Part shown: in pieces, positions 1-64,000 of the stretch
Position numbering within the stretch: position 1 is the stretch's first letter
Layout of the letters: every line of letters begins with the position of its first letter
NCBI GenBank assembly: GCA_023267595.1
Contig: JAHFNB010000002.1
Span: forward strand, 87,947-151,946
Length of the DNA stretch: 64,000 nt
Source of the DNA: a bacterium
GTDB lineage: Bacteria; Patescibacteriota; Minisyncoccia; Phycocordibacterales; UBA5272
Reading direction: 5' to 3'
Program-made: the position numbers and the translations under genes
Notes under the pieces: generated by a model
The model's input: only the letters and a program-made list of their open reading frames with translations
Databases searched by the model: none
Told to the model about the DNA's origin: nothing

Positions 1-96
1 GTTCTATGTCAGACTAGCAAAAGATTGCAAAATAAAAAGTAAAAACTTTATTTTGCTACATTCTTTGCAAATTGGATAATAGAGAGGAAAGTCATC

Positions 97-837
97 ATGG
101 GTTTCCTAAAAAGTAGTTCTGCTTTTTTGATTGGATTCCTAAGTGGTTTCCGTGTTAATCAAATAGAACAAAGACCAATTTCTCGAAAACATTTTTTTCT
201 CAAGATTGTTTATCTACTGTCTCTTGTATATTGTTTTTATCAGGCTATTTCGTGGCAAGAGCAGATAATAAGAGATCACTTCCTTGTTTCTTTTTTCTCG
301 GGATTTGGTATTGGTTTGAAGTTAGAAGTAGCAACACTTACGATAAGTGCAGGATTGTTCGTGCTCTACATCATCGGTGTTGTCTTCATTTGCTTTCGTG
401 ATTCTTCGGTGGAAATGCATTGGGCCAGTTTCCCAAACATCGGAGATGCATGTATTACCTGTGCTTTTGCATTATTCGTATATGCATATACGTACGACAT
501 GTTCTATTTTTTTGGAAATCATTGTGTTGCCACAAGTACTCTTTGTGTTAACTTCTCAAATACAGCACATACATTTGCGATTTCCTCTGCAGGTATTTAT
601 CTTCTACGTTCGTACTTCATATTTCGTCCAGAAGAAACAGGAACAAAAATATTTTTTGGACATGAAATAAGAAAGATATACGGAACAGGGAGTTATCTCA
701 TTCCAACAATACCTGTCCCTCACTTTATATACATATGTATGATAAGTGTATGGGATATTATTCCCTTTTTCTGGTTTATGTATCATCATCCGGATGGAAG
801 GGAATCTGCACAGGAACTTCATGTACGAAGGAGGTAA
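97..837 (+). CDS. hypothetical hydrophobic protein (weak call)
   Basis: 246-aa ORF from the track. Hydrophobic, Phe/Cys-rich, no recognisable motifs. Upstream sequence is A/T-rich. Confidence 0.25.
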   Translation: MGFLKSSSAFLIGFLSGFRVNQIEQRPISRKHFFLKIVYLLSLVYCFYQAISWQEQIIRDHFLVSFFSGFGIGLKLEVATLTISAGLFVLYIIGVVFICFRDSSVEMHWASFPNIGDACITCAFALFVYAYTYDMFYFFGNHCVATSTLCVNFSNTAHTFAISSAGIYLLRSYFIFRPEETGTKIFFGHEIRKIYGTGSYLIPTIPVPHFIYICMISVWDIIPFFWFMYHHPDGRESAQELHVRRR

Positions 838-896
838 TACCTACTTTTGGAATGAAGATCACACGATCTAGCAAAGTTAGGTCGTGTTTTCTTTTT

Positions 897-972
897 TGGT
901 GCCCCCAGTAGGGTTTGAACCTACGACCTGCGGATTAAGAGTCCGATGCTCTACCAACTGAGCTATAGGGGC
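897..972 (-). tRNA. tRNA-Lys (anticodon CTT), CCA encoded
   Basis: The reverse complement folds as a cloverleaf. The 7-bp acceptor stem is gccccta/tgggggc, with a D-arm agctcagttggtagagc and a T-loop ggttcaaaccc. The anticodon loop ctCTTaa is read by hand; its anticodon stem is only 4 bp plus a mismatch. Confidence 0.7.
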
Positions 973-1075
973 TTATAATTCTCGAAGATAACTATACCAC
1001 GCAAAGGAGAAATTTTCTAGAGTGTTTACATCAATTATGGTAGAATGAAAAAACTTTTAAGTAGTAAAAGTACAC

Positions 1076-1145
1076 GATGCAGTGGCGAAGTGGTCCATGA
1101 GCATAGCGAAATATATAGATGGCTCTGCGGTTAAACCGCAGCGTT
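1076..1145 (+). pseudogene. truncated tRNA-Cys-like fragment (5' 18 nt identical to the downstream tRNA-Cys, collapsed anticodon hairpin, no T-arm/3' acceptor)
   Basis: gatgcagtggcgaagtgg is shared with the tRNA at 1196. It is followed by a 31-nt unrelated insert and the hairpin ctgcggtt/aaccgcag. No matching 3' acceptor strand (ctgcatc) follows. Confidence 0.4.
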
Positions 1146-1195
1146 AAAAAATAAATCGAAGGTAAATCACATATATACTAAAGATATACGAATAA

Positions 1196-1272
1196 GATGC
1201 AGTGGCGAAGTGGCCTAACGCTGCGGTTTGCAAAACCGCCATTCGCGGGTTCGACTCCCGCCTGCATCTCCA
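1196..1272 (+). tRNA. tRNA-Cys (anticodon GCA), CCA encoded
   Basis: Acceptor gatgcag/ctgcatc. Anticodon arm gcggt-ttGCAaa-accgc. T-arm gcggg-ttcgact-cccgc. Ends tcca. Confidence 0.85.
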
Positions 1273-1297
1273 GTTACGATAAGTAACTAATCAATTT

Positions 1298-1380
1298 GCC
1301 CGGGTGATGGAATGGTAGACATAAAGGACTTAAAATCCTTGGTTGGAAACGACGTGCGGGTTCGAGTCCCGCCCTGGGCA
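1298..1380 (+). tRNA. tRNA-Leu (anticodon TAA), type II with long variable arm
   Basis: Acceptor gcccggg/cctgggc. Anticodon arm aagga-ctTAAaa-tcctt. Long variable arm ggttggaaacgacgt. T-arm gcggg-ttcgagt-cccgc. Confidence 0.8.
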
Positions 1381-1424
1381 CAGCAAAATTAAATCGCACT
1401 AAATAATGCGATTTAATTTTGCTG
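1381..1424 (+). terminator. perfect 18-bp stem / 8-nt loop hairpin immediately 3' of tRNA-Leu
   Basis: cagcaaaattaaatcgca-ctaaataa-tgcgatttaattttgctg. There is no downstream T-run, so classic intrinsic-terminator function is uncertain. Confidence 0.45.
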
Positions 1425-1570
1425 TGTGCAGAGGGAGAAAGCCAACTGTTTGGCTTTCGTCGGGACTCGAATAGGGGTCGAGGAGTCTACTGTTTTGTGT
1501 AATCACAAAACGAGACGAGGTGACCGAACTAGCCCTGGGCACAAAATCATTTGCTATACTTAGTCTCATA

Positions 1571-2188
1571 ATGAAAAAATATTTTCCTCATATCCTCCTT
1601 ATTGTATACATCATTGAGTTTGTTATTTTATCTATTACTCCATACGATAGAAGTGTCTGGCTTACCGAGAATCTAACTGTGCTTCCTATTGTTGTTATTC
1701 TTATTATCTTATATTTCAAAAATATTCGTTTTTCAAATCTCTCATACTTCTTAATGAGTATTCTCATCTATATGCATACACTAGGGGGACATTATACGTT
1801 TGCACTTGTACCTTTTGATTGGTTTAATAATTATTTTGGATTTGAAAGAAACATGTATGACAGAGTGGCACATGCAACAGTAGGATTTTATGCATATCCG
1901 ATTGTTGAATCTCTTATTCGTTATAAGGTTGTGACAAAAAAATGGTTTGCATATTTTTCTGCATTAACGGTTATTATAAGTATCGCAGCAGTCTATGAGT
2001 TATTTGAATGGAGGTATGCAATAAGTGCAGATCCAACAGCAGGTATTGCAGTTCTTGGTTCACAAGGAGATATATGGGATGCACAAAAAGATATGTTGAT
2101 GGATACCTTAGGTGGAATATTTGGAATTGTACTTTACTTTATTGTTTCAAAAGTAACATCATCTGGAACTGGAGTTTCGAAAGTATAG
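1571..2188 (+). CDS. DUF2238/YjdF-like inner-membrane protein
   Basis: ORF from the track, with the probable ATG at 1571 (MKKYFPH...). Multi-TM protein with HTLGGHYTF and YELFEW motifs reminiscent of the YjdF family. Confidence 0.5.
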   Translation: MKKYFPHILLIVYIIEFVILSITPYDRSVWLTENLTVLPIVVILIILYFKNIRFSNLSYFLMSILIYMHTLGGHYTFALVPFDWFNNYFGFERNMYDRVAHATVGFYAYPIVESLIRYKVVTKKWFAYFSALTVIISIAAVYELFEWRYAISADPTAGIAVLGSQGDIWDAQKDMLMDTLGGIFGIVLYFIVSKVTSSGTGVSKV

Positions 2189-2826
2189 TCTTTATTATTA
2201 AGAGTAAAAGAAATAGATTGTGCATGTAATCGTATGCGTGGTGAATCAATGGTACTTCCATAGGCTTTATCTCCAACGATTGGATGATTAATAGAAGACA
2301 TGTGTGCACGCAATTGATGAGTACGTCCTGTAGTAGGGGAGAGTTCTACAAGTGTTGTGTAGGTATTTCTTTTTACTATATGTACGTTTGTGACTGCACT
2401 ACGTAATTCTCCACGAGGATTACTTGGATTGGTTGACTGCTTGTAATCTTTTTTACTACGACCAAGTGGTGCGTCAATAGTAAAAGAATCTTTTTCTAGT
2501 ATTCCATCGACAAGCGCAGTATATTTTTTCTTTGTTGTGTGATTTTTAAATTGTGATTGTAATTCATCAAATATATGTTGTGTTTTTGCAATAACCATAA
2601 CACCAGATGTTTCTCTGTCTAATTTGTGTACTATTCCACCAAGAGAAATAGTACGACCATCTTGTAGTGTGATTGCATTGTTAATCGTAAACATTGATGG
2701 ATAGTATTCATGCAAAAAATCGAGAACTGTATATTCCGTTGAATAATCAAATGGGTGTACAACCATGCCGGATGGTTTATCTAATATAAGTATATTTTCA
2801 TCATCATAGATGATTGTTGGTTTCAT
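2134..2826 (-). CDS. RluA-family pseudouridine synthase
   Basis: Catalytic motif HRLDRETSGVMVIAK and overall RluA-like length. The start ATG is confirmed by plus-strand cat at 2824-2826. Confidence 0.85.
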   Translation of the reverse strand: MKPTIIYDDENILILDKPSGMVVHPFDYSTEYTVLDFLHEYYPSMFTINNAITLQDGRTISLGGIVHKLDRETSGVMVIAKTQHIFDELQSQFKNHTTKKKYTALVDGILEKDSFTIDAPLGRSKKDYKQSTNPSNPRGELRSAVTNVHIVKRNTYTTLVELSPTTGRTHQLRAHMSSINHPIVGDKAYGSTIDSPRIRLHAQSISFTLNNKDYTFETPVPDDVTFETIK

Positions 2827-3067
2827 TTTTTCACTCTAACATATTTATAAAGACTTGGTCACAAAACTACCTCGCTTTGTTGGGAAAGGAATCTTGACTA
2901 CAAGTTTTGTGTCGTCGCCACTCACAAACTCGCAGTCCGCCCCTCGTGGTTTTGCTTTCTAGCAAAACATCACTGCGGTCTTCAAGTCCTTACGCAAGCA
3001 AAGCAGTTTGCTTGCTTCCTAGGCACAACTAAAAAATGGACACTTGTGTGTCTCATTTTTTATGTTG

Positions 3068-3149
3068 TGCCCAGGAAAGGACTTGAACCTTCATGCCTTG
3101 CGGCGCTTGCTCCTAAGGCAAGTGCGTCTACCAATTTCGCCACCTGGGC
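3068..3149 (-). tRNA. tRNA-Leu (anticodon TAG), type II
   Basis: Reverse complement: acceptor gcccagg/cctgggc. Anticodon arm cttgc-ctTAGga-gcaag. Long variable arm. T-loop ttcaagt. Confidence 0.8.
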
Positions 3150-3202
3150 AGGTGAGTAAAGGTGATTATAACGTAAACAATGTTTTTTTGCGAGAAATAA
3201 GA

Positions 3203-3231
3203 AAATAAAAAAGCCGGTCTGTTGACCGGCT
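3203..3231 (-). terminator. rho-independent terminator of the 464-aa gene
   Basis: agccggtc-tgtt-gaccggct, with an A-run on the plus strand (a T-run on the minus strand). Confidence 0.6.
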
Positions 3232-3248
3232 TGATTCCACGAAGGAAT

Positions 3249-4643
3249 CTAGTGTTGATGTATGAGATGTTGCATCTTGCCGAGAAAGCGATTTCGGCGA
3301 TGCGTGAATCCTCGTGATGACTTTTCATCTTCGGAAGCATTGCTCTTTTTCTGTACTTCTTTTTTTGCTTTGATTCCGAGACTCATACCAACGTCTCGCA
3401 GGTATTGGTGCACGACTTTTGCGCCTTCTGCCATTTTTGTCGGCATCCCTGTGATGTCGAGCACTTCATGTTTCAACTTCGCAAACGTGAAGTGGACATT
3501 GATCGAGAGTTCCCCACTTTCTTGGAGGTGGCCGAGCATGTGCTCATTGTCCGCACCTTTGAAGTAGAGTTCTCCATCTTTGTCCAAGGAAAAGAATGCA
3601 TTTGACCCTTTCTCATCTTTCGATTTGTAAAGGTCAGGTTTTGCAGATAAAAAAAGTTCCAACATCTTTTCCGATGCTTCTTCCGCATTGTACGGAATCG
3701 GATTTTTCTTCTGCTCTACCGGAATCATTGCTACAACTTCTTCTTTTTTTTGTGGAGTAGGTGCGGTGATGATCCCTTCTTCTTCCATGATAATACGAAG
3801 GAACGACCACATCTGCTTTTGTATTGCGAAAGCCGCAGGGTTGATGAGTTTGCTTTCGAATTTTTCCGAGCGAAGTTGCACCACTGATACATACAAATTG
3901 GGGTGCAACTCTGCGTCAACCAACCCACTTTCTTCTGTTGCCTTGTGGACATAGATAACCGGCAAGCCAGTTACCAGTTTTGCGATTCTGAAAACGACAT
4001 CCTTGATTCCGACCAGGCCGACGCGATCTTCATCACCCCAGAGAATGCGAGCAACGGCGGACGATTCTTTTTCGATCTGGCTGTAGGAAGAAATTTCCGT
4101 GCGTGTCACTTTACTTTCTGTGACATACTGGATACTTTCCGTCAGACCAAACCCTTCGATCATGATGCGGAGGAACTTGTAGAGTTGCTCCACCATTGCA
4201 TACACCACTTCGTCTTTGATTTGCGCAACGAAGACCGGTTGCTTCAGTTTCGCGAAGGGAATACGCGTTTGCACTTCCACTCCTGCAAGTGCAAGCGGAT
4301 GATACTTCGGTATTTTGGATACTTCGATGAAGATGATTTCGTGACCAACAGGGGCGCCCTTGTACATCGGGTACAGTTGTTTGGTGAACTCGACTCCATC
4401 TTCAGTGCGGTAGAGTTCCTTGTCGAGAACTCCGTTGAAGAGTTCCCGCAGTTCATGACCCATACGAGCATGCTTGTACGGAATTTTATTTCCGCCAGCA
4501 TCCAGACTACGCGGTGCGTAACTGGCAGGCACTAACCCTTTTTCTTTGGGTGGCTTGCGCGGTTTTTCCACATGCGCAGATTTTTTACTTTTATTCTTTG
4601 GCAGACCTTTACTGCCCTTACGTTCTTTGAACGTCTTGCCCAT
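3249..4643 (-). CDS. hypothetical protein with basic N-terminus (464 aa)
   Basis: Long clean ORF with a Lys/Pro-rich N-terminal tail. No family recognised. It appears noticeably more GC-rich than its neighbours. Confidence 0.5.
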   Translation of the reverse strand: MGKTFKERKGSKGLPKNKSKKSAHVEKPRKPPKEKGLVPASYAPRSLDAGGNKIPYKHARMGHELRELFNGVLDKELYRTEDGVEFTKQLYPMYKGAPVGHEIIFIEVSKIPKYHPLALAGVEVQTRIPFAKLKQPVFVAQIKDEVVYAMVEQLYKFLRIMIEGFGLTESIQYVTESKVTRTEISSYSQIEKESSAVARILWGDEDRVGLVGIKDVVFRIAKLVTGLPVIYVHKATEESGLVDAELHPNLYVSVVQLRSEKFESKLINPAAFAIQKQMWSFLRIIMEEEGIITAPTPQKKEEVVAMIPVEQKKNPIPYNAEEASEKMLELFLSAKPDLYKSKDEKGSNAFFSLDKDGELYFKGADNEHMLGHLQESGELSINVHFTFAKLKHEVLDITGMPTKMAEGAKVVHQYLRDVGMSLGIKAKKEVQKKSNASEDEKSSRGFTHRRNRFLGKMQHLIHQH

Positions 4644-4814
4644 GATGTTCTCCTTGAAGAAGTTGTATGGGTATTTCGTTTTGGAATAGAAACTTACTTA
4701 CAACGAACGTTTTACAACTTATGTAAACTACATAAAGCAGTAAAATTAACCTTTACATATTATACACGAAAATAGTATTTTGTCAAGGTGTAAATACCTT
4801 TATTTATAATGGTT

Positions 4815-5204
4815 TTATAACTCTTTCTCTTGTAACTTTTTCTGATATTCTTCGTTTGCAATTTTATCTTTTCGGAGGAGGGAGTCCACGTGTTGTCTAT
4901 TCTTTTCTCCATAGTCTATTTCTACTTCAAAAAATGGAATTACTTTTACAGGAAGTCTCTTCATAACAGTATGACGAAGTTCACTACGCATTCGTTTTGC
5001 AAAGTCTAATGCAGCAGGTTCTTTTTCTTCTGGAATTGCCGTGATGAAAATAGTTGCATGTTGCATATCGGGGGATACTTCTGCACGAGTAACCGTGATG
5101 AGTGAAGCGCCAGATGACTCACGTTGAAAGAAATCTTGGGCAATAGCAAGAATCTCTAATGCAAATTGTATTTGTCGTTTTGAGGGTGCTTTGTTTATCT
5201 CCAT
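4815..5204 (-). CDS. rbfA: ribosome-binding factor A
   Basis: Typical RbfA size and sequence (ITVTRAEVSPDMQHATIFIT...). It lies immediately downstream of infB as in most bacteria. Confidence 0.8.
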   Translation of the reverse strand: MEINKAPSKRQIQFALEILAIAQDFFQRESSGASLITVTRAEVSPDMQHATIFITAIPEEKEPAALDFAKRMRSELRHTVMKRLPVKVIPFFEVEIDYGEKNRQHVDSLLRKDKIANEEYQKKLQEKEL

Positions 5205-5208
5205 ACTT

Positions 5209-6723
5209 TTAAATACGTAATTTTTCTACAAGAAGTGCTTCAAGTACATCAGATGGAATAATTTCAAACTTACTTTCTACCATGAGACCACATTCATTTC
5301 CTTCATTAACAACATCTGTCTTTATTTTTTGTGATTGTAGTTCTATGATACGTCCACGTCCGAGTTCTACACCACGACGAATGATTTTCACCATTGCATT
5401 ATTCTGTATTTTCCCAGTTTCTACTTTTCCACCGATTACATGCTTATCTTTTTGTGAAGAAAATGTTCTCATGACTTTGAGTGTTCCTAGTACTACTTCT
5501 TTTTCTTCATATGGTAAACGTCCTTCAACAATAGTGTCGAACCATTCAGAGAGTTTATAAATAATATCAAAGAGTTCAGGTTTGATATTAAATCTGTCTG
5601 CTTGGTCACGTGCTTTTGCTTCCATCTTTACAGTAAATCCAATGATGATAGTTTTTTCATCAGAAGATGCAAGCATGATATCTCCTTCAGAAATTGCACC
5701 TACTCCTTCTGCAATTATTTTTATCTTTACATCATCAGTTTCTTTCTTCTTGAGTTCTCGTTTTACGGCATCTAATGTTCCAAGTGAATCTGCTTTCACA
5801 ACAACAGGGATAACTACTTTTGCATTACGATAGATACGTGGGTCAAGGACTTCTTTTACCGCATTTCCTTTTGCCTCTTCTTGTAACTTTTCTATTTCTT
5901 TTTTATCAGATGAAGAAATAAAAATAACCCCTGCGTGTGGGACATCATCAAACCCTGTTACTTTTATTGGTTGGCCCGCATGAGGATTTTTGATAGCAAT
6001 ACCTTTAAAGTTTTCGATAATACGAATAGGAGATGCTGCAGTACCTGCAAGAATAGAACCAGATGATGCAAGTGTTCCATCTTTAATAATAAGTGATGCA
6101 GAGATGCCACGTTTTGGATCTACAAAACTTTCAAGGACATAGCCTGTGGCTTCGGTTGATAAGTTTGCTGTTAGTTCATTCATTTCTACGACAAGTAATA
6201 ATGTCTCCAGAAGAAAATCAATACCTTGTCCTGTTTTTGCAGAGATTTCTACACACGGTATATCACCACCGTACCCTTCGAGATAGATTCCGTTTTCAAC
6301 GAGAGAGTTTTTTGTTTTTTGAATATCGGCACCTGATTTATCTATTTTATTAATTGCAACGACAAAAGGGAGTTTACGAGATGAGATAGTTTTCCAACTT
6401 TCAAGTGTTTGTGTCTTTACTCCGTCTTCTGCAGAGACAACCAAGATTGCAATATCTGCAATTTCCACACCACGTTCACGCATACTTTGAAATGCTTCAT
6501 GTCCTGGAGTATCTAAGAATGTGATTGGTTTTACTGTGCCACTGGTGAGTTTGTGTTCCACTTCGTATGCAGAAATACGTTGTGTTATACCTCCTGCTTC
6601 ACCTTCCACTACATTTGATTTACGAATGAAATCAAGAAGAGATGACTTTCCATGATCAACATGCCCAAGTACGGCAATGACAGGCTGACGAGGAACGAGC
6701 ATGGTAGTAGATGCTTTCGACAT
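5209..6723 (-). CDS. infB: translation initiation factor IF-2 (short form lacking the N-terminal extension)
   Basis: G-domain motifs GHVDHGKSSLLD, DTPGHEAF and NKIDK, plus C-terminal beta-barrel regions. The start was moved to the ATG encoding MSKAST (plus-strand cat at 6721-6723). Confidence 0.9.
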   Translation of the reverse strand: MSKASTTMLVPRQPVIAVLGHVDHGKSSLLDFIRKSNVVEGEAGGITQRISAYEVEHKLTSGTVKPITFLDTPGHEAFQSMRERGVEIADIAILVVSAEDGVKTQTLESWKTISSRKLPFVVAINKIDKSGADIQKTKNSLVENGIYLEGYGGDIPCVEISAKTGQGIDFLLETLLLVVEMNELTANLSTEATGYVLESFVDPKRGISASLIIKDGTLASSGSILAGTAASPIRIIENFKGIAIKNPHAGQPIKVTGFDDVPHAGVIFISSSDKKEIEKLQEEAKGNAVKEVLDPRIYRNAKVVIPVVVKADSLGTLDAVKRELKKKETDDVKIKIIAEGVGAISEGDIMLASSDEKTIIIGFTVKMEAKARDQADRFNIKPELFDIIYKLSEWFDTIVEGRLPYEEKEVVLGTLKVMRTFSSQKDKHVIGGKVETGKIQNNAMVKIIRRGVELGRGRIIELQSQKIKTDVVNEGNECGLMVESKFEIIPSDVLEALLVEKLRI

Positions 6724-6764
6724 ATAAATTATCGCACCATTATAACACAATTATGTAAAGATTC

Positions 6765-7262
6765 CTACTTCTTATGTGCAGTTTTTGCGTCTGTTAAAAC
6801 ACTTTGCTCTTCTTCTGTTAAATCGTGAGTACTCGTATACTGCGTAACTGGTTTTGCAAACATACTAAATCTGTCGCGATGATGAAGTGATGAAAGAATA
6901 ACACCGTTACCTTGTTCATTAACAAGTGCAATTGCAAATGATTGATTACTACTGTTAGTATCAAAGGCTTTAAAGCGCACAGTTGAAACATTGCGAATAC
7001 ATTGTGATAGTCGCGTTTCTAAATCCATTGCATGTTGTGCGAGTAATTCATCATGCTTTTTTAAATTATCTACTTTGTCTAAATAGTCACGTATAGTACC
7101 TTCAAGATTTTTCCCATTTTCACCACGCATAAAAATAGATAATTTGTAATATTGATGAATTGTAGTGACAAGGAGTACAACCGTGCAAGCAAATAGGATA
7201 ACAACAGTATACGGAGATGTTGAGTAGATAAGGAGAGTATTCATGTAGAAGAATTGTAACAT
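6765..7262 (-). CDS. membrane-anchored hypothetical protein (DUF4446-like?)
   Basis: N-terminal TM segment followed by a soluble domain. Family assignment is from memory and weak. Confidence 0.4.
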   Translation of the reverse strand: MLQFFYMNTLLIYSTSPYTVVILFACTVVLLVTTIHQYYKLSIFMRGENGKNLEGTIRDYLDKVDNLKKHDELLAQHAMDLETRLSQCIRNVSTVRFKAFDTNSSNQSFAIALVNEQGNGVILSSLHHRDRFSMFAKPVTQYTSTHDLTEEEQSVLTDAKTAHKK

Positions 7263-7410
7263 ATGACACTTATTTTTATGTATATTTTAATTTTGAAAAA
7301 GATTTTTAATTTTGGTATGATACAAAAAGTGATAGGGGTTCATTCCTTTCATGATTGTGTTTGACTAATGATGTCAGACACTCCGCCAAAAACGTCACAG
7401 GAGAAAGCAC

Positions 7411-7476
7411 ATGAAAAAAATCATGCACAACGCGTCCCCGCCGCCGCTCCGACTGACCGTTTCAGGAAGGGGGTGA
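7411..7476 (+). CDS. micro-ORF (21 aa, MKKIMHNASPPPLRLTVSGRG) with SD, inside a GC-rich patch
   Basis: aggagaaagcac precedes the ATG. Contains a PPP tripeptide. Below the ORF-track size threshold. Confidence 0.2.
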   Translation: MKKIMHNASPPPLRLTVSGRG

Positions 7477-7523
7477 TCATATCTAGAGTCTTTGGATAAT
7501 GGAATTTTTTTCCAGAGATTCGG

Positions 7524-7555
7524 GCGGCTGCATGGCAGCCGCTTTCCCATTTTTA
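7524..7555 (+). terminator. intrinsic terminator (gcggctgc-atg-gcagccgc + T-run)
   Basis: GC-rich 8-bp stem followed by tttcccattttt. Confidence 0.6.
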
Positions 7556-7588
7556 TACTTTAAATAATAGCAACATATTTTTGGGTAC

Positions 7589-7616
7589 TTGACAAATATT
7601 TTGTAGATGCTATACT
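7589..7616 (+). promoter_or_regulatory. near-consensus sigma70-type promoter (TTGACA, 16-nt spacer, TATACT)
   Basis: ttgacaaatattttgtagatgctatact. It lies about 55 nt upstream of an SD (aaggagaag) and the small ORF at 7673. Confidence 0.5.
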
Positions 7617-7672
7617 AGTATTTGTAGTACCTTCAACGATTTATTCTTGATTTCAACCACAAGGAGAAGTCC

Positions 7673-7792
7673 ATGAAAAGCCCGCCCGCAGCAATCCCCG
7701 GCAAACCCTATGCCTTCCAGAGCCTGAACCTGATCAAGAAATCCGCCACGGCCAGCGCCGGCCAGGCGAAGGTGCACGCAGTCGCGACCTGA
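7673..7792 (+). CDS. small GC-rich ORF (39 aa, MKSPPAAIPGKPYAFQSLNLIKKSATASAGQAKVHAVAT)
   Basis: Strong SD, ATG, and GC content very unlike the host. Flanked by a promoter upstream and a terminator downstream. Confidence 0.3.
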   Translation: MKSPPAAIPGKPYAFQSLNLIKKSATASAGQAKVHAVAT

Positions 7793-7873
7793 TCGCCCCG
7801 CGCGCCACCGGAGGAAGTAGCACCCGTTGCTTCCTCAATCAAAACATCGTCCACTTCATGTGGCGAGCAGTAC

Positions 7874-7908
7874 CCCGCCGACCAAAGGTCGGCGGGTTTT
7901 CATTTTTA
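7874..7908 (+). terminator. intrinsic terminator (cccgccgacc-aaa-ggtcggcggg + ttttcattttt)
   Basis: 10-bp GC stem plus a T-run. Confidence 0.6.
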
Positions 7909-7937
7909 TAAAATAGATTTTGTTGTAGTATAGTGAT

Positions 7938-9143
7938 ATGTCAATGTTTGGAAATATTTTTAATAAAAAAAGAGTGTATCTTGATAATGGAGGAGCAACG
8001 CCACTATCTGCGCGTGCAAAGCATGTATTTTTATCTGCGTTAGATATGTATGGGAATCCATCATCTATTTTTAAAGAAGGAATAGAGGCTGAGAAACGTT
8101 TAGACGAAGCACGAAAGAAAATTGGAATAGTTATCAATGCCCGTGCTTATGAAATATATTTTACAGGTTCTGGAACAGAGAGTTGTAACCTTGCAATCCT
8201 GGGGACATATTATGCATGGAAAAAGGATAATGAATACGCAACCCATTTACCGCATATTATTATTTCTTCTATTGAACATCCGGCAATCATGGAAGTAGCA
8301 AATTATTTGGCACTTAATTCTCTTGCAAATATTACCTATCTTCCTGTGTATGAAAATGGCATTGTAAAAGTACAAGATGTAAAAAATGCAATTACCAAAG
8401 AAACTATTTTAATAAGTGTGATGTATGCGAATAATGAAATAGGAACAATACAACCAATAAAAGAAATTGGGCGCATGCTTGAGGAATATAAAAAAGAAAA
8501 TAAAAGTGTCTATCCATTGTTTCATACTGATGCATGTCAGGCGGGGAATTATTTAAACCTAGATGTATTTCGTCTGAAAGTGGATATGATGACTATTAAT
8601 AGTAGTAAAGTATATGGTCCAAAAGGGATAGGTGTTTTATATAAAAAAGAAGGAGTAACTATTTCTTCTATTTCATTTGGTGGTGGACAAGAACGAGGAT
8701 TACGTAGTGGTACAGAATCAGTGGCACTGGCTATGTCATTTGCGGAAGCATTAACCGAGGCACAAGAACTACGAGAAAAAGAAAATGCACGCCTTACATT
8801 ACTGCGAGATACATTTAAAGAAATAGTAGAAAAAAGATTACCACAGATAGTATTTTATGGTGTATGGGATGAACGATTACCAAATAATATTAATTGCCGT
8901 ATTCCTGGTATATCTAGTGAAGAAATGATTGTACGATTAGATACAAAAGGATTTTCTGTGTCACATAAATCCGCGTGTGCATCACAAATAGAGGATAGTA
9001 GTTATGTGATCCGTGCACTTGGTGCAACAGAAAAAGAAGCAAAAGAAAATATACGTATCACCTTAGGAAGAGAAACAACAGAAGATAATTTAAAGAGATT
9101 AGTTGATGCTATAGAGGAGATTGTGAAGAAATACAGTCACTAG
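7938..9143 (+). CDS. cysteine desulfurase (NifS/IscS-like class V aminotransferase)
   Basis: 401 aa. PLP-lysine region INSSKVYGPKGIGVLY and overall class-V fold signature. Confidence 0.8.
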   Translation: MSMFGNIFNKKRVYLDNGGATPLSARAKHVFLSALDMYGNPSSIFKEGIEAEKRLDEARKKIGIVINARAYEIYFTGSGTESCNLAILGTYYAWKKDNEYATHLPHIIISSIEHPAIMEVANYLALNSLANITYLPVYENGIVKVQDVKNAITKETILISVMYANNEIGTIQPIKEIGRMLEEYKKENKSVYPLFHTDACQAGNYLNLDVFRLKVDMMTINSSKVYGPKGIGVLYKKEGVTISSISFGGGQERGLRSGTESVALAMSFAEALTEAQELREKENARLTLLRDTFKEIVEKRLPQIVFYGVWDERLPNNINCRIPGISSEEMIVRLDTKGFSVSHKSACASQIEDSSYVIRALGATEKEAKENIRITLGRETTEDNLKRLVDAIEEIVKKYSH

Positions 9144-9210
9144 TTACTAGTCACTCGTTTGTAGTTGTATTACACTAGTAACTATCAACTAGTAACTAAC
9201 AACTAACCAT

Positions 9211-9771
9211 ATGTATACTGCAAAAGATTTTTCACATTTATTAGGAATAACGGGAATGAGTGACGCACTGCTTACTAAGCATTTTACGTTGTATCAAGGA
9301 TATGTAACCAATACAAATAAGTTACTTGAATTATTAAAAACCAAAGAATCAGGGACACCAGAGTTTGCGGAATTACATCGTAGATTTGGTTGGGAATGGA
9401 ATGGTATGCGATTGCATGAACTTTATTTTGGAAATATGGTAAAGGGTGGAGTTGCTTTAAGTGAAAGGATCTTGAAGCAAAAAATTGAAGCGACATGGGG
9501 AACAGTTGAGAATTGGCAAAAAGAATTTATTGGCATGGGTGCTATGCGTGGTATCGGATGGGTTATTCTTGCTCATGATAAAAAAGATGGTGCATTATTT
9601 AATGTATGGGTAAATGAACATGATAGTGGACATTTGGCAGGGCTTACACCATTACTTGTGATGGATGTATTTGAACATGCTTTTATGCTTGATTATGGAT
9701 TAAAGCGTCCGGATTATATTGCTGCGTTTATGTCATCTATCGATTGGCATGCAGTAGAGGAAAGAATATAA
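9211..9771 (+). CDS. Fe/Mn superoxide dismutase-family protein (possibly non-canonical metal site)
   Basis: C-terminal DVFEHAFMLDYGLKRPDYIAAFMSSIDWHAV matches the SOD C-domain signature DVWEHAYYxxYxNxRPDY. The N-terminal HHxKHH region reads LLTKHF here. Confidence 0.6.
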   Translation: MYTAKDFSHLLGITGMSDALLTKHFTLYQGYVTNTNKLLELLKTKESGTPEFAELHRRFGWEWNGMRLHELYFGNMVKGGVALSERILKQKIEATWGTVENWQKEFIGMGAMRGIGWVILAHDKKDGALFNVWVNEHDSGHLAGLTPLLVMDVFEHAFMLDYGLKRPDYIAAFMSSIDWHAVEERI

Positions 9772-9810
9772 AAACAAAACGTGCGATCCTGCATGGATCG
9801 CACGTACTTC

Positions 9811-9996
9811 TTAGTTCTCGTCCTCTTTTTTTATAGGAGCACAGAGGGGATGTAAAATTTTGCCTTCGTGTCGCACGAAGGCTTGTCCACGTTTGAGGTG
9901 GTCTCCACACACACAAAACTCAGGTTCCCCACCTTTTTTTGGTTGGTATCCTGGAGGACATACTGCTCGCACACCATTTTCATTAGAAGAGTACAT
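9811..9996 (-). CDS. small Cys-rich hypothetical protein (61 aa)
   Basis: Cys pattern C-x30-CxC-x19-C resembling a zinc ribbon. Convergent with the SOD-like gene. Confidence 0.3.
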   Translation of the reverse strand: MYSSNENGVRAVCPPGYQPKKGGEPEFCVCGDHLKRGQAFVRHEGKILHPLCAPIKKEDEN

Positions 9997-10251
9997 TGTT
10001 CCCTCGTTATAGTACGATATGGTCCAAAATTAATTTATCATGTATATTATATTTGTCAAGTTGACTTAGGTATTTCATTTTGGCATTGTATATATATCCT
10101 GTATTGATTGCTTATCCACCACGAAAGAAAGGCTAAAATCTGTTACACTGTATATAGTATTTGAATTATTGTGAAAATGGTTTGTATGTATTGAATTTTT
10201 TTATTGTCTTTTCTATTAACTACAAACTAGTATCTATAAACTGTCCATTTT

Positions 10252-12948
10252 ATGCCTCCATCATTTAACAATTTCACCACAAAAGCAAAAGAGGTGATTC
10301 GTCGCGCTCATGAACTTGCAATTGAGCGTGGTCAGAATCAGGTATCCCCACTTCATTTGATGGGTGCTCTTCTTACACAAGAAGAATCTCTTGTACATGC
10401 AATCCTAGAGAGAATGGATATTGATTTAATACATCTTACGGATTCTATTGTGGATGCAATAGAAGTCCCGGGTGCATCTGCTACAATGTCTCCGTCGTAT
10501 CAGATGTATCTTACACCAGAACTAGCAGCAACATTGGAAAGTTCACTTAAGGTAGCACAATCACTTGGGGATGAATTTGTATCTACAGAACATTTGTTCT
10601 TAGCAGTGCTTGATACTCAAGGACAAGTGCGTGAAGTTCTTGCTCGTTTTCGTATCGATAGAGATGCGGCATATCATATATTAGAAGAACTTCGTTCACA
10701 GAATATTACTGAAGCACAAGGTCCGAAGAAAAATAAAGCCCTCGCAAAATATACACGTAATTTTACTGATCTTGCTCGTGCAGATAAATTAGATCCAGTT
10801 ATTGGACGTGATACAGAAATCATGCGACTTATGCAGATTCTTTCTCGTCGTACAAAAAATAATCCGATATTAATCGGAGAAGCAGGTGTGGGAAAGACAG
10901 CCGTTGTTGAAGGACTCGCAATTCGTATGGCACGAGGGGATGTACCAGAGAGTTTAAAAGATAAGGAACTTGTATCACTTGATTTAGGGACACTCATTGC
11001 AGGAACAAAATTTCGTGGAGAATTCGAAGAGCGATTAAAAGCAATTATGAAAGAAATTGAACGCTCAGCAGGAGGTATTATTTTATTTATTGATGAAATA
11101 CATACAATTGTTGGTGCAGGAGCAACAGAAGGGTCAGCAGATGCTGCAAACTTACTTAAACCTGCGCTTTCTCGAGGTGAACTTCGTGCAATAGGTGCAA
11201 CAACCTTAAAAGAATATCAAAAATATATTGAAAAAGATCCTGCACTTGCTAGACGTTTTCAACCTGTCTTTATAGAAGAGCCAAGTGAAGAAGATGCGCT
11301 TGCTATTTTGCGTGGTCTTAAAGAAAAATATGAACTATTCCACGGTGTTCGTATTACTGATAATGCACTTATCTCTGCAGTAAATCTCTCAACTCGTTAT
11401 ATTACGTCACGATTTTTACCAGATAAAGCAATTGATCTTATTGATGAAGCAGGGTCTGCACTTCGTATTGCACTTGAAAATAAACCTCCTATTTTAGATG
11501 AAGCACATAGAAAAATTATGCGTCTTGAAATTGAAAAAGAAGCACTTACCAAAGAATTGGTCACATCAGAAGGAGATACTGATGCTTCAACAAAGAAGCG
11601 TATTACAATTATTGAAGAAGAAATTGCAAATGTAAAAGAACGTACCCGCGAACTAGAACTTAAGTGGAAAAATGAAAAAAAGACACTTACTGAAATTGGA
11701 GAAATAAAAAAATCTCTTGAGTCACTTCGTACTGAGGCGGATAATGCTGAACTTCGTGCAGACTTAACACGTGTAGCAGAAATTCGTTATGGACAAATTC
11801 CAGATTTAACAAAAGAATTACATGAACGATTTGAAAAGTTAAAAAAATTGCAAAAGACTCGTAGAATACTTCGTGAAGAAATTACAGAAGAAGACATTGC
11901 CGGCGTGGTTGCAAAGTGGACAGGTATTCCTGTTGCTCGTATGCTTGAAGAAGAACAAGAAAAGTTATCACGCATGGAAGAAGAATTAGGAAAGCGTGTT
12001 GTTGCACAACGTGAAGCAATAGAAAAAGTCTCTGGTGCGGTACGAAGAAGTCGCGCAGGAATCAATGATCCATCTCGTCCTATTGGTTCCTTTATGTTCT
12101 TGGGTCCAACAGGAGTTGGAAAAACAGAACTTACCAAGGCACTTGCCGAGTTTATGTTTAATGATGAAAAAGCACTCATTAAAGTAGACATGAGTGAATA
12201 CATGGAAAAACACTCAACATCAAAGTTGATTGGTTCACCACCAGGATATGTTGGATATGAAGAATCAGGACAGTTAACAGAAGCAGTACGTCATCGACCA
12301 TACGCAGTAATTTTATTTGATGAAATAGAAAAAGCACATCCAGAAGTATTTAACCTTCTCCTTCAAGTTCTTGATGAAGGACGTCTTACAGATAGTAAGG
12401 GGCGTATTGTTAATTTCAAAAATACTATTATTGTAATGACTTCAAATATCGGTAGTCAGTATATTCAAAAGATGGAACAAATGGGATTTGTTAATCAAGT
12501 AGCAGGAGGTGAATATACACAGGTCAAAGAGCGTGTTATGGAAGCACTTAAAGATTTCTTTAAGCCAGAGTTTTTAAATCGGCTAGATGAAACAATTATT
12601 TTTGATGTACTTTCAAAAGAGGAAATCAAACATATTGTTGGGTTGCAGGTTGCATCACTTGCAAAGCGAATCTTGGAAAAAGATATTGTTTTAGAAGTAA
12701 GTAATAATGCAATTGCGTATATTACAGAAAAATCATATGATCCACATTTCGGTGCACGACCAATCAAGCGATTCATGCAAACACATATTTTAAATAAGGT
12801 TGCAACGATGATGCTTTCAAAGAAGTTTATGAAAGGTAGTGTTGCGTATGTAGATCTAGATAAAAAAGGTGAATTACAAGTTGAAGCAAGAAAACCAAAA
12901 AAGATTGTAAGTCCAATGACCAAAAAGGAAGTTATGACGAAGAAGTAG
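10252..12948 (+). CDS. clpB: ATP-dependent chaperone ClpB
   Basis: 898 aa. Clp N-domain, two AAA+ modules (GEAGVGKTA..., [10 protein letters not shown]), a long coiled-coil middle domain and a ClpB C-terminus. Confidence 0.95.
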
Positions 12949-12956
12949 AAATATAA

Positions 12957-12973
12957 GTGCGCCGGGCTGGATT
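12957..12973. repeat. 17-nt direct repeat gtgcgccgggctggatt (left copy; putative attL, a duplicate of the tRNA-Tyr 3' end)
   Basis: Exact match to 35948..35964, which is the 3'-terminal 16 nt of the minus-strand tRNA-Tyr. Confidence 0.7.
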
Positions 12974-13083
12974 AGGTCACAAAACTACCTCCTCATAAAT
13001 TCGTCGGAGATAGTTTCGCAACCCCGTATTCAAATCCAGACGTACATGACGCAGGTCATGTACTCCTAATGAATATAACCAAA

Positions 13084-13116
13084 AGAAAAAACTGGGGAGA
13101 ACCCAGTTTTTTCTTT
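13084..13116. terminator. bidirectional intrinsic terminator (A-run, actgggg-agaa-cccagt, T-run)
   Basis: aaaaaactggggagaacccagttttttctttt, about 140 nt downstream of clpB. Confidence 0.55.
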
Positions 13117-13484
13117 TGGTGCGCAGTAATAGAAGATGTTAGAACCGAGTTAATGAAGTCGGATACTATTCCTTATATACCTAATCTTAGCATGTGGGCA
13201 CAAAAAGTATAATTTACCCCACAGAAGCGAACACTATATAGACGCCCCTATACCCCCCGACTAGTTACCTTTCATCTTTCGATAACCTGGTAATGAGCGA
13301 TGGTACATACGGGGCATACCCCCCGATGTTGATCCCCGTACCGGTGGAAATAAGCCGATACATAACTTCATGTAAATAAACATACACTCTCGAACTTCGG
13401 AGGTACCCCATACCCCAACTTTTCCAAAGAAATTAATTTCCTAAAATCTGATTTAAATTTTTTATTTTTTTCCACTTGTCTAAT

Positions 13485-13498
13485 ACCCCCTAGGGGGT
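13485..13498. promoter_or_regulatory. putative CsoR operator: perfect 14-bp GC-rich palindrome accccctagggggt within the csoR promoter
   Basis: Located between -35-like ttgtct and -10-like tatact elements, 15 nt upstream of the csoR ATG. Resembles known CsoR operators (ATACCC...GGGTAT type). Confidence 0.5.
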
Positions 13499-13512
13499 GT
13501 ATACTACTAAAC

Positions 13513-13776
13513 ATGCAAAGTCATGATCCAAAACTAGTTAGACGTTTAAAGATTATTGAAGGCCAAGTGCGAGGGTTGCGCGAAATGGTAGAAAGAGGAG
13601 AATATTGCGTTGATGTTATAACGCAAAGCTCAGCTATAAAACAAGGTATATCAAATGTGGAGGATATTCTTTTGAAGAGCCATCTTTCAACATGTGTGGT
13701 AAAGCAAGTAAAAGAAGGTAATTCTGGGAAGGCTGTGGATGAGGTGCTTAAAATTTACCAACTAAAAAGAAAGTAA
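13513..13776 (+). CDS. csoR: CsoR/RcnR-family metal-sensing transcriptional repressor
   Basis: 87 aa. RLKIIEGQVRGLREMVERGEYCVDVITQSSAI is the DUF156/CsoR signature and includes the Cys metal ligand. Confidence 0.8.
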   Translation: MQSHDPKLVRRLKIIEGQVRGLREMVERGEYCVDVITQSSAIKQGISNVEDILLKSHLSTCVVKQVKEGNSGKAVDEVLKIYQLKRK

Positions 13777-14981
13777 TGAACTGCCCCATTTGTACAACTA
13801 GCATTGAAGTCAATTACAAGGAATTAAATGAAAGATGTCTTTGTGGTGATGCAAACACTCAGTCACTATATGCTAATTTCTCTTCACATTCACCAGTTTT
13901 TATCTCTCAAAAGATAGAAGAGAACATACAAGAAGCTATTTCTGTTATAGAAAAAGTAGTACATGGTGATTCCTTTAAAAAATCTCTTATAAAAGACTCT
14001 TTATTAAGTGTGAAAAATAGTGATGGTGGTATTTTATCGTGTTACGATTTTCATCTTGTTGGAGAAACTCCAAAGCTAATTGAAATTAACACAAACGCTG
14101 GTGGTTTTTTCTTAAACTATGAATTACTAAAAAGTTCCACAATTTGTTGCAGTCACACACAGGGACAAAATATAGAGAACTTGGAAGAGAAGATAGTTTC
14201 CATGTTCAAGAACGAATTCAAAAAAAATAGCGATAAAAAACTAGAGACGGTGGCAGTTATTGATGAAAATCCTGAAACTCAGTACCTTTATCCTGATTTT
14301 GTCATTTGTAAGAATATATTAGAAAAAAATGGAATCAAAACTTTTATTTTAAATTCTAAGGATCTACAGATTATTGATGGCACTGCGGTATACGATGGAA
14401 TTACTATCGATTTGATTTATAACAGATTAACAGATTTTTATTTCAAGAACGAAGAAAACCAAAAGTTTATTCCACTTCTAAAAAGCAAGACAACTGTTAT
14501 TTCCCCTAATCCAAATGATTATATTTTGTTCGCTAATAAAGCTAATTTACCATTTCTTCAAAATGAAGATGTTTATAAAGATGTTTTGTCACACAACGAA
14601 ATTGATACACTTAAAAAAACTCTTTTAGAGACGACAATGGTCAACAAAGACACAGCGGAATATCTCTGGGAAAATAGAAAGAAATATTTTTTTAAACCTA
14701 TCAACGGGTACGGTGGAAAAGGTGCTTATAACGGGAAAGGATTAACAAAAAAGGTCTGGGAGTATATTAGTTCTAACAGCTACATTGCCCAAGAAACTAT
14801 TCCTGCAAATACAAAGAATAAACAAATAGATGGGAAGGAGGAATCGTTTAAATTTGATATTAGGGCTTATACATATCAAGGTACTATTTTGCTTCTTGGA
14901 GCACGAGTATATCAAGGGCAGACAACAAATTTTAGAACCTTAGGTGGTGGGTTTGGATCTGTGTTTATTACAGAAAATTAA
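13776..14981 (+). CDS. hypothetical protein with N-terminal CxxC...CxC zinc-ribbon-like motif and possible ATP-grasp-like C-terminal region
   Basis: 401 aa. CPICTT...CLCGD at the N-terminus. C-terminus INGYGGKGAYNGKG...RAYTYQGTILLLGARV is loosely ATP-grasp-like, assigned from memory only. Confidence 0.35.
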   Translation: MNCPICTTSIEVNYKELNERCLCGDANTQSLYANFSSHSPVFISQKIEENIQEAISVIEKVVHGDSFKKSLIKDSLLSVKNSDGGILSCYDFHLVGETPKLIEINTNAGGFFLNYELLKSSTICCSHTQGQNIENLEEKIVSMFKNEFKKNSDKKLETVAVIDENPETQYLYPDFVICKNILEKNGIKTFILNSKDLQIIDGTAVYDGITIDLIYNRLTDFYFKNEENQKFIPLLKSKTTVISPNPNDYILFANKANLPFLQNEDVYKDVLSHNEIDTLKKTLLETTMVNKDTAEYLWENRKKYFFKPINGYGGKGAYNGKGLTKKVWEYISSNSYIAQETIPANTKNKQIDGKEESFKFDIRAYTYQGTILLLGARVYQGQTTNFRTLGGGFGSVFITEN

Positions 14982-14993
14982 TAGAGAAAATAT

Positions 14994-15602
14994 ATGAATA
15001 ACAATATACAAAAGCAAAAGTGTGAATTATGTAAGATGGAGTCAACACATTCTGAAAAGGATACACATGGAATAATTCATTATTTTTGCCAACATCACTC
15101 GCTTAAGCCTTCGGTAGTTAAAGCAAAAAATAAATACAAAGAACTTTTACCTCTCCTGTATGTTTTTCTTGTAATACTTGCCCTATCCTCAGTTAGACAG
15201 ATAGCTTTCGGTGTAAACCCAATGATATTTATGATGGATTTTATGGGAGTCTTTTTCATAGTGTTTGGGCTTTTAAAATTAATAGACTTGAAAGGTTTTG
15301 TCGATGGTTTTCAAGCGTATGACCTTATCGCTAAAAGGTATCGAATTTATGGTTACAGTTATCCCTTTATAGAAATAGTCCTTGGAGGAATGTACTTACT
15401 TGGCATCATGTTTTTGTGGCAAAATATTCTCGTCGTGATCTTAACGTCTATAGGTATATACACAGCTTACAAGTCCATCAATCATGAAGATGAAATTCGT
15501 TGTGTCTGCCTTGGAACTTTGTTTGACCTACCTATGACATGGGTTACTTTTTTTGAAAATACTCTTATGCTCTTGATGGTTATTTTTATGATTATCATGT
15601 GA
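14994..15602 (+). CDS. MauE/DoxX-like membrane protein with N-terminal Cys/His metal-binding motif
   Basis: CELC...HYFCQHH N-terminus followed by 4-5 predicted TM helices. Confidence 0.4.
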   Translation: MNNNIQKQKCELCKMESTHSEKDTHGIIHYFCQHHSLKPSVVKAKNKYKELLPLLYVFLVILALSSVRQIAFGVNPMIFMMDFMGVFFIVFGLLKLIDLKGFVDGFQAYDLIAKRYRIYGYSYPFIEIVLGGMYLLGIMFLWQNILVVILTSIGIYTAYKSINHEDEIRCVCLGTLFDLPMTWVTFFENTLMLLMVIFMIIM

Positions 15603-15644
15603 TACTCATAAAAATTAAAAATTAATTACTATAACTCTAACTAT

Positions 15645-16082
15645 ATGAAAAATAATACAATTTTTGGTGGAGCAATCGTTTCTGTGCTTCTTGGTCTCTT
15701 TATCGGATATGCGGTTTGGGGGAATAAGGCAATGGATAATAACATGAATATGAATATGGGGATGTCACAAAAAACTGGAGGACATATGATGCCAGATGGA
15801 ACTGTGATGGGAGGTATGGGGAGTACGATGTCTATGGAAAGTATGATGACAGGTATGATGGCTAATTTAAAAGGTAAAACAGGCAATGAATTTGATAAAG
15901 CATTTCTAACTGAAATGGTTATGCATCACGAAGGGGCTGTTGTAATGGCACAAGCTGTTCTTACTTCCACAGATCGGCCAGAGCTAAAAAAGCTAGCCAA
16001 TGAAATTATTGTTGCTCAGAATAAGGAAGTTAGTCAAATGCGGGCATGGTATAAAATGTGGTTTGGGACTGAATTAAAATAA
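15645..16082 (+). CDS. DUF305-family protein with Met-rich segment (copper-resistance associated)
   Basis: NEFDKAFLTEMVMHHEGAVVMAQ...KKLANEIIVAQNKEVSQMRAWY are DUF305 signatures. MNMNMGM/MGGMGSTMSMESMMTGMM is a methionine-rich putative Cu(I) motif. N-terminal TM segment. Confidence 0.8.
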   Translation: MKNNTIFGGAIVSVLLGLFIGYAVWGNKAMDNNMNMNMGMSQKTGGHMMPDGTVMGGMGSTMSMESMMTGMMANLKGKTGNEFDKAFLTEMVMHHEGAVVMAQAVLTSTDRPELKKLANEIIVAQNKEVSQMRAWYKMWFGTELK

Positions 16083-16117
16083 TTATAAATTAAGATACTT
16101 TATCAATAAATAAAAAT

Positions 16118-16339
16118 ATGAAACTATCAAAAGTATTACACGTAGGAAGTGTTATCGTTGGACTCATTGGAGTAATTACATTCATAGGAACTCTTATTGG
16201 AGGAGGCGATAACTTGGTATTCGGAGTTACAAAAATGGATGGCCTCGCATGTGCCGGACTCCTTATCCTTATTGCAACTTGGCTCCAAGTTGGAACTATT
16301 CACCACATGATGCTTGAGAAGCGTGGAGAAATTGTTTAA
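16118..16339 (+). CDS. small membrane protein (73 aa)
   Basis: Two predicted TM helices. Lies within the metal-resistance gene string. Confidence 0.4.
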   Translation: MKLSKVLHVGSVIVGLIGVITFIGTLIGGGDNLVFGVTKMDGLACAGLLILIATWLQVGTIHHMMLEKRGEIV

Positions 16340-16352
16340 CCAACATAATTAT

Positions 16353-16571
16353 ATGGAACACACTCACGAATCTGCGAGCAATACATTTTCAAGAAAGACC
16401 TGGTGGATAGTCTTCGCCATTGGTCTTGTCGGATTGGTATTTCTTCTAAGGGATCACACATCGCACGTTTTCTCAGTTCTGCCATTTCTCATTCTTCTGG
16501 CATGTCCCTTGATGCATCTCTTTATGCACAAAGGTCATGACGGCCACGATCACGGATCAGAAAATAAATAA
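16353..16571 (+). CDS. DUF2933-like small membrane protein with His-rich C-terminus
   Basis: One TM segment plus HLFMHKGHDGHDHGSE. Such proteins commonly precede P1B ATPases. Start set at the internal ATG MEHTHES to avoid overlap with the upstream ORF. Confidence 0.45.
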   Translation: MEHTHESASNTFSRKTWWIVFAIGLVGLVFLLRDHTSHVFSVLPFLILLACPLMHLFMHKGHDGHDHGSENK

Positions 16572-18699
16572 TATGGATCACTCCGCACACAAAATTGAGC
16601 ATAATACTCATGCTGGTCACGTGATGGGAGATACCTTAAAAATGACTTTGTGGGGAAAGTTGAAAATGAGTATGACGATGACCATGGGTATGGATCATAC
16701 TGGCCTTGCAGGCAGAGAGATGGCGCGTCTGATGGAAATTGATATAAGGAACAAGTTTTTCTTCTCCTTATTATTTACAATTCCTATAATCCTCTACTCC
16801 CCACTTGGAACAGAATACTTGAAACTTAGTCTTCCTTCCCCACTACCAATTCCGTGGTTACTGTTTATCTTAACCACACCAGTGTTTTTCTATTCTGGGT
16901 GGATTTTCTTGTACTCAACGTATATAGCTTTCAAGAATAAGACGCTTAACATGGCTGTTCTCGTAGCGGTTGGTATAACGGCTGCATACGCATTTAGTAT
17001 CCTTCTAACTTTTATTGGGAGCGCAGACTCATACTATGAAGCAGCAGCAATGCTTATAACCTTTGTTCTCTTTGGACATTGGATGGAGATGAAATCGAGA
17101 CGTGGCACAACAGATGCTCTTCAAGCCCTTTTTAATCTTGTACCCCCTCAAGCAAGAATATTCAAAGATGGAAAGGAGATTATGGTATCTACGGGAGACA
17201 TACAGCTTGGTGATATTATTATCTTGAAACCAGGAGACAAGGTTCCTGTAGACGGTGAAATAATTGAAGGAGAAACTGCAATTGACGAATCCCTAGTAAC
17301 AGGAGAATCAATCCCTACTTCTAAAAAAGTTGGGGATCAGGTTATTGGTGGATCAATCAATACCGCTGGTTCAGTGAAATTTAAAGCTACCAAAATTGGT
17401 AAAGATACCGCACTTGCACGTATTGTGGCGATGGTTGAAGAAGCACAGAACTCAAAGGCACCCGGGCAAAGAATAGCGGACAAGTTTGCAAAGTATCTCG
17501 TTATATTGGCAGTTGGATCAGGGGTTCTCGTTTTTGTAATCTGGTACTTTATTATGAGCGTGCCAATTCTGCTGGCTCTCTCTTTTGCAATTGCCACAGT
17601 TGTCATTGCTTGTCCTGATGCTTTAGGACTTGCTACACCAACTGCAGTTGCTGTAGCGACAGGGCTTGGAGCAAAACACAACATTCTTATAAAAGATGCT
17701 CCAACCCTTGAACAAGTTTCAAAGATTCAGGCAATTGTTCTTGATAAAACAGGTACTCTCACCGACGGAAAACCAACTGTTACTAATGTCGCAACTGTGG
17801 ACGGATATGATGAGGGTGAAGCACTTCGTTTAGTTGGTGCAGCAGAAGCCAAGTCCTCTCATCCACTCGCAGGCGCTGTGCTTGATGAGCTTAAGAGGCG
17901 AGGTCTTACATTGCCAGTGTCCGTTAATAAATTTGAGAATCTTTCTGGCTTAGGGGTTAAAGCTATTGTAGATGGAAAATCAGTACTCATTGGTACTGTT
18001 AAGCTTATGAAAGAAAGCAACGTTGCACTAGGCAGTATAGAGAATAAGATAAATGAGTTTTTGGAAAAGGGAGAAACGATTATGATTTTAGCAGTGGATG
18101 GTGAAATTAAAGCTGTGATTGGAGCAGAAGATCCAATAAAACCAAATGCCATTAAGGCAGTCGAGCGTTTGAAAGCACTAGGTATCGAGATCGCTATGAT
18201 TACGGGCGACAACAAAATGACTGCAGAAAAAGTGGCTAGTCAAATTGGTATAGAAAGAGTGTTTGCTGAAGTGATGCCTGAAGATAAAGCAACTTATGTC
18301 AAAAAGCTACAACAAGAGGGTAAGTTCACTGCAATGGTTGGAGATGGGGTTAATGACGCACCAGCTCTTGCTATTGCTGATGTTGGTATCGCTATTGGTG
18401 CTGGAACTGACGTAGCAATTGAGACTGCAAAGGTGGTCCTTATGAAGTCTGATCCTTTGGATATTCTTAGAGCCATAACTCTGAGCAAGGCAACTGTTCG
18501 TAAGATGAAGCAAAATCTTTTCTGGGCATCAATTTATAATGTTCTTGCGATACCGATTGCTGGTGGAATATTGTACCCGAGCTTCGGCATTATGCTTCGT
18601 CCAGAATTCGCAGCACTTCTTATGAGTGTGTCTTCGATAATCGTGGCCGTAAATGCAGTACTACTAAAGAGAGTGGAAAAGGACCTTATTGCTGTCTGA
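16572..18699 (+). CDS. heavy-metal (copper) translocating P1B-type ATPase with His/Met-rich N-terminus
   Basis: DKTGTLT phosphorylation site, TGES, GDGVNDAPALA, and transmembrane CPD (CPx-type) motif IACPDALGLATP. N-terminal HSAHKIEHNTHAGH/MTMTMGMDH replaces a CxxC HMA domain. Start chosen at ATG 16572 (the track start at 16537 overlaps the upstream ORF). Confidence 0.9.
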
Positions 18700-18761
18700 A
18701 ATTATAAGATACGACCAACAAACTTAATCTACATAATTAAAAAATAAATAACATATAAAAT

Positions 18762-18983
18762 ATGAGCCACAATTTTCACAATGAGGGAAACATAGGAAGA
18801 GTTGCATTCACCTTAGTCATTATTGGTGCTCTTGCTTGGGGAATTCTCGGGGCTTTTAACTACAATGTTATTTCTTCAATCTTTGGTGAAGGAATACTTA
18901 CTAGAGCGGTATATCATCTGATCGGCATATCTGCTTTGTTTGTTGTCTTTAGAAAGTTCTTTCGGGAGAAACATACCCACTAG
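18762..18983 (+). CDS. DUF378-family small membrane protein
   Basis: 73 aa. VIIGALAWGILGAFNYNVI is the DUF378 signature. Confidence 0.55.
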   Translation: MSHNFHNEGNIGRVAFTLVIIGALAWGILGAFNYNVISSIFGEGILTRAVYHLIGISALFVVFRKFFREKHTH

Positions 18984-19025
18984 CTATAGGACTAATGGTA
19001 TGTATGATAAAATAAATTAATAAAT

Positions 19026-19385
19026 ATGAAGAATCTAATAAGCAAGAAAAAAATAAAACTATTTGGTTATATTGCCTTTTTTGCTTTTTCTTTTGCATGG
19101 ATAATATGCAATTCTCATGTAAGTTTTTTATCTTCAACCTCTGGACCAATTACTCATCATGAAGAATCTTCACCTTCGCATAATGAGTCCTGTATAGACC
19201 ATACACAAGTCTTTTCAAGAAGCCAAGGGTCTGACTATCATGCTGATTTCAGCTACATACCAGCAACACCTACCTCGTTAGATTTTTCTTTAGTTCAAAT
19301 GTGGCAGGAAATGACTCCTCCACATCTTGTTGAAATAGATAGTGGACAGCGCTTATTCCTACAAAATAAAGTATTGCGAATATAA
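19026..19385 (+). CDS. small secreted hypothetical protein
   Basis: N-terminal signal/TM peptide followed by a His/Ser-rich region. Confidence 0.35.
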   Translation: MKNLISKKKIKLFGYIAFFAFSFAWIICNSHVSFLSSTSGPITHHEESSPSHNESCIDHTQVFSRSQGSDYHADFSYIPATPTSLDFSLVQMWQEMTPPHLVEIDSGQRLFLQNKVLRI

Positions 19386-19432
19386 AATAATTAGTCTTAT
19401 TTACTAATTACTTTTATCTACACAATACTTAC

Positions 19433-20332
19433 ATGAACAAACAAATTATTATCGGTGTCCTAGCCGTAATCCTTATAGGAGGAGGCGCTTACTACTTCAC
19501 GTCTTCAAAATCAAATGTTGCCTCCGATGGCCATACTGATCATACTCATGAACAAGAGGATATGGCTGGAATGGAGGGAATGGATCATTCAAAAATGCCA
19601 ATGATGGCATCAGGTGCAACACTTGCAGGTACACGAATTAACATAAAAAACCAAAGTTTCAAATCAGGAAGTCAAAATCTATCTTTTGAGCTTTTTGGTC
19701 AAGATGGACATGCGTTTGATGAGAGTCTTCTAAAAATTACTCATGAAAAGAAAATGCACTTCATTCTTGTAAGTAACGACTTTTCTAACTATCAACACTT
19801 ACACCCAGAGTTCAAGAATAATCTTTGGCAGGTTGATGTTGCTTTAGATGCAAATACAGGATATCAGGCCTATGTTGATATTGATTCAAATGAAGACGGA
19901 GCGGAAACATTAAGAGTTCCTGTCATTGTAGGCACCCCTGCTGCAAAGTCTAAAGTCTCACAAAGAGAAACCACACTATCAAAGGACGGGGTATCTATAA
20001 AGATGGATGCGCCAAAAGGATTCCTCTCAGGACATGAAAATGAAGTGACGTTTACTCTCAGTCAAAACGGAAAAACAATAAACCCTGAGAACTATCTTGG
20101 TGCGAAAGGCCACGTTGTTGCCTTAGGAGATGATCCAAATACATTTATTCATGGGCATCCAAGCGAAGACGGTGACAGTGAAGCACATTTTGCTTTCACT
20201 TTTGAAAAGACCGGAACGTACACCCTCTTTGCCCAATTCCAAGTCGGAGGCGTAGTGCGCACATATCCATTTACCGTGAGTGTTGCTGAAGGTAATTCAA
20301 CTGTTGACGAATCTCAACCTCACGATCATTAA
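19433..20332 (+). CDS. secreted Met/His-rich putative copper-binding protein
   Basis: Signal/TM segment, HTDHTHEQEDMAGMEGMDHSKMPMM, C-terminal HDH. Predicted beta-rich domain. Confidence 0.5.
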   Translation: MNKQIIIGVLAVILIGGGAYYFTSSKSNVASDGHTDHTHEQEDMAGMEGMDHSKMPMMASGATLAGTRINIKNQSFKSGSQNLSFELFGQDGHAFDESLLKITHEKKMHFILVSNDFSNYQHLHPEFKNNLWQVDVALDANTGYQAYVDIDSNEDGAETLRVPVIVGTPAAKSKVSQRETTLSKDGVSIKMDAPKGFLSGHENEVTFTLSQNGKTINPENYLGAKGHVVALGDDPNTFIHGHPSEDGDSEAHFAFTFEKTGTYTLFAQFQVGGVVRTYPFTVSVAEGNSTVDESQPHDH

Positions 20333-20343
20333 TCTCTTACTAT

Positions 20344-22131
20344 ATGAAAGAAAAAATCTTTTTAATTAAAAAGAGGTCTTTTGAGATAGTGGGTGGTTTA
20401 CAAAAAAATCAAAAGATCTCTCTTGCCATTGGTGCGCTTTTTGTTGCGGGAAGTATTGGTGTGCTTGTCTATGCTGATGCAGGACACGACACACCAGAAC
20501 CTGTCGCACTACAGCAATCAGAGCAAGTTATAGTTCGTAAAGTTGGGGATGTGGATGCCGATGCCATCTCTCAAGAAGGATTAAGTAGTTTCTTCGGTGA
20601 AGTTATATCGAAAGATATTGCTTCTGTTCACAGCTCTCGTGAAGGTGTGATTACTTCTTGGAATGTTTCAGTTGGTGACCGGGTTTCTGCTGGTACCGTT
20701 CTAGGATATGTGACTGTAACTGGGGTGTCACCTGAACAGCAGATGCAGTTAGCGGAGCAGCAAGCTAACGCACTTAAAGCTAAACTTGATCTTGATACGG
20801 TAAATACAATCGCCACTCAAACAGAATCTGTTTTTAGCAGAATCGCAGAATCATTACGGTCTGTTGCTGATAAACAAAAAGCTATTTATGACGGCACAAA
20901 CGGCAGTGTTACTTCAACATACCTCACTGAGCTTCAAGCTATTCAGTCTCGTCAAGCATCACTTGAAAAGAAGTTACAGGATTTTTCCAATACTGCGCTT
21001 AATGAAATATATCCATTAGTAAGCCAGTATGGACAGTCTCCATTTAACTCTGGATTCTCCGAAACTTCACTAAACCCGGATTTAGGGAATCGAAATAGTA
21101 GTTTAAGAAACATCTACGCGTCGCTTATAAAGCAGTTTGCTTCTAAGGTGACAAGTAGAACTGTGACCGATGACGATGTGAGGAACTTTCTCAATGAAAC
21201 AACTGATATTGTAGAGGCGACTTTACCTGATCAGTCAGTCAGCACAGAAGGAATTACTACTGCTGTAAAAGACCTACAAACTGAATTAAGAGATATATCT
21301 AATGAACTATCTCAAGCAACAATTGACAAAACTGCAAAGGAGAGAGAAAGAAGTCAGGTGGAGATTGAGCTTCTAAGGAGTTTATCTGGATTTGATAATG
21401 ATCTAAGTTTGAAGAAGCTGGAACAGCTATCCGCTGGAGAGAGAGCAAAAAATGAAGCAAAGGCGGCAGAGCTTCTTGCTCAAAAACTCTCTGTAAGCGC
21501 TGGTGGAGTGGTCCCAGTTTTAGCATCAAAAAGCGGAATAGTAGCATCCATAGAAAAGAATGTTGGCGACTATGTTTCTGTTACAGACAAGATTGGGCTT
21601 ATCTCTAATCAAAACCCTACAAAAATAGTTCGCTTCACTGTTCCCTCCTCATGGAGAGACATCAAGAAAGGTGACGCTCTTTCTCTTATCTGGAAGGCGG
21701 ATTTTAAGCCAGGAAGCGCAGTTATCACGGGTATTAGTCCAATCCTCAATGAAAATGGTGGACATCAAGCTGAAGCAGTTCTCTCTAAGAGTACTGTTTT
21801 CCCTGTGGGGTCATCAGTTAGACTTATTCCTGAAAATTCAAAGAAGGGAGTTTTTATTAACTCTAAAGCCGTCGTGTTTGATAACCTAAAGCCTTTTGTT
21901 TGGTTGGTTACAGAAAGTGACACGATAAGAAAACAGGAGATTGTTCCAGGTCGTCAACTTGGTGAATATGTCGAAGTCTTAAGCGGACTTGAAATTGGCT
22001 ACGGGTACTTAGTAATTTTAGACTCATCAGTAAGTTTGGAAAATGGGAAAAAGATATCTGAAATTATAAAAACCACAACCGTAGCACCAGCGCCTACTAT
22101 TCAAGATGAGAGTGTGCCTCACGAACATTAA
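20344..22131 (+). CDS. RND efflux periplasmic adaptor (membrane fusion protein, CusB-like) with long coiled coil
   Basis: N-terminal TM segment, lipoyl-like REGVITSWNVSVGDRVSAGTVLGYV, long coiled-coil insert, C-terminal beta-barrel, terminal HEH. Confidence 0.7.
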   Translation: MKEKIFLIKKRSFEIVGGLQKNQKISLAIGALFVAGSIGVLVYADAGHDTPEPVALQQSEQVIVRKVGDVDADAISQEGLSSFFGEVISKDIASVHSSREGVITSWNVSVGDRVSAGTVLGYVTVTGVSPEQQMQLAEQQANALKAKLDLDTVNTIATQTESVFSRIAESLRSVADKQKAIYDGTNGSVTSTYLTELQAIQSRQASLEKKLQDFSNTALNEIYPLVSQYGQSPFNSGFSETSLNPDLGNRNSSLRNIYASLIKQFASKVTSRTVTDDDVRNFLNETTDIVEATLPDQSVSTEGITTAVKDLQTELRDISNELSQATIDKTAKERERSQVEIELLRSLSGFDNDLSLKKLEQLSAGERAKNEAKAAELLAQKLSVSAGGVVPVLASKSGIVASIEKNVGDYVSVTDKIGLISNQNPTKIVRFTVPSSWRDIKKGDALSLIWKADFKPGSAVITGISPILNENGGHQAEAVLSKSTVFPVGSSVRLIPENSKKGVFINSKAVVFDNLKPFVWLVTESDTIRKQEIVPGRQLGEYVEVLSGLEIGYGYLVILDSSVSLENGKKISEIIKTTTVAPAPTIQDESVPHEH

Positions 22132-22136
22132 AATAT

Positions 22137-25100
22137 ATGTTCAAGAAAATAGTAACGTGGTCAACAATCAATAGAAGTAGGACGCTATTTCTGGCAGTCT
22201 TATTCACTGTTTTGGGTATCTTTGCAGGAATGAATATGGAGGTAGACGTACTACCAAATATTAACAAACCAACGGTAGTTGTATTTGCTGAAGCAGATGG
22301 TTTTGCACCAGAAGAAGTTGAAAGGGCAGTCTTGATACCTTTAGAAAATGCGATCCTTGGAACTGCTAATGTGGAGCGAGTTCGCGGGACTGCTTCTTTT
22401 GCACTCGGTATCGTAAATATTGAATTTCCTTTTGGAAGTGATATTTACAAAAATAGGCAGCTTGTACAAGAAAGAATTTCTAGCATACAGATGCCAGCAA
22501 ATGTACGAGTGTCCCTTGGACCCGTAAGTTCTGTCATGGGAGAAATAATGTGGGCGGGTGTAAAAGGAGGAAATAACTTAAGCTCTTCCGAACTACGTAC
22601 CTATGTAGACTTTACCATGAGGCCCAACCTTCTTAAGGTAAAAGGAATTTCAGATGTGATCGTTATGGGTGGAGATGTTTTGGAGTGGCAAGTGAGACTA
22701 AATGCCGATGCCTTAGATAGACATAAAATTACTCAAGAAGAAATCAACGAGGTCTTACGAAGAAACTTACAAAATTCTTCAGGTGGAATTTTGTCTCAAC
22801 AAAATAAGGAATATCCTATTCGGGTATTCGTTGCACCAAAGGAAATGGAAGAACTTGCCGACATTGCTATCCAAACAGAGGATGGAGTTGTAAGACTGGG
22901 TGAAATTGCTTCCTTTGTGGAGGGCGCAAGCTTAGTGCGAGGCAGTGCATCAGTTGATGGTGAACAAGGAATTATTCTTCGAATATTTAAGCAACCGAAT
23001 GCGGAGACACTCAAGGTCAGTAAGGAAATTGATGCCTTATTTTCTGATCTACAAAAGACAGCACCAACGGGTGTAGTTTTGCGTACTGATTTATTTAGAC
23101 AAGAATGGTTTATATCCGCAGGTCTTCTCAATGTAGAAAAGGCTCTCGTTGAGGCATTGCTCATTGTGGCCTTGATTGTATTCCTCTTTCTCATCAAGTG
23201 GAAACCAACCCTCATCACTCTTCTTGCTATACCAACTTCCATTGCAGTAACCGCCATCATATTTTACTTGTTAGGGCTGTCTGTTAACGTGATGACCCTT
23301 GGAGGTATTGCGGTTGCGATTGGGGAACTGGTGGATGATGCTATCGTGAGCGTGGAAAACATCATAAAACGTCTTCGGGGTAGAAAAGTACAAGGATTGG
23401 AACGATTAAAAGTCATCGTGAATGCCGTGCAAGAAGTTCGTGGGTCTATTATTTATGCCACCGTACTTGTTGTCTTGGTTTTCGTGCCTGTGTTTTTCCT
23501 TCCTGGAGTAGAAGGCAAGCTATTAACTTCACTTGGACTTGCGTATATTGTTTCTCTTATCGCTTCGCTTATCGTGTCTCTTACGCTTACCCCCGCTCTT
23601 GCATCGTTTATGTTAAATGATGAAGATAATGAAGAAAAACCGTCCAAAGTTGTCCACTACATAGAAGCTAGGACAGAACACATCTTAAGAAGAGTTATTG
23701 ATTCTTGGAAAATAATCTCTGCTACGTTTATTGTAATGATTCTCGCTACAGTATTGTTGTATGTAAACGCCGGAAAGGAAGGCATTCCTCCGTTTAACGA
23801 GGACTCTCTTACGATTGGAGTAGTGTTACCAAATGGAACAGGACTAGAAACAACTAATCTTTTCGTCCAGAATGTCGGGTCGCAGATAAAAGCTCTTCCT
23901 TTTGTTTCTGGTGTAAGCAATACCACAGGTCGCGCTGGAGCAGATGCTCATGCTAGTGGGGCAAATTCTGGTGAAATGCAGGTAGTTTTTAAGGAGGGAT
24001 CCACAAAGAAATTAGATGAGTATATTTTGGAAGTTCAAAATATACTTAATAAATATTCTGGGGCAAGTTTCTCACTCGGAAAACCTATTACTCACAGGGT
24101 TGAGGAACTGCTTTCAGGAGTGCGTGCTCCTATTGTTATTAAACTCTATGGAGATGATGTAGAAGCACTTAGAAACTATGGTAACGTCGTGATAAATGCT
24201 CTCCACTCTCAGGCAGGAGTAAGTAACGCTCAGCTGTCTCGGGATGTTAAGGTTTCTGAAATACATATATATCCAGATAAGACGATACTTACAGGTCTCG
24301 GTAAGGATGCTGGATTGATTGGAGAAGAAATCGAGTCAGGATTAATAGGAAATAAGGTGGGTGAAATAGTTTCAGGTCTTCAAAGAATCTCTGTTGTCAC
24401 TAAATTTGATAGCGAAAGTAGAAGCTCTTTTGGTGGGTTGCGCGATACAACCATTGGAGGCACTGCAATGAATGTGGGTAACCTTGCAAGTATTGAATTT
24501 AACGAAGGAAGAACTTCTATTAGTCATGAAGGTGGCAAAAGAGTCGTCATCGTGAGCGCAAACTATGAAGGAGGAGACATTATCGGAGCGGTTGATGCAG
24601 CTAAGGAGATATTAGACAATAGCGCTCGTCCAGAAAATATCACAACAAGTTATGAGGGCACGTATCAAAGCCAAAAAGAAAATAGTACTAGATTAGCGTT
24701 ATTGTTTATTGTTGTTATTCTACTGATTGCGGTAATACTCTACACAGCTTTTTCTTCGTGGATACTTTCAGCTCTCGTGCTACTTAATATTCCTGTTGCT
24801 TTCTTTGGTGGACTTATCTTTGTTTACCTAGAAGGAGGAACGATCAGTTTGGCTCACTTGGTCGGATTCATATCACTTGCAGGAATTGCTTCTAGAAACG
24901 GAATCATGCTTATTTCAAGAGTTCAAGAATTAAGTAAGGAAAGTAGTGATCTCACTAAAACAGAAGTTATCATACATGCCACAAAAGAAAGAGTGGTCCC
25001 AGTACTGATGACTTCCATTGTCACAGCGTTAGCGCTCATTCCGTTCATCCTGGGTGCCAGTGCTCCTGGCAAGGAATTCCTTTCTCCTCTTGCAGTAGTT

Positions 25101-25184
25101 ATTACGGGTGGTCTTGTTACTTCTACTATTACTTCACTTCTCTTTATACCAATTATTCTAAACAAGTTAAAAGATAGAATTTAA
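22137..25184 (+). CDS. RND efflux transporter permease, heavy-metal (CusA/CzcA-like) family
   Basis: 1015 aa, 12-TM AcrB/CusA architecture. The N-terminal sequence is typical of HME-RND pumps. Immediately downstream of the adaptor. Confidence 0.9.
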   Translation: MFKKIVTWSTINRSRTLFLAVLFTVLGIFAGMNMEVDVLPNINKPTVVVFAEADGFAPEEVERAVLIPLENAILGTANVERVRGTASFALGIVNIEFPFGSDIYKNRQLVQERISSIQMPANVRVSLGPVSSVMGEIMWAGVKGGNNLSSSELRTYVDFTMRPNLLKVKGISDVIVMGGDVLEWQVRLNADALDRHKITQEEINEVLRRNLQNSSGGILSQQNKEYPIRVFVAPKEMEELADIAIQTEDGVVRLGEIASFVEGASLVRGSASVDGEQGIILRIFKQPNAETLKVSKEIDALFSDLQKTAPTGVVLRTDLFRQEWFISAGLLNVEKALVEALLIVALIVFLFLIKWKPTLITLLAIPTSIAVTAIIFYLLGLSVNVMTLGGIAVAIGELVDDAIVSVENIIKRLRGRKVQGLERLKVIVNAVQEVRGSIIYATVLVVLVFVPVFFLPGVEGKLLTSLGLAYIVSLIASLIVSLTLTPALASFMLNDEDNEEKPSKVVHYIEARTEHILRRVIDSWKIISATFIVMILATVLLYVNAGKEGIPPFNEDSLTIGVVLPNGTGLETTNLFVQNVGSQIKALPFVSGVSNTTGRAGADAHASGANSGEMQVVFKEGSTKKLDEYILEVQNILNKYSGASFSLGKPITHRVEELLSGVRAPIVIKLYGDDVEALRNYGNVVINALHSQAGVSNAQLSRDVKVSEIHIYPDKTILTGLGKDAGLIGEEIESGLIGNKVGEIVSGLQRISVVTKFDSESRSSFGGLRDTTIGGTAMNVGNLASIEFNEGRTSISHEGGKRVVIVSANYEGGDIIGAVDAAKEILDNSARPENITTSYEGTYQSQKENSTRLALLFIVVILLIAVILYTAFSSWILSALVLLNIPVAFFGGLIFVYLEGGTISLAHLVGFISLAGIASRNGIMLISRVQELSKESSDLTKTEVIIHATKERVVPVLMTSIVTALALIPFILGASAPGKEFLSPLAVVITGGLVTSTITSLLFIPIILNKLKDRI

Positions 25185-25202
25185 GTTTTAAATGGCACAA
25201 AA

Positions 25203-25231
25203 AACTCCCTAATAGGGAGTTTTTTGTGTAT
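25203..25231 (+). terminator. intrinsic terminator (actccct-aat-agggagt + T-run)
   Basis: aaaaaactccctaatagggagttttttgtg. Confidence 0.6.
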
Positions 25232-25265
25232 AGGTTGTTGGGTGGATTTTTAGTAAACTCTATAT

Positions 25266-26018
25266 ATGAAAAAAGGGTTATTGCTCATATTGCTATCAGG
25301 TATAGTTGCTCTAGGATATATAGTATTCTCTGATAAAGTTACCGAGCAAGAACAAAATATACTTACTCCAGCGTCTATTGTAATTTCTAAACAGGATCCT
25401 CAAAAGGAAATTGTTATCGAAAGCGTTACGATGCCAGCAAATGGTTGGGTAGTTGCCAGAGCAATTGAGGGTAATAGATTGGGTCAGATTATTGAAATAA
25501 GCGAATTTCTTTCTAAAGGAAATCATGCCCAAATTGTAGTTCCACTTGGTGATTTTTATAACGGCGAAGAGTTAATTGGTATGATCTATGTGGATAATGG
25601 AGATACTATTTTTAATGACAATGACCAGCCGTATAAAGATACAAAGGGCAACATGATAGCTGCTTATATTAAAACTGGTGAGCTAGTTCCCGTGTCTATG
25701 ATGCAACCTGAAGTAAATGCTGGGCACATGATGGGTGGTAATATGGTTACTGTTACATATACCAATGCTGGTTTTGTACCAGCAAGAATTGAAGTTGCTA
25801 CAGGCACTATGGTTGAATTTATAAATAAAAGCAACAAGGAAATGTGGGTTGCCTCAAACGATCACCCCGGACATGAAGTTCTACCAACTTTTGACCAGTT
25901 TAAAACTATAGGAAAAGGAGGAAGGTACACATATGTTTTTGATAAGCCAGGAACATGGCAATACCATGATCATATTAATCCCGAATTAGTTGGGACTATT
26001 GAGGTACGGACAAACTAA
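25266..26018 (+). CDS. secreted cupredoxin-like putative metal-binding protein
   Basis: Signal/TM segment. C-terminal GTMVEF...HPGHEV...GTWQYHDHINPELVGTIEV resembles a cupredoxin fold with His ligands but no Cys. Confidence 0.4.
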   Translation: MKKGLLLILLSGIVALGYIVFSDKVTEQEQNILTPASIVISKQDPQKEIVIESVTMPANGWVVARAIEGNRLGQIIEISEFLSKGNHAQIVVPLGDFYNGEELIGMIYVDNGDTIFNDNDQPYKDTKGNMIAAYIKTGELVPVSMMQPEVNAGHMMGGNMVTVTYTNAGFVPARIEVATGTMVEFINKSNKEMWVASNDHPGHEVLPTFDQFKTIGKGGRYTYVFDKPGTWQYHDHINPELVGTIEVRTN

Positions 26019-26021
26019 AAA

Positions 26022-26046
26022 GCACCCAACTGGGTGTTTTTTAGAT
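26022..26046. terminator. bidirectional terminator between convergent genes
   Basis: aaaaagcacccaactgggtgttttttag. Confidence 0.5.
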
Positions 26047-26202
26047 TTTGGTTAACCGTACGCAATGGATATGCAATTGATTGTAAAAAGCTAAACTTGA
26101 AAATGCTTCCATATCGTCTCTAAGCTTCTCAATTTGCCCACCAGTGAAGTCTTTACCACCATCTGGTATTATTTTATCTCTCATTTCTTGGATTGTTAGC
26201 AT
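26041..26202 (-). CDS. unannotated small ORF (53 aa) immediately downstream of the 810-aa gene
   Basis: Hand translation MLTIQEMRDKIIPDGGKDFTGGQIEKLRDDMEAFSSLAFYNQLHIHCVRLTKI. Separated by 14 nt from the upstream stop. No clear SD. Confidence 0.25.
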   Translation of the reverse strand: MLTIQEMRDKIIPDGGKDFTGGQIEKLRDDMEAFSSLAFYNQLHIHCVRLTKI

Positions 26203-26216
26203 GGTTTGATTTTGAT

Positions 26217-28649
26217 TTAGTATTGATAACTAATTCTATGTGCTTCGTGCCATACAACCCTTATCCCTAGAGGTTCTAGTTTCTCTTTTAAATTCTTAAT
26301 CCCGTCTTCTATAACTTTTGTCTTTTTCCCATCCATCGAAGAGAACAATAAAATATTAGGCTTGATTCTCTTAGCAAGCTCTAAAGACTCTTCAAAATTA
26401 CTTTTCTTGAAAAGAGATGAGCTTTGTTTAATTTCCCCAAAAATAAATTGGCCGTCTTTTACGCAGACAATGTCTAGATCTCCTAAGTGTTTCCATTTTT
26501 TTCCAATCCTTTTGTATATATCAAGACTAGGGCTATATATAAAAGAAGATCTTGCCTCATCATACAACTCTCCCAATGTAAGGAGAACTGGAACTAACCC
26601 GTGCTGTCTTACCCCACTTTCTACTAGACTATTAAGTCTATAAAGCCACGATACTTCGGGGGCAAGATTAAATATATTTCCACAGCCTCTACACTCCGCT
26701 TTCTGCTTAATATCATCAACATGAAACCAGTTTGCGTATCCACATGACGGACAGTGAGGTTTCAAACCCATGAGCAGAATATTATTATCTACCAAATCTT
26801 CTACTTCTTTCAAAACCTCTTCCTCAAATTGATGTAGTCTTTCCTTACTTAGTTTTATACTTTTACCTTGTGCCTTTAATCCTTCATGTACAATTCTTAT
26901 TTTTTCCTTCAGAAAAAAATCAAACGTTTCTTCCTTACCAGATTTACCGTGCTGTTTAGATTGAAATAGTATATGATCAGCCAACCACTTCAATTCATCT
27001 TCTCTTTCGGTTTTGTTTGTGGGTATTGATTTAAGACTTTTCTTGAGTTTGTTTAAAATAGTAATTTTCTTATCTTCATCAGAAGAAGGATTACTCAGGG
27101 AAAGGGTTTCAAAGATTCCTTTCCAGTATGGTTCTCTAAACTGATAATATACTTGGTTCAATCCTCCGAACAAACCAATGATGCCCTGCAGATAGCGCCC
27201 TTTGTCTGAACGTTGTGTATGAAAGTACGTCCTGTTATCAATTATCCCTGCCCTAGCATCACTAGTATATAATGGTCTATTTTGACCAAAAATCAAAGAG
27301 GAAATTATCTCACGATCTTCAGGTATCTTAATATTTAAATTGGACTCATCAGGTCTAAAAGATGATTTGGTTTCCATTACTACACTTGGAATACCATTGT
27401 GCTGTATTCTGGCTTTCTTGTATGGGAAAAAGGCTTGAGTTAGTTGATTACGATTTGGGACCCTCCACCAATGTCGAAGGTTTGTATATTTGTACCTCTC
27501 AGGTCTATATTGAATATAAAGATCTAGCATCCAATGTCCTCCCTGAACTCCTGCAGGTAATTTTGGATCTTCTACAACAATTGTCTCTTCACGGCTATAT
27601 GCTTGGTAAAGATCCATTCCTGGCCTGACATCAAAATAATCTTTATTATTACCATAATTAGGAAATATCTGTTTAGGAGAAAAAACAATGGCTTTTTTCC
27701 CACACCATGTCTTCTCACCAAGAGAGTCTGTAATTTTTTGCAATCTCTTTTCTGATAAAGAAAAACTAACAAAGTTAATCATTCTTCCATTATTATCATT
27801 CCCTGTACGTGAAGATCTTTGACGAAAAAATAACTGTAAACCTTCCTTTAATTTTTTATCTTCAGCAACTTCTGGTGATAGCCAAACATGACAAATATCT
27901 GGACGCATCCACTGAGGTATTAAAAGAACACGGTTCCAGTAATGTAATAGATCATAAGGAGAGTCACCCACGATAACTGTGAAATGTTCGTTACCTTGAG
28001 CATAGTCAACATCACTTATTTGGTTAGGCACAGATGATAATTGTATCGGGAATACAAAGCTTTTATGTGTATCTCCTAAATCAAGAAGCGCACTATTAAC
28101 ACTTTCAGCAGTATCCACTGTGTATACTACTTTGGCGTCTATTTTTTCTCCCATTTGGTTTAAGAAGTAATCTTCGTAAGTACCAAAGTTAAAGTGGAGA
28201 AATTCTTTTAACTTCTCAGAAGTAAGATCTTTTGTGTTAAAGAAAACAAATGGTTTCTTTTCTGGATGATGATAGACAGACGCTCTTTGTATTAGGTCTG
28301 CTGTAGGGTGATTTATGATTGGAAGCTGATCGTGAAAACTTATATGTTTATGATCATTCACTTCTACAGAGTAAGGTGAGAGCAAGTCTTCCACCTTTTG
28401 AAGCAGCTTTTTTTGTGGCTTAACTAAAAAGCTAATGATATCTGGGTCAAAGTCTTTCAAAAATTCCCAAACCTCTTCTGAAAACTCTCTACCATCAGAA
28501 AAAATAATAGGGTTAAAACGACCCCCATATTTACCTACATTGTAGTCAAAAATGTTTCTAAATACATCTATAGTAAAGTCCTTGGGGCTCACTATAAAAA
28601 CAACTTTTATTAAACGTTTATTTAAGTAGATAGGATATGGTAATTCCAT
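26217..28649 (-). CDS. large uncharacterised protein (810 aa) with C-terminal zinc ribbon + PD-(D/E)xK nuclease-like module
   Basis: C-terminal CPSCGYANWFHVDDIKQKAECRGCG (CxxC-x16-CxxC) is followed by ELYDEA...GDLDIVCVKDGQFIFGEIKQ, the canonical hGDhDhh...hhhhEhK restriction-endonuclease-fold motif. The N-terminal ~600 aa are unassigned. Its start overlaps the Macro gene stop. Confidence 0.6.
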   Translation of the reverse strand: MELPYPIYLNKRLIKVVFIVSPKDFTIDVFRNIFDYNVGKYGGRFNPIIFSDGREFSEEVWEFLKDFDPDIISFLVKPQKKLLQKVEDLLSPYSVEVNDHKHISFHDQLPIINHPTADLIQRASVYHHPEKKPFVFFNTKDLTSEKLKEFLHFNFGTYEDYFLNQMGEKIDAKVVYTVDTAESVNSALLDLGDTHKSFVFPIQLSSVPNQISDVDYAQGNEHFTVIVGDSPYDLLHYWNRVLLIPQWMRPDICHVWLSPEVAEDKKLKEGLQLFFRQRSSRTGNDNNGRMINFVSFSLSEKRLQKITDSLGEKTWCGKKAIVFSPKQIFPNYGNNKDYFDVRPGMDLYQAYSREETIVVEDPKLPAGVQGGHWMLDLYIQYRPERYKYTNLRHWWRVPNRNQLTQAFFPYKKARIQHNGIPSVVMETKSSFRPDESNLNIKIPEDREIISSLIFGQNRPLYTSDARAGIIDNRTYFHTQRSDKGRYLQGIIGLFGGLNQVYYQFREPYWKGIFETLSLSNPSSDEDKKITILNKLKKSLKSIPTNKTEREDELKWLADHILFQSKQHGKSGKEETFDFFLKEKIRIVHEGLKAQGKSIKLSKERLHQFEEEVLKEVEDLVDNNILLMGLKPHCPSCGYANWFHVDDIKQKAECRGCGNIFNLAPEVSWLYRLNSLVESGVRQHGLVPVLLTLGELYDEARSSFIYSPSLDIYKRIGKKWKHLGDLDIVCVKDGQFIFGEIKQSSSLFKKSNFEESLELAKRIKPNILLFSSMDGKKTKVIEDGIKNLKEKLEPLGIRVVWHEAHRISYQY

Positions 28650-29179
28650 TACAAGGAATTATAGTCTTTTAATACCTCCTTTGCACCTTCTTTATATAAA
28701 TGAAAAATCTCTTCTGAAAAGAGAACAAATCTTATTTCTTCAAAATGATCAGATTCTCCTATAAATTCTTTAATGGTTGAAAGTGCTATAGGAACAGCTT
28801 CTTCAGGAGGATACCTAAATGACCCTGTCGCAAGAGAAGGAAAAGCCAGGGTCTTAATATCATGTTTCTTGGCTAAATGTAAAGTGTTTCTGTAACAGAG
28901 TCTTAGTATCTCGGCCTCACTTCCTTTCTCAAAACCATACTCTGGCCCAACCGTATGGATTACGTGCCTAGCGGGTAAATTATGGCCTCTAGTGAGCTTT
29001 GCTTCTGCTGTTTCGCATCTACCTACCAGGTAGCATTCTTCAGTAAATTTTGGGCCAGCTCTACGATGAATAGCTCCTGTTACTCCTCCACCTTTCCCAA
29101 GCCACTTATTGGCGGGGTTTACGATTGCGTCAACAGCTTGTTCAGTAATGTCACCTAAAATTACTGTTACTCTGGTCAT
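28649..29179 (-). CDS. Macro-domain protein (ADP-ribose / O-acetyl-ADP-ribose processing, YmdB-like)
   Basis: ITEQAVDAIVNPANKWLGKGGGVTGAIHRRAGP...VIHTVGPEY...LAFPSLATGSFRYP are Macro-domain signatures. Confidence 0.85.
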   Translation of the reverse strand: MTRVTVILGDITEQAVDAIVNPANKWLGKGGGVTGAIHRRAGPKFTEECYLVGRCETAEAKLTRGHNLPARHVIHTVGPEYGFEKGSEAEILRLCYRNTLHLAKKHDIKTLAFPSLATGSFRYPPEEAVPIALSTIKEFIGESDHFEEIRFVLFSEEIFHLYKEGAKEVLKDYNSL

Positions 29180-29325
29180 GGTTGCTTGGGAATAGGCTTG
29201 TATACAGAGTTCACTAGCGTGATTAAACTCATAGCTTGATCAAGGGCTTCTTGTTCAGAAAGATCTAGTCCTGTTTTTCTTTTGTATATTTCTTTATACT
29301 TTTGGACCAGTTCTTCATTTGTCAT
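29176..29325 (-). CDS. unannotated small ORF (49 aa) translationally coupled (ATGA overlap) to the Macro gene
   Basis: Hand translation MTNEELVQKYKEIYKRKTGLDLSEQEALDQAMSLITLVNSVYKPIPKQP. Its stop overlaps the Macro ATG. Predicted helical. Confidence 0.3.
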   Translation of the reverse strand: MTNEELVQKYKEIYKRKTGLDLSEQEALDQAMSLITLVNSVYKPIPKQP

Positions 29326-29327
29326 AA

Positions 29328-30317
29328 TTAGAATTTAAAAAACCTTGAAAAGATCTCTTTATACCATTTTACTTTGCTTTTGTTTTGGATATCCGTAACT
29401 GGAGTTGTAGTTGTAGTTACTACTCCAACCATGGAAGTCGTCGCTATTACTGTTGTACTAGATTTGGATTCCATAATTACCGTTTTTGATTTAGCAATAG
29501 CTTTAACAGTAGGAACTTTTTTAGTAACAATAGTTGTACTTGTTGAGGTGGGTGTTTCTTTAAATGCCTTGGAGAGCACAGAAGCAAAAGGATTACCTGT
29601 GTTATTCCATTTAGTCTCATCCTTGATAACCTCAGCACTGATTTTAGGAGGAGTAGTAACACAACCAGTTGCAGATAAGCTATACCCTGAATCACAGACA
29701 CATTTATTATTTTCTGTGTGGGTATTTGGATACTTTACTGTACAAGAATCTGTGCGATCAACAACTAAACACGATAGAAGAGTCTTGTATTTGAAAATAG
29801 TATCCTGAGAATTATAGAGACAGGAATTATATTTGGTCTTATTGTATTCAGTCTGTTTCGCCTTAGCGTCTTCACAGTCAGTTGTGTTGGCATATAGTCC
29901 AGCACTCACACTGCCCGCTATATTCATCATACTTTGCCTAGACTTTACACAAATTTGATATGTTTGCTCATTCCTTCCTTCATCTGTACTAAGGAAGCCT
30001 TGGCACATGGTTTGTGTACTCGATTCTACTTTACTTATAGAGCTTTCTACTTCCTGTTTCTGTTTATCATATTCAGCTTGTGGCAAATACATAGGACAAC
30101 TTGTCTTAGTGTTCTGACATGAGCTCATTGAAGAATAAGAAACTGAACTATCTTTCCATCCATCATTACAAATTACACTTCCATCCCAATCTGCACCCGC
30201 CGAACAACTAACTCCACCATGATATGAACATGCCCCCGCATCAGCACTTACTAAACTAGTATTAGAAATAGAAAAAACAAGAAACAAAATATAAAAAACA
30301 GATATTGTATTTTTCAT
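29328..30317 (-). CDS. secreted Cys-rich protein with Thr-rich C-terminal linker
   Basis: Signal peptide, about 20 Cys residues, and a TTTTTPVT/TSTSTT low-complexity tail. Confidence 0.5.
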   Translation of the reverse strand: MKNTISVFYILFLVFSISNTSLVSADAGACSYHGGVSCSAGADWDGSVICNDGWKDSSVSYSSMSSCQNTKTSCPMYLPQAEYDKQKQEVESSISKVESSTQTMCQGFLSTDEGRNEQTYQICVKSRQSMMNIAGSVSAGLYANTTDCEDAKAKQTEYNKTKYNSCLYNSQDTIFKYKTLLSCLVVDRTDSCTVKYPNTHTENNKCVCDSGYSLSATGCVTTPPKISAEVIKDETKWNNTGNPFASVLSKAFKETPTSTSTTIVTKKVPTVKAIAKSKTVIMESKSSTTVIATTSMVGVVTTTTTPVTDIQNKSKVKWYKEIFSRFFKF

Positions 30318-30572
30318 TTTAGCGTGGGATTAATCTGTGTCAGGCAACAAAAATGGTCCCCCGATACAGCGACAATCTCCGAAGAGACGTCCCTCAACCT
30401 TTCAGTTGAGGACCCACGCTAATGAATGCCGATCAGGAGACCGTTTTTATTAGCGTGGGTTTTGTCAGCCATGACACCATAATTAAAAGTGTTTTAGGCT
30501 ACAAATATTCAATTGTCCATACTATTATCGCAGAAAAAGGCTAAATAAACAATTATTCTGTCAAGGTTAAAT

Positions 30573-31322
30573 ATGGTATATTTTGAGCTAATGAGTAACC
30601 TGTCGATTATAGAAAAACAAAGTCTTTCTGTCCTGGAACATCTGGAATATATGATTGATCTAGGGCATGTAATTCCACTAAATAAAAGTGGGGTTAAGAT
30701 CCAAAAATATGACGTCACATTTGGTGATATCGACTTTAAAGCTCTGGGTTTGCCTAAACTAGAAAACTTTTATGGTATTTCTAAGTACTTACGAAATAAT
30801 GGCGTGATGTTTACCATAGACTTTGATTTAGTAAACGATCACCCCGCGCAGGAGGTGAGTGGAGAGATCTATGATGAAGACATGGTTCACCTGGGTTCTC
30901 TAGAAGGTCCAAACATAAAAGCCATCAGAGAGAACATAGCATCTCTTAAACAAAAGATTGTCGGTAAAAATATTACAGACAACCAAAAAGGAAATATAAA
31001 AATAGTTTTTAATATTAAGAAATATTCTCTTAATATTAATGCTGATACGATTCTTTTTGACCCCAGCACTTTAGATTGGAGCTTAATTAAAGTTCTTGTT
31101 GAGAAACAGTATCAAGGAAAGACACTAATTTCGTGGGACGAAGTTCTTGAATTCTTCAATGGAAGACCTTATACGGGTAAACCTGTCATAGGGCAAAAAC
31201 AAGTTGGAGATTCGAGAGACCGCTTAAACAGAAAAATTAAGAGTTCCTTTGGCCTAAAAGAGAACCTTATCACTAGGAAAAAGAATCAATACTCACTAAC
31301 AAAAAAAGTGACTAAAAAGTGA
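30573..31322 (+). CDS. hypothetical protein (island gene)
   Basis: 249-aa ORF with basic C-terminus. No family recognised. Confidence 0.4.
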   Translation: MVYFELMSNLSIIEKQSLSVLEHLEYMIDLGHVIPLNKSGVKIQKYDVTFGDIDFKALGLPKLENFYGISKYLRNNGVMFTIDFDLVNDHPAQEVSGEIYDEDMVHLGSLEGPNIKAIRENIASLKQKIVGKNITDNQKGNIKIVFNIKKYSLNINADTILFDPSTLDWSLIKVLVEKQYQGKTLISWDEVLEFFNGRPYTGKPVIGQKQVGDSRDRLNRKIKSSFGLKENLITRKKNQYSLTKKVTKK

Positions 31323-31576
31323 CCGTAAGTGAGTCACCACTAGTTATTAGAAAATCGGGATACAGTATCCTGATTTTTTATTGGGATCTGTATTACAAAA
31401 TGCAGATTAGTGAAGAACATCTTAAAAAATATCAAACTATCTTTTTTGAGGTATATGGATATGAAATAGATAAAACTCAGGCTCTAACTGAGCTTACTTC
31501 TCTTGTCTGTTTAATTAATGCTGTTCATAAGCATTTAAACACTAAACCCCATGCTAAAAGAGTACCTGCAGAATAA
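31319..31576 (+). CDS. hypothetical small protein (island gene)
   Basis: 85-aa ORF overlapping neighbours by 4 nt and 26 nt. Confidence 0.3.
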   Translation: MTVSESPLVIRKSGYSILIFYWDLYYKMQISEEHLKKYQTIFFEVYGYEIDKTQALTELTSLVCLINAVHKHLNTKPHAKRVPAE

Positions 31577-33707
31577 AGGAATATCCTTCCGAGAATCAAA
31601 TGGAGAGCTAATTGTAAGGTGTCTTTTTAACGACTGTGATAAAGATAGTCGTGGACAAGAGGCACACTTATATTTCGACGCGTCCACATCTCAATATCAT
31701 TGTAAAAAATGTGATTCCCGCGGAAATATAATAACGCTTAAAAAACACTTAGGCGATGTTTCAGTTCCTGTTCAAAATCAAAACAAAAGGAACATCAAAA
31801 CTCTAACACCTCTTATGGTGGAAAGATATCATAACGACTTACCTCAACACATTGTTGATTACCTCCATAAGCGTGAAGTTACTGATGAGATTATCTCTAA
31901 ATATAAATTAGGGTATAAACAAGAATATGGCACCTTTTGGATTACTGTCCCTATAAAAGATATAGATGGAAATTATGCTTTCTTCAAACTTCGTCAAGAT
32001 CCAAAGCTTGGTAGCGAAAAGCGTATGTGGCCCGCATCTGAAAATGGTGCACAAATATTTGACTGGGAAACTCTTTTAATGGCAAAAGAAAGAATTCTTA
32101 TCGTCGAAGGTGAAGGTGATGCTCTTACGGTTAAGTCTCGCAATATCGATTGTATTTGTGGCACAGCAGGAGCGGGCACCTGGAAAGAATCATGGAATGA
32201 ACATCTAAGACCAGAGCTTGAGTATTTTATATGCTATGACAATGACGAACCTGGGAGAAAAGGTGCGTTGCGTGTAGCAGAGAATCTTTTTAAGCATGGA
32301 TGTGAAAAGATTCGCATTGTTACTCTTCCACCAGAAGTAGGTGATAAGGGTGATATTGGAGACTACTTGGCACGCTTAAAAATGCCACTGGAGGATCTTT
32401 TTACTAAATATGCGGAGGAATACCCAAAGAAGATAGATACGCGTAGTTTTACAGAGGTTCATATTGATTTTGTGAAAGATGTTCTTGAAAGCACAATTAA
32501 AAAAGATGATGACAACAAGATTATTACATTTCTATCAATGCTGACAACCTATACTGATGAAGCGCAAATAAACATTCTCTTTAATGCTCCAAGTTCAACA
32601 GGTAAGTCTCACCTGCCAATATCAGTTAAAGACTTATTCCCGTTGGAAGACCTTATAGTCTTAGCCAACTGTTCTCCTACGGCGTTTTTCCACGAGCAAG
32701 GACAATATGACAAGGAGAAGAATCAAATTATGGTAGATCTGTCGAGAAAAATTCTTATCTTTACTGATATGCCTAACTCTGGATTGCTAGAACGACTTCG
32801 TCCAATGTTATCTCACGATCAAAAAGAATCAGTTATGAAGATAACTGATAAGAATCAGAAAGGAGGAAATAAGACAAAAACAGTGGTCCTTGTGGGATAT
32901 CCAAGCGTGTACTTCTGTACTGCTGGCCTAAAGATAGACGAACAGGAAACAACAAGGTTTATTACATTGAGTCCATCAATTGAGCAAGACAAACTAACAG
33001 CGGGAATTAAGCAATCTATTGCAAAAGAATCAGACCGAGAGAAATTCTTATCAGAAGTAAATGCAGATCCAAATAGGGAACTTTTGAAAGAAAGAATACG
33101 AGCAATCAAACAAGAAAGTGTTGTGGATATAAAAATAAAGGATACAAAACTTATTGAAGACATGTATTTAGACAATAAGAAGTTGGTAAAACCACGTCAC
33201 CAACGTGATGTGAAGAAAGTCATTTCCCTTATCAAGGGTTTCACTCTTCTTAATTTGTGGTTTAGAGAAAGAAAAGGAGGACATGTTTTTGCTAATGAAG
33301 AGGATATAAAAAATGGTGTAAATCTCTGGTTACAAATATCTGATGGTCAGGATTATGGTGTAGCACCATATGTCCTTGAAATCTTCAAGGAGGTTATTCT
33401 TCCTACGTGGCAAGAACACAAGAGCAAAGCCTTGGGTTCAGGTTTTGGGGTAGAAGGAATATCGCGTGCCGAGATACAAGAAAAGCATAAATTGAAGTAC
33501 GGACGCTCCATCAGTCCCGTATACCTCAGACAACAAATCCTCCCTCAAATGGAGGGTGCAGGCCTCATCTCACAGGAACAAGACCCACTTGATAAGAGAT
33601 TCTCTCTCGTAACCCCACTAGAGAGTGAATTTGAATCTGAAACGAATATAGTGTTGCCACATGTGGGGGTAAACATCGACAAAAATGAAGAAAATAATCC
33701 AAATTAA
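31551..33707 (+). CDS. primase-like replication protein: CHC2 zinc finger + Toprim domain fused to a C-terminal P-loop ATPase
   Basis: Zinc finger CLFNDC...HCKKCDSRGN. Toprim acidic motifs ILIVEGEGDALTV and YDNDEPGRKG. Walker-A-like NAPSSTGKSH and hhhhD ILIFTDM. Confidence 0.7.
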   Translation: MLKEYLQNKGISFRESNGELIVRCLFNDCDKDSRGQEAHLYFDASTSQYHCKKCDSRGNIITLKKHLGDVSVPVQNQNKRNIKTLTPLMVERYHNDLPQHIVDYLHKREVTDEIISKYKLGYKQEYGTFWITVPIKDIDGNYAFFKLRQDPKLGSEKRMWPASENGAQIFDWETLLMAKERILIVEGEGDALTVKSRNIDCICGTAGAGTWKESWNEHLRPELEYFICYDNDEPGRKGALRVAENLFKHGCEKIRIVTLPPEVGDKGDIGDYLARLKMPLEDLFTKYAEEYPKKIDTRSFTEVHIDFVKDVLESTIKKDDDNKIITFLSMLTTYTDEAQINILFNAPSSTGKSHLPISVKDLFPLEDLIVLANCSPTAFFHEQGQYDKEKNQIMVDLSRKILIFTDMPNSGLLERLRPMLSHDQKESVMKITDKNQKGGNKTKTVVLVGYPSVYFCTAGLKIDEQETTRFITLSPSIEQDKLTAGIKQSIAKESDREKFLSEVNADPNRELLKERIRAIKQESVVDIKIKDTKLIEDMYLDNKKLVKPRHQRDVKKVISLIKGFTLLNLWFRERKGGHVFANEEDIKNGVNLWLQISDGQDYGVAPYVLEIFKEVILPTWQEHKSKALGSGFGVEGISRAEIQEKHKLKYGRSISPVYLRQQILPQMEGAGLISQEQDPLDKRFSLVTPLESEFESETNIVLPHVGVNIDKNEENNPN

Positions 33708-33725
33708 GAGCTAATAGCCAAAATT

Positions 33726-34187
33726 ATGAACAATAAACATAAGATACAGAGAAATAGACCTATCTTACTCACAGATATTCTGAGTAAAAACGTGCTTTTA
33801 CCAGGAGAAAGTCAGTACGAGCTTCAGAAAATACGTGAAAAGACCTTAAAAGACGTAGTTCCGATAGGAGCTTTAGAAGAAATTCTTTTTTCAAAAGTAG
33901 TTGCCGATACATGGAAACTGAGAAGGTTGTATGTTCTGGAAACAAGTGTTTTAAGGGATCAACAAATTGTTTGGGCTAAAAAACAGGCAAGTGAGAATGA
34001 GTTTTCCCTTGAGGTATACAGAGGCGACAAAGCCCTTAAAAGATTCCGCAGTACCGCTAAACAATTGAAGTACACAAAACAACTTGAGGATATTCAAAGA
34101 CATCAAACAAGTCTGGAATCTAGTCTTATTAAAACGATCTCGGAATTAAAGGATCTACAAAAAGTAAGGTTGAAAAATAAAAACTAG
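33726..34187 (+). CDS. hypothetical coiled-coil protein upstream of the recombinase (candidate directionality factor)
   Basis: 153 aa, charged and helical. Position only. Confidence 0.35.
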   Translation: MNNKHKIQRNRPILLTDILSKNVLLPGESQYELQKIREKTLKDVVPIGALEEILFSKVVADTWKLRRLYVLETSVLRDQQIVWAKKQASENEFSLEVYRGDKALKRFRSTAKQLKYTKQLEDIQRHQTSLESSLIKTISELKDLQKVRLKNKN

Positions 34188-34275
34188 CTTCATCGAATAT
34201 GTTATTATTAATATGCTCATCCAAATACGCATTGTCAGAAATCTCTAATACACTAGAGAATAGTCTGTATTGTCG

Positions 34276-34349
34276 CACTAAAAGGCGGTCCTTTCCGATA
34301 ATACAGGCTTCGGCTATGTGTATTGGATGAGCAGGACCGCCTTTTAGTG
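34276..34349. repeat. 17-bp perfect inverted repeat (cactaaaaggcggtcct / aggaccgccttttagtg) with 40-nt spacer, just upstream of the recombinase start
   Basis: Read directly from the sequence. The right arm ends 10 nt before the ATG at 34359. Confidence 0.6.
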
Positions 34350-34358
34350 TTATTAATT

Positions 34359-36014
34359 ATGAACAACAATATCAAGTGGGTAATATATGCGCGTAAGTCA
34401 ACAGAATCAGAAGATAAACAGATTCAATCAATTGACGACCAAACTAAATACATGCGAGAGATCGCAACGCGCGAAGGTTTGAATGTGATCGAAATCATTA
34501 CTGAATCAAAATCTGCAAAAGTGAAAAATAACCGTGAAGGGTTTAGTAGACTTCTTTCACTTATTGATTCAGGAAAGGTCCAAGGTATTCTTTGTTGGAA
34601 AATGGATCGTCTTTCGCGCAACCCTGTAGAAAGTGCGAATATTCAAGAGGCTCTACAACTACGAAAACTGGAATGTATATATACAGCCGAAAGAAAGTAC
34701 TGGCCTGAAGATAATGCTCTCATCTTTGCAGTTGAACAAGGAATGGCCAATCAGTACTCACGCGACCTTTCAAAAAATGTGAAGCGTGGTATGCAATCAA
34801 AAGCTGAAAAAGGATGGTTCCCGAATATTCCTCCTATTGGTTATCTAAATTCAAAACTAAGAGACAAAGGTAATGAGACTATTTTGATAGATGAGGAGCG
34901 ATTTAAAATTGTAAGAAAAATGTGGGATCTTATGCTTACAGGAACATATTCATTACCTCAAGTTCTTAGAATAGCCACTAATGATTGGGGACTTACCACG
35001 CCAACTAGAAAGAAACTTGGTGGAAAAGCTGTATCTATAAGCTATGTATACCTAATGTTTTCTAACGAGTTCTATACAGGAACATTTAAGTATTCAGGGA
35101 AAATATATCAAGGCAAACATAAGCCAATGATCACAAGAGATGAATTTGATAAGGTCCAAATGATTCTTGGAAAGAAAGGTAAACCAAGAGCAAAAACACA
35201 TTCTTTCCCTTTTACAGGACTGCTTCATTGTTCTGACTGTAGCGCAATCATTACCGCTTCTGAAAAACAAAAGCTTGTTAAGTCTACTAACACTGTGAAT
35301 ACATATGTCTACTATCACTGCACGAAGAGGAAGAAGTACGTTAAATGCTATTCGGCTCCAATTCGCGTAGAGGAACTAGAGAAGCAGGTAATATCACTGA
35401 TAGAGAAAAATTCTATTAATCAGAAGTTCTATGACCTTGCATTAGAAGTATTTAAAGGAATGCATGAAGTTGAGGTTGATACTCGCCAGGCTATTTATTC
35501 TACACAGTTAAGAAACGTAGAAGTAACGCAAGCCAAGATTGATAGAGCTAAGACATTTCTTTTTAATGGAACAATTTCTGAAGAAGAGTACAAGACACAA
35601 AAGGCAGAATGTGAAAGTGATTTAGTAAGACAAAAAGCTCAGCTACTTGAAACAGAGAAGCGCGCGCAAAATTGGAACCAATTAACTGAAGACGCTTTTC
35701 ACTTTGCAAAATATGCAATCAATGCATTTTCATCCGATGATAATCAAATCAAAAAAGAAGTAATAACTAGCTTAGGTTGGAACCATGAAATAAAAAGCAA
35801 AGAAGTCTTAATCAATCTGCATTCATGGTTTACGGTACTAAAAAATGGTGAAATTGATATAACAGAACAGATGAGACGGTTGGAACTAAACAAAACCCTT
35901 ACACCCGAACGACGAAAAGAGGCATCAGCCTCAATTCATACTAGGTTGTGCGCCGGGCTGGATTTGAACCAGCGAAGCCCGAAGGGCGACAGATTTACAG
36001 TCTGTTGTGATTGA
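34359..36014 (+). CDS. large serine recombinase (resolvase/invertase N-domain + recombinase domain + zinc ribbon)
   Basis: VIYARKSTESEDKQ...DRLSRN catalytic-domain motifs (Ser nucleophile in YARKST). About 550 aa, with a Cys cluster HCSDCS...HCTKRKK. The C-terminal 66 nt overlap the antisense tRNA-Tyr. Start moved to the ATG encoding MNNNIKWVIY. Confidence 0.85.
   Translation: MNNNIKWVIYARKSTESEDKQIQSIDDQTKYMREIATREGLNVIEIITESKSAKVKNNREGFSRLLSLIDSGKVQGILCWKMDRLSRNPVESANIQEALQLRKLECIYTAERKYWPEDNALIFAVEQGMANQYSRDLSKNVKRGMQSKAEKGWFPNIPPIGYLNSKLRDKGNETILIDEERFKIVRKMWDLMLTGTYSLPQVLRIATNDWGLTTPTRKKLGGKAVSISYVYLMFSNEFYTGTFKYSGKIYQGKHKPMITRDEFDKVQMILGKKGKPRAKTHSFPFTGLLHCSDCSAIITASEKQKLVKSTNTVNTYVYYHCTKRKKYVKCYSAPIRVEELEKQVISLIEKNSINQKFYDLALEVFKGMHEVEVDTRQAIYSTQLRNVEVTQAKIDRAKTFLFNGTISEEEYKTQKAECESDLVRQKAQLLETEKRAQNWNQLTEDAFHFAKYAINAFSSDDNQIKKEVITSLGWNHEIKSKEVLINLHSWFTVLKNGEIDITEQMRRLELNKTLTPERRKEASASIHTRLCAGLDLNQRSPKGDRFTVCCD
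35948..35964. repeat. 17-nt direct repeat gtgcgccgggctggatt (right copy; within the tRNA-Tyr 3' end, putative attR)
   Basis: Exact match to 12957..12973. Confidence 0.7.
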
Positions 36015-36032
36015 CCACTCCACCACCGACGC
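35949..36032 (-). tRNA. tRNA-Tyr (anticodon GTA), type II
   Basis: Reverse complement: acceptor gcgtcgg/ccggcgc. Anticodon arm acaga-ctGTAaa-tctgt. Long variable arm. T-arm ctggttcaaatccag. No encoded CCA. Confidence 0.8.
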
Positions 36033-36096
36033 GTGTAGCAAATATCTTAACACAAAATAAGGGTTATGGGAATGGTTGTATGGTACACTTTCACCT

Positions 36097-36636
36097 ATGA
36101 TAAAGTCACTTATTCTTGCAGGTGGATGTTTCTGGTGTGTAGAGCATGATATGCGCAAAGCAGATGGAGTTGTGACTGTTACTTCGGGATATTCTGGTGG
36201 AGAAAGTATTAATCCAACATATGAAAATCATGTAGGGCATAAAGAAGTAATACTATGTGAATATGATGATACAAAAACATCATATAGAAAACTTTTACAG
36301 TATTTTATTGATCATATTGATCCAACTGATAATGGGGGACAATTTGGAGATCGAGGAGCAAGTTACGAAACAGTAATTTTTTATGAAAATGATGAAGAGA
36401 AAAAAATTGCCGAAGAAGTGATTGATGAATTAAATAAAAGTAAGGTGTATGAGAAACCATCTGTTGTACAAATACTTCCTCGAAAAGAGTTTTATAAAGC
36501 AGAAGAGTATCATCAGAATTATGCAGAAAAGAATCCTACACACTATGTGATGTATCGTGAAGGTTCTGGACGAGAAGATTTTGTAAATAAAACGTGTGCA
36601 ATACGAGAAGAAAAACATATCACGTGGAGTCAATAG
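36097..36636 (+). CDS. msrA: peptide methionine sulfoxide reductase MsrA
   Basis: GGCFWCVE active-site motif. Start set at the ATG encoding MIKSLILAGGCFWC (the track ORF begins at a TTG at 36076). Confidence 0.85.
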   Translation: MIKSLILAGGCFWCVEHDMRKADGVVTVTSGYSGGESINPTYENHVGHKEVILCEYDDTKTSYRKLLQYFIDHIDPTDNGGQFGDRGASYETVIFYENDEEKKIAEEVIDELNKSKVYEKPSVVQILPRKEFYKAEEYHQNYAEKNPTHYVMYREGSGREDFVNKTCAIREEKHITWSQ

Positions 36637-36690
36637 TATTTGTATTGTATTTACTATAAACTAGTAACTATCAACTAAAAACTATTAATT

Positions 36691-37068
36691 ATGGATATAG
36701 AAGCACGAAAGAAAGAATTATCACCAGAAGAAAATCATGTGCTCTTTAATGGTGGTACAGAAATACCATTTTCTGGTGAATTATTAAACGAAGAACGTAA
36801 TGGAAAGTTTTTATGCAAAGTATGCCATACTCCACTTTTTAACTCTGATGCAAAGTTTGATTCAGGAACTGGGTGGCCATCATTTGATCAGGCACTGCCA
36901 CATGCAGTGGAATATATTGATGATACAAGTATGGGAATGATTCGTCGTGAAGTGAGATGTGCAACATGTCACGCCCATTTGGGACACGTATTTCCAGATG
37001 GTCCAACAACTACAGGGAAGAGATATTGTATGAATTCAGTATGTCTTACATTTGAAGAGAAAAAATAA
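36691..37068 (+). CDS. msrB: peptide methionine (R)-S-oxide reductase MsrB
   Basis: CxxC...CxxC zinc site, GWPSF, and RREVRCATCHAHLGHVFPDGP. Confidence 0.9.
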   Translation: MDIEARKKELSPEENHVLFNGGTEIPFSGELLNEERNGKFLCKVCHTPLFNSDAKFDSGTGWPSFDQALPHAVEYIDDTSMGMIRREVRCATCHAHLGHVFPDGPTTTGKRYCMNSVCLTFEEKK

Positions 37069-37084
37069 GGAGTATACTGGAAAT

Positions 37085-37468
37085 ATGAGTACTATTTTTT
37101 CAAAGATAATTTCGGGGGAAGTTAAAGGATATAAAATTTATGAAGATGAATTTGTATGTGCATTTTTAGACATAAATCCAATTCAAAAAGGTCATACCCT
37201 TGTTGTTCCAAAACAAGAAGTTGAGGATATGTTTTTGTTAGATGAAGTAATGTATGACAAGGTAATGCATCGTGTGCGGTATGTAGCACAGATACTGAAG
37301 GCAAAGTTTGATTGCGCGCGTGTATGTGTTTTTGTTGAAGGATATGTTATTCCTCATGCCCATGTACATCTTGTTCCAACAAATAAACCAGAAGATTTTG
37401 ATAAAAAGTTTGCACATCCTGCAACTGAACAAGAATTAGAAGAAGTACAACAGTTACTTACACACTAA
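37085..37468 (+). CDS. HIT-family (histidine triad) protein
   Basis: HAHVHLVP histidine triad. Start set at the ATG for MSTIFSKII. Confidence 0.8.
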   Translation: MSTIFSKIISGEVKGYKIYEDEFVCAFLDINPIQKGHTLVVPKQEVEDMFLLDEVMYDKVMHRVRYVAQILKAKFDCARVCVFVEGYVIPHAHVHLVPTNKPEDFDKKFAHPATEQELEEVQQLLTH

Positions 37469-37471
37469 GAT

Positions 37472-37723
37472 ATGTCATTTACTCATAATGTGTATAATGT
37501 TGTAGCAAAAATCAAAGAAGGTGAAGTGCTTACATACAAAGAAGTGGCAATACGTGCAGGTAGTCCTCGTGCATATCGAGCAGTTGGAAATATTTTGAAT
37601 AAAAATTACAATTCAGAAATCCCATGTCATCGAGTTATTAGAAGTAATGGAACAATTGGTGGTTACAATAGAGGGCAAGACACAAAAATTGCAATCTTAC
37701 GAAAAGAAAATGCTATTATATAA
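37472..37723 (+). CDS. MGMT-family protein (methylated-DNA-protein-cysteine methyltransferase DNA-binding domain only)
   Basis: IPCHRVI motif in an 83-aa single-domain protein. Confidence 0.7.
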   Translation: MSFTHNVYNVVAKIKEGEVLTYKEVAIRAGSPRAYRAVGNILNKNYNSEIPCHRVIRSNGTIGGYNRGQDTKIAILRKENAII

Positions 37724-37726
37724 TAT

Positions 37727-38065
37727 ATGAATTATATTCTTGTACGAACTGTTGCGATACTTATAGCAAGTTATATAACTCATGTTGGTGTTGCTCTGAC
37801 ACTTAATATAAACACTGCATGGGTTGCCTTGCTTACTGCACTTGTACTTGCGGTTATTAATCATACGATTAGACCGATTATTAGTGCAATTTCTCTACCG
37901 ATTACTATGCTTACACTAGGTGCTTTTTCATTAGTTATTAATGGGGCGATGATAGTACTTGCAAGTTATTGTGTAAGTGGATTTGTGATCCCTTCGTTTA
38001 TTATGGCGATATATTTCTCGATTGTACTTACTGCTGTAAACTGGCTACTTCACATATTTGAGTAA
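37727..38065 (+). CDS. DUF360/holin-4-like small membrane protein
   Basis: 112 aa, 3-4 TM helices. Family assigned from memory. Confidence 0.4.
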   Translation: MNYILVRTVAILIASYITHVGVALTLNINTAWVALLTALVLAVINHTIRPIISAISLPITMLTLGAFSLVINGAMIVLASYCVSGFVIPSFIMAIYFSIVLTAVNWLLHIFE

Positions 38066-38131
38066 ATATGCTTTGTAGTATAGGGTTTTAACCTCATTTT
38101 CATCATGTGCAATTAGTGATAGAATGGGGGT

Positions 38132-39262
38132 ATGGGAATAACAACAATTGCAGGATTCGGGATAGTATTTCTATTTATCATTGTGGGAATTGGGTTCTTT
38201 ATTTATTCACTTATTACTTCAAAAAATACTATGAATGGCGAAGCAAAAACAAAAGCAATAGATGTATTTATGTATCTAGGTATTGGTATTACGCTTGTAA
38301 CTAGCGTCTGGTATCTTTTAGAGATTATATTTGTTGCTATAGAACGTAAGTTTCCTGACGTCCTAGGTGCATATACATACGTTGATATTTATAGTAGTGA
38401 TGTACGTATGGCAATAGCAACACTAGTTGTTGTGTATCCACTTTACGTAATTCTTTCATGGTATGTGGCAAAAGATATTGCAAAATTCTTATATAAACGT
38501 GATTTAACTATTCGTAAAATTATTATTTATACGACATTATTTGTAACGGTGTGTACTTTGATTGGAACACTTGTTTCAATTATCTATACATACTTAGGTG
38601 GGGAATTATCTGTACGATTTACACTTAAAGCACTCTCCGTATTTGTTGTAGCATTAGCAGTGTTCGGATATTATTTCTATTCTTTGCGACGTGATTATGC
38701 ACAACCTAGTCATGTACCAATGATTACAACAGTTTTAGCAACAGTTTCAGTTATTGCTGCTCTTGTATGGAGTATCTTAATTATTGGTTCACCATCTGAA
38801 ATGCGTGCAAAGCGAATTGATGGTACAAGACTTTCAGATATTTCTCGTATACAACAAGAAGTATTTAATCATTTTCAGACAACTGAAAAATTACCAACAT
38901 CATTGGTTGAATTAAATGATGCTTTCCAAGGTTATGCAGTTCCTGTTGATCCAGTCACTCAAATGTCGTACACATACAATGTAGTACAACAACCAGTAGT
39001 ATCAATGAATTACACAACAAATAAAAAAGAACTTACAAAAAATGGAATATTTGAATTGTGTGCAAATTTTGAAACTGTTCGTGAATACGACGCACGTGGT
39101 CAAACATATCCTGTAAAAGGTGGAATGGGAGGTGGAGTTGATATTCTCTATTCAGTTACTAATTATTACTATGAAGGGGATCAATCACCATTTTGGAATC
39201 ATGGAATAGGTGAAACATGTTTCAAGAGAATTATCTCCTCTGATATGTATTATCCTCGGTAG
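38132..39262 (+). CDS. membrane protein with C-terminal extracytoplasmic domain (hypothetical)
   Basis: About 7 TM helices followed by a roughly 150-aa soluble domain. Confidence 0.4.
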   Translation: MGITTIAGFGIVFLFIIVGIGFFIYSLITSKNTMNGEAKTKAIDVFMYLGIGITLVTSVWYLLEIIFVAIERKFPDVLGAYTYVDIYSSDVRMAIATLVVVYPLYVILSWYVAKDIAKFLYKRDLTIRKIIIYTTLFVTVCTLIGTLVSIIYTYLGGELSVRFTLKALSVFVVALAVFGYYFYSLRRDYAQPSHVPMITTVLATVSVIAALVWSILIIGSPSEMRAKRIDGTRLSDISRIQQEVFNHFQTTEKLPTSLVELNDAFQGYAVPVDPVTQMSYTYNVVQQPVVSMNYTTNKKELTKNGIFELCANFETVREYDARGQTYPVKGGMGGGVDILYSVTNYYYEGDQSPFWNHGIGETCFKRIISSDMYYPR

Positions 39263-39271
39263 TCTATATAA

Positions 39272-39302
39272 TAAAAAGTCCTCCTATGGAGGACTTTTTA
39301 TT
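39272..39302 (+). terminator. intrinsic terminator (agtcctcc-tat-ggaggact + T-run)
   Basis: aaaaagtcctcctatggaggactttttatt. It overlaps the track start of the leuS ORF, which argues for the later ATG. Confidence 0.6.
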
Positions 39303-39348
39303 ATATAGAGAGTTTCTTTTCCATAATTTTATTGTTAGTATAGATACT

Positions 39349-42201
39349 ATGAAATCCTATGATCACAAAAAGATTGATGCATATTGGCAAGATAAGTGGC
39401 AGAGTGATTCACTCTATAAAACTTCAGAACTTCCACAAGGAAAAAAAATCTACGTGCTCGATATGTTTCCATATCCATCAGGTGAAGGATTGCATGTAGG
39501 ACATCCAAAAGGATATATTGCAACTGATATCTATTCTCGTTTCAAAAGAATGAATGGATATGATGTACTACATCCAATGGGTTGGGATGCATTTGGACTT
39601 CCAGCAGAACAATTTGCGCTTAAACATAAAATACATCCACGTATTGCAGTAGAAAACAATATTGCGAACTTTAAGAACCAACTTTCACACATAGGACTTG
39701 ATTATGACTGGTCACGAGAAATAAATACAACGGATCCAACGTTTTATAAATGGACTCAGTGGATATTTACAAAATTATATGAAAAAGGTCTTGCATATGA
39801 AAGTCACAAACCAATTAATTGGTGTCCATCATGTAAGACAGGTCTCGCAAATGAAGATGTAAATCATGATGGTACTTGTGAGAGATGTGACACAAAGGTG
39901 GAGAAAAAACCAATTCGTCAGTGGGTACTTAAGATCACTGATTATGCAGATAGAATGCTTACAGATTTGGACACACTAGAATGGCCAGAAGGAGTCAAAC
40001 TTGCTCAAAAGAATTGGATAGGGAGAAGTGAAGGGGCAGAGTTTGATTTTTCATTAACAGATGTAAAAGATCATACTGACGGGTCAATGTCAGTAAAGGT
40101 ATTTACTACACGAGCAGATACATTGTTTGGCGCAACATTTATTGCAATTTCTGCAGACACTGCTAGAGAATGGTTTAATGCTGGTTGGGAAACAATAGAT
40201 GGGGTGAAAGAATATGTTATCGAGACATTAGAAGAACAAAATAAAGAAAATGATTATTCTGTAGTCCCAGAAAAAACAGGAGTATACAGTGGGATTAATG
40301 CTATTAATCCTGCAACAGGTGAGAAAATTCCTGTTTGGATTGCAAATTATGTATTAGGTGGTGTAGGAACTGGTGCAATTATGGCGGTACCTGCACATGA
40401 CGAACGTGATTTTGAATTTGCCAAGAAATATAATTTACCAGTTAAACAAGTTATCTCTCCAGAAACAGGAGTCGTACAAACAAATCCAGAGTTTAGAAAA
40501 AGTATTGTAGCCATTCTGTGGGATAAGAAACAAAATAAGTTTCTCAGTATTAATTGGGGTAAAAACTTAGGTGGAAACTTATTTATTGGTGGTGGAGTAG
40601 ATGGTGATGAAGATAGTATTATTTGCGCCACTCGAGAAATCAAAGAAGAGACTGGCTACACGCATATACGTTATCTTTCTAAGACAGAAGTAATTCATCA
40701 TAATTATTTTGCGCATTCAAAAAATGTAGGACGACGCATTGAAGCAGTAGGACTTTTATTTGAACTTATTGATGATACACAAGAAGAGGTGTCACTTGAA
40801 GAAAATGAAAAGAATAAGTTTACGACAGAGTGGTTATCCAAACAGGAAGTAGAATCAAAAATAGAAGATGCATTACATGCTCTTGTGTATACAATGCTTG
40901 TTAAAGAAGAAATCTATACTGGAGACGGGACACTTATCTCTTCTGGAGAACATGATGGTATAACAAGTGATGAAGCAAGAAATAGATTTGTAGAAAAGTA
41001 CAGTGGGAAAAAAGTTATAAAATATAAAATGGAGGACTGGGTGTTTGCGCGGCAGAGATACTGGGGTGAACCATTTCCAGTAGTGCGTGATAACAATGGA
41101 AAAGTATATATGGTAGATGAATCCGAACTCCCAGTACTGCTTCCAGAAGTGAAGAGTTATGAACCAACAGGAACAGGAGAATCTCCGCTTGCAGCAATTA
41201 CTGATTGGGTTAATGTACGAGGATACATTACTAATAAAGGTACCTTTAAACAATCAAATGATGGAGAAATATTTACTCGAGAGACAAATACCATGCCTCA
41301 GTGGGCAGGATCTTCGTGGTATTACTTACGTTTTGCAGATCCACATAACGATGCTGCACTTATTTCTCCAGAAATAGAAAAGAATTGGTTACCAGTGGAC
41401 GTGTACGTTGGAGGTGATCATGCAACACGGCATTTAATTTATGCACGATTTTGGCATAAGTTTTTATATGATATTAGAGTTGTCTCTACTACTGAGCCGT
41501 TTTCTCGTCTTGAATTTTTAGGATTTATTCTTGCAGAAGATGGACGTAAAATGAGTAAACGTTTAGGTAATGTTATCAATCCTGATGATGTTATTAATGA
41601 GTATGGAGCAGATACCTTTCGTGTCTATGAGATGTTTATGGCACCATTTGATCAGACCGTGGCATGGAGTACGACAAGTATAAAAGGTGCTGATAAATTT
41701 ATAGATAGAGTTTATAGTTTACAAAAGAAAATAAGTGAAACAAGTACAGTTTCAAATATGCTTCATAAAACAATTAAAAAAGTTGGTGAAGATATAGAAA
41801 AGTTCAAGTTTAATACTGCAATATCTCAAATGATGATATTGGTAAATGCTATGGAAGAGGGTAGTTTTACACATGAAGAGTATAGTACTCTTGTTACACT
41901 TCTTGCACCATTTGCGCCACATATGACAGAGCAGATTTGGAATGAATTAGGAAATACCACCTCTATACATAAAGTATCGTGGCCATTGTACGATGAATCA
42001 CTTTTAGTAGAAGATAGCACAACAATATCATTACAGATTAATGGAAAGTTACGCGGAACATTTGTTGTTCCTTTTGGAAGTGATGATAGTACAGTCTTAG
42101 AAGAGGCAAAAATACTAGAATCCTATAAGAAATATGTAGGTGAACTCAAGCCTAAGAAGGTAATTATTATCAAAAATAGACTCATAAATATAGTAATTTG
42201 A
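39349..42201 (+). CDS. leuS: leucyl-tRNA synthetase with an internal Nudix-hydrolase domain insertion
   Basis: HIGH-like PYPSGEGLHVGH, editing-domain TTRADT, and AVPAHDERDFEFA. KMSKR(L) reads GRKMSKRLGN. Between the editing domain and the RQRYWGEP region lies a complete Nudix box GGGVDGDEDSIICATREIKEETGY. Confidence 0.9.
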   Translation: MKSYDHKKIDAYWQDKWQSDSLYKTSELPQGKKIYVLDMFPYPSGEGLHVGHPKGYIATDIYSRFKRMNGYDVLHPMGWDAFGLPAEQFALKHKIHPRIAVENNIANFKNQLSHIGLDYDWSREINTTDPTFYKWTQWIFTKLYEKGLAYESHKPINWCPSCKTGLANEDVNHDGTCERCDTKVEKKPIRQWVLKITDYADRMLTDLDTLEWPEGVKLAQKNWIGRSEGAEFDFSLTDVKDHTDGSMSVKVFTTRADTLFGATFIAISADTAREWFNAGWETIDGVKEYVIETLEEQNKENDYSVVPEKTGVYSGINAINPATGEKIPVWIANYVLGGVGTGAIMAVPAHDERDFEFAKKYNLPVKQVISPETGVVQTNPEFRKSIVAILWDKKQNKFLSINWGKNLGGNLFIGGGVDGDEDSIICATREIKEETGYTHIRYLSKTEVIHHNYFAHSKNVGRRIEAVGLLFELIDDTQEEVSLEENEKNKFTTEWLSKQEVESKIEDALHALVYTMLVKEEIYTGDGTLISSGEHDGITSDEARNRFVEKYSGKKVIKYKMEDWVFARQRYWGEPFPVVRDNNGKVYMVDESELPVLLPEVKSYEPTGTGESPLAAITDWVNVRGYITNKGTFKQSNDGEIFTRETNTMPQWAGSSWYYLRFADPHNDAALISPEIEKNWLPVDVYVGGDHATRHLIYARFWHKFLYDIRVVSTTEPFSRLEFLGFILAEDGRKMSKRLGNVINPDDVINEYGADTFRVYEMFMAPFDQTVAWSTTSIKGADKFIDRVYSLQKKISETSTVSNMLHKTIKKVGEDIEKFKFNTAISQMMILVNAMEEGSFTHEEYSTLVTLLAPFAPHMTEQIWNELGNTTSIHKVSWPLYDESLLVEDSTTISLQINGKLRGTFVVPFGSDDSTVLEEAKILESYKKYVGELKPKKVIIIKNRLINIVI

Positions 42202-42248
42202 CGTTTTTGGCAAGTTATAGTAAAATAAGAGGATAATTCAATAAAACT

Positions 42249-43277
42249 ATGTCAGGTATTACCTTTAAACCAAAAGCCGTTTCAAAGAAACTTTTGACCA
42301 CACTTAACCCACGAACTCGTGAAATCGTGGTTAATCGTTATGGTCTAGAAAAAGAAGGAAGAATGACACTTGAGGCTATTGGGAAGACATATGATATTAC
42401 TCGTGAACGTGTTCGCCAAATTGAAAACTTTGCCCTTGCAACAATTAAGAAATCAAAAGAGTTTAAGGAACATGCATATGTTTTCGATGAATTAAAGAAA
42501 ATTATCAAGGAACTTGGTGCTGTTGTTTCAGAAGAACATCTCATGCGTCATATTTCAAAAGATCCTGTGATTCAGAATCATATTAATCTCTACTTAGCAC
42601 TTGGAGAAGATTTCAAGAAACATAAGGAAGATGATAATTATAAAACACATTTTGCAACTGATGATAAAACTGCAGCACATGTTCGTGAAGCATTAGGAAA
42701 ACTATATACTTCTATTAACGAAGATGATCTTATTACTGAAGAAGAAATATTTACTCGTTTCGTTGCGCATCTTTCTGAACTCGTTTCTGAATACAAGAGT
42801 AATAAAGAAGTTATCTACAGATATCTCGCACTTTCAAAAGTAATCGGTAAGAATCAACTTTCTGAATGGGGTCGTACATCATCTCCGCACGTAAAAGCAC
42901 GTGGTATTAAGGACTATGCATATCTTATTATGCGTCGTAAAGGAGTTCCTATGCATTTTAAAGAAGTAGCACTCGAAATCAATAAGACATTTGGCAAGAA
43001 GGCACACGTCGCAACCTGTCACAATGAACTTATTAAGGATTCTCGTTTCGTACTTGTAGGACGCGGTATGTATGGTCTTAAAGACTGGGGGCACACAGGA
43101 GGTGTGGTACGTGATGTGATCACTGAAGTTCTAAAAGAATCAACTCGTCCACTCTCAAAAGATGAAATTATCAAGCGTGTACTTGCAAAGCGTATTGTAA
43201 AACCAAACACAGTACTTGTTAATCTTCAGAATGCTAAGTATTTTAGAAAAGTAGCAGGAGAATATACATTGGCGTAA
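42249..43277 (+). CDS. sigma-70 region-4-like HTH domain protein
   Basis: N-terminal TLEAIGKTYDITRERVRQIENFAL resembles sigma-70 region 4. The C-terminal ~250 aa are unassigned. Confidence 0.5.
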   Translation: MSGITFKPKAVSKKLLTTLNPRTREIVVNRYGLEKEGRMTLEAIGKTYDITRERVRQIENFALATIKKSKEFKEHAYVFDELKKIIKELGAVVSEEHLMRHISKDPVIQNHINLYLALGEDFKKHKEDDNYKTHFATDDKTAAHVREALGKLYTSINEDDLITEEEIFTRFVAHLSELVSEYKSNKEVIYRYLALSKVIGKNQLSEWGRTSSPHVKARGIKDYAYLIMRRKGVPMHFKEVALEINKTFGKKAHVATCHNELIKDSRFVLVGRGMYGLKDWGHTGGVVRDVITEVLKESTRPLSKDEIIKRVLAKRIVKPNTVLVNLQNAKYFRKVAGEYTLA

Positions 43278-43388
43278 AGGTAAATGTTGGAAGTTAGAAG
43301 GTGGAAAAAATAATGACGTCGTAGACGTCATTATTTTTGTTTAAACTAGTCCCTAGTTCCTATAATCTGCTTTTGGTATACTAGGTTC

Positions 43389-44915
43389 ATGCAGTTTCTC
43401 ATTGATATAGCACTTCTTCTTGTCTATGTATGTGGGTTCTTAATTATTGCCGCATGGGCGTGGCGGTTTTGGATGGCGTATATACATGGTAAATTTTTGA
43501 AAAAAATAGATGAAGAAAGTACTGTATTACTAGAAATAAAAATCCCTCGAGAGATTATGAAGTCTCCTCTTGCTATGGAGACATTTATTCTTAATTTAAA
43601 TCAAGGGTCAGGAATAGGAAGTATATATGAAAGAAATTTTAAAGGAAATCTACCCTCTAGAAGTTCTCTAGAAATTGCTTCTCTTGAAGGTATTATACAT
43701 TTTTATATTCGTACAGAGAAAAAATTTCGTTTGCTCATGGAAGCAAGTTTGTATGCTCAATATCCAGGTATTGAAATATCTGAGGCAGATGATTATACAA
43801 AACTAATTCGCTATCATCATTTATCCAAAGATACTTCTATTTGGGGAGTAGAGGAATTTCTTACACAAAAATGGAAGCCTGTTGACGAGAAAACAGGGCA
43901 GAATTATATGAAGGGTGGTAAAGATTATGAGATGAAAGCAGATTTTCTTCCTATTAAGACTTATGTAGATTATGGACTTGATAAAGATCCAAAAGAAGAG
44001 TTTAAGACAGATCCACTTGCTCAATTAATAGAATTGATGGGAAGTATTGGTGAGGGTCAATATTTTTGGTATCAAATTGTTGTTCAAACTGAAAGTGTTT
44101 TTGATAATAAGAAAAAATTCCCAGGTTTTTTCTTTAATGAAATTTCTGGTGAACATTATACGTTAGTTGATATGGCAAATAAATACAAAAAGCAAATCCG
44201 TACTGCAGGTTTTAATGTTAAGAATAAACCAATGACTGATGAGTATGGTGATATTAAACAAAAGAAGATAGGTACTGATAAAGAAGGTAAGCCTATTTTT
44301 GGTGATGCTCTTTATAAAGAAACTAAGGCTCTTCCAAAAAAAGAAATGGATCTTACCAAAGAAGAAAAAGATACTTTAGATGCAATAAATAGGAAAATTT
44401 CTAAGCCACTTTTTTGTGTAATTATACGTTTTATATATATAGCAAAGAAGGATAAATTTAATTACCAAAATATCTTTAGCCTCCTTAATGCTTTTAGGGG
44501 ATTTAACGGTATGAATTCATTTGCACCATCTCCCACTGACCCATATGATTTTCCTTGGCAAAACGTTGGAGGAAAAAGAGTGGCATGGCGTTCAGAAGAA
44601 GCCTTTGATAGATATGTTGAACGTGAAGGGTTTTTCCCGCATATGCGTAATAAACATTCAAATGATACCTATAGCCTTGAGGCGTGGGAAGATAGATTCT
44701 TTTGGTCATCATCTATGAAAACAAGAAAAATATTTCATCAAATATATGATATTATTTTTCATCCTTTTAGTCATGCAACACCCGATAATGTTTCTGTTTT
44801 AAATACAGAAGAATTGGCAACGATGTGGCATTTCCCAGGAGCAGTTGTTGGTACACCTACGCTTCCTCGTATTGATAGTATGAAAGGTGTTCCTCCCGTT
44901 AATCTTCCTCAGTAA
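43389..44915 (+). CDS. hypothetical membrane-anchored protein (508 aa)
   Basis: N-terminal TM segment and a large soluble domain. No family recognised. Confidence 0.4.
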   Translation: MQFLIDIALLLVYVCGFLIIAAWAWRFWMAYIHGKFLKKIDEESTVLLEIKIPREIMKSPLAMETFILNLNQGSGIGSIYERNFKGNLPSRSSLEIASLEGIIHFYIRTEKKFRLLMEASLYAQYPGIEISEADDYTKLIRYHHLSKDTSIWGVEEFLTQKWKPVDEKTGQNYMKGGKDYEMKADFLPIKTYVDYGLDKDPKEEFKTDPLAQLIELMGSIGEGQYFWYQIVVQTESVFDNKKKFPGFFFNEISGEHYTLVDMANKYKKQIRTAGFNVKNKPMTDEYGDIKQKKIGTDKEGKPIFGDALYKETKALPKKEMDLTKEEKDTLDAINRKISKPLFCVIIRFIYIAKKDKFNYQNIFSLLNAFRGFNGMNSFAPSPTDPYDFPWQNVGGKRVAWRSEEAFDRYVEREGFFPHMRNKHSNDTYSLEAWEDRFFWSSSMKTRKIFHQIYDIIFHPFSHATPDNVSVLNTEELATMWHFPGAVVGTPTLPRIDSMKGVPPVNLPQ

Positions 44916-45823
44916 TGAACAGTATATTTCGTACTTCTTTAGTAAAAATCATAGCAATAGTATGTTGTAGTTTCATACTTGGTTATGTATATTATGAGAC
45001 ACGTACAATTCCAAGTAATTTTCCTGTAGGAAAGCATTTTATTGTTGAAGAAGGGGAAACACTTAGAAGTGTTAGTGTTCGTCTGGAGGAAGAACACTTT
45101 ATTTATTCTGCACTTTTCTTTCGTATTTGGATATCAACACTTGGGCGTGATAGGCACTTGCAGTTAGGAGAATATATTTTCAATGAAAAACATGTACTTG
45201 GGTATATGGTGAAAAAGTTTGTTTCTATTGGTCCTGATATTCCTCTTATTAGTGTGACAATTCCAGAAGGAAGTACTACCTACGAAGTATCACAATTTAT
45301 GAAGAAAGCACTGCCACATTTTTCTCCAGATATTTTTGGCGAGAAAGTATTTGCAAAAAGTGCAGATGGTAAGTTATTTCCTTCTACGTATTTCCTTCTT
45401 CCGTCAACCACAGAAGAACGAGTTGTTGAAATTATGACTTCAACATTTACCAAAAAATATAAAGATACATTTTCTTCTGAGACCATACGATCTCCATTGA
45501 AGAATGAAAATGATGTCATCTCTCTTGCAGCAATATTAGAAGGTGAAGCAAAAACAAAAGAGGATATGCAAGTAGTTTCAGGGATTTTACAAAAACGAAT
45601 GACTCTTGGTATTAGATTACAGGTGGATGCTGCAAAAGAAACATATACTATTAAAGGATTGCCAGAACAACCTATTAATAACCCTGGGCTTATTGCATTA
45701 TATGCCACATTTCATCCTATAGAGAGTCCATATCTCTATTACATAACAGGTAAAGATGGTACAATGCATTACGCCAAAACCTTTGAAGAGCATAAGAAAA
45801 ACATTCAAAAGTATTTACGATAA
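44915..45823 (+). CDS. mltG: endolytic murein transglycosylase MltG (YceG family)
   Basis: N-terminal TM segment and YceG-like fold with conserved LAAILEGEA and GLP...NPG regions. ATG overlaps the upstream stop (taATG). Confidence 0.7.
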   Translation: MNSIFRTSLVKIIAIVCCSFILGYVYYETRTIPSNFPVGKHFIVEEGETLRSVSVRLEEEHFIYSALFFRIWISTLGRDRHLQLGEYIFNEKHVLGYMVKKFVSIGPDIPLISVTIPEGSTTYEVSQFMKKALPHFSPDIFGEKVFAKSADGKLFPSTYFLLPSTTEERVVEIMTSTFTKKYKDTFSSETIRSPLKNENDVISLAAILEGEAKTKEDMQVVSGILQKRMTLGIRLQVDAAKETYTIKGLPEQPINNPGLIALYATFHPIESPYLYYITGKDGTMHYAKTFEEHKKNIQKYLR

Positions 45824-45851
45824 TTATTAGCACAAAGAGAAAGACGCACTC

Positions 45852-46403
45852 ATGAAAATACACAATCTTGCATTTATAGATACAGAAACAACAGGAACTG
45901 ATCCAGAAAAACATGAAATTATTGAACTTGCCGTTATTGTGGCACGTCAGGTAGAGCGACCAGGGAAGGGACCATCACTTGAAATTATCGAAGAAGCAGA
46001 ATGGAAAATAAAACCCACTCATATAGAAAATGCAGATGAAGAAGCATTACGAGTTAATGGGTATAATGAAGTGGACTGGATGTTTGCCGTTGAGAGAAAA
46101 AAAGCACTCGAAGAATTTGCAAAGAAAACACAAAGTTGTATCTTTGTATCACATAACCTTGTATTTGATTATGCGTTTGTTATGAAAGCCTTTGAAGAAA
46201 CTGGTATAGAAAATAAAATGCACTATGGAAAATTAGATACTATCTCTATAGCATTTGCACGACTATATGATGCACCACTTGCAGAGAGATTTTCATTACG
46301 AGCACTCTGTGAGTTATTAAAAATAGAAAATAGTAAAGCACATACCGCACTTTCTGATACTAAGGCACTTGTTGCTGTTTATAGAAAGTTAATGGGTATC
46401 TAG
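45852..46403 (+). CDS. DEDDh 3'-5' exonuclease (DnaQ/epsilon-like)
   Basis: Exo I FIDTETTG, Exo II HNLVFDYAFV, Exo III HTALSDTKAL. Confidence 0.75.
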   Translation: MKIHNLAFIDTETTGTDPEKHEIIELAVIVARQVERPGKGPSLEIIEEAEWKIKPTHIENADEEALRVNGYNEVDWMFAVERKKALEEFAKKTQSCIFVSHNLVFDYAFVMKAFEETGIENKMHYGKLDTISIAFARLYDAPLAERFSLRALCELLKIENSKAHTALSDTKALVAVYRKLMGI

Positions 46404-46545
46404 TTTGTAAAATTGTTTCATCTACTTTATCGCTACGAGATTTTTTCAGTTGCCGTGCTAGTATGTACGGTCTCCTTCTAAAATCTCTATGCTTCGCGTA
46501 TCTAAAACAATTTTACAAACCAGATAAACATGATAGAGTAATCGA

Positions 46546-47577
46546 ATGAATAAGAAAGTATTTGTTGGATTATCAGGTGGAGTGGATTCTTCCGTATCTG
46601 TGGCTCTTCTGAAAGAACAAGGGTATGATGTTACAGGAGTATTTATCAAAGTCTGGCAACCAGACTTTGTAGAATGTACATGGAAAGAAGACAGGTTAGA
46701 TGCTATGCGAGTAGCATCTATTTTGGATATTCCATTTGTAACTCTCGATCTTGAAAAAGAATATAAAGAAGGTGTAATTGATTATATGATAGATGAATAT
46801 AAAAGTGGAAGAACACCAAATCCAGATGTCATGTGTAATAAAGAAGTAAAGTTCGGTGCATTTCTAACATGGGCTCTAGCACAAGGTGGAGATTATGTTG
46901 CTACAGGTCATTATGCACAGACGGATGGGAAGTCTTTAATGATTAGTAAAGATACAAATAAAGATCAGTCATATTTCTTGTGGACACTTACGCAAGAGCA
47001 ATTGAAACATATTCTTTTCCCTGTTGGTGGAATGACAAAAGATGAGGTACGAGTTCTTGCAGAAAAATATAATCTTCCGGTTGCTGATAAGAAGGATAGT
47101 CAAGGTCTTTGTTTTGTTGGAACTATTGATATAAAAACCTTACTTAAACAATATATTGAAGAAAAGAAAGGGGATGTAGAAAATGAAGAAGGAAGAGTTA
47201 TAGGATATCATAGTGGTGTTACATTTTTTACCATTGGCGAACGACATGGTTTTACCATTACTGAAAAGACTACAGAAGATGTACCATATTTTGTGGTGAG
47301 AAAAAATATTTCAAAAAATGTACTTGTAGTTTCTCATTTTCCACCACAGGAAAAAGAAGGAAATGATATTGCACTTGAAAAAGTGAATTGGATTAACAAT
47401 ATAGAGAAAGGAGATAGTTATATGGGGCGTTCACGATATCGAGCACCACTTACAAAAATAGAAGTTATAAGTAATATAAAAGTAAAAGTTCTAGAAGGAG
47501 ATTTAACTAAGACTTCTGGTCAGTCACTTGTGCTTTATGATGGAAATATATGTATTGGTGGTGGAATTATTTCCTAA
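46546..47577 (+). CDS. mnmA: tRNA-specific 2-thiouridylase MnmA
   Basis: PP-loop VGLSGGVDSSVS, catalytic Cys positions, typical length. Confidence 0.9.
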   Translation: MNKKVFVGLSGGVDSSVSVALLKEQGYDVTGVFIKVWQPDFVECTWKEDRLDAMRVASILDIPFVTLDLEKEYKEGVIDYMIDEYKSGRTPNPDVMCNKEVKFGAFLTWALAQGGDYVATGHYAQTDGKSLMISKDTNKDQSYFLWTLTQEQLKHILFPVGGMTKDEVRVLAEKYNLPVADKKDSQGLCFVGTIDIKTLLKQYIEEKKGDVENEEGRVIGYHSGVTFFTIGERHGFTITEKTTEDVPYFVVRKNISKNVLVVSHFPPQEKEGNDIALEKVNWINNIEKGDSYMGRSRYRAPLTKIEVISNIKVKVLEGDLTKTSGQSLVLYDGNICIGGGIIS

Positions 47578-47587
47578 CATTACGTAA

Positions 47588-48340
47588 TTAGAGTGTTGTA
47601 AGAATACAGTACATCAGTAATGCTCCAAGTACTGTCATACCAACAGTGAGCCATGAACTGCGTTTGCTATGTGCTTCAGGTAATATATCAGATGAGCCAA
47701 TATAGAGGAGAAATCCTGCAAATATACCTAAGTATATAAGTGAATATACTGGAGAAAGTGTAAAGAAAAGTGTTGAGAGTGCACCAAGCACTGGGGCGAA
47801 AGCATCTAATGCAAGAAAGGCTAATGCTTTTAATCGTGAATTGTTATGTCGAATCATAAGTGAGACAGTATTTATACCATCAGAAAAATCATGTGCGAGA
47901 ACAGCAATTGCTACTGCAATACCTGTTATTTCTGATATTTGAAATGCAAGTCCAATACCTACTCCATCTAAAAATGAATGTCCTATAAGAGCCATTGCTT
48001 GCCCAATGCCGATAGTTGGGTGTTTATGTTTCTCATAGTCTTCTTCATGGGTGTGGTGTATGAGGATATATTTTTCAATAATATGAAATAGTAGAAATCC
48101 AACAACAAGAGGAATAAATGCATGTTGTATATCAATTGAAAGTTTTTCTGACAGATCAACAATTTCTGGTAATAAATCAAATGACACAACAGACAAGATT
48201 ACTCCTGCAGTAAAACCAAGCAACAGGTGAATACGTGTATGGAGGCTAAGAGCAATTGTTCCACCAATAAATGTTGCAAGACACGTAAGTATAATAAACG
48301 TGATAAATGGAGGAAGTGAAAAAAGTGATACCATGTACAA
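47588..48340 (-). CDS. ZIP-family metal (zinc) transporter
   Basis: 8 TM helices. HSFLDGVGIG and AHDFSDGINT motifs, and a His-rich cytoplasmic loop HHTHEEDYEKHKH. Confidence 0.7.
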   Translation of the reverse strand: MYMVSLFSLPPFITFIILTCLATFIGGTIALSLHTRIHLLLGFTAGVILSVVSFDLLPEIVDLSEKLSIDIQHAFIPLVVGFLLFHIIEKYILIHHTHEEDYEKHKHPTIGIGQAMALIGHSFLDGVGIGLAFQISEITGIAVAIAVLAHDFSDGINTVSLMIRHNNSRLKALAFLALDAFAPVLGALSTLFFTLSPVYSLIYLGIFAGFLLYIGSSDILPEAHSKRSSWLTVGMTVLGALLMYCILTTL

Positions 48341-48397
48341 AGTCTATACAATATGCGAGTAACTTGCAAGAAATAAGTAACATGCTACCATGTATGT

Positions 48398-48826
48398 ATG
48401 GCATTATACTCAAAAGAAGATTTACTTATGATGATAAAAGAAGCCGGGCTTCGAATAACTGATCATCGATTATCAGTACTCTCATTTTTGGCAAAAGTAA
48501 AACAACCTATAACGGTATATGAACTTGTTGATTCGCTTCGGAAAAAAGATAACATTGACCAAGCAACGGTGTATCGTAACTTAGACACACTCCATGAAGC
48601 AGGATTGTTACGACGCTTAGATTTTAATCATGGTCATGCACATTATGAGTTAGAAACTGGACGTCCATCACATCAACTTGTTTGTAGTAATTGTGAGACT
48701 GTAGAAAAAATAGAAGGTATTTCTATTGATGATACAATAAAAAAAATGTTGAAAAAGAGTAAAAAATTCAAACATACAACCACACATTCAATGGAACTCT
48801 ATGGGTTATGTAGAAATTGCATTTAA
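48398..48826 (+). CDS. Fur-family transcriptional regulator (Zur-like by context)
   Basis: Winged-helix Fur N-domain and C-terminal CxxC pair VCSNC...LCRNC. Divergent from the ZIP transporter. Confidence 0.8.
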   Translation: MALYSKEDLLMMIKEAGLRITDHRLSVLSFLAKVKQPITVYELVDSLRKKDNIDQATVYRNLDTLHEAGLLRRLDFNHGHAHYELETGRPSHQLVCSNCETVEKIEGISIDDTIKKMLKKSKKFKHTTTHSMELYGLCRNCI

Positions 48827-48847
48827 GATTTTGTTATACTATGTCAT

Positions 48848-49303
48848 ATGATTCAACTCAATAAAAAAGCGCCTACTTTTATACTTCCTGATCAAGATGG
48901 AAAGATACATCGTCTACAAGACTATTTGGGTAAAAAAGTTCTTCTTTATTTTTATCCGAAAGATGATACTCCAGGGTGTACTACAGAAGCATGTAACTTT
49001 CGTGACGGTTATAAAGAATTTACAAAAATAGGGTTAGTTATTTTAGGAGTGAGTGCGGATTCTGTAAAAAGTCATAAAAAGTTTGCAGAAAAGTTTAAAC
49101 TTCCATTTCCTCTTTTATCTGATGAAGACAAAAAAGTATGTGAAAAATATGGTGTATGGCAGAAGAAAAAATTTATGGGACGCGAATATATGGGTATTGT
49201 CCGCAGTAGTTTTTTAATTGATGAAGAAGGTAAAATTGCAAAAATCTATAATGAAGTAAAAGTGAAAGATCATGCAGAAGAAGTAAAGAAAGATAGTAAA
49301 TAA
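48848..49303 (+). CDS. bcp: thiol peroxidase Bcp (peroxiredoxin)
   Basis: FYPKDDTPGCTTEAC peroxidatic-Cys motif. Confidence 0.85.
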   Translation: MIQLNKKAPTFILPDQDGKIHRLQDYLGKKVLLYFYPKDDTPGCTTEACNFRDGYKEFTKIGLVILGVSADSVKSHKKFAEKFKLPFPLLSDEDKKVCEKYGVWQKKKFMGREYMGIVRSSFLIDEEGKIAKIYNEVKVKDHAEEVKKDSK

Positions 49304-49356
49304 AGAAATAAAAAAGGAGGTGCGGTGAAGCATCCTCCTTTCAGGAAACGAGAAAC

Positions 49357-49746
49357 TTACGGGGTGTGAGCACCACCCTCTAATGCTATCTTGAAACTTG
49401 GCGGTGGTCCGTCAACCTTCATGGCATGGAAAGCATCCTGATACCAGATATTGAAGGAAGGCACCTGAGACGGGTGGACGAGACCATATTTCAACAACGT
49501 ACCTTTATTGTTTTCCACGATGAGGGAGAACATCCCATCTTTGTCGATGATGACACTTTTGACAGAATGTTCCGGATCTTTGAACGTACAATCCACCATG
49601 CCGCCGCAGGTGCAATTTGCACGAAATTGCAAACCAGTCGGCCTCCTCATGCAATACGCAAAGATGGAGTGTATACCTTCTTTGGTGATAACTACTTCTT
49701 TCTCTTTTTTGGTGACTGTTGTGTCACCTTCGATAACGGATTTCAT
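49357..49746 (-). CDS. hypothetical protein (GC-rich relative to neighbours)
   Basis: 129-aa ORF with no recognised motifs. Its composition differs from surrounding genes. Confidence 0.35.
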   Translation of the reverse strand: MKSVIEGDTTVTKKEKEVVITKEGIHSIFAYCMRRPTGLQFRANCTCGGMVDCTFKDPEHSVKSVIIDKDGMFSLIVENNKGTLLKYGLVHPSQVPSFNIWYQDAFHAMKVDGPPPSFKIALEGGAHTP

Positions 49747-49857
49747 TTTTTTCTTCCCCTTGTTTACTCTTTAAAAAGAACTATGACGGTTCGTGTGGTA
49801 TTTCGATAAAGCCCACAAAAGATATCCTACGCCCGTTAGAGAGTATTGTAAAGTGAA

Positions 49858-50550
49858 CTACTTATTGAGGGCTTCATCAATGGTTGCTTTGAAATATGAG
49901 TATGGTCGTGCGCCATTAACAAGAGAAATAATATCGTACCCTTTTCGATTCTTTACAAGAACAAATGTTGTTGGAGTTCCTTGAACACCTGCTTGTAATC
50001 CATCTGTAATAGAAGTTGTTACTACGTTTTCTGTTTGGTTAGTTTTCATACATGTTGAAAATAATGTCGTATCAAGACCAATATTTCGTGCTATATCTTC
50101 TTTTCCTGTATTTGGTAATTGATTCGTCTGATGATCAGATTTATAACTATAGACATTGTCTATGTATTCATAAAACTTTTTTACTCCACCAAGAGCACCT
50201 GCACATGCAATTGCTCGTGATTCATCAAATGCATGAGCATGAATTTGTGTAAGAGGAAAATGTCGATATACAAAGGCTACTTTGTCTTCATAATCTTTAC
50301 GTAATTGTTTTAGTGTTGGATATACAGAAATACAATACGGACATTCTGGATCAGAATAGGCAACTATAACAACATTACTTTTCGTGTTACCCTCTACAAA
50401 ATCAGTCCCATCTACTGCTTTTCCTGTAAAAAGAGTTGTGGTAGAAGTGGTAGAAGTTTTTGTAATAAAACCATAGGATATAATACCTAGAGCAATAATA
50501 ATAGATCCAAGAAGTATTGCCAGAGGAGTTGAAAGTGTTATAGATTTCAT
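49858..50550 (-). CDS. DsbA-like thiol:disulfide oxidoreductase (membrane-anchored)
   Basis: CPYC active site in a thioredoxin fold with an N-terminal TM anchor. The start could alternatively be at 50592. Confidence 0.7.
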   Translation of the reverse strand: MKSITLSTPLAILLGSIIIALGIISYGFITKTSTTSTTTLFTGKAVDGTDFVEGNTKSNVVIVAYSDPECPYCISVYPTLKQLRKDYEDKVAFVYRHFPLTQIHAHAFDESRAIACAGALGGVKKFYEYIDNVYSYKSDHQTNQLPNTGKEDIARNIGLDTTLFSTCMKTNQTENVVTTSITDGLQAGVQGTPTTFVLVKNRKGYDIISLVNGARPYSYFKATIDEALNK

Positions 50551-50618
50551 AGTAGTTATAGATGTTTTTATAAAATGATGAACTTTTTGCATAGTAGTTT
50601 ATACTGTACGAGTATAGC

Positions 50619-51194
50619 ATGACTCATTCGTCTTTATTTTCTGGAAATGTGTTTAAAAAGATTCTCATTGGAGGGTTACTTGAGTTTGGACCAATAATTA
50701 TTTTCCTTCTTTCTTTTGAACATTTTCATGTGTATAAAGCAACACTTATTCTCATGATAATGACTATATTTTCTACACTTGCGACATATATTATACAGAA
50801 ACGTTTACCATATCTTGCACTTTACGTTGCACTTCTGACTCTTGTTTTTGGCTATTTAACTATTTCGCATCATCAGCCACGTTTTATTCAAATGAGAGAT
50901 ACTCTCTATGATATTACGTGTGCACTCACTCTTCTTATTGGTCTTATGATTAATGTTCCTTTCTTAAAATTGGCTTTTGACAAAGTACTTGTGATGACTA
51001 TTCGTGCATGGACAAGACTTACGTATGGATGGATTTTCTTTTTTGTTATGGCAGCAATACTTAATGAACATGTTCGTAGAACAATGTCATTACAAGTGTG
51101 GTTTGACTTTAAAGCCATTATGGCTATTGCTACATGCATTTTCGGTATTATATTACTATATGGTATTTATGAGAAAAGTGACGAAGAAGTATAG
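50619..51194 (+). CDS. YciB/IspZ-like inner membrane (septation-associated) protein
   Basis: 191 aa, 5 TM helices, LLEFGPIIIFL N-terminal signature. Confidence 0.45.
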   Translation: MTHSSLFSGNVFKKILIGGLLEFGPIIIFLLSFEHFHVYKATLILMIMTIFSTLATYIIQKRLPYLALYVALLTLVFGYLTISHHQPRFIQMRDTLYDITCALTLLIGLMINVPFLKLAFDKVLVMTIRAWTRLTYGWIFFFVMAAILNEHVRRTMSLQVWFDFKAIMAIATCIFGIILLYGIYEKSDEEV

Positions 51195-51211
51195 TATGCT
51201 AGACTTTTTTT

Positions 51212-51661
51212 ATGAATGAACTTATTATTTTTTGTGGGGTCTACCTTATATATATTAGTGTTTTCTATGCAGTACTTCACGTATTTTTGAAACATGAAAA
51301 AAAGCATCATGTTCGACATATTATTACTATACTAGTAACTGCAGTTTTCGCTTGGATAGTAGGTCACGTGTTAAAAGGAGTTATTGCTCATCCACGACCA
51401 GATAGTATCAGTGCTCTTATTATTCCAGACGATGTGTATAGTTTCCCTTCAGGACATGCTACGTTTATGTTTGCACTTGCAATGAGTATGCTTAGTTTTG
51501 ACAGAAAAGCAGGAAGAATTATTTTATTGATGGCAGTAGTCACTGGTGTGGCGCGAGTTCTTGCAGGAGTACATTTCTGGTATGACATAGTTGGTGGGTT
51601 TATTCTCGGAGCCTGTATTGCATATTTTGTTACTCTTATTACCAAACGTTTTCGAGATTAG
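51212..51661 (+). CDS. PAP2-family phosphatase (undecaprenyl-diphosphatase-like)
   Basis: KGVIAHPRP...SFPSGHAT...RVLAGVHFWYD are the PAP2 motifs. Confidence 0.75.
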   Translation: MNELIIFCGVYLIYISVFYAVLHVFLKHEKKHHVRHIITILVTAVFAWIVGHVLKGVIAHPRPDSISALIIPDDVYSFPSGHATFMFALAMSMLSFDRKAGRIILLMAVVTGVARVLAGVHFWYDIVGGFILGACIAYFVTLITKRFRD

Positions 51662-51718
51662 TTTTTCACAGAGATAAAAAATATAAGAAAGTATACATGG
51701 TACACTTTGTATATCTGT

Positions 51719-53959
51719 ATGCGTCTTTCGCACATAACTATACAAGGGTTTAAATCCTTTGCAAAGAAAACTACGCTTGATGTGACACATCAGGTTACTG
51801 GTGTTGTTGGACCAAATGGAAGTGGAAAATCTAATATTGCCGAAGCAATACGATTCGTACTTGGTGAGCAATCTATAAAAAGTATGCGTGGAAAAACGGG
51901 TACTGATGTTATTTTTAAAGGATCTGAACATTTACCAGCACTATCTCGTGCGTCTGTTACTATGGTTATTGACAACAAGAACAAGACAATGAAAAGTATT
52001 GATACTGCTCACGCAAATCAAGATCTTGCACCATTTCTTGTTTATGATGAACTCACACTTGCACGTGTTATTTATGCGGATGGAACAAGTGATTATCTGT
52101 TAAATGGTGCAAAGATTCGTCTGAAAGATGTACAAGAATTATTATCATTTGCAGGAATCGGAGGGAGTGCACACACAATTATTAATCAAGGTGAAGCAGA
52201 TAAGATACTTCTCGCATCTCCACGTGATAGAAAAGAATCTCTTGAAGATGCACTTGGACTTCGTGTATATCATATGCGCTTAAACGAAAGTGCACGTAAA
52301 TTAGAGCGCGTAAAAGCACACGTTCATGAAGTTGAGTTACTTCGTAAAGAAATCAAACCACATCTTACACATCTCGAACGTCAAGTACAAAAAATAGAAT
52401 CACAAGAGGAAGAAAGGAAAAAGTTACTTGTTTTTTTAGAAGCATATTTATCTCGCGAAGAATACGAACTTGCAGTATTGCGAGAACGTATTGTAGAACA
52501 AGGTACATCCTCATCACTATTACTTATTACTGATTCTATTCGAAAGGAATTGGAATTATTAAAACATGCAAAACACGATTCTCATACAGGAGGGGTTGCT
52601 GAAAAACAAACATTACAAGCAGAAATGAGATCACTTTTTGAACGTCGGGACCAAATAACAAAAACACTTGGAAGACTTGAGGCAGAAAAGATATACATAG
52701 AAAAAGAGATAGCAAAACAAAAAGAAAATAAAGACGTTATCATTCCACATAATGATTTTAAAGATATCTATAAAACAGTAAAGAATAAGTTTGAGATAAT
52801 CCACAAAGCCTTTGCTACTTCATCCTTTAATGAGGCACAGTCAGGTATTAAAGATATCTTATTTTTCCTTGAATCTTTTTTTACAAAACATGCGATACAT
52901 GAAGATTCAAACCATGAATCATATCATCATAGTAAAAAGATACTAGAGCAAGATATTAAAGATCATGAAGAAAAGGCACAAAAATTAGAGAAAGATATAT
53001 CTATAATAGAAGAGAAGATTTCTATGATTGATATGCATACACAGAAAACGATACAGACCAAACATGAGGAAGAGAAAAAAATTATGATATTGGAAAGTAA
53101 ACTTCGTGAACTTGAAAGTACTATTGCATTACGTAAACAAGAAGAAGGAGAAATAGAACTTCGTAAACAACATTTTGATGCATTACTTCAAGAGGGTGTA
53201 ATGATTGTTGGGCGTGAAGTGCTTTCATATACTAATAAAATTATTGAAGAGAAATATAAAATTATGCCAAAACACGATTTATTACGTGCTATTGAGCGCT
53301 CAAAGTTGCGTATCGAAGAAGCAGGTATCCCAAATCGTGGAGAAGTGATAGCAGAATATAAAACAACAAAAGAACGTGATGAATATTTAACCAAAGAACT
53401 CATTGATATTAGAGATAGTGAAGAAAAATTACTTGCTCTTATTAAAGAACTTACATCTTCATTAGAAGAACGATTTTCTAGTGGTGTTAAAGAAGTTTCA
53501 AAAGTATTCAGTGAGTTTTTCGCAGAAGTATTTGTTGGTGGAAAAGGAAAGTTGACTCTTGTTGATTTAATTAAAATAGACGATGATGGAAATCAAATAG
53601 TAGAACAGGGTATTGATATCGATGTTTCACTTCCAAATAAAAAGATAAAAGAAATTAGTATGTTTTCAGGTGGTGAGCGTGCACTTGTTTCTATTGCATT
53701 ATTGTTTGCGATGAGTTCAATTACCCCACCACCATTTATGGTACTCGATGAAACAGATGCGCCACTTGATGAATCAAATGCAAGAAAATATGGAGTAATG
53801 TTGAAACGTCTTTCTGAAAAGAGTAAGTTGCTCGTTATAACACACAATCGTGAGACAATGAATCATTGTGACATGCTATATGGTGTGACCCTTAGTGTTG
53901 ATGGAGGAAGTCGATTACTCTCAATACAATTTAAAGAAGCAGAAGAATATGTACAGTAA
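51719..53959 (+). CDS. smc: SMC-family chromosome-partition ATPase (short form)
   Basis: Walker A GPNGSGKSN, long coiled coil, signature MFSGGERALVSIALLFA, Walker B FMVLDETDAPLDE. Start at the ATG for MRLSHITIQGFKSF. Confidence 0.75.
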   Translation: MRLSHITIQGFKSFAKKTTLDVTHQVTGVVGPNGSGKSNIAEAIRFVLGEQSIKSMRGKTGTDVIFKGSEHLPALSRASVTMVIDNKNKTMKSIDTAHANQDLAPFLVYDELTLARVIYADGTSDYLLNGAKIRLKDVQELLSFAGIGGSAHTIINQGEADKILLASPRDRKESLEDALGLRVYHMRLNESARKLERVKAHVHEVELLRKEIKPHLTHLERQVQKIESQEEERKKLLVFLEAYLSREEYELAVLRERIVEQGTSSSLLLITDSIRKELELLKHAKHDSHTGGVAEKQTLQAEMRSLFERRDQITKTLGRLEAEKIYIEKEIAKQKENKDVIIPHNDFKDIYKTVKNKFEIIHKAFATSSFNEAQSGIKDILFFLESFFTKHAIHEDSNHESYHHSKKILEQDIKDHEEKAQKLEKDISIIEEKISMIDMHTQKTIQTKHEEEKKIMILESKLRELESTIALRKQEEGEIELRKQHFDALLQEGVMIVGREVLSYTNKIIEEKYKIMPKHDLLRAIERSKLRIEEAGIPNRGEVIAEYKTTKERDEYLTKELIDIRDSEEKLLALIKELTSSLEERFSSGVKEVSKVFSEFFAEVFVGGKGKLTLVDLIKIDDDGNQIVEQGIDIDVSLPNKKIKEISMFSGGERALVSIALLFAMSSITPPPFMVLDETDAPLDESNARKYGVMLKRLSEKSKLLVITHNRETMNHCDMLYGVTLSVDGGSRLLSIQFKEAEEYVQ

Positions 53960-54022
53960 TTGACAATTTTATATTTTTAATGTATTTTGATATATAAATG
54001 TACCTACTATAAGTGAGTAATC

Positions 54023-54448
54023 ATGAATCTTAGGATTGTAGATGCACTCTATCCTGAGGTTACTCAGGAAGAATTAGATAGTTTTGTAACACGGGCGCAA
54101 AAAGATCATTACTGGAGAGGGTTTCGTAATGATGAGATTCAAATCAAATTTTTCTACAACGTATGGTTTGATCTCATTAATCGATTACTTGCTTCACAGT
54201 ATGTGACTGCACACCAAGAAGAATTCGAAAAAATACAAGAGATTCTTTTGGACGTAATTGTTGACCTTCCCAAAGAAGCATCTTACCTACATCCTTTTCT
54301 TTTACTTCACGAAAACAAACAAGCACACCCTGCTCGGAGGAGAAATAGTCAAGTTGTTTATCCAAGTTTGATACAGTATTTTGAGGAACTTGGAAAAATT
54401 CGCATCGATAAGAATAAATATAACGGAGATTTACTCCTTCAGTTGTAG
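54023..54448 (+). CDS. hypothetical protein
   Basis: 141-aa ORF. No family recognised. Confidence 0.35.
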   Translation: MNLRIVDALYPEVTQEELDSFVTRAQKDHYWRGFRNDEIQIKFFYNVWFDLINRLLASQYVTAHQEEFEKIQEILLDVIVDLPKEASYLHPFLLLHENKQAHPARRRNSQVVYPSLIQYFEELGKIRIDKNKYNGDLLLQL

Positions 54449-54520
54449 AAATACTTTGTCTTCACAATGAAAGACTGCTTCAAAGGAAGCAGTCTTTTTT
54501 ATGGTATACTTATCTTAATT

Positions 54521-56461
54521 ATGGAACGTACGTTTACTGGTTCGGTCAGTATTACTTCAAAAAAAGATGGATATGTACGAGTGGCAGAACTTGAGCATGA
54601 AGGTGCTGTTTTTGTTGATCATAGTCATTTAAATACTGCACTTCATGGGGATATCGTCGAAGTAGAATTACTTGGTAAAAAGAAAAATGAAAAAGGAGAA
54701 GATCAGTTGTATGGAAAAATTACAAAAATACTTGAACGTGGGAAGAAAGGATATGCAGGAGTTTTGGAAGAAGAAAATGGAATGTTTTTCTTGGTTCCTG
54801 ATGATAAACGAATGTATACAGATATTATTATTCCGAATAATGCGCGCAAAGATGCAGAGGTTGGAATGAAAGTAATGGTCGCATTAACAAATTGGGTTGA
54901 TCCAAAAAAGTCCCCAATAGGTGAAGTGTCAGTCGTACTTGGTCATCCTGGAGAAAATGACGCAGAAATGATGGCGTATGCTTTAGAACGCGGGTTTAGT
55001 GATAAACACAGAGATGAAGTAAACGAAGAAGCAGAAAAAATACAGGCACGAGGTATTACGGAGGAAGATAAAGCAAATCGTAGAGATTTTAGAACTATTC
55101 CAACATTTACCATAGACCCAATTGATGCGCAGGATTTTGATGATGCGATTTCTTTTCAAACACTTCCAAATGGTCATTATGAAGTAGGTATTCACATTGC
55201 AGATGTTTCTTTTTATGTAAAACCAGGTATGCATCTTGATGAAGAGGCAATTTCTCGTGAGACATCAGTGTATTTGGTAGATAGATGTATTCCTATGCTT
55301 CCAGAAGTATTATCAAATGATTTATGTTCTCTTGTACAAGGCCAAGATAGACTTGTAATGTCTTGTGTACTTGAAATTGATGATGAAGGAACTGTTCATA
55401 ATGAATGGTATGGTAGATCACTCATTAATTCACATCGTAGATATACCTATGAAGATGCACAAGTAACACTTGATACTAAGAAGGGGGACTTTTTTGAAGA
55501 GTTAAATATTTTAAATACCATTGCAAAAAAGTTGACACAGAAGCGATTTGATAATGGAGCACTTCAACTTGAAACAGAAGAAGTAAAGTTTAAGTTAGAT
55601 GAAAAAGGAGTACCAATTGATGTGTATGTTAAAGAGCGTATTGAAACAAATAAATTAATTGAAGAATTTATGCTTCTTGCAAATCAATACGTGAGTAAGT
55701 TTATTACTTCAAAGCAAGAGGAGAAATCAGGAGTTGGAAAGGCAATTTGTATCTATCGTATTCATGATAAACCAGATCCTGATCGCATGCATGATCTTGA
55801 TTTGTACATTCGAGGATTAGGCGAACATGTGAGATTTATGGACGGACTTATTCCTTCAAAAGATTTGAATGATTTATTGAAACGAATGGGAGATAGACCA
55901 GAGAAAGCATTACTACAAGTTCATATCACTCGTTCAATGGCAAAAGCAATTTATAGTACCAAAAATGTTGGACATTATGGTCTTGCATTTCCGTATTATT
56001 CACATTTTACTTCCCCAATTCGTCGTTACCCTGATGTGTTAACACATAGACTTATGATGCGGATTCTTGAAGGAGATTACCCAAAAGAAACTGAACGAGG
56101 ACTGTATGACAAGTTTTGTATGCAAGCATCTCGCCGTGAAAAAGAAGCATCTGATGCAGAACGTGGAAGTATAAAATACAAACAAGTAGAGTATATGTCA
56201 TATCGCATTGGAGAGGAGTTTGATGGTATGGTAACGGGCGTATCAGAATGGGGTATTTATGTAGAAGAAAAGAAGAGTAAATGTGAGGGTATGATACGAC
56301 TTCGAGACTTGGGAACAGATTTTTATAACTACGATCAGAAGGGTGGGCGCGTATTTGGAGAAAGGGAAGGAAAGGAGTGGAAAATAGGCACATCGGTCAA
56401 AATTAAGGTCAAGAACGCCAATCTAGAGATGCGGGTGATTGATTATAGTTTGGTCGCGTAA
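54521..56461 (+). CDS. rnr: ribonuclease R / RNase II-family 3'-5' exoribonuclease
   Basis: RNB catalytic motif IDPIDAQDFDDAIS, cold-shock-like N-terminal region and C-terminal S1 domain. Start moved to the ATG for MERTFTG. Confidence 0.85.
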   Translation: MERTFTGSVSITSKKDGYVRVAELEHEGAVFVDHSHLNTALHGDIVEVELLGKKKNEKGEDQLYGKITKILERGKKGYAGVLEEENGMFFLVPDDKRMYTDIIIPNNARKDAEVGMKVMVALTNWVDPKKSPIGEVSVVLGHPGENDAEMMAYALERGFSDKHRDEVNEEAEKIQARGITEEDKANRRDFRTIPTFTIDPIDAQDFDDAISFQTLPNGHYEVGIHIADVSFYVKPGMHLDEEAISRETSVYLVDRCIPMLPEVLSNDLCSLVQGQDRLVMSCVLEIDDEGTVHNEWYGRSLINSHRRYTYEDAQVTLDTKKGDFFEELNILNTIAKKLTQKRFDNGALQLETEEVKFKLDEKGVPIDVYVKERIETNKLIEEFMLLANQYVSKFITSKQEEKSGVGKAICIYRIHDKPDPDRMHDLDLYIRGLGEHVRFMDGLIPSKDLNDLLKRMGDRPEKALLQVHITRSMAKAIYSTKNVGHYGLAFPYYSHFTSPIRRYPDVLTHRLMMRILEGDYPKETERGLYDKFCMQASRREKEASDAERGSIKYKQVEYMSYRIGEEFDGMVTGVSEWGIYVEEKKSKCEGMIRLRDLGTDFYNYDQKGGRVFGEREGKEWKIGTSVKIKVKNANLEMRVIDYSLVA

Positions 56462-56512
56462 AAGCCTTGCGTAGACTTTCCTTTTTTCAGAGTTTATGGT
56501 AGAATACGTCAC

Positions 56513-56815
56513 ATGTTAAAAATCAGATTACAACGTGTAGGACGCAAGAACGACCCACATTTCCGTCTCATTGTCGCCGAAAGTACCCTCAAACCAAAGA
56601 CTTCTCAGTTTGCTGAAATCTTAGGAACATATAATGTAAAGCAGGGAATTTTTGAAGCCAAAGGGGATAGAGTAAAACATTGGGTTTCTGTCGGTGCGCA
56701 AGTTACACCAACAGTACACAATCTTTTAATTTCAAAAGGAGTGATTGAAGGAAAGAAGAAAAATGTTCTTCCAAAAAAATCTCCTCAGAAGAAAGAAGAA
56801 GCAAAGGTGGCATAA
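56513..56815 (+). CDS. rpsP: 30S ribosomal protein S16
   Basis: MLKIRLQRVGRKNDPHFRLIV is the bS16 N-terminus. Confidence 0.9.
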   Translation: MLKIRLQRVGRKNDPHFRLIVAESTLKPKTSQFAEILGTYNVKQGIFEAKGDRVKHWVSVGAQVTPTVHNLLISKGVIEGKKKNVLPKKSPQKKEEAKVA

Positions 56816-56818
56816 ATA

Positions 56819-56852
56819 AAAATCTCTGCAATATATTGCAGAGATTTTTATT
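56819..56852 (+). terminator. intrinsic terminator after rpsP
   Basis: aaatctctgcaatatattgcagagatttttattt. Confidence 0.6.
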
Positions 56853-56919
56853 TATGTGAATAACTTTTATTTATTAAGACTGTAAGATTGATACACTGAA
56901 AGAATACAAAATAAAATAT

Positions 56920-57273
56920 ATGAAAGATCAAGAATTTGTTGAGTATGTTGTGAAAGCATTGGTAGATAATGCGGATAAGGTGAAAGTAGAAAGACGAGTA
57001 GATGAAATGGGAGTATTAATTACCCTTGATGTTGCAGGAGAAGATATGGGAAAAATAATTGGAAGAGATGGAGCAACTGCAAAAGCACTTCGTACACTTC
57101 TTCGTGTCGTTGGTATGAAAAATAATGCACGGGTTAATTTAAAGATTAATGAACCAGAAGGACGAGTAAATATTGCACGTGAGGAACGTGAAGAAATAGG
57201 TGGGCAGTCATACATGCCAAGATATGATACGTCAGATGTTGACGCAGTGATGAATGATCTAAAGAGTATTTAA
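56920..57273 (+). CDS. KH-domain RNA-binding protein (KhpA/YlqC-like, extended)
   Basis: KH GxxG GKIIGRDGATAKALR. Conserved position downstream of rpsP. Confidence 0.7.
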   Translation: MKDQEFVEYVVKALVDNADKVKVERRVDEMGVLITLDVAGEDMGKIIGRDGATAKALRTLLRVVGMKNNARVNLKINEPEGRVNIAREEREEIGGQSYMPRYDTSDVDAVMNDLKSI

Positions 57274-57275
57274 TA

Positions 57276-57304
57276 ATAAAAATCGCCGAAAGGCGATTTT
57301 TCCT
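57276..57304 (+). terminator. intrinsic terminator (aatcgcc-gaaa-ggcgatt + T-run)
   Basis: aaaaatcgccgaaaggcgatttttcc. Confidence 0.6.
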
Positions 57305-57312
57305 TTCGGTGG

Positions 57313-57699
57313 TTATTTTCTATGTGGTATGAAAAGTTTCCATCCATTCCATGCTCGTTTTCCTTCGTAGGCTATAAGTATTGCAACTATGAGCATTAGA
57401 TACCCATGATAGTAATGTGCTTTAATGGTTGTACCGGATAGAACAAGAAGGATGAAACCCTCTATGTATAAACCAAGTCCACGTAGTTTATACATTTCAA
57501 AGCCCTTTTTCTCTGTTTTTTGTGTTTTTCGTAGTTCCCAATACCCCTGTACTGTTACGAAAAAAATTAAAAGAGAAATTATAATTCCTATTTCGGATAT
57601 TTTTTCTCTTTGAGATAGGATCATAAGCGAAGGAACGATACCAAAAACAATAAATGAAAGACATGAAGCCAATTTAAAGAACGGTGAAAGTTTCTGCAC
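57313..57699 (-). CDS. hypothetical membrane protein
   Basis: 128 aa, 4 TM helices. Confidence 0.35.
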   Translation of the reverse strand: MQKLSPFFKLASCLSFIVFGIVPSLMILSQREKISEIGIIISLLIFFVTVQGYWELRKTQKTEKKGFEMYKLRGLGLYIEGFILLVLSGTTIKAHYYHGYLMLIVAILIAYEGKRAWNGWKLFIPHRK

Positions 57700-57814
57700 G
57701 GTACTCTCCCTGAGTAAATTGTTTTTATTATATATTGATTATGCTCTTATGTCAAGTATCTCATGTATTAGAATAATAAAGTATAAAAGCAGGCATACGC
57801 CTGCTTTTCCATTT

Positions 57815-58063
57815 TTATTTGGTTAGGTAGAAAGACGAGATGGTCATTTCATTACCATCTATATTGACAATAACCCACGGGTAATACCCATGATCCTTTC
57901 CACAGTAAGAACCAGAAAGTCCTACCTTGTTCTTCTCTTCACCTATGAAAGTAACTTTCTTTCCTTCATAAGGTACGAGTGATCTTCCGGATCTATTCGG
58001 ATTAATCTCGTCATGAAGGACTATTATGCGTCCTTCATGACGAAGAGTTGCTATGGTTGCCAT
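57815..58063 (-). CDS. hypothetical small protein
   Basis: The ORF was shortened to the internal ATG (MATIATLRHEG...) so it does not overlap the divergent trmD start. Confidence 0.3.
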   Translation of the reverse strand: MATIATLRHEGRIIVLHDEINPNRSGRSLVPYEGKKVTFIGEEKNKVGLSGSYCGKDHGYYPWVIVNIDGNEMTISSFYLTK

Positions 58064-58122
58064 GAAAGAACTCCTAAAAGTTGATGTTGTTATATTAGAA
58101 TGTATTTGGTATACTGTCAAGT

Positions 58123-58794
58123 ATGCGATTTCATGTGGTGACAATTTTCCCGAATATGTTTGAGAGTTATTTTGCAGAGTCCATTATTGCTCGTGCTATT
58201 AAAAATAAACTTCTTGAGATACACACGTATGCTTTACGTGATTTTACTTTTGATAAACATCGTAGAGTTGATGGTCGTCCGTATGGTGGAGGTCCAGGGA
58301 TGGTTATGTGGGTAGACCCACTTATTAAATGTGTGGAAAAGATAGATAAAAAAATACAAAAAAAGAAAAATACAAAGGTGCTCGTGGTTATGTTTAATCC
58401 AGGAGGTGATATGTTTACAAATACATTAGCAAAGACTGTTTCAAAAAAGTATACAGATATTATTTTTATTTGTGGTCGCTATGAGGGAATAGATGCACGT
58501 GTAAAGAAAATTTTGAAAGCAAAAGAATGGAGTATTGGTCCGTATGTGTTAACTGGTGGAGAATTACCTGCAATGGTTTGTATAGATGCGATTACTCGTC
58601 AAATAAAAGGTGTGTTAAATACTGAAGATAGTATAGAAGAAAATCGTATCGCATCACATGAGATATATGCGCGACCTGAGGTATATGAATATAAAGGAAA
58701 GAAATATAAAGTACCAAAAGTATTAGTGGAAGGAAATCACAAATTAATAGATGAATGGCGGAAGAATCACTCTACAGGGAAAAATGTATCTTAA
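58123..58794 (+). CDS. trmD: tRNA (guanine37-N1)-methyltransferase TrmD
   Basis: MRFHVVTIFPNMFESYF N-terminus and SPOUT knot region GGELPAMVCIDAI. Confidence 0.9.
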   Translation: MRFHVVTIFPNMFESYFAESIIARAIKNKLLEIHTYALRDFTFDKHRRVDGRPYGGGPGMVMWVDPLIKCVEKIDKKIQKKKNTKVLVVMFNPGGDMFTNTLAKTVSKKYTDIIFICGRYEGIDARVKKILKAKEWSIGPYVLTGGELPAMVCIDAITRQIKGVLNTEDSIEENRIASHEIYARPEVYEYKGKKYKVPKVLVEGNHKLIDEWRKNHSTGKNVS

Positions 58795-58996
58795 ACTTAA
58801 AGTACTTGTTGATGCAAAGGAAGAAAAGGTAGAAAAAATAAGTAATGACTCTTGGCATATATGGGTAACATTTCCTGCAGAAAATAATCTAGCAAATAAT
58901 CGTGTCCTTGAAATAATTCGTAACGAATATAGAAATCGATCAGTTCGTATTGTAAGCGGACATCATTCACCATCAAAAATTATTTCTATTGGTTGA
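58784..58996 (+). CDS. DUF167 (YggU-like) family protein
   Basis: LKLKVLVDAKEEKV...WHIWVTFPAENNLANNRVLEIIRNEY...VRIVSGHHSPSKII matches the YggU pattern. Start set at the ATG for MYLKLKV, overlapping the trmD end. Confidence 0.5.
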   Translation: MYLKLKVLVDAKEEKVEKISNDSWHIWVTFPAENNLANNRVLEIIRNEYRNRSVRIVSGHHSPSKIISIG

Positions 58997-59068
58997 GCCA
59001 GAGGGCAGAATCGAACTGCCGACCTTTTCGTTACGAGTGAAGTGCTCTACCAACTGAGCTACTCTGGC
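58996..59068 (-). tRNA. tRNA-Thr (anticodon CGT), with unusually weak anticodon stem
   Basis: Reverse complement: acceptor gccagag/ctctggc, D-arm gctc-agttggta-gagc, T-arm ggcag-ttcgatt-ctgcc. The anticodon loop ctCGTaa has a stem with two terminal C/A mismatches. Confidence 0.55.
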
Positions 59069-59074
59069 TTTGGG

Positions 59075-59147
59075 AGCCGTTGGCCAGAATCGAACTGGCG
59101 ACCTCTTCCTTACCATGGAAGTGCTCTACCAACTGAGCTACAACGGC
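59075..59147 (-). tRNA. tRNA-Thr (anticodon GGT)
   Basis: Reverse complement: acceptor gccgttg/caacggc. Anticodon arm cttcc-atGGTaa-ggaag. T-arm gccag-ttcgatt-ctggc. Confidence 0.8.
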
Positions 59148-59204
59148 AAAATAAGCCTTCAAATTATAGCAAAAGTATATCTCAAATGCTATTATCATAA
59201 GAAA

Positions 59205-60083
59205 ATGGAATCAGAAAATATACATAATGAAATACAAGAATTAGAAGCCAAAATGCTTGAGGTTGATTTTTGGAATAATAAAGAAAAAGCACAAGAAGTG
59301 ATAAAGAAAATTAAAGAATTAAAAGATAAACGTGATGGGGTAAGCATACTTGATAAAGGGAAGGCTGTCATGACAATTTTGGCAGGTGCAGGAGGGGATG
59401 ATAGTGAGGACTTTGTACGAATGTTACTTGAGATGTATCAAAAATATTTTTTGAATAAACATTTCTCATATTCTGTACTTCACAGCAATACAAATGATCA
59501 TAATGGATATAGAAATATAACTATTGAGATAGATGGAAAAGGAGCCTATGGATTATTAAAAAATGAATCAGGAGTGCACAGACTTGTACGTATTTCTCCA
59601 TTTAATGCGAACGCAAAACGTCACACATCATTTGCTATGGTAGAGATATTACCCGTATTGCCAGATATAGAACGTACAAAAATAAATCCTGATGAAATAA
59701 AAATAGAAACATCAAAATCTAGCGGGCCAGGTGGACAAAATGTTAATAAAAGAGAAACGGCTGTTCGTATTGTACATATTCCTACAAATATTGCGGTATC
59801 TGTTTCTACGGAGCGCCAACAAGAACATAATAAACAAAAAGCATTAGATATCTTATCTGCAAAATTATTTACACTTAAACAAGAAAAAAGAGAAGCAGAC
59901 ATAGAAGGGAGACAGATTAGTAAAACTATGGAAATAGAATGGGGAAATCAAATACGTTCATATGTATTACATCCATACAAAATGATAAAGGATCATAGAA
60001 CAGACTACGAAACAAGTGATGTGGAAGGAGTATTAGAAAAAGGAGAATTGGATGGGTTTATTGAAGCCGAAAGAAATATATAA
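59205..60083 (+). CDS. prfB: peptide chain release factor 2 (short form, no programmed frameshift visible)
   Basis: GGQ motif SGPGGQNVNKRETAVRIVHIPT and the RF2-specific SPF tripeptide RISPFNANAKRHTSF. The track ORF start at 59070 overlaps the antisense tRNAs, so the start was set to the ATG for MESENIHNE. Confidence 0.85.
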   Translation: MESENIHNEIQELEAKMLEVDFWNNKEKAQEVIKKIKELKDKRDGVSILDKGKAVMTILAGAGGDDSEDFVRMLLEMYQKYFLNKHFSYSVLHSNTNDHNGYRNITIEIDGKGAYGLLKNESGVHRLVRISPFNANAKRHTSFAMVEILPVLPDIERTKINPDEIKIETSKSSGPGGQNVNKRETAVRIVHIPTNIAVSVSTERQQEHNKQKALDILSAKLFTLKQEKREADIEGRQISKTMEIEWGNQIRSYVLHPYKMIKDHRTDYETSDVEGVLEKGELDGFIEAERNI

Positions 60084-60134
60084 AGGTTGTGGTTGTATTC
60101 ACACACAGTTTTTTACATGTGGTACAATTACTAC

Positions 60135-60815
60135 ATGCTTTACTTTGATCGAGTATCAAAAGAATATGACGACGGCAACAAAGTCCTCGATAATATCTCT
60201 CTTACAGTTCACAAAGGTGAATTGGTGTCTATTGTAGGCCATTCAGGAGCAGGAAAGACGACCCTTATTAAACTACTCTTAGCAGAAGAACATCCAACTG
60301 AAGGGACAGTGTCTTTCCATTCTGATAATATTCATAAGTTAAAAGGTAACGATATGGTGAAATATCGTCGAAAGGTGGGAGTTGTATTCCAAGATTTTCG
60401 TCTTATTCCAAACAAAACTGCGTATGAGAATGTGGCTTTTGCGATGGAAGCAGCAGGAAAACATGATGATGATATTACTGAGGATGTACCACATGTGCTT
60501 GATTTGGTAGATTTAAAAAATAAAATGCACCATTTCCCACATCAACTCTCTGGTGGTGAACAACAGCGTGTTGCTATTGCACGTGCAATTATTAATCGTC
60601 CAGAAATAATTATTGCAGATGAACCGACGGGAAACTTGGATCCACTTAATACCTATGATATTGTACAAATTTTAAAAAAGATTAATGATTTAGGAACAAC
60701 AGTTATTCTTACTACACATAATAAAGGGATTGTAGATTCTCTTGGTCGTCGTGTGATTACTATGGAAGATGGAAAAGTAACACGTGATCATAAGTCTGGT
60801 AAGTTCGCGATGTAA
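60135..60815 (+). CDS. ftsE: cell-division ABC ATPase FtsE
   Basis: Walker [10 protein letters not shown], signature [14 protein letters not shown], Walker [13 protein letters not shown]. Start at the ATG for [11 protein letters not shown]. Confidence 0.85.
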
Positions 60816-60825
60816 CAAGAAATAT

Positions 60826-61758
60826 ATGGCAATAAAAACAACACTCACACGAAGAATAATTACTGCAGGATTACAAGGATTTTATCGTAATCGCACGGTA
60901 TCATTATCTTCTATTTTTATTTTGACTATTACGCTTTCTATTATTACATCATTTTATCTATTTCGAGCAATTTTTGATTACACACTTGATCAGGTGCGTG
61001 AAAAAGTAGATGTACGAGTGTATTTCACGGTGGACGCAAGTGAGCAGGATATTATAGACGTAAAAGCAAAATTACTCGGACTATCTCAAGTAAAATCTGT
61101 GACGTATACATCTCGTGAACAAGCATTGAATGATTTTAAAGCAAAACATGGAGGAGATACACTTACTCTTCAAGCACTTGATGAACTTGGCACAAATCCG
61201 TTTGGTGCGTCGCTTGCAATTACTGCAAAAGATACCTCTCAATATGAATCTATTGCAAATCAATTAACATCATCATCTGGGTTACTTGGTGATTCATCCG
61301 GTGCAGTGGATAAAATAAACTATTATCAATTAAAAGATAGTATTGATAAATTAAACAGTATTATAGGGTGGACTGATACGGTTGGGTTTTGGTTATCAAT
61401 GATATTTATTTTGATGAGTTGTATGATTGTGTACAATACGATACGTCTTGCAATCTTTGTGTATCGTGATGAAATTGCTGTGATGAAATTAGTAGGAGCA
61501 TCAAATATGTTTATACGTGGTCCATTTATTGTAGAGGCAGTACTTTATGCACTTATTGCTACAATTATTACACTTGCAATCTTTTATCCTGCAACAGTAT
61601 GGGTGACTAAGAAGACAGTATTTTTCTTCGAAGGTATGAATATTAACCATTATTTTGTGACACACTTTTTCCAACTCACAGGACTGTTACTTCTATCTGG
61701 TGTGTTGCTCGCCGTAATTTCATCACTTCTTGCCGTGCGAAAGTATTTAAAAGTATAA
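60826..61758 (+). CDS. ftsX: cell-division permease FtsX
   Basis: 4-TM FtsX topology with a periplasmic loop. Immediately follows ftsE. Start at the ATG for MAIKTTLTRR. Confidence 0.8.
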   Translation: MAIKTTLTRRIITAGLQGFYRNRTVSLSSIFILTITLSIITSFYLFRAIFDYTLDQVREKVDVRVYFTVDASEQDIIDVKAKLLGLSQVKSVTYTSREQALNDFKAKHGGDTLTLQALDELGTNPFGASLAITAKDTSQYESIANQLTSSSGLLGDSSGAVDKINYYQLKDSIDKLNSIIGWTDTVGFWLSMIFILMSCMIVYNTIRLAIFVYRDEIAVMKLVGASNMFIRGPFIVEAVLYALIATIITLAIFYPATVWVTKKTVFFFEGMNINHYFVTHFFQLTGLLLLSGVLLAVISSLLAVRKYLKV

Positions 61759-61782
61759 CTTTTATTCATGATAAAATAGGGT

Positions 61783-63438
61783 ATGACTCAAAAAGAGGCG
61801 ATCTCTATACTTAAACTCGGGCATACTACATTTCTTACGGGGGCTGCAGGGGCAGGGAAATCATATGCACTTCGTGAATATATTTCATATTTACGAAAGC
61901 ATGGTGTGAAATACGCAGTAACTGCATCTACTGGAATTGCGTCAACTCATATTAACGGTACAACGATCCATTCATGGAGTGGTATTGGTATTAAACAAAA
62001 ATTGTTGACATATGAATTAGATGAATTGGAAGAAAAACAAAATCTGTATAAAAGATGGAATGAAACACAAGTATTGATAATAGATGAAGTATCTATGCTT
62101 CATGCTTCATTTGTAGATATGTTAGACAAAGTAGGAAAACATTTACGAAGAAGTGATAAACCATTTGGTGGTATACAAGTTGTATTTACAGGAGATTTCT
62201 TTCAGTTACCACCAGTTGTGCGTGGGGGAAATGAATATGAAAGTACAGATGTTTTTGCATTTATGTCCAAAGCATGGAAGGAAGCAAAACCTGTCGTTTG
62301 TTATTTAACGGAACAATTTCGGCAAGATGATGATAGATTATCGAGCATACTTGATGCAATACGATTAGGTGAAGTAGAAGAAGAGCATTTTGAATTATTA
62401 CAAAAAGCAAGTAAAAGTAAACATAAAGATGATCATATAAAACTCTATACACATAATGAAAATGTAGATGAAATAAATATAAAAGCATTTAATGCAATAC
62501 AAGGTGATGTACGAACCTATGCGATGATTACAAAGGGAAAGGCATCTCTAGTAGAAGGGTTAAAAAAGAATTGTCTTGCAGAAGAAAATTTAAAATTAAA
62601 AATAGGTGCAAAAGTTATTTGCATAAAAAATGCTCAAGACAGAAGTTATGTAAATGGTTCTATGGGTGTTGTTGTCTCCTTCGATAAGGAGAGTGCGCCG
62701 GTTGTAGAACTTATAAATGGGAAAAAAGTAACAATACAGGCGGATTCGTGGAAAATAGAAGAAGATGGAAAAGTACGAGCAGAGTTACAACAGTTACCAC
62801 TGAAACTGGCATGGGCAATTACGGTACACAAATCTCAAGGTATGACACTGGAAAAAGCAGAGATTGATTTAAGTAGATCTTTTGCTTCAGGGCAGGGATA
62901 TGTTGCATTGTCTCGTCTTAAAACTTTACAAGGATTATATTTAAAAGGATTTAATAATCAAGCACTTATGATAGCAGAAGAAGTACGAGAAGCAGATGCT
63001 TTATTTCGTGCTAGAAGTATTCAAGCAGAAAATGCTATTGCAAAATATTCTGCAAAACAGTTAGAAACTTTGCACGAGAAATTTTTGATAGAACATGGGG
63101 GACAAGTTACTGAATTAAACGATGAAGATCTAGAAGAAATAGAAGTAAAAGTTCCGTCCCATACAAAGACACAAGAGATGCTCAAAGAAAAAAAGAGTTT
63201 ACAGGAAATTGCAAAAGAACGTAATGTATCGATTGATACAGTTATTGGACATATTGAAAAATTAGTGGGATTACGAGAAAAAGTAGAATTAAAGCACGTA
63301 CTTCCAAAAAAGAAAGATTTAGATAGTATCAAGAAAGCATTTAAAGATTTAAAAACTACAAAACTAACACCAGTATTTGAAATATTACAAGGAAAATATT
63401 CATACCATGAGATACGTCTTGTGCGTGCTTCTCTTTAG
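61783..63438 (+). CDS. PIF1/RecD-like superfamily-1 DNA helicase with C-terminal HTH
   Basis: Walker A GAAGAGKS, motif LIIDEVSM, QVVFTGDFFQLPPV, C-terminal UvrD_C-like region VHKSQGMTL. Confidence 0.75.
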   Translation: MTQKEAISILKLGHTTFLTGAAGAGKSYALREYISYLRKHGVKYAVTASTGIASTHINGTTIHSWSGIGIKQKLLTYELDELEEKQNLYKRWNETQVLIIDEVSMLHASFVDMLDKVGKHLRRSDKPFGGIQVVFTGDFFQLPPVVRGGNEYESTDVFAFMSKAWKEAKPVVCYLTEQFRQDDDRLSSILDAIRLGEVEEEHFELLQKASKSKHKDDHIKLYTHNENVDEINIKAFNAIQGDVRTYAMITKGKASLVEGLKKNCLAEENLKLKIGAKVICIKNAQDRSYVNGSMGVVVSFDKESAPVVELINGKKVTIQADSWKIEEDGKVRAELQQLPLKLAWAITVHKSQGMTLEKAEIDLSRSFASGQGYVALSRLKTLQGLYLKGFNNQALMIAEEVREADALFRARSIQAENAIAKYSAKQLETLHEKFLIEHGGQVTELNDEDLEEIEVKVPSHTKTQEMLKEKKSLQEIAKERNVSIDTVIGHIEKLVGLREKVELKHVLPKKKDLDSIKKAFKDLKTTKLTPVFEILQGKYSYHEIRLVRASL

Positions 63439-64000
63439 TTATTTTGTAAACGTAAATGTCTTTATAATCTCTTCTCCTTGCATATAGTAATTTTGCAATG
63501 TACTTTCTGGTGTCCCTGTAGACATAGTCTCATCACGATAGTGTGAACCAGTTTTTATTTGTTCAAGGACATAACATTGATTATTATGAATTGTTCTATA
63601 ACTTATTCCTTCCATAAATTGCATCATTGCAGCATCTGAGAACAAGAATTTTTTAAATGGAATAGAATTAATTGTAATATCAGTGACTGTTTGATTATTG
63701 TATCCTGCATCAGTTGTATAACATGTCGAAGTTGCATTACTTACCCCAATACGAACTTCAGTATCAAAGAAAAGTGGATATGGTTTACCAGTTGCTACAC
63801 CACCTTGATCTATTCTATAGATAGGTATTGAAACTATTGGAATACCTTGTTCACCTTCTTGTGCAAAAGTACGCCATGTTGTAGAAAGATTATGGAAAGA
63901 TTGAAACGTTGTGGTTGTAAGTGTATTTGGGTAATCAATAGTAAAGTTATACGTATCATTTATGTATTGTTTTGTTGTAGAAGGCAGAGCACTATCTTTG
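63439..64000 (-). CDS. hypothetical protein, 5'-truncated by window end
   Basis: A minus-strand reading frame remains open from 63439 to the window edge. The track lists only its TTG-initiated tail, 63439..63645. Thr/Asn-rich, possibly secreted. Confidence 0.4.
   Translation of the reverse strand, partial: KDSALPSTTKQYINDTYNFTIDYPNTLTTTTFQSFHNLSTTWRTFAQEGEQGIPIVSIPIYRIDQGGVATGKPYPLFFDTEVRIGVSNATSTCYTTDAGYNNQTVTDITINSIPFKKFLFSDAAMMQFMEGISYRTIHNNQCYVLEQIKTGSHYRDETMSTGTPESTLQNYYMQGEEIIKTFTFTK

Follow-up and report, generated by a model that had tools for sequence, protein, structure and literature searches.

Single-protein systems that combine a variable N-terminal sensor with a C-terminal PD-(D/E)xK nuclease are represented by Shedu SduA and by Type IV restriction enzymes (Mrr, AspBHI), which are solitary genes of defence or mobile islands and have no methylase partner. 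CARF-nucleases of type III CRISPR (Can2, Card1 and VC1899; DUF1887) are associated with type III CRISPR-Cas or with cyclic-nucleotide synthases. The PrrC anticodon nuclease is an accessory defence gene embedded in type I restriction-modification (R-M) operons. Concerning ADP-ribose processing, the closest described enzymes are E. coli YmdB and MacroD, together with DarTG and the orphan DarG-like or NADAR enzymes of phages, which are small Macro-type enzymes carried on mobile elements. Two reports describe phage-borne, orphan DarG-like enzymes that act like antitoxins and neutralise DarT, a precedent for element-borne counter-defence (PMC11825919, PMC13309987).

The window analysed here is a 64,000-nt stretch of a Patescibacteriota contig (JAHFNB010000002.1). 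It bears a minus-strand operon of five genes, among them a Macro-domain gene and an 810-aa ORF, hereafter BIG. The features of the operon and of the element around it are the following:

26015..26044, terminator-like bidirectional hairpin separating the island operon from the cupredoxin gene; 13-bp stem and then a T run, consensus match only; probable left edge of the island
26041..26202, minus strand, 53-aa ORF downstream of BIG, the final ORF ahead of the hairpin
26217..28649, minus strand, BIG, 810-aa ORF, cargo of the island; its family, large and unnamed, consists of ~800-aa proteins
26247..26630, minus strand, PD-(D/E)xK (restriction-endonuclease-like) nuclease domain of BIG, residues ~674-801, putative catalytic D724/D726...E739-x-K741
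26634..26777, minus strand, four-cysteine zinc ribbon of BIG (C633, C636, C653, C656), residues ~625-672
26778..27209, minus strand, all-helical region of BIG by the secondary structure of the model, residues ~481-624, with a conserved RSDKGRYL motif at its start
27210..28649, minus strand, N-terminal region of BIG, residues 1-480, three Rossmann-like alpha/beta modules (~1-100, 134-200 and 223-322) and a beta-rich domain (~340-480)
28649..29179, minus strand, Macro-domain gene, 176 aa (Pfam Macro, E-value = 3.7e-37, full model covered)
29176..29325, minus strand, 49-aa ORF overlapping the Macro start by 4 nt
29328..30317, minus strand, opening gene of the operon, for a 329-aa protein rich in Cys and Thr whose N-terminus bears a hydrophobic, signal-like segment
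30573..36032, plus strand, rest of the element: 249-aa and 85-aa ORFs, 718-aa Toprim primase, 153-aa ORF and serine recombinase, abutting the tRNA-Tyr
34323..36014, plus strand, serine recombinase (Resolvase, Recombinase and Zn_ribbon_recom; PHROG integrase, E-value = 1e-75)
35948..36032, minus strand, tRNA-Tyr, abutting the element

The operon runs from the gene of the 329-aa signal-peptide protein to the hairpin, and the stop codon of Macro overlaps the start codon of BIG by one base (TAATG, TTGTAATGGAA), as had been noticed when the DNA was first read without database searches (the sequence-only reading). The span given there to the cassette, 26041-29325, also includes the 53-aa ORF downstream and the 49-aa ORF upstream, both of which are also called as genes in L082 and L083, two independently assembled copies of the element. 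The 49-aa ORF presents 71% identity to a 49-aa ORF of L084 and 51% to a 60-aa ORF of L091, and it is a paralogue of the island's own 85-aa ORF (31319..31576; 32% identity, E-value = 2.6e-7). The 329-aa protein found no match in Pfam or PHROG and is 60% identical to a 340-aa gene established at the same position in L084; no homologue of the 53-aa ORF was detected in the other elements compared. The 718-aa primase matches Pfam Toprim_2 and the PHROG DNA primase, and housekeeping genes flank the island. The independent contig L082 shows 99.6% identity to the window element, and this identity stops exactly at 36032. For their att sites, serine recombinases require only very short core identities. 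The proposed location of the cassette inside an integrative island is borne out by the primase, the recombinase, the tRNA-Tyr and the housekeeping flanks.

The AlphaFold2 model of BIG (pLDDT 88.6, pTM 0.83) displays at its C-terminus the alpha-beta-beta-beta-alpha-beta core of restriction-endonuclease-like folds; strands two and three of this core carry a conserved D...(D/E)-x-K. Fold matches of this domain include the Mrr-type domain of LlaBIII as well as AspBHI, EcoT38I, SdaI and FokI. The motifs lie at C633-x2-C636-x16-C653-x2-C656, at 694-699 (ELYDEA) and at 723-742 (GDLDIVCVKDGQFIFGEIKQ). Among 66 diverse homologues all four cysteines are invariant, D726 and E739 are kept in 66/66 and K741 in 65/66, and position 724 is always D or E. 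Both lines of evidence agree with the sequence-only reading, which had placed a zinc ribbon followed by a PD-(D/E)xK nuclease at this C-terminus, had named a match to restriction-endonuclease folds as a check and had pointed to D-x-D...E-x-K as putatively catalytic; its CxxC-x16-CxxC and GDLD...EIK motifs are present and conserved, but the E of its ELYDEA motif is not, E694 being Q in 32/66 homologues. Membership of the PD-(D/E)xK superfamily is therefore supported by fold and motif conservation, and we infer nuclease activity for BIG.

Ahead of the nuclease, S481, G484 and W509 are at least 89% conserved among the 66 homologues. Model confidence of residues 474-500 drops once the C-terminus is removed, which suggests packing against the nuclease or the zinc-ribbon part. 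Helices 576-621 may be part of a winged-helix unit whose wing holds the zinc ribbon as an insertion. The N-terminal region (residues 1-480) is presumed to be the sensor or regulatory part. The best whole-chain fold matches of BIG are ligand-gated CARF-nucleases (Foldseek; ~600 columns, TM-score at most 0.29). However, BIG is twice as long as Can2, Card1 and VC1899, the PDB sequence searches revealed no similarity to them, and they lack its three Rossmann-like modules, beta-rich domain, helical region and zinc ribbon. In its solitary gene, its C-terminal restriction-endonuclease fold, its island setting and its lack of a methylase partner BIG resembles Shedu SduA and the Type IV enzymes.

BIG reaches no cut-off in Pfam, NCBIfam or PADLOC, and these databases and PHROGs returned sub-threshold noise only (DUF234, Cas4, TFS4 and two PHROGs of unknown function). 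Specifically, in PADLOC-DB v2.0.0, which includes Shedu, PD-T4/T7/Lambda and the PDC candidates, the only model to respond was that of Cas4, over the Cys-rich stretch 602-639 (E-value = 0.0071). PDB sequence searches, with the single sequence and with a profile, gave nothing at E < 0.05, ten distant homologues showed only weak zinc-ribbon matches in Pfam, and 50,697 phage genomes contained no match. Hence the HMM searches agree with the earlier view that the protein fits no known family or named system, and its first ~600 aa remained without a recognisable family in our searches as well. A homologue search produced 52 sequences, and a search of GTDB species-representative genomes run with closer sequences led to 115 tblastn-confirmed matches from many phyla. 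At E ≤ 1e-3 the family comprises 4186 representatives of 50%-identity clusters, and 861 at E ≤ 1e-30. Its distribution over the phyla is patchy and takes in Patescibacteria, Poribacteria, Acidobacteriota, Bacteroidota and Proteobacteria. All homologues from cultured organisms are named 'hypothetical protein' at source, and one family member bears the JGI name 'predicted Zn-ribbon and HTH transcriptional regulator'. The BIG family is large, unnamed and horizontally mobile.

Genomic neighbourhoods were surveyed at 77 homologous loci with 6-kb flanks, whose 817 ORFs were clustered all-against-all. No conserved partner of any kind emerged from these ORFs, no neighbour family being present at more than 8 of the 77 loci, and the upstream neighbour lies on the same strand and within 30 nt in only 12/67 cases. 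The closest BIG relative (L078) is coupled to a 369-aa gene of which no other locus has a homologue, and the five closest relatives (P0002 to P0006, 66-78% identity) have neighbours other than Macro. Flanking proteins are equally diverse, with 108 different Pfam families among 110 proteins, the top ones all being R-M or integrase families. In contrast to the setting of Can2 and Card1, cas and cyclase families are absent from the recurrent neighbours and from the top Pfam and PADLOC families of these 110 proteins (immediate neighbours HMM-scanned).

BIG homologues recur beside R-M systems and recombinases. By raw counts, recurrent R-M families occur at no fewer than 20/77 loci (~26%), and R-M or recombinase/terminase families at 30/77. 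At four loci (L007, L008, L010 and L022) the homologue lies directly downstream of HsdR and YgjP, and in Poribacteria (L025-L029, chromosomal) it is established between HsdS and HsdM, in a type I R-M operon that also holds Fic and Schlafen/AlbA_2. These placements recall that of PrrC, but there is no homology between the two and most BIG family members lie outside R-M operons. Other homologues are found downstream of Type ISP enzymes (L030-L035 and L041) or adjoin a SNF2 helicase and an Eco57I-type methylase (L011 and L023). Concerning recombinases, close relatives in Patescibacteria adjoin serine recombinases, and on a Burkholderia glumae plasmid the homologue is a cargo gene adjoining three tandem tyrosine recombinases.

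The window Macro keeps the fold and the N-x-x-N, GGG and G-x-[YF]-G loops that bind ADP-ribose, and is 42% identical to E. coli YmdB over the full length. Its best NCBIfam models are of the YmdB/MacroD O-acetyl-ADP-ribose deacetylase type, at 174 bits against a cut-off of 200, below equivalog level. Ordinary relatives and YmdB carry VNAAN...GGGGVDG and GVYGYP, whereas the clade borne by these elements is marked by VNPAN...G[KR]GGGVTG and G[SH]FRYP; F-R thus stands for Y-G, and throughout the clade Thr replaces the Asp of GGGVDG, which we take to be the catalytic Asp of YmdB. Compared with DarTG, the operon lacks DarT or another ADP-ribosyltransferase, and its Macro is predicted to be YmdB/MacroD-like and not DarG-like. 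Pfam and PADLOC also detected no TIR or SIR2 domain in the operon genes.

The sequence-only reading had joined Macro and BIG in a candidate two-gene system linked to ADP-ribose and had named a lack of co-conservation as a refutation. Tblastn of Macro against the 77 BIG loci detected no match up to E = 1e-3, and what appeared up to E = 10 was noise; no Macro gene adjoins any of the five closest BIG relatives (0/5). The only pairs found are copies of the window element that are at least 99.6% identical. The closest Macro homologues (65-75% identity) are all located in Patescibacteria integrative elements with a serine recombinase and a primase or Rep; the five nearest that were examined (P0208, P0212, P0213, P0214 and P0216) are all in recombinase-bearing elements. 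Cargo downstream of Macro was seen in four of these five, namely type III Mod and Res, PDC-S49 or an unrelated 507-aa protein, and in P0214 the contig ends right after Macro. Similarly, L084 has a primase 91% and a Macro 75% identical to those of the window, with non-homologous cargo. As the same Macro clade stands ahead of differing cargo, it forms the border of a slot in which cargo is exchanged, BIG being one such cargo. By these sequence comparisons Macro is an element backbone gene, the last conserved one before the variable cargo, of a YmdB/MacroD-like clade specific to these elements. Since Macro is not co-conserved with BIG, the Macro-linked reading is largely refuted. The translational coupling in the window element counts against a backbone-only reading of Macro, and a local functional link is conceivable.

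We judge it slightly better than an even chance that the cassette consists of two unrelated adjacent modules, a stand-alone BIG defence nuclease as cargo and an element-backbone Macro. The lack of matches in PADLOC and in the phage genomes speaks against it, as does an R-M association that recurs but is limited to about a quarter of the loci. A dedicated two-gene system of the DarTG or Thoeris kind, with the nuclease controlled by an ADP-ribose-type signal or modification that Macro degrades or reverses, would account for the one-base overlap, the shared operon, the Rossmann-like modules with their CARF-nuclease matches and the unusual active-site substitutions of the Macro clade. It has become very improbable given the 0/77 loci with a Macro gene within 6 kb, the 0/5 closest relatives with one beside BIG, the type III R-M, PDC-S49 and other cargo behind the same clade, the near-identity of all pairs and an operon in which no domain of the ADP-ribosyltransferase, TIR or SIR2 kind was detected. 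These results rule out that the two genes are obligate partners, but they are compatible with a local, optional coupling. We would give equally little credence to a looser variant, where widespread single-protein immune sensor-nucleases bind a nucleotide-derived signal through one or more Rossmann-like (CARF/MID-like) modules, and the upstream Asp-to-Thr Macro is a facultative regulator that degrades or edits this signal.

As for BIG itself, a mechanistic variant of the two-module explanation would make it a Type IV-like restriction enzyme whose N-terminal modules read a DNA modification and whose nuclease cuts modified foreign DNA, and which would therefore need no methylase or antitoxin partner. 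The solitary gene without a conserved partner, the matches of the nuclease domain to LlaBIII, AspBHI, EcoT38I, SdaI and FokI and the homologues inside or beside R-M operons are in line with this proposal, which is a real but minority possibility. Less probable still is a role in the service of mobile elements and not of host defence, be it in DNA processing during integration or excision, or as a nuclease that provides addiction or excludes competing elements: the island-edge position and the repeated proximity to serine or tyrosine recombinases suggest it, but 62/77 loci have no recurrent mobile families within 6 kb, Poribacteria embed the gene in chromosomal type I R-M operons, and in the cargo slot it swaps with bona fide R-M systems. 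The zinc ribbon and possible winged-helix element could also belong to a housekeeping DNA repair or regulatory protein, but invariant catalytic residues, a patchy distribution, a highly variable genomic context and the occurrence in islands and on a plasmid render this highly unlikely.

Returning to the two-module explanation, BIG is probably a single-gene, stand-alone defence nuclease of an undescribed family. Its C-terminal third would form a DNA-binding and DNA-cutting unit, made of the winged-helix-like helical part, the zinc ribbon and the PD-(D/E)xK domain with its intact D-x-D...E-x-K. The nuclease may be kept inactive by the N-terminal region until the latter senses its trigger, be it a small-molecule cue, a modification of DNA or foreign nucleic acid; the target would then be the invading DNA or, in an abortive-infection mode, the DNA of the cell. 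The Macro gene belongs to the backbone of a family of ~10-kb Patescibacteria elements. Besides a serine recombinase and a primase or AAA_25 Rep, these have a divergent operon with Macro as its last backbone gene, and the slot just after Macro carries different defence genes in different elements. Macro would serve the element itself; by analogy, a counter-defence role is plausible, and it might for instance strip the ADP-ribose that ADP-ribosyltransferase defences of the host attach.

The present case shows that a functional pair cannot be deduced from translational coupling in one genome. If the BIG family is a defence nuclease, it would be a large, cross-phylum addition to single-gene immune systems. 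The family spans over 4000 clusters at the 50% identity level, is covered by no model of Pfam, NCBIfam or PADLOC, and has a presumed sensor region of ~600 aa that resembles no solved structure. Very few mobile elements or defence systems have been characterised in Patescibacteria, and the compact integrative-element family presented here combines a constant backbone of serine recombinase, primase or Rep, and Macro with a swap-in slot after Macro. The element-specific Macro clade is a candidate counter-defence enzyme, and the cargo slot behind it could be mined for more defence candidates.

Five minus-strand genes of the window form a tightly packed operon, in which an 810-aa ORF (hereafter BIG) directly follows a Macro-domain gene:

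29328..30317, minus strand: 329-aa Cys/Thr-rich protein with a signal-like N-terminus; 2-nt gap to the next gene
29176..29325, minus strand: 49-aa ORF; 4-nt overlap with the next gene (Macro)
28649..29179, minus strand: 176-aa Macro protein; 1-nt overlap with BIG (TAATG)
26217..28649, minus strand: 810-aa ORF (BIG); 14-nt gap to the 53-aa ORF
26041..26202, minus strand: 53-aa ORF, followed by a terminator-like hairpin (26015..26044)

The Macro gene matched Pfam Macro (E-value = 3.7e-37), and BIG stayed below threshold in the Pfam, NCBIfam, PADLOC and PHROGs searches. The Macro-BIG junction and the BIG motifs described in the sequence-only reading were confirmed, since the ORFs, the 1-nt overlap and the quoted motifs were all found in the sequence (CxxC-x16-CxxC at BIG residues 633-656, the others at 694-699 and 723-742). 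Concerning the first protein of the operon (29328..30317), its hydrophobic N-terminus, many Cys residues and Thr-rich C-terminal part suggest that it is probably secreted or surface-located. It has no family match in Pfam or PHROG and is 60% identical to its counterpart in a sister element (L084).

The AlphaFold model of BIG is confident (pLDDT 88.6, pTM 0.83) and contains the following parts:

about 1-100, 134-200 and 223-322: three Rossmann-like alpha/beta modules
about 340-480: beta-rich domain
481-621: helical region
625-672: zinc ribbon
674-801: alpha/beta nuclease domain

Every one of the 66 full-length homologues has the four Cys, W641, D726 and E739; K741 is kept in all but one (65/66), and position 724 is always D or E (66/66). 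Both the fold test and the motif test placed BIG in the PD-(D/E)xK superfamily. The zinc ribbon followed by a PD-(D/E)xK-like nuclease, as had been proposed, is therefore upheld, and the assignment of the C-terminus as a putative nuclease domain of the PD-(D/E)xK type is well supported by the conserved catalytic residues and the domain layout of the model. The Glu of ELYDEA is not conserved among the 66 homologues. The N-terminal two thirds received no structural assignment, in agreement with the earlier remark that some 600 aa of BIG resemble nothing recognizable.

BIG belongs to a large family. A word-indexed search returned 52 relatives with identities down to 24%, and a profile search covering 1.84 billion cluster representatives returned 4186 representatives at E ≤ 1e-3 and 861 at E ≤ 1e-30. 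A length of ~800 aa is common to nearly all of the 150 family matches listed, and the source databases name the homologues only as 'hypothetical protein'. Flavobacterium sp. Leaf82 (WP_131726520) and Roseateles saccharophilus (WP_132576568) are among the bacteria that encode a homologue. In GTDB species-representative genomes, 115 relatives were confirmed and 77 distinct loci were kept, belonging to Patescibacteria, Poribacteria, Acidobacteriota, Bacteroidota, Cloacimonadota, Gemmatimonadota, Proteobacteria and others. Such a scattered distribution suggests that the family has moved by horizontal transfer.

The Macro protein is not the partner of BIG, and the ADP-ribose-linked two-gene defence or toxin system suggested for the pair is not supported. 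Search of the 77 BIG loci (6-kb flanks) with the Macro protein (tblastn) gave no match at E ≤ 1e-3, and what appeared at E ≤ 10 was noise. Likewise, all-against-all clustering of 817 ORFs from these loci revealed no conserved neighbour family in more than eight of them; the 110 immediate neighbours of BIG carry 108 different Pfam families, and a same-strand upstream neighbour within 30 nt was present at only 12 of 67 homologues. None of the five closest relatives has a Macro neighbour. Specifically, P0002 (78% identity) lies between an unknown 369-aa gene upstream and a serine recombinase downstream, P0004 (71%) adjoins a 144-aa gene, P0003 and P0005 (both 70%) adjoin a serine recombinase, and P0006 (66%) an FtsK-gamma protein. 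All Macro-BIG pairs found were copies of the window element. The sequence-only reading had itself listed a Macro gene that is not co-conserved as grounds for refutation, and this is the outcome observed. Identification of the two genes with DarTG or Thoeris was also rejected, because they are not co-conserved and an ADP-ribosyltransferase, TIR or SIR2 domain is lacking.

The operon belongs to an integrative element of ~10 kb that occupies about 26.0-36.0 kb of the window. To the right of the operon, the element comprises a 249-aa ORF, an 85-aa ORF, a Toprim primase of 718 aa, a 153-aa ORF and a large serine recombinase of 563 aa; the 3' end of the recombinase gene overlaps a tRNA-Tyr. These bounds are given by the flanks, namely an RND efflux pair and a cupredoxin gene on the left and MsrA, LeuRS and other housekeeping genes farther right. 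The best database hits assign the host to Patescibacteria (Parcubacteria/Paceibacterota). The LeuRS ORF (39286..42201, 971 aa) carries a NUDIX domain (residues 404-524, Pfam E-value = 5.8e-10) inserted directly after the editing domain, an unusual fusion. An independent metagenome contig (L082) matches 25578..36032 at 99.6% identity. The match breaks off precisely at 36032, where the tRNA-Tyr gene has its outer end. Past that point, L082 carries different DNA with a ClpB-like gene, only 82.6% identical to the ClpB of the window (10506..12947). The serine recombinase has 599 aa in L082 (1..2619 region) vs. 563 aa in the window (34323..36032 region), and the break resembles a recombination or integration junction that passes through the recombinase gene at its 3' end. 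Additionally, the 49-aa ORF has a paralogue (32% identity, E-value = 2.6e-7) in the 85-aa ORF (31319..31576) that precedes the primase, and relatives of the former occur in sister elements L084 (4855..5004, 71% identity) and L091 (3210..3392, 51%). Together they make up a putative family of small helical proteins confined to these elements.

At about 50% identity, the YmdB/MacroD-like relatives of the Macro protein number in the thousands; its closer kin, at 65-75% identity, form a small tight clade. All five clade members that were looked up reside in recombinase-bearing elements. Four of them share the layout of the window: besides a serine recombinase and a primase or AAA_25 Rep protein, they have small/membrane ORFs in a divergent operon that ends in Macro. 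In the fifth (L087/L088), Macro is preceded by a serine recombinase and small ORFs, and its short contig carries no replication gene. The genes found after Macro are:

window: BIG
L085, L086, L091: type III methylase, followed in L085 by a ResIII type III restriction subunit
L089: DUF3761 and a P-loop protein matching PADLOC candidate PDC-S49
L084: a 507-aa protein, unrelated, that has a D...E-A-K motif of its own
L087, L088: contig end; on the side of the recombinase there are a PDC-S18 (NucS_C) gene and type I hsdS/hsdM

Of the five different cargoes seen in this slot, three contain known or candidate defence genes. The primase of L084 is 91% identical to that of the window, and its 249-aa, 329-aa, 49-aa and Macro proteins are 53-75% identical to their counterparts, although the gene after Macro is non-homologous to BIG. 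We infer that Macro is the last backbone gene before a cargo slot, because the cargo differs across elements and because L084 combines a shared backbone with non-homologous cargo. The L084 cargo (5559..7082) contains DSVDIILHQDQASFFVEAKAKR, another PD-(D/E)xK-like D...ExK motif, and has no Pfam or PADLOC match.

The element Macro clade bears the signature VNPAN...G[KR]GGGVTG and G[SH]FRYP, whereas the corresponding stretches of E. coli YmdB and of ordinary relatives read VNAAN...GGGGVDG and GVYGYP. Thr therefore stands for the Asp of GGGVDG, G[KR]GGG for GGGG, P for the A of NAAN and F-R for Y-G. Relatives at ≤55% identity keep the YmdB-type residues, and P0217, another Macro relative, is intermediate. 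In YmdB and MacroD, the Asp of GGGVDG is the catalytic residue that activates water, and it is missing from viral macrodomains as well. A counter-defence role of the element Macro, by removing ADP-ribose marks, is plausible by analogy, since phage-borne orphan DarG-like and NADAR enzymes are reported to neutralise DarT (PMC11825919, PMC13309987).

Concerning BIG itself, the genes around its homologues differ from locus to locus, but restriction-modification (R-M) systems and recombinases turn up repeatedly among them. HsdR and a YgjP-like peptidase lie directly upstream in L007, L008, L010 and L022, an SNF2 helicase and an Eco57I-type methylase adjoin the homologue in L011 and L023, and Type ISP enzymes are upstream in L030-L035 and L041. 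In Poribacteria (L025-L029, about 1..10300) the homologue is embedded in a type I R-M operon with the fixed order HsdR (C-terminal part), Fic, Schlafen-AlbA_2, HsdS, 131-aa ORF, BIG and HsdM; here the Schlafen-AlbA_2/HATPase_c_4 protein reaches 1111 aa, the ORF between HsdS and BIG has 131-169 aa and the BIG homologue ~905 aa. On a conjugative plasmid of Burkholderia glumae (L094, NZ_CP052134.1, 1711..9788), an 834-aa homologue follows three tandem tyrosine recombinases, which look like a 'recombinase in trio' arrangement; a 174-aa ORF lies in between and a MazEF pair nearby. Reverse transcriptase (RVT_1) genes were found a few kb from close BIG relatives in L078 (10512..11933) and L096 (5478..6563). 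The former adjoins a bAvd gene, as in diversity-generating retroelements, and L078 also has a terminase-like gene; both BIG copies are probably in prophages.

Recurrent R-M families occur in at least 20 of the 77 BIG loci, and R-M or recombinase/terminase families in 30 of the 77, both being raw counts. As BIG also has no PADLOC match and no phage-genome match, its function is a matter of inference. The balance tips slightly toward BIG being a single-gene defence nuclease, because it is a solitary gene with an intact nuclease site and a large unassigned N-terminus, and is exchangeable with R-M genes in the cargo slot. The N-terminus would then gate the C-terminal nuclease. A Type IV-like, modification-dependent enzyme is a serious variant. 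In operating principle, BIG resembles Type IV enzymes, Shedu and CARF-nucleases, single-protein systems that combine a sensor with a PD-(D/E)xK domain; it did not belong to any of the named defence families tested. The whole-chain model matches CARF-nucleases, but the N-terminal part modelled by itself yielded no more than generic Rossmann matches, and cas or cyclase neighbours do not recur around BIG homologues.

Two things are left standing: a large family of probable defence nucleases that carries no annotation, and a modular integrative element of Patescibacteria whose cargo slot is led by Macro. Many candidates for defence nucleases encoded by one gene exist; nevertheless, BIG is worth an experiment, given the size of its family, the 600 aa that have no assignment and how few mobile elements of these bacteria have been characterised.

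Follow-up and report, generated by a model that had tools for sequence, protein, structure and literature searches.

The window, a stretch of 64,000 nucleotides from a bacterium of the candidate phyla radiation (CPR), carries on its forward strand an open reading frame (39286..42201) whose product is a bacterial leucyl-tRNA synthetase (LeuRS), scoring 920 bits against the bacterial LeuRS equivalog model TIGR00396 (cutoff 548). The true start of leuS is probably ATG 39349 (M22), which gives a protein of ~950 aa; as the homologues and the Thermus alignment begin at M22, the first 21 codons of the frame are probably untranslated. An identical protein is present in NCBI/ENA/Logan (P0008). The features of the gene are given below.

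39286..42201, + strand: leuS, the longest open reading frame, 971 aa (ORF list, TIGR00396)
39493..39504, + strand: HIGH signature of the class I synthetic site, here HVGH, aa 70-73
40015..40458, + strand: N-terminal part of the CP1 editing domain, aa 244-391, including helix alpha2 (Pfam PF13603, motifs, AF2)
40105-40122, + strand: T-rich motif TTRADT, aa 274-279
within 40015..40458, + strand: I2b helical insertion, ~aa 290-330
within 40015..40458, + strand: GTG loop, aa 361-363
40393-40410, + strand: AHDERD, aa 370-375, with the universal Asp, D375
40459..40905, + strand: Nudix hydrolase domain in the I4b loop, aa 392-540, folded core ~aa 402-540 (Pfam, Thermus alignment gap, AF2, Foldseek)
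40591-40659, + strand: strict Nudix box GX5EX7REUXEEXGU, G436 to Y458, the metal-binding and catalytic helix
within 40720..40833, + strand: residues conserved outside the box, K479 (40720-40722), L494, E508 (40807-40809) and W516 (40831-40833)
40906..41049, + strand: C-terminal part of CP1, aa 541-588, with the hairpin GTLISSGEHDG, helix alpha3 and the return strand KYKMEDWVFA
41050..42198, + strand: second half of the catalytic domain, anticodon-binding domain and C-terminal domain (Pfam, Thermus alignment, motif mapping)
within 41050..42198, + strand: RQRYWG, aa 589-594
41548-41562, + strand: KMSKR, the KMSKS signature, aa 755-759
within 41050..42198, + strand: anticodon-binding domain, aa 824-933

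Both synthetic motifs, HIGH and KMSKS, are intact, and so are all the functional motifs of the editing site (TTRADT at aa 274, GTG at aa 361 and AHDERD at aa 370). Pfam PF13603 covers aa 242-396 with 179 bits. The topology of CP1 was assigned from PMC3747510 together with the secondary structure of the AlphaFold2 (AF2) model, the CP1 portion of which superimposes on crystal structures of isolated CP1 with TM 0.79-0.81. The alignment with T. thermophilus LeuRS is broken between Tth residues 363 and 374, corresponding to aa 391 to 541 of the query, from which a net insert of ~140-150 aa (aa 392-540) follows. The C-terminal part of CP1, which starts with the hairpin YTGDGTLISSGEHDG, comes after the insert, and the Nudix domain is therefore nested inside CP1, between alpha2 and alpha3. 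[quoted passage not shown] The insertion site is thus I4b, a variable loop that lies next to the editing pocket and lines its mouth. An earlier note on this DNA had placed the insert at 40498-40905, between CP1 and RQRYWG; its 3' edge is right, its start lies ~13 codons inside the true 5' edge at 40459, and the placement is wrong because aa 541-588 of CP1 lie 3' of the insert. AlphaFold treats CP1 and Nudix as one rigid unit (pTM 0.85, linker blocks with pLDDT >90), predicting a Nudix domain held in a fixed position against CP1 rather than tethered to it.

The insert belongs to the Nudix superfamily by profile and box, and by the predicted fold. Pfam NUDIX (PF00293, gathering score 21.1) matches aa 404-524, scoring 39.7 bits when the entire protein is searched and 43.1 bits when the segment is excised. 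The box reads G436-X5-E442-X7-R450-E451-I-K-E454-E455-T-G457-Y458, and the motif quoted in the earlier note, GGGVDGDEDSIICATREIKEETGY, was found in the translation. Folded alone in AlphaFold2, the excised insert gave an alpha/beta/alpha Nudix sandwich with mean pLDDT 91.9 and pTM 0.84, and Foldseek matched this model to ~500 solved Nudix structures at probability 1.0. These observations bear out the claim that a complete Nudix domain is embedded in LeuRS with its fold intact, and they dispose of the alternative that the segment is the normal leucyl-specific domain with a chance similarity. Judged by its residues, the domain holds all that is required for metal-dependent hydrolysis of pyrophosphate bonds, and it is apparently an active pyrophosphatase. 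The protein is accordingly a bifunctional one, a complete LeuRS with a predicted Nudix pyrophosphohydrolase domain grafted into the I4b loop of CP1.

The architecture is not confined to the window. At the same CP1 site, a Nudix domain is encoded in over 100 LeuRS genes of Patescibacteria, and the occurrence of the single-ORF architecture in >100 independent assemblies rules out a chimeric assembly or other artefact. A homology search with the insert alone returned only 7 proteins, reflecting the word index, and hundreds were recovered by pattern-based locus scans and profile searches. The strict box is kept in 115 of 122 homologous domains. Across 114 homologous inserts with an overall identity of 19-66% (median 41%), each box residue is 97-100% conserved, so that the catalytic Glu and Arg are retained in homologues and their loss, which the earlier note had named as a refutation, is not seen, and K479, L494, E508 and W516 are 96-98% conserved; the latter four are probably substrate or metal contacts. 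Since the box, K479, E508 and W516 are near-invariant while the rest of the domain diverges, down to ~20-40% identity, the Nudix domain is under selection as an enzyme. Most Nudix-bearing LeuRS keep the editing motifs as well: of 181 such proteins, at least 159 have T[TS]RxDT and 169 have DxxD. The location inside CP1, the lineage-wide occurrence in CPR and the exchangeability of the insert described next were absent from the earlier note.

The Nudix domain is present in some and absent from other syntenic relatives whose LeuRS backbones are 83-88% identical; in one of them (P0015) it is missing together with aa 541-568. No replacement gene is visible within 8 kb in a syntenic relative that does without the domain. 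On three contigs with a Nudix-less leuS, a free-standing CP1-Nudix such as that on another contig (P0003) is likewise not found within 8 kb, so that the neighbourhood does not support complementation in cis or in trans, and a stand-alone Nudix relative (P0007) shows no linkage to leuS. Other relatives contain very different Nudix types, or a second or third Nudix domain, with up to three copies per LeuRS. Serine-hydrolase, ASCH, methyltransferase and nucleotidyltransferase-like domains are also inserted, so that inserts from at least five unrelated domain families are found in at least four different loops. Judged by gap length, the second inserts (Nudix 2, methyltransferase and serine hydrolase) might also have lain inside CP1, but motif mapping put them 3' of RQRYWG, where two loops of the catalytic body contain them. 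The Nudix copies are concentrated on or beside CP1, in I4b and in the N-terminal CP1 linker.

The type of Nudix domain is uncorrelated with the LeuRS backbone. At a backbone identity of at least 75%, 59% of the pairs have Nudix domains <40% identical, and 1,132 pairs with backbones <60% identical share Nudix domains at least 55% identical, both being measures of discordance that sequence sampling inflates. Single-linkage clustering at 45% identity chains most of the inserts into one cluster, and they therefore form a continuum of divergent types rather than discrete classes. By these comparisons the insert behaves like a swappable cassette. A recent foreign acquisition was rejected for want of a compositional signal (GC 34.5% in the insert against 35.9% in the rest of the gene, GC3 21.5% against 22.4%), and a phage origin because a search of 2.9 million viral contigs returned a single weak, partial match. 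Being dispensable and exchangeable between close relatives, the insert is in line with protection as an accessory function that depends on the environment, and not with a central step in aminoacylation.

Profile alignments and Foldseek were employed to find the nearest characterised enzymes, which are the Aquifex Ap4A hydrolase (3I7U), RppH, NUDT2 and AvrM14. Full-length profile alignments were obtained with the Aquifex enzyme (E = 5e-9) and with AvrM14, and K479 is aligned with a lysine of both. The TM scores span 0.64-0.69 with NUDT2 included (RppH 0.64-0.68; AvrM14 the maximum, 0.69), a generic Nudix similarity, and the margins over ADP-ribose pyrophosphatases, which reach ~0.5, are small. 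None of the curated Nudix subfamily models of NCBIfam was matched at its cutoff: RppH came best with 22.9 and 14.7 bits against 116 and 139, weak matches were to RNA pyrophosphohydrolase and YtkD, and the scores with the NudE, YtkD and MutT models fall far under cutoff. Hydrolysis of Ap4A or Ap3A, which the earlier note had suggested, would be compatible with these relatives, and our best guess for the substrate is an adenine-nucleotide pyrophosphate, either of Ap4A type or an ATP analogue. Its second suggestion, an action on mis-activated adenylates, is unlikely. Nudix enzymes cut pyrophosphate bonds and an aminoacyl-adenylate is an acyl-phosphate anhydride, so the bond would be of the wrong type; moreover, the insert sits on the editing domain, away from the synthetic site.

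The same nested pair also exists outside LeuRS. A free-standing CP1-Nudix protein of ~280 aa is abundant in Clostridia. In the 131 proteins compared, a 130-aa CP1 remnant is kept, with invariant residues of its own, and the conserved Nudix residues, with K479, L494, E508 and W516 among them, are present in 127-131. The hydrolytic editing residues are not retained in these 131 proteins: the first Thr of the T-rich motif is I or L in 123, the specificity Thr is Leu in 125, GTG has become EKN, and the universal Asp is His in 113. Having lost the editing residues and carrying a Nudix domain, they are probably not deacylases. Since the pair occurs alone with its editing residues replaced and both the CP1 fold and the Nudix site preserved, we infer that CP1 and Nudix form a functional unit. 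The surrounding genes encode radical SAM, CMP kinase, PRTase-like, CYTH, HAD, histidine phosphatase, aminotransferase and GNAT proteins; the clostridial operon points to nucleotide metabolism, with a variant radical SAM, a PRTase-like and a CYTH protein as its core, and at one locus (L111) CP1-Nudix stands among aminotransferase, phosphatase, GNAT and glyoxalase-fold genes. A known anti-phage defence system was considered and rejected, as PADLOC gave no match for CP1-Nudix or for the three core partners; it returned generic P-loop matches for the CMP kinase and a weak viperin-like match (55.7 bits) for an accessory MoaA-like radical SAM. None of the partner genes of the clostridial operon lies near leuS in the window or in >100 CPR loci, and the clostridial family may therefore have diverged in function.

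The explanation that we put forward, tentatively and at somewhat less than an even chance, is that the Nudix domain hydrolyses an adenosine-containing nucleoside polyphosphate, with CP1 as its platform, in a local nucleotide clean-up. The substrate would be a dinucleotide of Ap4A or Ap3A type formed as a side product of the synthetase, or else an ATP analogue converted to NMP and PPi as Pur7 does. CP1 would serve for docking, perhaps lending its adenosine pocket, and the resulting clean-up or detoxification would protect the charging and proofreading of tRNA-Leu. Against this explanation count the lack of a curated subfamily model matched at its cutoff, the merely generic Nudix similarity in Foldseek, the unrelated enzyme domains that occupy the same and other LeuRS loops, a syntenic relative that manages without the Nudix domain, and the absence of the clostridial operon partners near CPR leuS.

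The position on a domain that binds the tRNA 3' end invites another reading, in which the editing domain delivers the acceptor end and the Nudix domain acts on tRNA-Leu or another LeuRS-held RNA. It could convert a 5'-triphosphate to a monophosphate in the manner of RppH, remove an Np4A or NAD cap, or remove the pyrophosphate that toxSAS toxins add to the 3'-CCA. RppH and the decapping effector AvrM14 are among the top structural matches, the weak NCBIfam matches include RNA pyrophosphohydrolase and YtkD, the ASCH, methyltransferase and nucleotidyltransferase-like inserts of relatives are of families that often act on RNA, and pyrophosphorylation of tRNA 3' ends by toxins is a real threat. We nevertheless consider this reading unlikely: all the family matches are far under their cutoffs, tRNA 5' ends are normally monophosphates after cleavage by RNase P, and the free-standing CP1-Nudix proteins are without tRNA-editing residues and stand in small-molecule nucleotide operons, not beside RNA-processing genes. 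Besides, the ribose and 3'-OH of A76 would be buried in the editing pocket, with I4b at its mouth (inferred from PMC3747510). Equally doubtful is an ordinary house-cleaning hydrolase of MutT, ADPR or Ap4A type that works independently and that, in a very small genome, became fused to an essential and highly expressed gene at a surface loop that tolerates it; on this view its position has no mechanistic meaning and its turnover reflects loop tolerance. A mere passenger should have lost the CP1 remnant of 130 aa, yet this is conserved in 131 free-standing proteins; AlphaFold predicts a fixed CP1-Nudix interface, and the Nudix copies cluster on or next to CP1. In its favour are the at least four loops taking at least five unrelated families, the presence or absence of the insert between syntenic relatives with 83-88% identical backbones, the lack of correlation between Nudix type and backbone in a loop known to be variable, and the shared base composition of insert and gene. 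Other enzyme domains in the same and other LeuRS loops also fit a plain tolerance of passengers.

The rapid exchange of types would be explained if the Nudix and other inserts disarmed toxins of nucleotide or aminoacyl-nucleoside type whose target is LeuRS or the tRNA acceptor end, for instance adenylate mimics or puromycin-like aminonucleosides. The discordance between backbone and Nudix (59% of pairs in one direction, 1,132 pairs in the other, a statistic inflated by sequence sampling) and the up to three Nudix copies in one LeuRS would agree with this. CP1 naturally binds aminoacyl-adenosine (PMC3747510), and the gene company of the free-standing form resembles aminonucleoside clusters in which Pur7 is a resistance enzyme. 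On the other hand, no candidate toxin was identified, PADLOC has no defence match for the core genes, and the Nudix type of the insert is essentially absent from viral contigs. The idea overlaps the nucleotide clean-up favoured above and differs mainly in the selective agent; in this specific form we regard it as quite improbable. Still further down stands a non-catalytic role, in which the Nudix fold caps or gates the editing pocket as I4ae does, or senses a nucleotide allosterically without hydrolysis. A lid of this kind would suit the topological position shared with I4ae and the rigid packing that is predicted, but it would not need catalytic residues conserved at 97-100% across very divergent copies, and close relatives work with a 30-aa deletion form of the loop.

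Few enzymes have been studied as closely as the aminoacyl-tRNA synthetases, and antibiotics have a validated target in the editing domain of LeuRS, whose pocket binds benzoxaboroles. In the literature searched there is no published description of a Nudix domain nested in LeuRS, in keeping with the earlier remark that a Nudix fold in a synthetase is unusual. According to a 2026 survey, no other domain is ever inserted in the editing domain of LeuRS; the Nudix domain in CP1 contradicts this reported rule, by which the editing domain is always an insert and never a host. A second, predicted active site at the mouth of the editing pocket, conserved across a radiation of uncultured bacteria, is a new architecture and a route into translation quality control or nucleotide detoxification in organisms of minimal metabolism. 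As close alleles exist with, without and with different versions of the insert, it is also a natural experiment, and the stand-alone family of Clostridia, abundant, uncharacterised and encoded in a conserved operon of nucleotide metabolism, is worth pursuing for itself. A bolder reading, to which we give a low probability, is that CP1-Nudix is a two-domain enzyme that has so far escaped recognition, with a class I editing domain turned to a new use as the nucleoside-binding platform of a Nudix hydrolase. In CPR it would stay in LeuRS, whose surface loops would accommodate interchangeable enzymes of detoxification or repair (Nudix, serine hydrolase, ASCH, methyltransferase, nucleotidyltransferase); in Clostridia it would stand alone, editing-dead, in a radical-SAM/PRTase-like/CYTH operon for the synthesis or breakdown of an aminoacyl-nucleoside or a modified adenosine nucleotide. 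If this were true, the aminoacyl-adenosine end of tRNA would be the object of an arms race, and class I synthetase editing domains would have their first free-standing descendants.

Several known systems resemble parts of this arrangement. The branch of Ap4A hydrolases, RppH and decapping enzymes (3I7U, E. coli RppH, human NUDT2, AvrM14 and the uncharacterised 2AZW and 3FCM) has the box, the fold and the post-box lysine of the insert, at only 13-22% identity, and its members are not nested in another domain. In the clusters with Pur7, a Nudix enzyme counted among the resistance enzymes of aminonucleoside clusters and converting NTP to NMP and PPi, the Nudix enzyme has an aminotransferase, a phosphatase and an acetyltransferase as partners, and the adenosine-nucleotide analogues on which they act imitate the end of an aminoacyl-tRNA; the gene set at L111 is similar. 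This parallel is one of gene content alone; equivalents of Pur10 and Pur6 were not seen, and the clostridial core operon with its variant radical SAM, PRTase-like and CYTH genes differs from the pur clusters. The free-standing trans-editing proteins AlaX, YbaK/ProX and ThrRS-ed are, like CP1-Nudix, synthetase-free homologues of editing domains. They are paralogues of class II editing domains, unlike CP1-Nudix, which is of class I origin, and we know of no free-standing form of a class I editing domain described before.

A class Ia synthetase with an accessory enzyme domain is also known in IleRS with a fused GNAT (NCBIfam NF040702, an NCBI 'exception' model), which, compared by its model listing, differs in the synthetase and in the accessory fold. 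The canonical bacterial LeuRS of E. coli, T. thermophilus and S. pneumoniae share with the window protein the family, the domain order, HIGH, KMSKS, the T-rich motif, the GTG loop and the universal Asp. Unlike them, the window protein has no leucine-specific domain before KMSKS, as the T. thermophilus alignment shows, and it carries a folded domain of 150 aa in place of the I4b loop, which in the solved enzymes measures ~10-20 residues. The closest counterpart in position is I4ae of eukaryal and archaeal LeuRS, found at the equivalent place of CP1 over the opening of the editing pocket. Nevertheless, I4ae is a helix without a catalytic role, whereas the CPR insert is a complete Nudix hydrolase domain.

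The product of the leuS ORF is a bacterial-type leucyl-tRNA synthetase (LeuRS): it scores 920 bits against NCBIfam TIGR00396 (cutoff 548), and phmmer matched it to the T. thermophilus and E. coli crystal-structure sequences with E = 1e-171 to 1e-186. The synthetic-site signatures HVGH and KMSKR are intact, as are the editing motifs TTRADT, GTG and AHDERD. The Nudix domain which the earlier note had read in this protein was confirmed, as the quoted motif was found, the box is perfect, and Pfam NUDIX PF00293 matches aa 404-524 with 39.7 bits when the whole protein is scored and 43.1 bits for the excised segment alone (gathering score 21.1). The Thermus alignment ends at aa 391 (Tth 363) and restarts at aa 541 (Tth 374); therefore, ~150 residues stand in place of a 10-residue loop.

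39286-42201, + strand: leuS ORF, 971 aa
40459-40905, + strand: Nudix insert, aa 392-540, taken from the break in the Thermus alignment
40591-40659, + strand: Nudix box, G436-X5-E442-X7-R450-E451-I-K-E454-E455-T-G457-Y458, perfect motif

Folded alone with a 23-sequence alignment as input, the Nudix segment gave a confident alpha/beta/alpha sandwich (mean pLDDT 91.9, pTM 0.84), for which Foldseek matched hundreds of solved Nudix hydrolases; the fold is thus intact in the predicted structure. The first 21 codons of the ORF (39286-39348, MEDFLLYREFLFHNFIVSIDT) are absent from homologues and probably lie outside the real protein, with the start at M22 (ATG 39349), because homologues and the Thermus alignment start from M22. 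The identical database entry, P0008, carries no name and keeps the long N-terminal form.

The insert had been placed between the editing domain (CP1) and the RQRYWG segment. This location was dismissed, since the C-terminal part of CP1, made up of the hairpin YTGDGTLISSGEHDG, helix alpha3 and the return strand (aa 541-588), comes after it. Bacterial CP1 has the topology b1-b2-a1-b3-b4-b5-b6-a2-a3-b7 and bears variable insertions at two places. I2b consists of three helices; I4b, described as "a long loop between alpha2 and alpha3", is unconserved among bacteria and lies ~4 Å from a ligand in the editing site (PMC3747510). In the AlphaFold model of the CP1+Nudix module, the Nudix domain is found between alpha2 (aa 373-381) and alpha3 (aa 561-571), so that the insertion occupies the I4b site, where the editing pocket opens. 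The CP1 part of the model superposes on isolated CP1 crystal structures with TM 0.79-0.81. The values for the module (mean pLDDT 89.5, pTM 0.85, both linkers >90) predict a fixed arrangement of CP1 and Nudix and not a tethered one. Taken together, these results show that the LeuRS is intact and that the Nudix nested at I4b has a complete active site. According to a 2026 survey of domain insertions, the LeuRS editing domain is insert-only, with "zero instances of host function", and always lies within a synthetase (PMC13114784); the insert-only statement does not hold for the window protein.

Pattern scans for a single ORF with N-terminal half, CP1a, Nudix, CP1b and C-terminal half revealed the same architecture on ~55 metagenome contigs and in 58 species-representative genomes; the labels of these genomes are, with few exceptions, Saccharibacteria, Paceibacteria, Parcubacteria, Moranbacteria, Uhrbacteria or "Patescibacteria group". 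PF00293 is present in about two thirds of the best 120 LeuRS matches to the window protein, and a profile search run exhaustively on 1.8 billion cluster representatives returned 109 matches at E<1e-30. The LeuRS Nudix was thereby shown to be conserved across a radiation. The catalytic residues are conserved in homologues: among 114 inserts, 19-66% identical to that of the window (median 41%), conservation is 97-100% at the positions of the Nudix box and likewise at K479, L494, E508 and W516 outside it. The strict box occurs in 115 of 122 domains, the exceptions being mostly frameshifted pieces or extra copies. With box residues near-invariant in such divergent inserts, selection acts on the domain as a catalyst. 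The editing motifs are kept in Nudix-bearing LeuRS, so that the Nudix supplements proofreading and is no substitute for it.

At least four insertion sites are used in LeuRS relatives:

Site 1, N-terminal CP1 linker, directly ahead of NWIGRSEG: Nudix in L091, L094 and L103; ASCH in P0010 (aa 244-342); serine hydrolase in L096; ~230-aa segment with no Pfam match in L010 and L088 (aa ~205-450)
Site 2: I4b
Site 3, loop behind RQRYWGEPxPVV: serine hydrolase in P0090 (aa 590-753)
Site 4, loop bearing the CPKCGG zinc knuckle in Thermus: second Nudix in P0023; SAM methyltransferase in P0047 (aa 693-781)

Three Nudix domains are present in the 1,399-aa LeuRS at L091:3433-7629 and two in that at L094:447-3830, while the sole Nudix at L103:5224-8223 occupies the N-terminal CP1 linker instead of I4b. 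The LeuRS at L010:4294-8436 and L088:4309-8496 (1,380-1,396 aa) also bear a Nudix and an alpha/beta serine hydrolase; the latter domains are C-terminal to the CP1 hairpin and probably in the site 3 loop.

Contig JAHFND010000007 (GCA_023267475.1) matches the gene order of the window: MsrA, MsrB, HIT, DNA-binding protein, holin-like protein, DUF5671 and LeuRS, followed by sigma70-like protein, 508-aa ORF, YceG, RNase T and MnmA. Its LeuRS (P0015, 780 aa), with flanks 85% and 83% identical to those of the window, is without aa 392-568, so that both the Nudix and the canonical hairpin behind it are missing. This points to a secondary deletion, because a conserved CP1 element is gone together with the Nudix. 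At I4b, backbones 78-88% identical to the window show five states. The site can be empty (30-aa gap) or hold an ordinary loop (52-77 aa); it can carry a Nudix of the window type (62-74% identical) or one that is very different (22-39%); and in P0055 (aa 391-475) a nucleotidyltransferase-like domain (PF10706) replaces the Nudix. Conversely, locus L001 combines a Nudix 66% identical to the window's with a backbone of just 51-53%. In a sample of 15,931 pairs, chosen partly by backbone and partly by Nudix similarity so that the discordance statistic is exaggerated, backbone and Nudix identity gave r = 0.11, with the Nudix <40% identical in 468 of 789 pairs at backbone identity >=75% and >=55% identical in 1,132 pairs at backbone identity <60%. 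Both kinds of discordant pairs exist nonetheless, and no single uniform rate can account for them. The base composition of the insert is that of the rest of leuS, and window-type Nudix was essentially absent from the viral contigs searched. These comparisons show that the LeuRS Nudix is dispensable and exchangeable between close relatives.

The window has further features:

37052-37468, + strand: HIT-family (Hint/DcpS-like) nucleotide hydrolase gene, part of a conserved block and three genes upstream of leuS
42249-43277, + strand: 342-aa protein with sigma-70 region 4 and HARE-HTH domain, immediately 3' of leuS, conserved in all syntenic relatives examined
43389-44915, + strand: 508-aa ORF with no Pfam match, its position behind the preceding gene conserved in syntenic L126, L128 and L130
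30371-30500, - strand: Rfam LOOT RNA (RF03000), 63.3 bits (gathering score 46.4), an sRNA motif of unknown function

Since adenylylated compounds are the substrates of HIT enzymes, a functional link of the HIT gene to aaRS side products is conceivable; the gene is also present in relatives with Nudix-less LeuRS (L126, L130).

The closest non-LeuRS relatives of the insert are proteins of 270-334 aa, likewise with a Nudix at I4b, which start just ahead of CP1 strand b1 and stop past the last CP1 helix. They contradict the claim of the 2026 survey that CP1 never occurs outside a synthetase (PMC13114784). The gene for one of these proteins, P0003, on a 36-kb CPR contig, is flanked by a stand-alone Nudix gene on one side and, on the other, by a complete 804-aa leuS with its own CP1. 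A profile built from 17 free-standing proteins found 160 more at E<1e-20, some on hundreds of contigs of up to 1.4 Mb; NCBI lists these as "NUDIX domain-containing protein [Lachnospirales bacterium]" or "[Clostridiales bacterium]". The family (P0003, P0001, P0002, P0128, P0245-P0390; loci L134-L140) is abundant in Clostridia/Lachnospirales and occurs in some CPR bacteria. Among 131 free-standing proteins, many of them so closely related that the counts overstate independence, the first T-rich Thr is Ile/Leu in 123, the specificity Thr is Leu in 125, GTG is E-K-N and the universal Asp is His in 113, while His371 is invariant and the Nudix box, K479, E508 and W516 are retained in 127-131. With conserved alternatives in place of the editing residues, the free-standing form looks like a re-purposed pocket joined to an active Nudix and not like decay, and mainly for this reason we infer that CP1 and Nudix are one functional unit, working together. 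To our knowledge, no free-standing paralogue of a class I editing domain has been described.

By sequence profile and fold, the nearest solved relatives of the insert are 2AZW and 3FCM, both uncharacterised. Ap4A hydrolases (lupin 1F3Y, Aquifex 3I7U, human NUDT2), RppH and the decapping effector AvrM14 follow with TM 0.64-0.69, and ADP-ribose pyrophosphatases fit more poorly (TM ~0.5). In the alignments, a Lys of the Aquifex enzyme and one of AvrM14 correspond to the invariant K479; none of the curated Nudix subfamily models came near its cutoff for the window insert. Our tentative reading, held at rather less than even confidence, is that the Nudix hydrolyses an adenosine-containing nucleoside polyphosphate, with CP1 as docking platform. 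The substrate could be an Ap4A/Ap3A-type by-product of aaRS chemistry, as the earlier note had proposed and which survives as one candidate, or an ATP analogue, and the outcome would be local clean-up or detoxification. The second suggestion of the earlier note, hydrolysis of mis-activated adenylates, is disfavoured because Nudix enzymes cut pyrophosphate bonds and not acyl-phosphate bonds, and because the insert is on the editing domain.

With RppH and AvrM14 among the relatives, an activity on RNA ends has been considered and is unlikely. An unrelated passenger domain in a permissive loop is equally doubtful. A toxin counter-measure cassette, which overlaps with the favoured hydrolysis of a nucleoside polyphosphate, is less likely still, and a non-catalytic lid is highly improbable for a domain with so conserved a box.

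LeuRS and Nudix families are both well known and their combination is visible in precomputed Pfam annotations; a full-text literature search found no description of a Nudix within LeuRS or any aaRS. The finding matters as an unexpected second active site next to a drug-target pocket, evolving like a cassette, and for its abundant uncharacterised relative in Clostridia genomes.

The free-standing gene is part of a conserved operon at three loci and of another gene set on a metagenome contig:

L137:3485-7864, L139:2458-8541 and L134:2535-7855: conserved operon of the free-standing gene
L111:52-11349: metagenome gene set around a CP1-Nudix of 275 aa

In these three divergent loci the core consists of a variant radical-SAM protein (NF045502, ~180 bits), a 340-aa protein with weak phosphoribosyltransferase similarity, CYTH and, last, CP1-Nudix, and the partner proteins are 31-72% identical from locus to locus. 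The operon often includes a true (d)CMP kinase (TIGR00017, above cutoff), and that of L139 has a MoaA/viperin-like radical SAM. PADLOC gave no match for any core operon gene. The partner genes were not near leuS in the window or in >100 CPR loci; on the CPR contig of P0003, a CYTH gene is two genes past leuS. The L111 neighbours are a DegT-type aminotransferase, histidine phosphatase, GNAT acetyltransferase, glyoxalase/bleomycin-resistance-fold protein, CYTH-HAD fusion, another CYTH and ABC1 kinase. In aminonucleoside-antibiotic clusters, the Nudix enzyme Pur7, listed among resistance enzymes, converts NTP to NMP + PPi and is accompanied by an aminotransferase, a monophosphatase and an N-acetyltransferase (PMC11641026). 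The CP1-Nudix gene sets resemble such clusters, the parallel being one of gene content alone.
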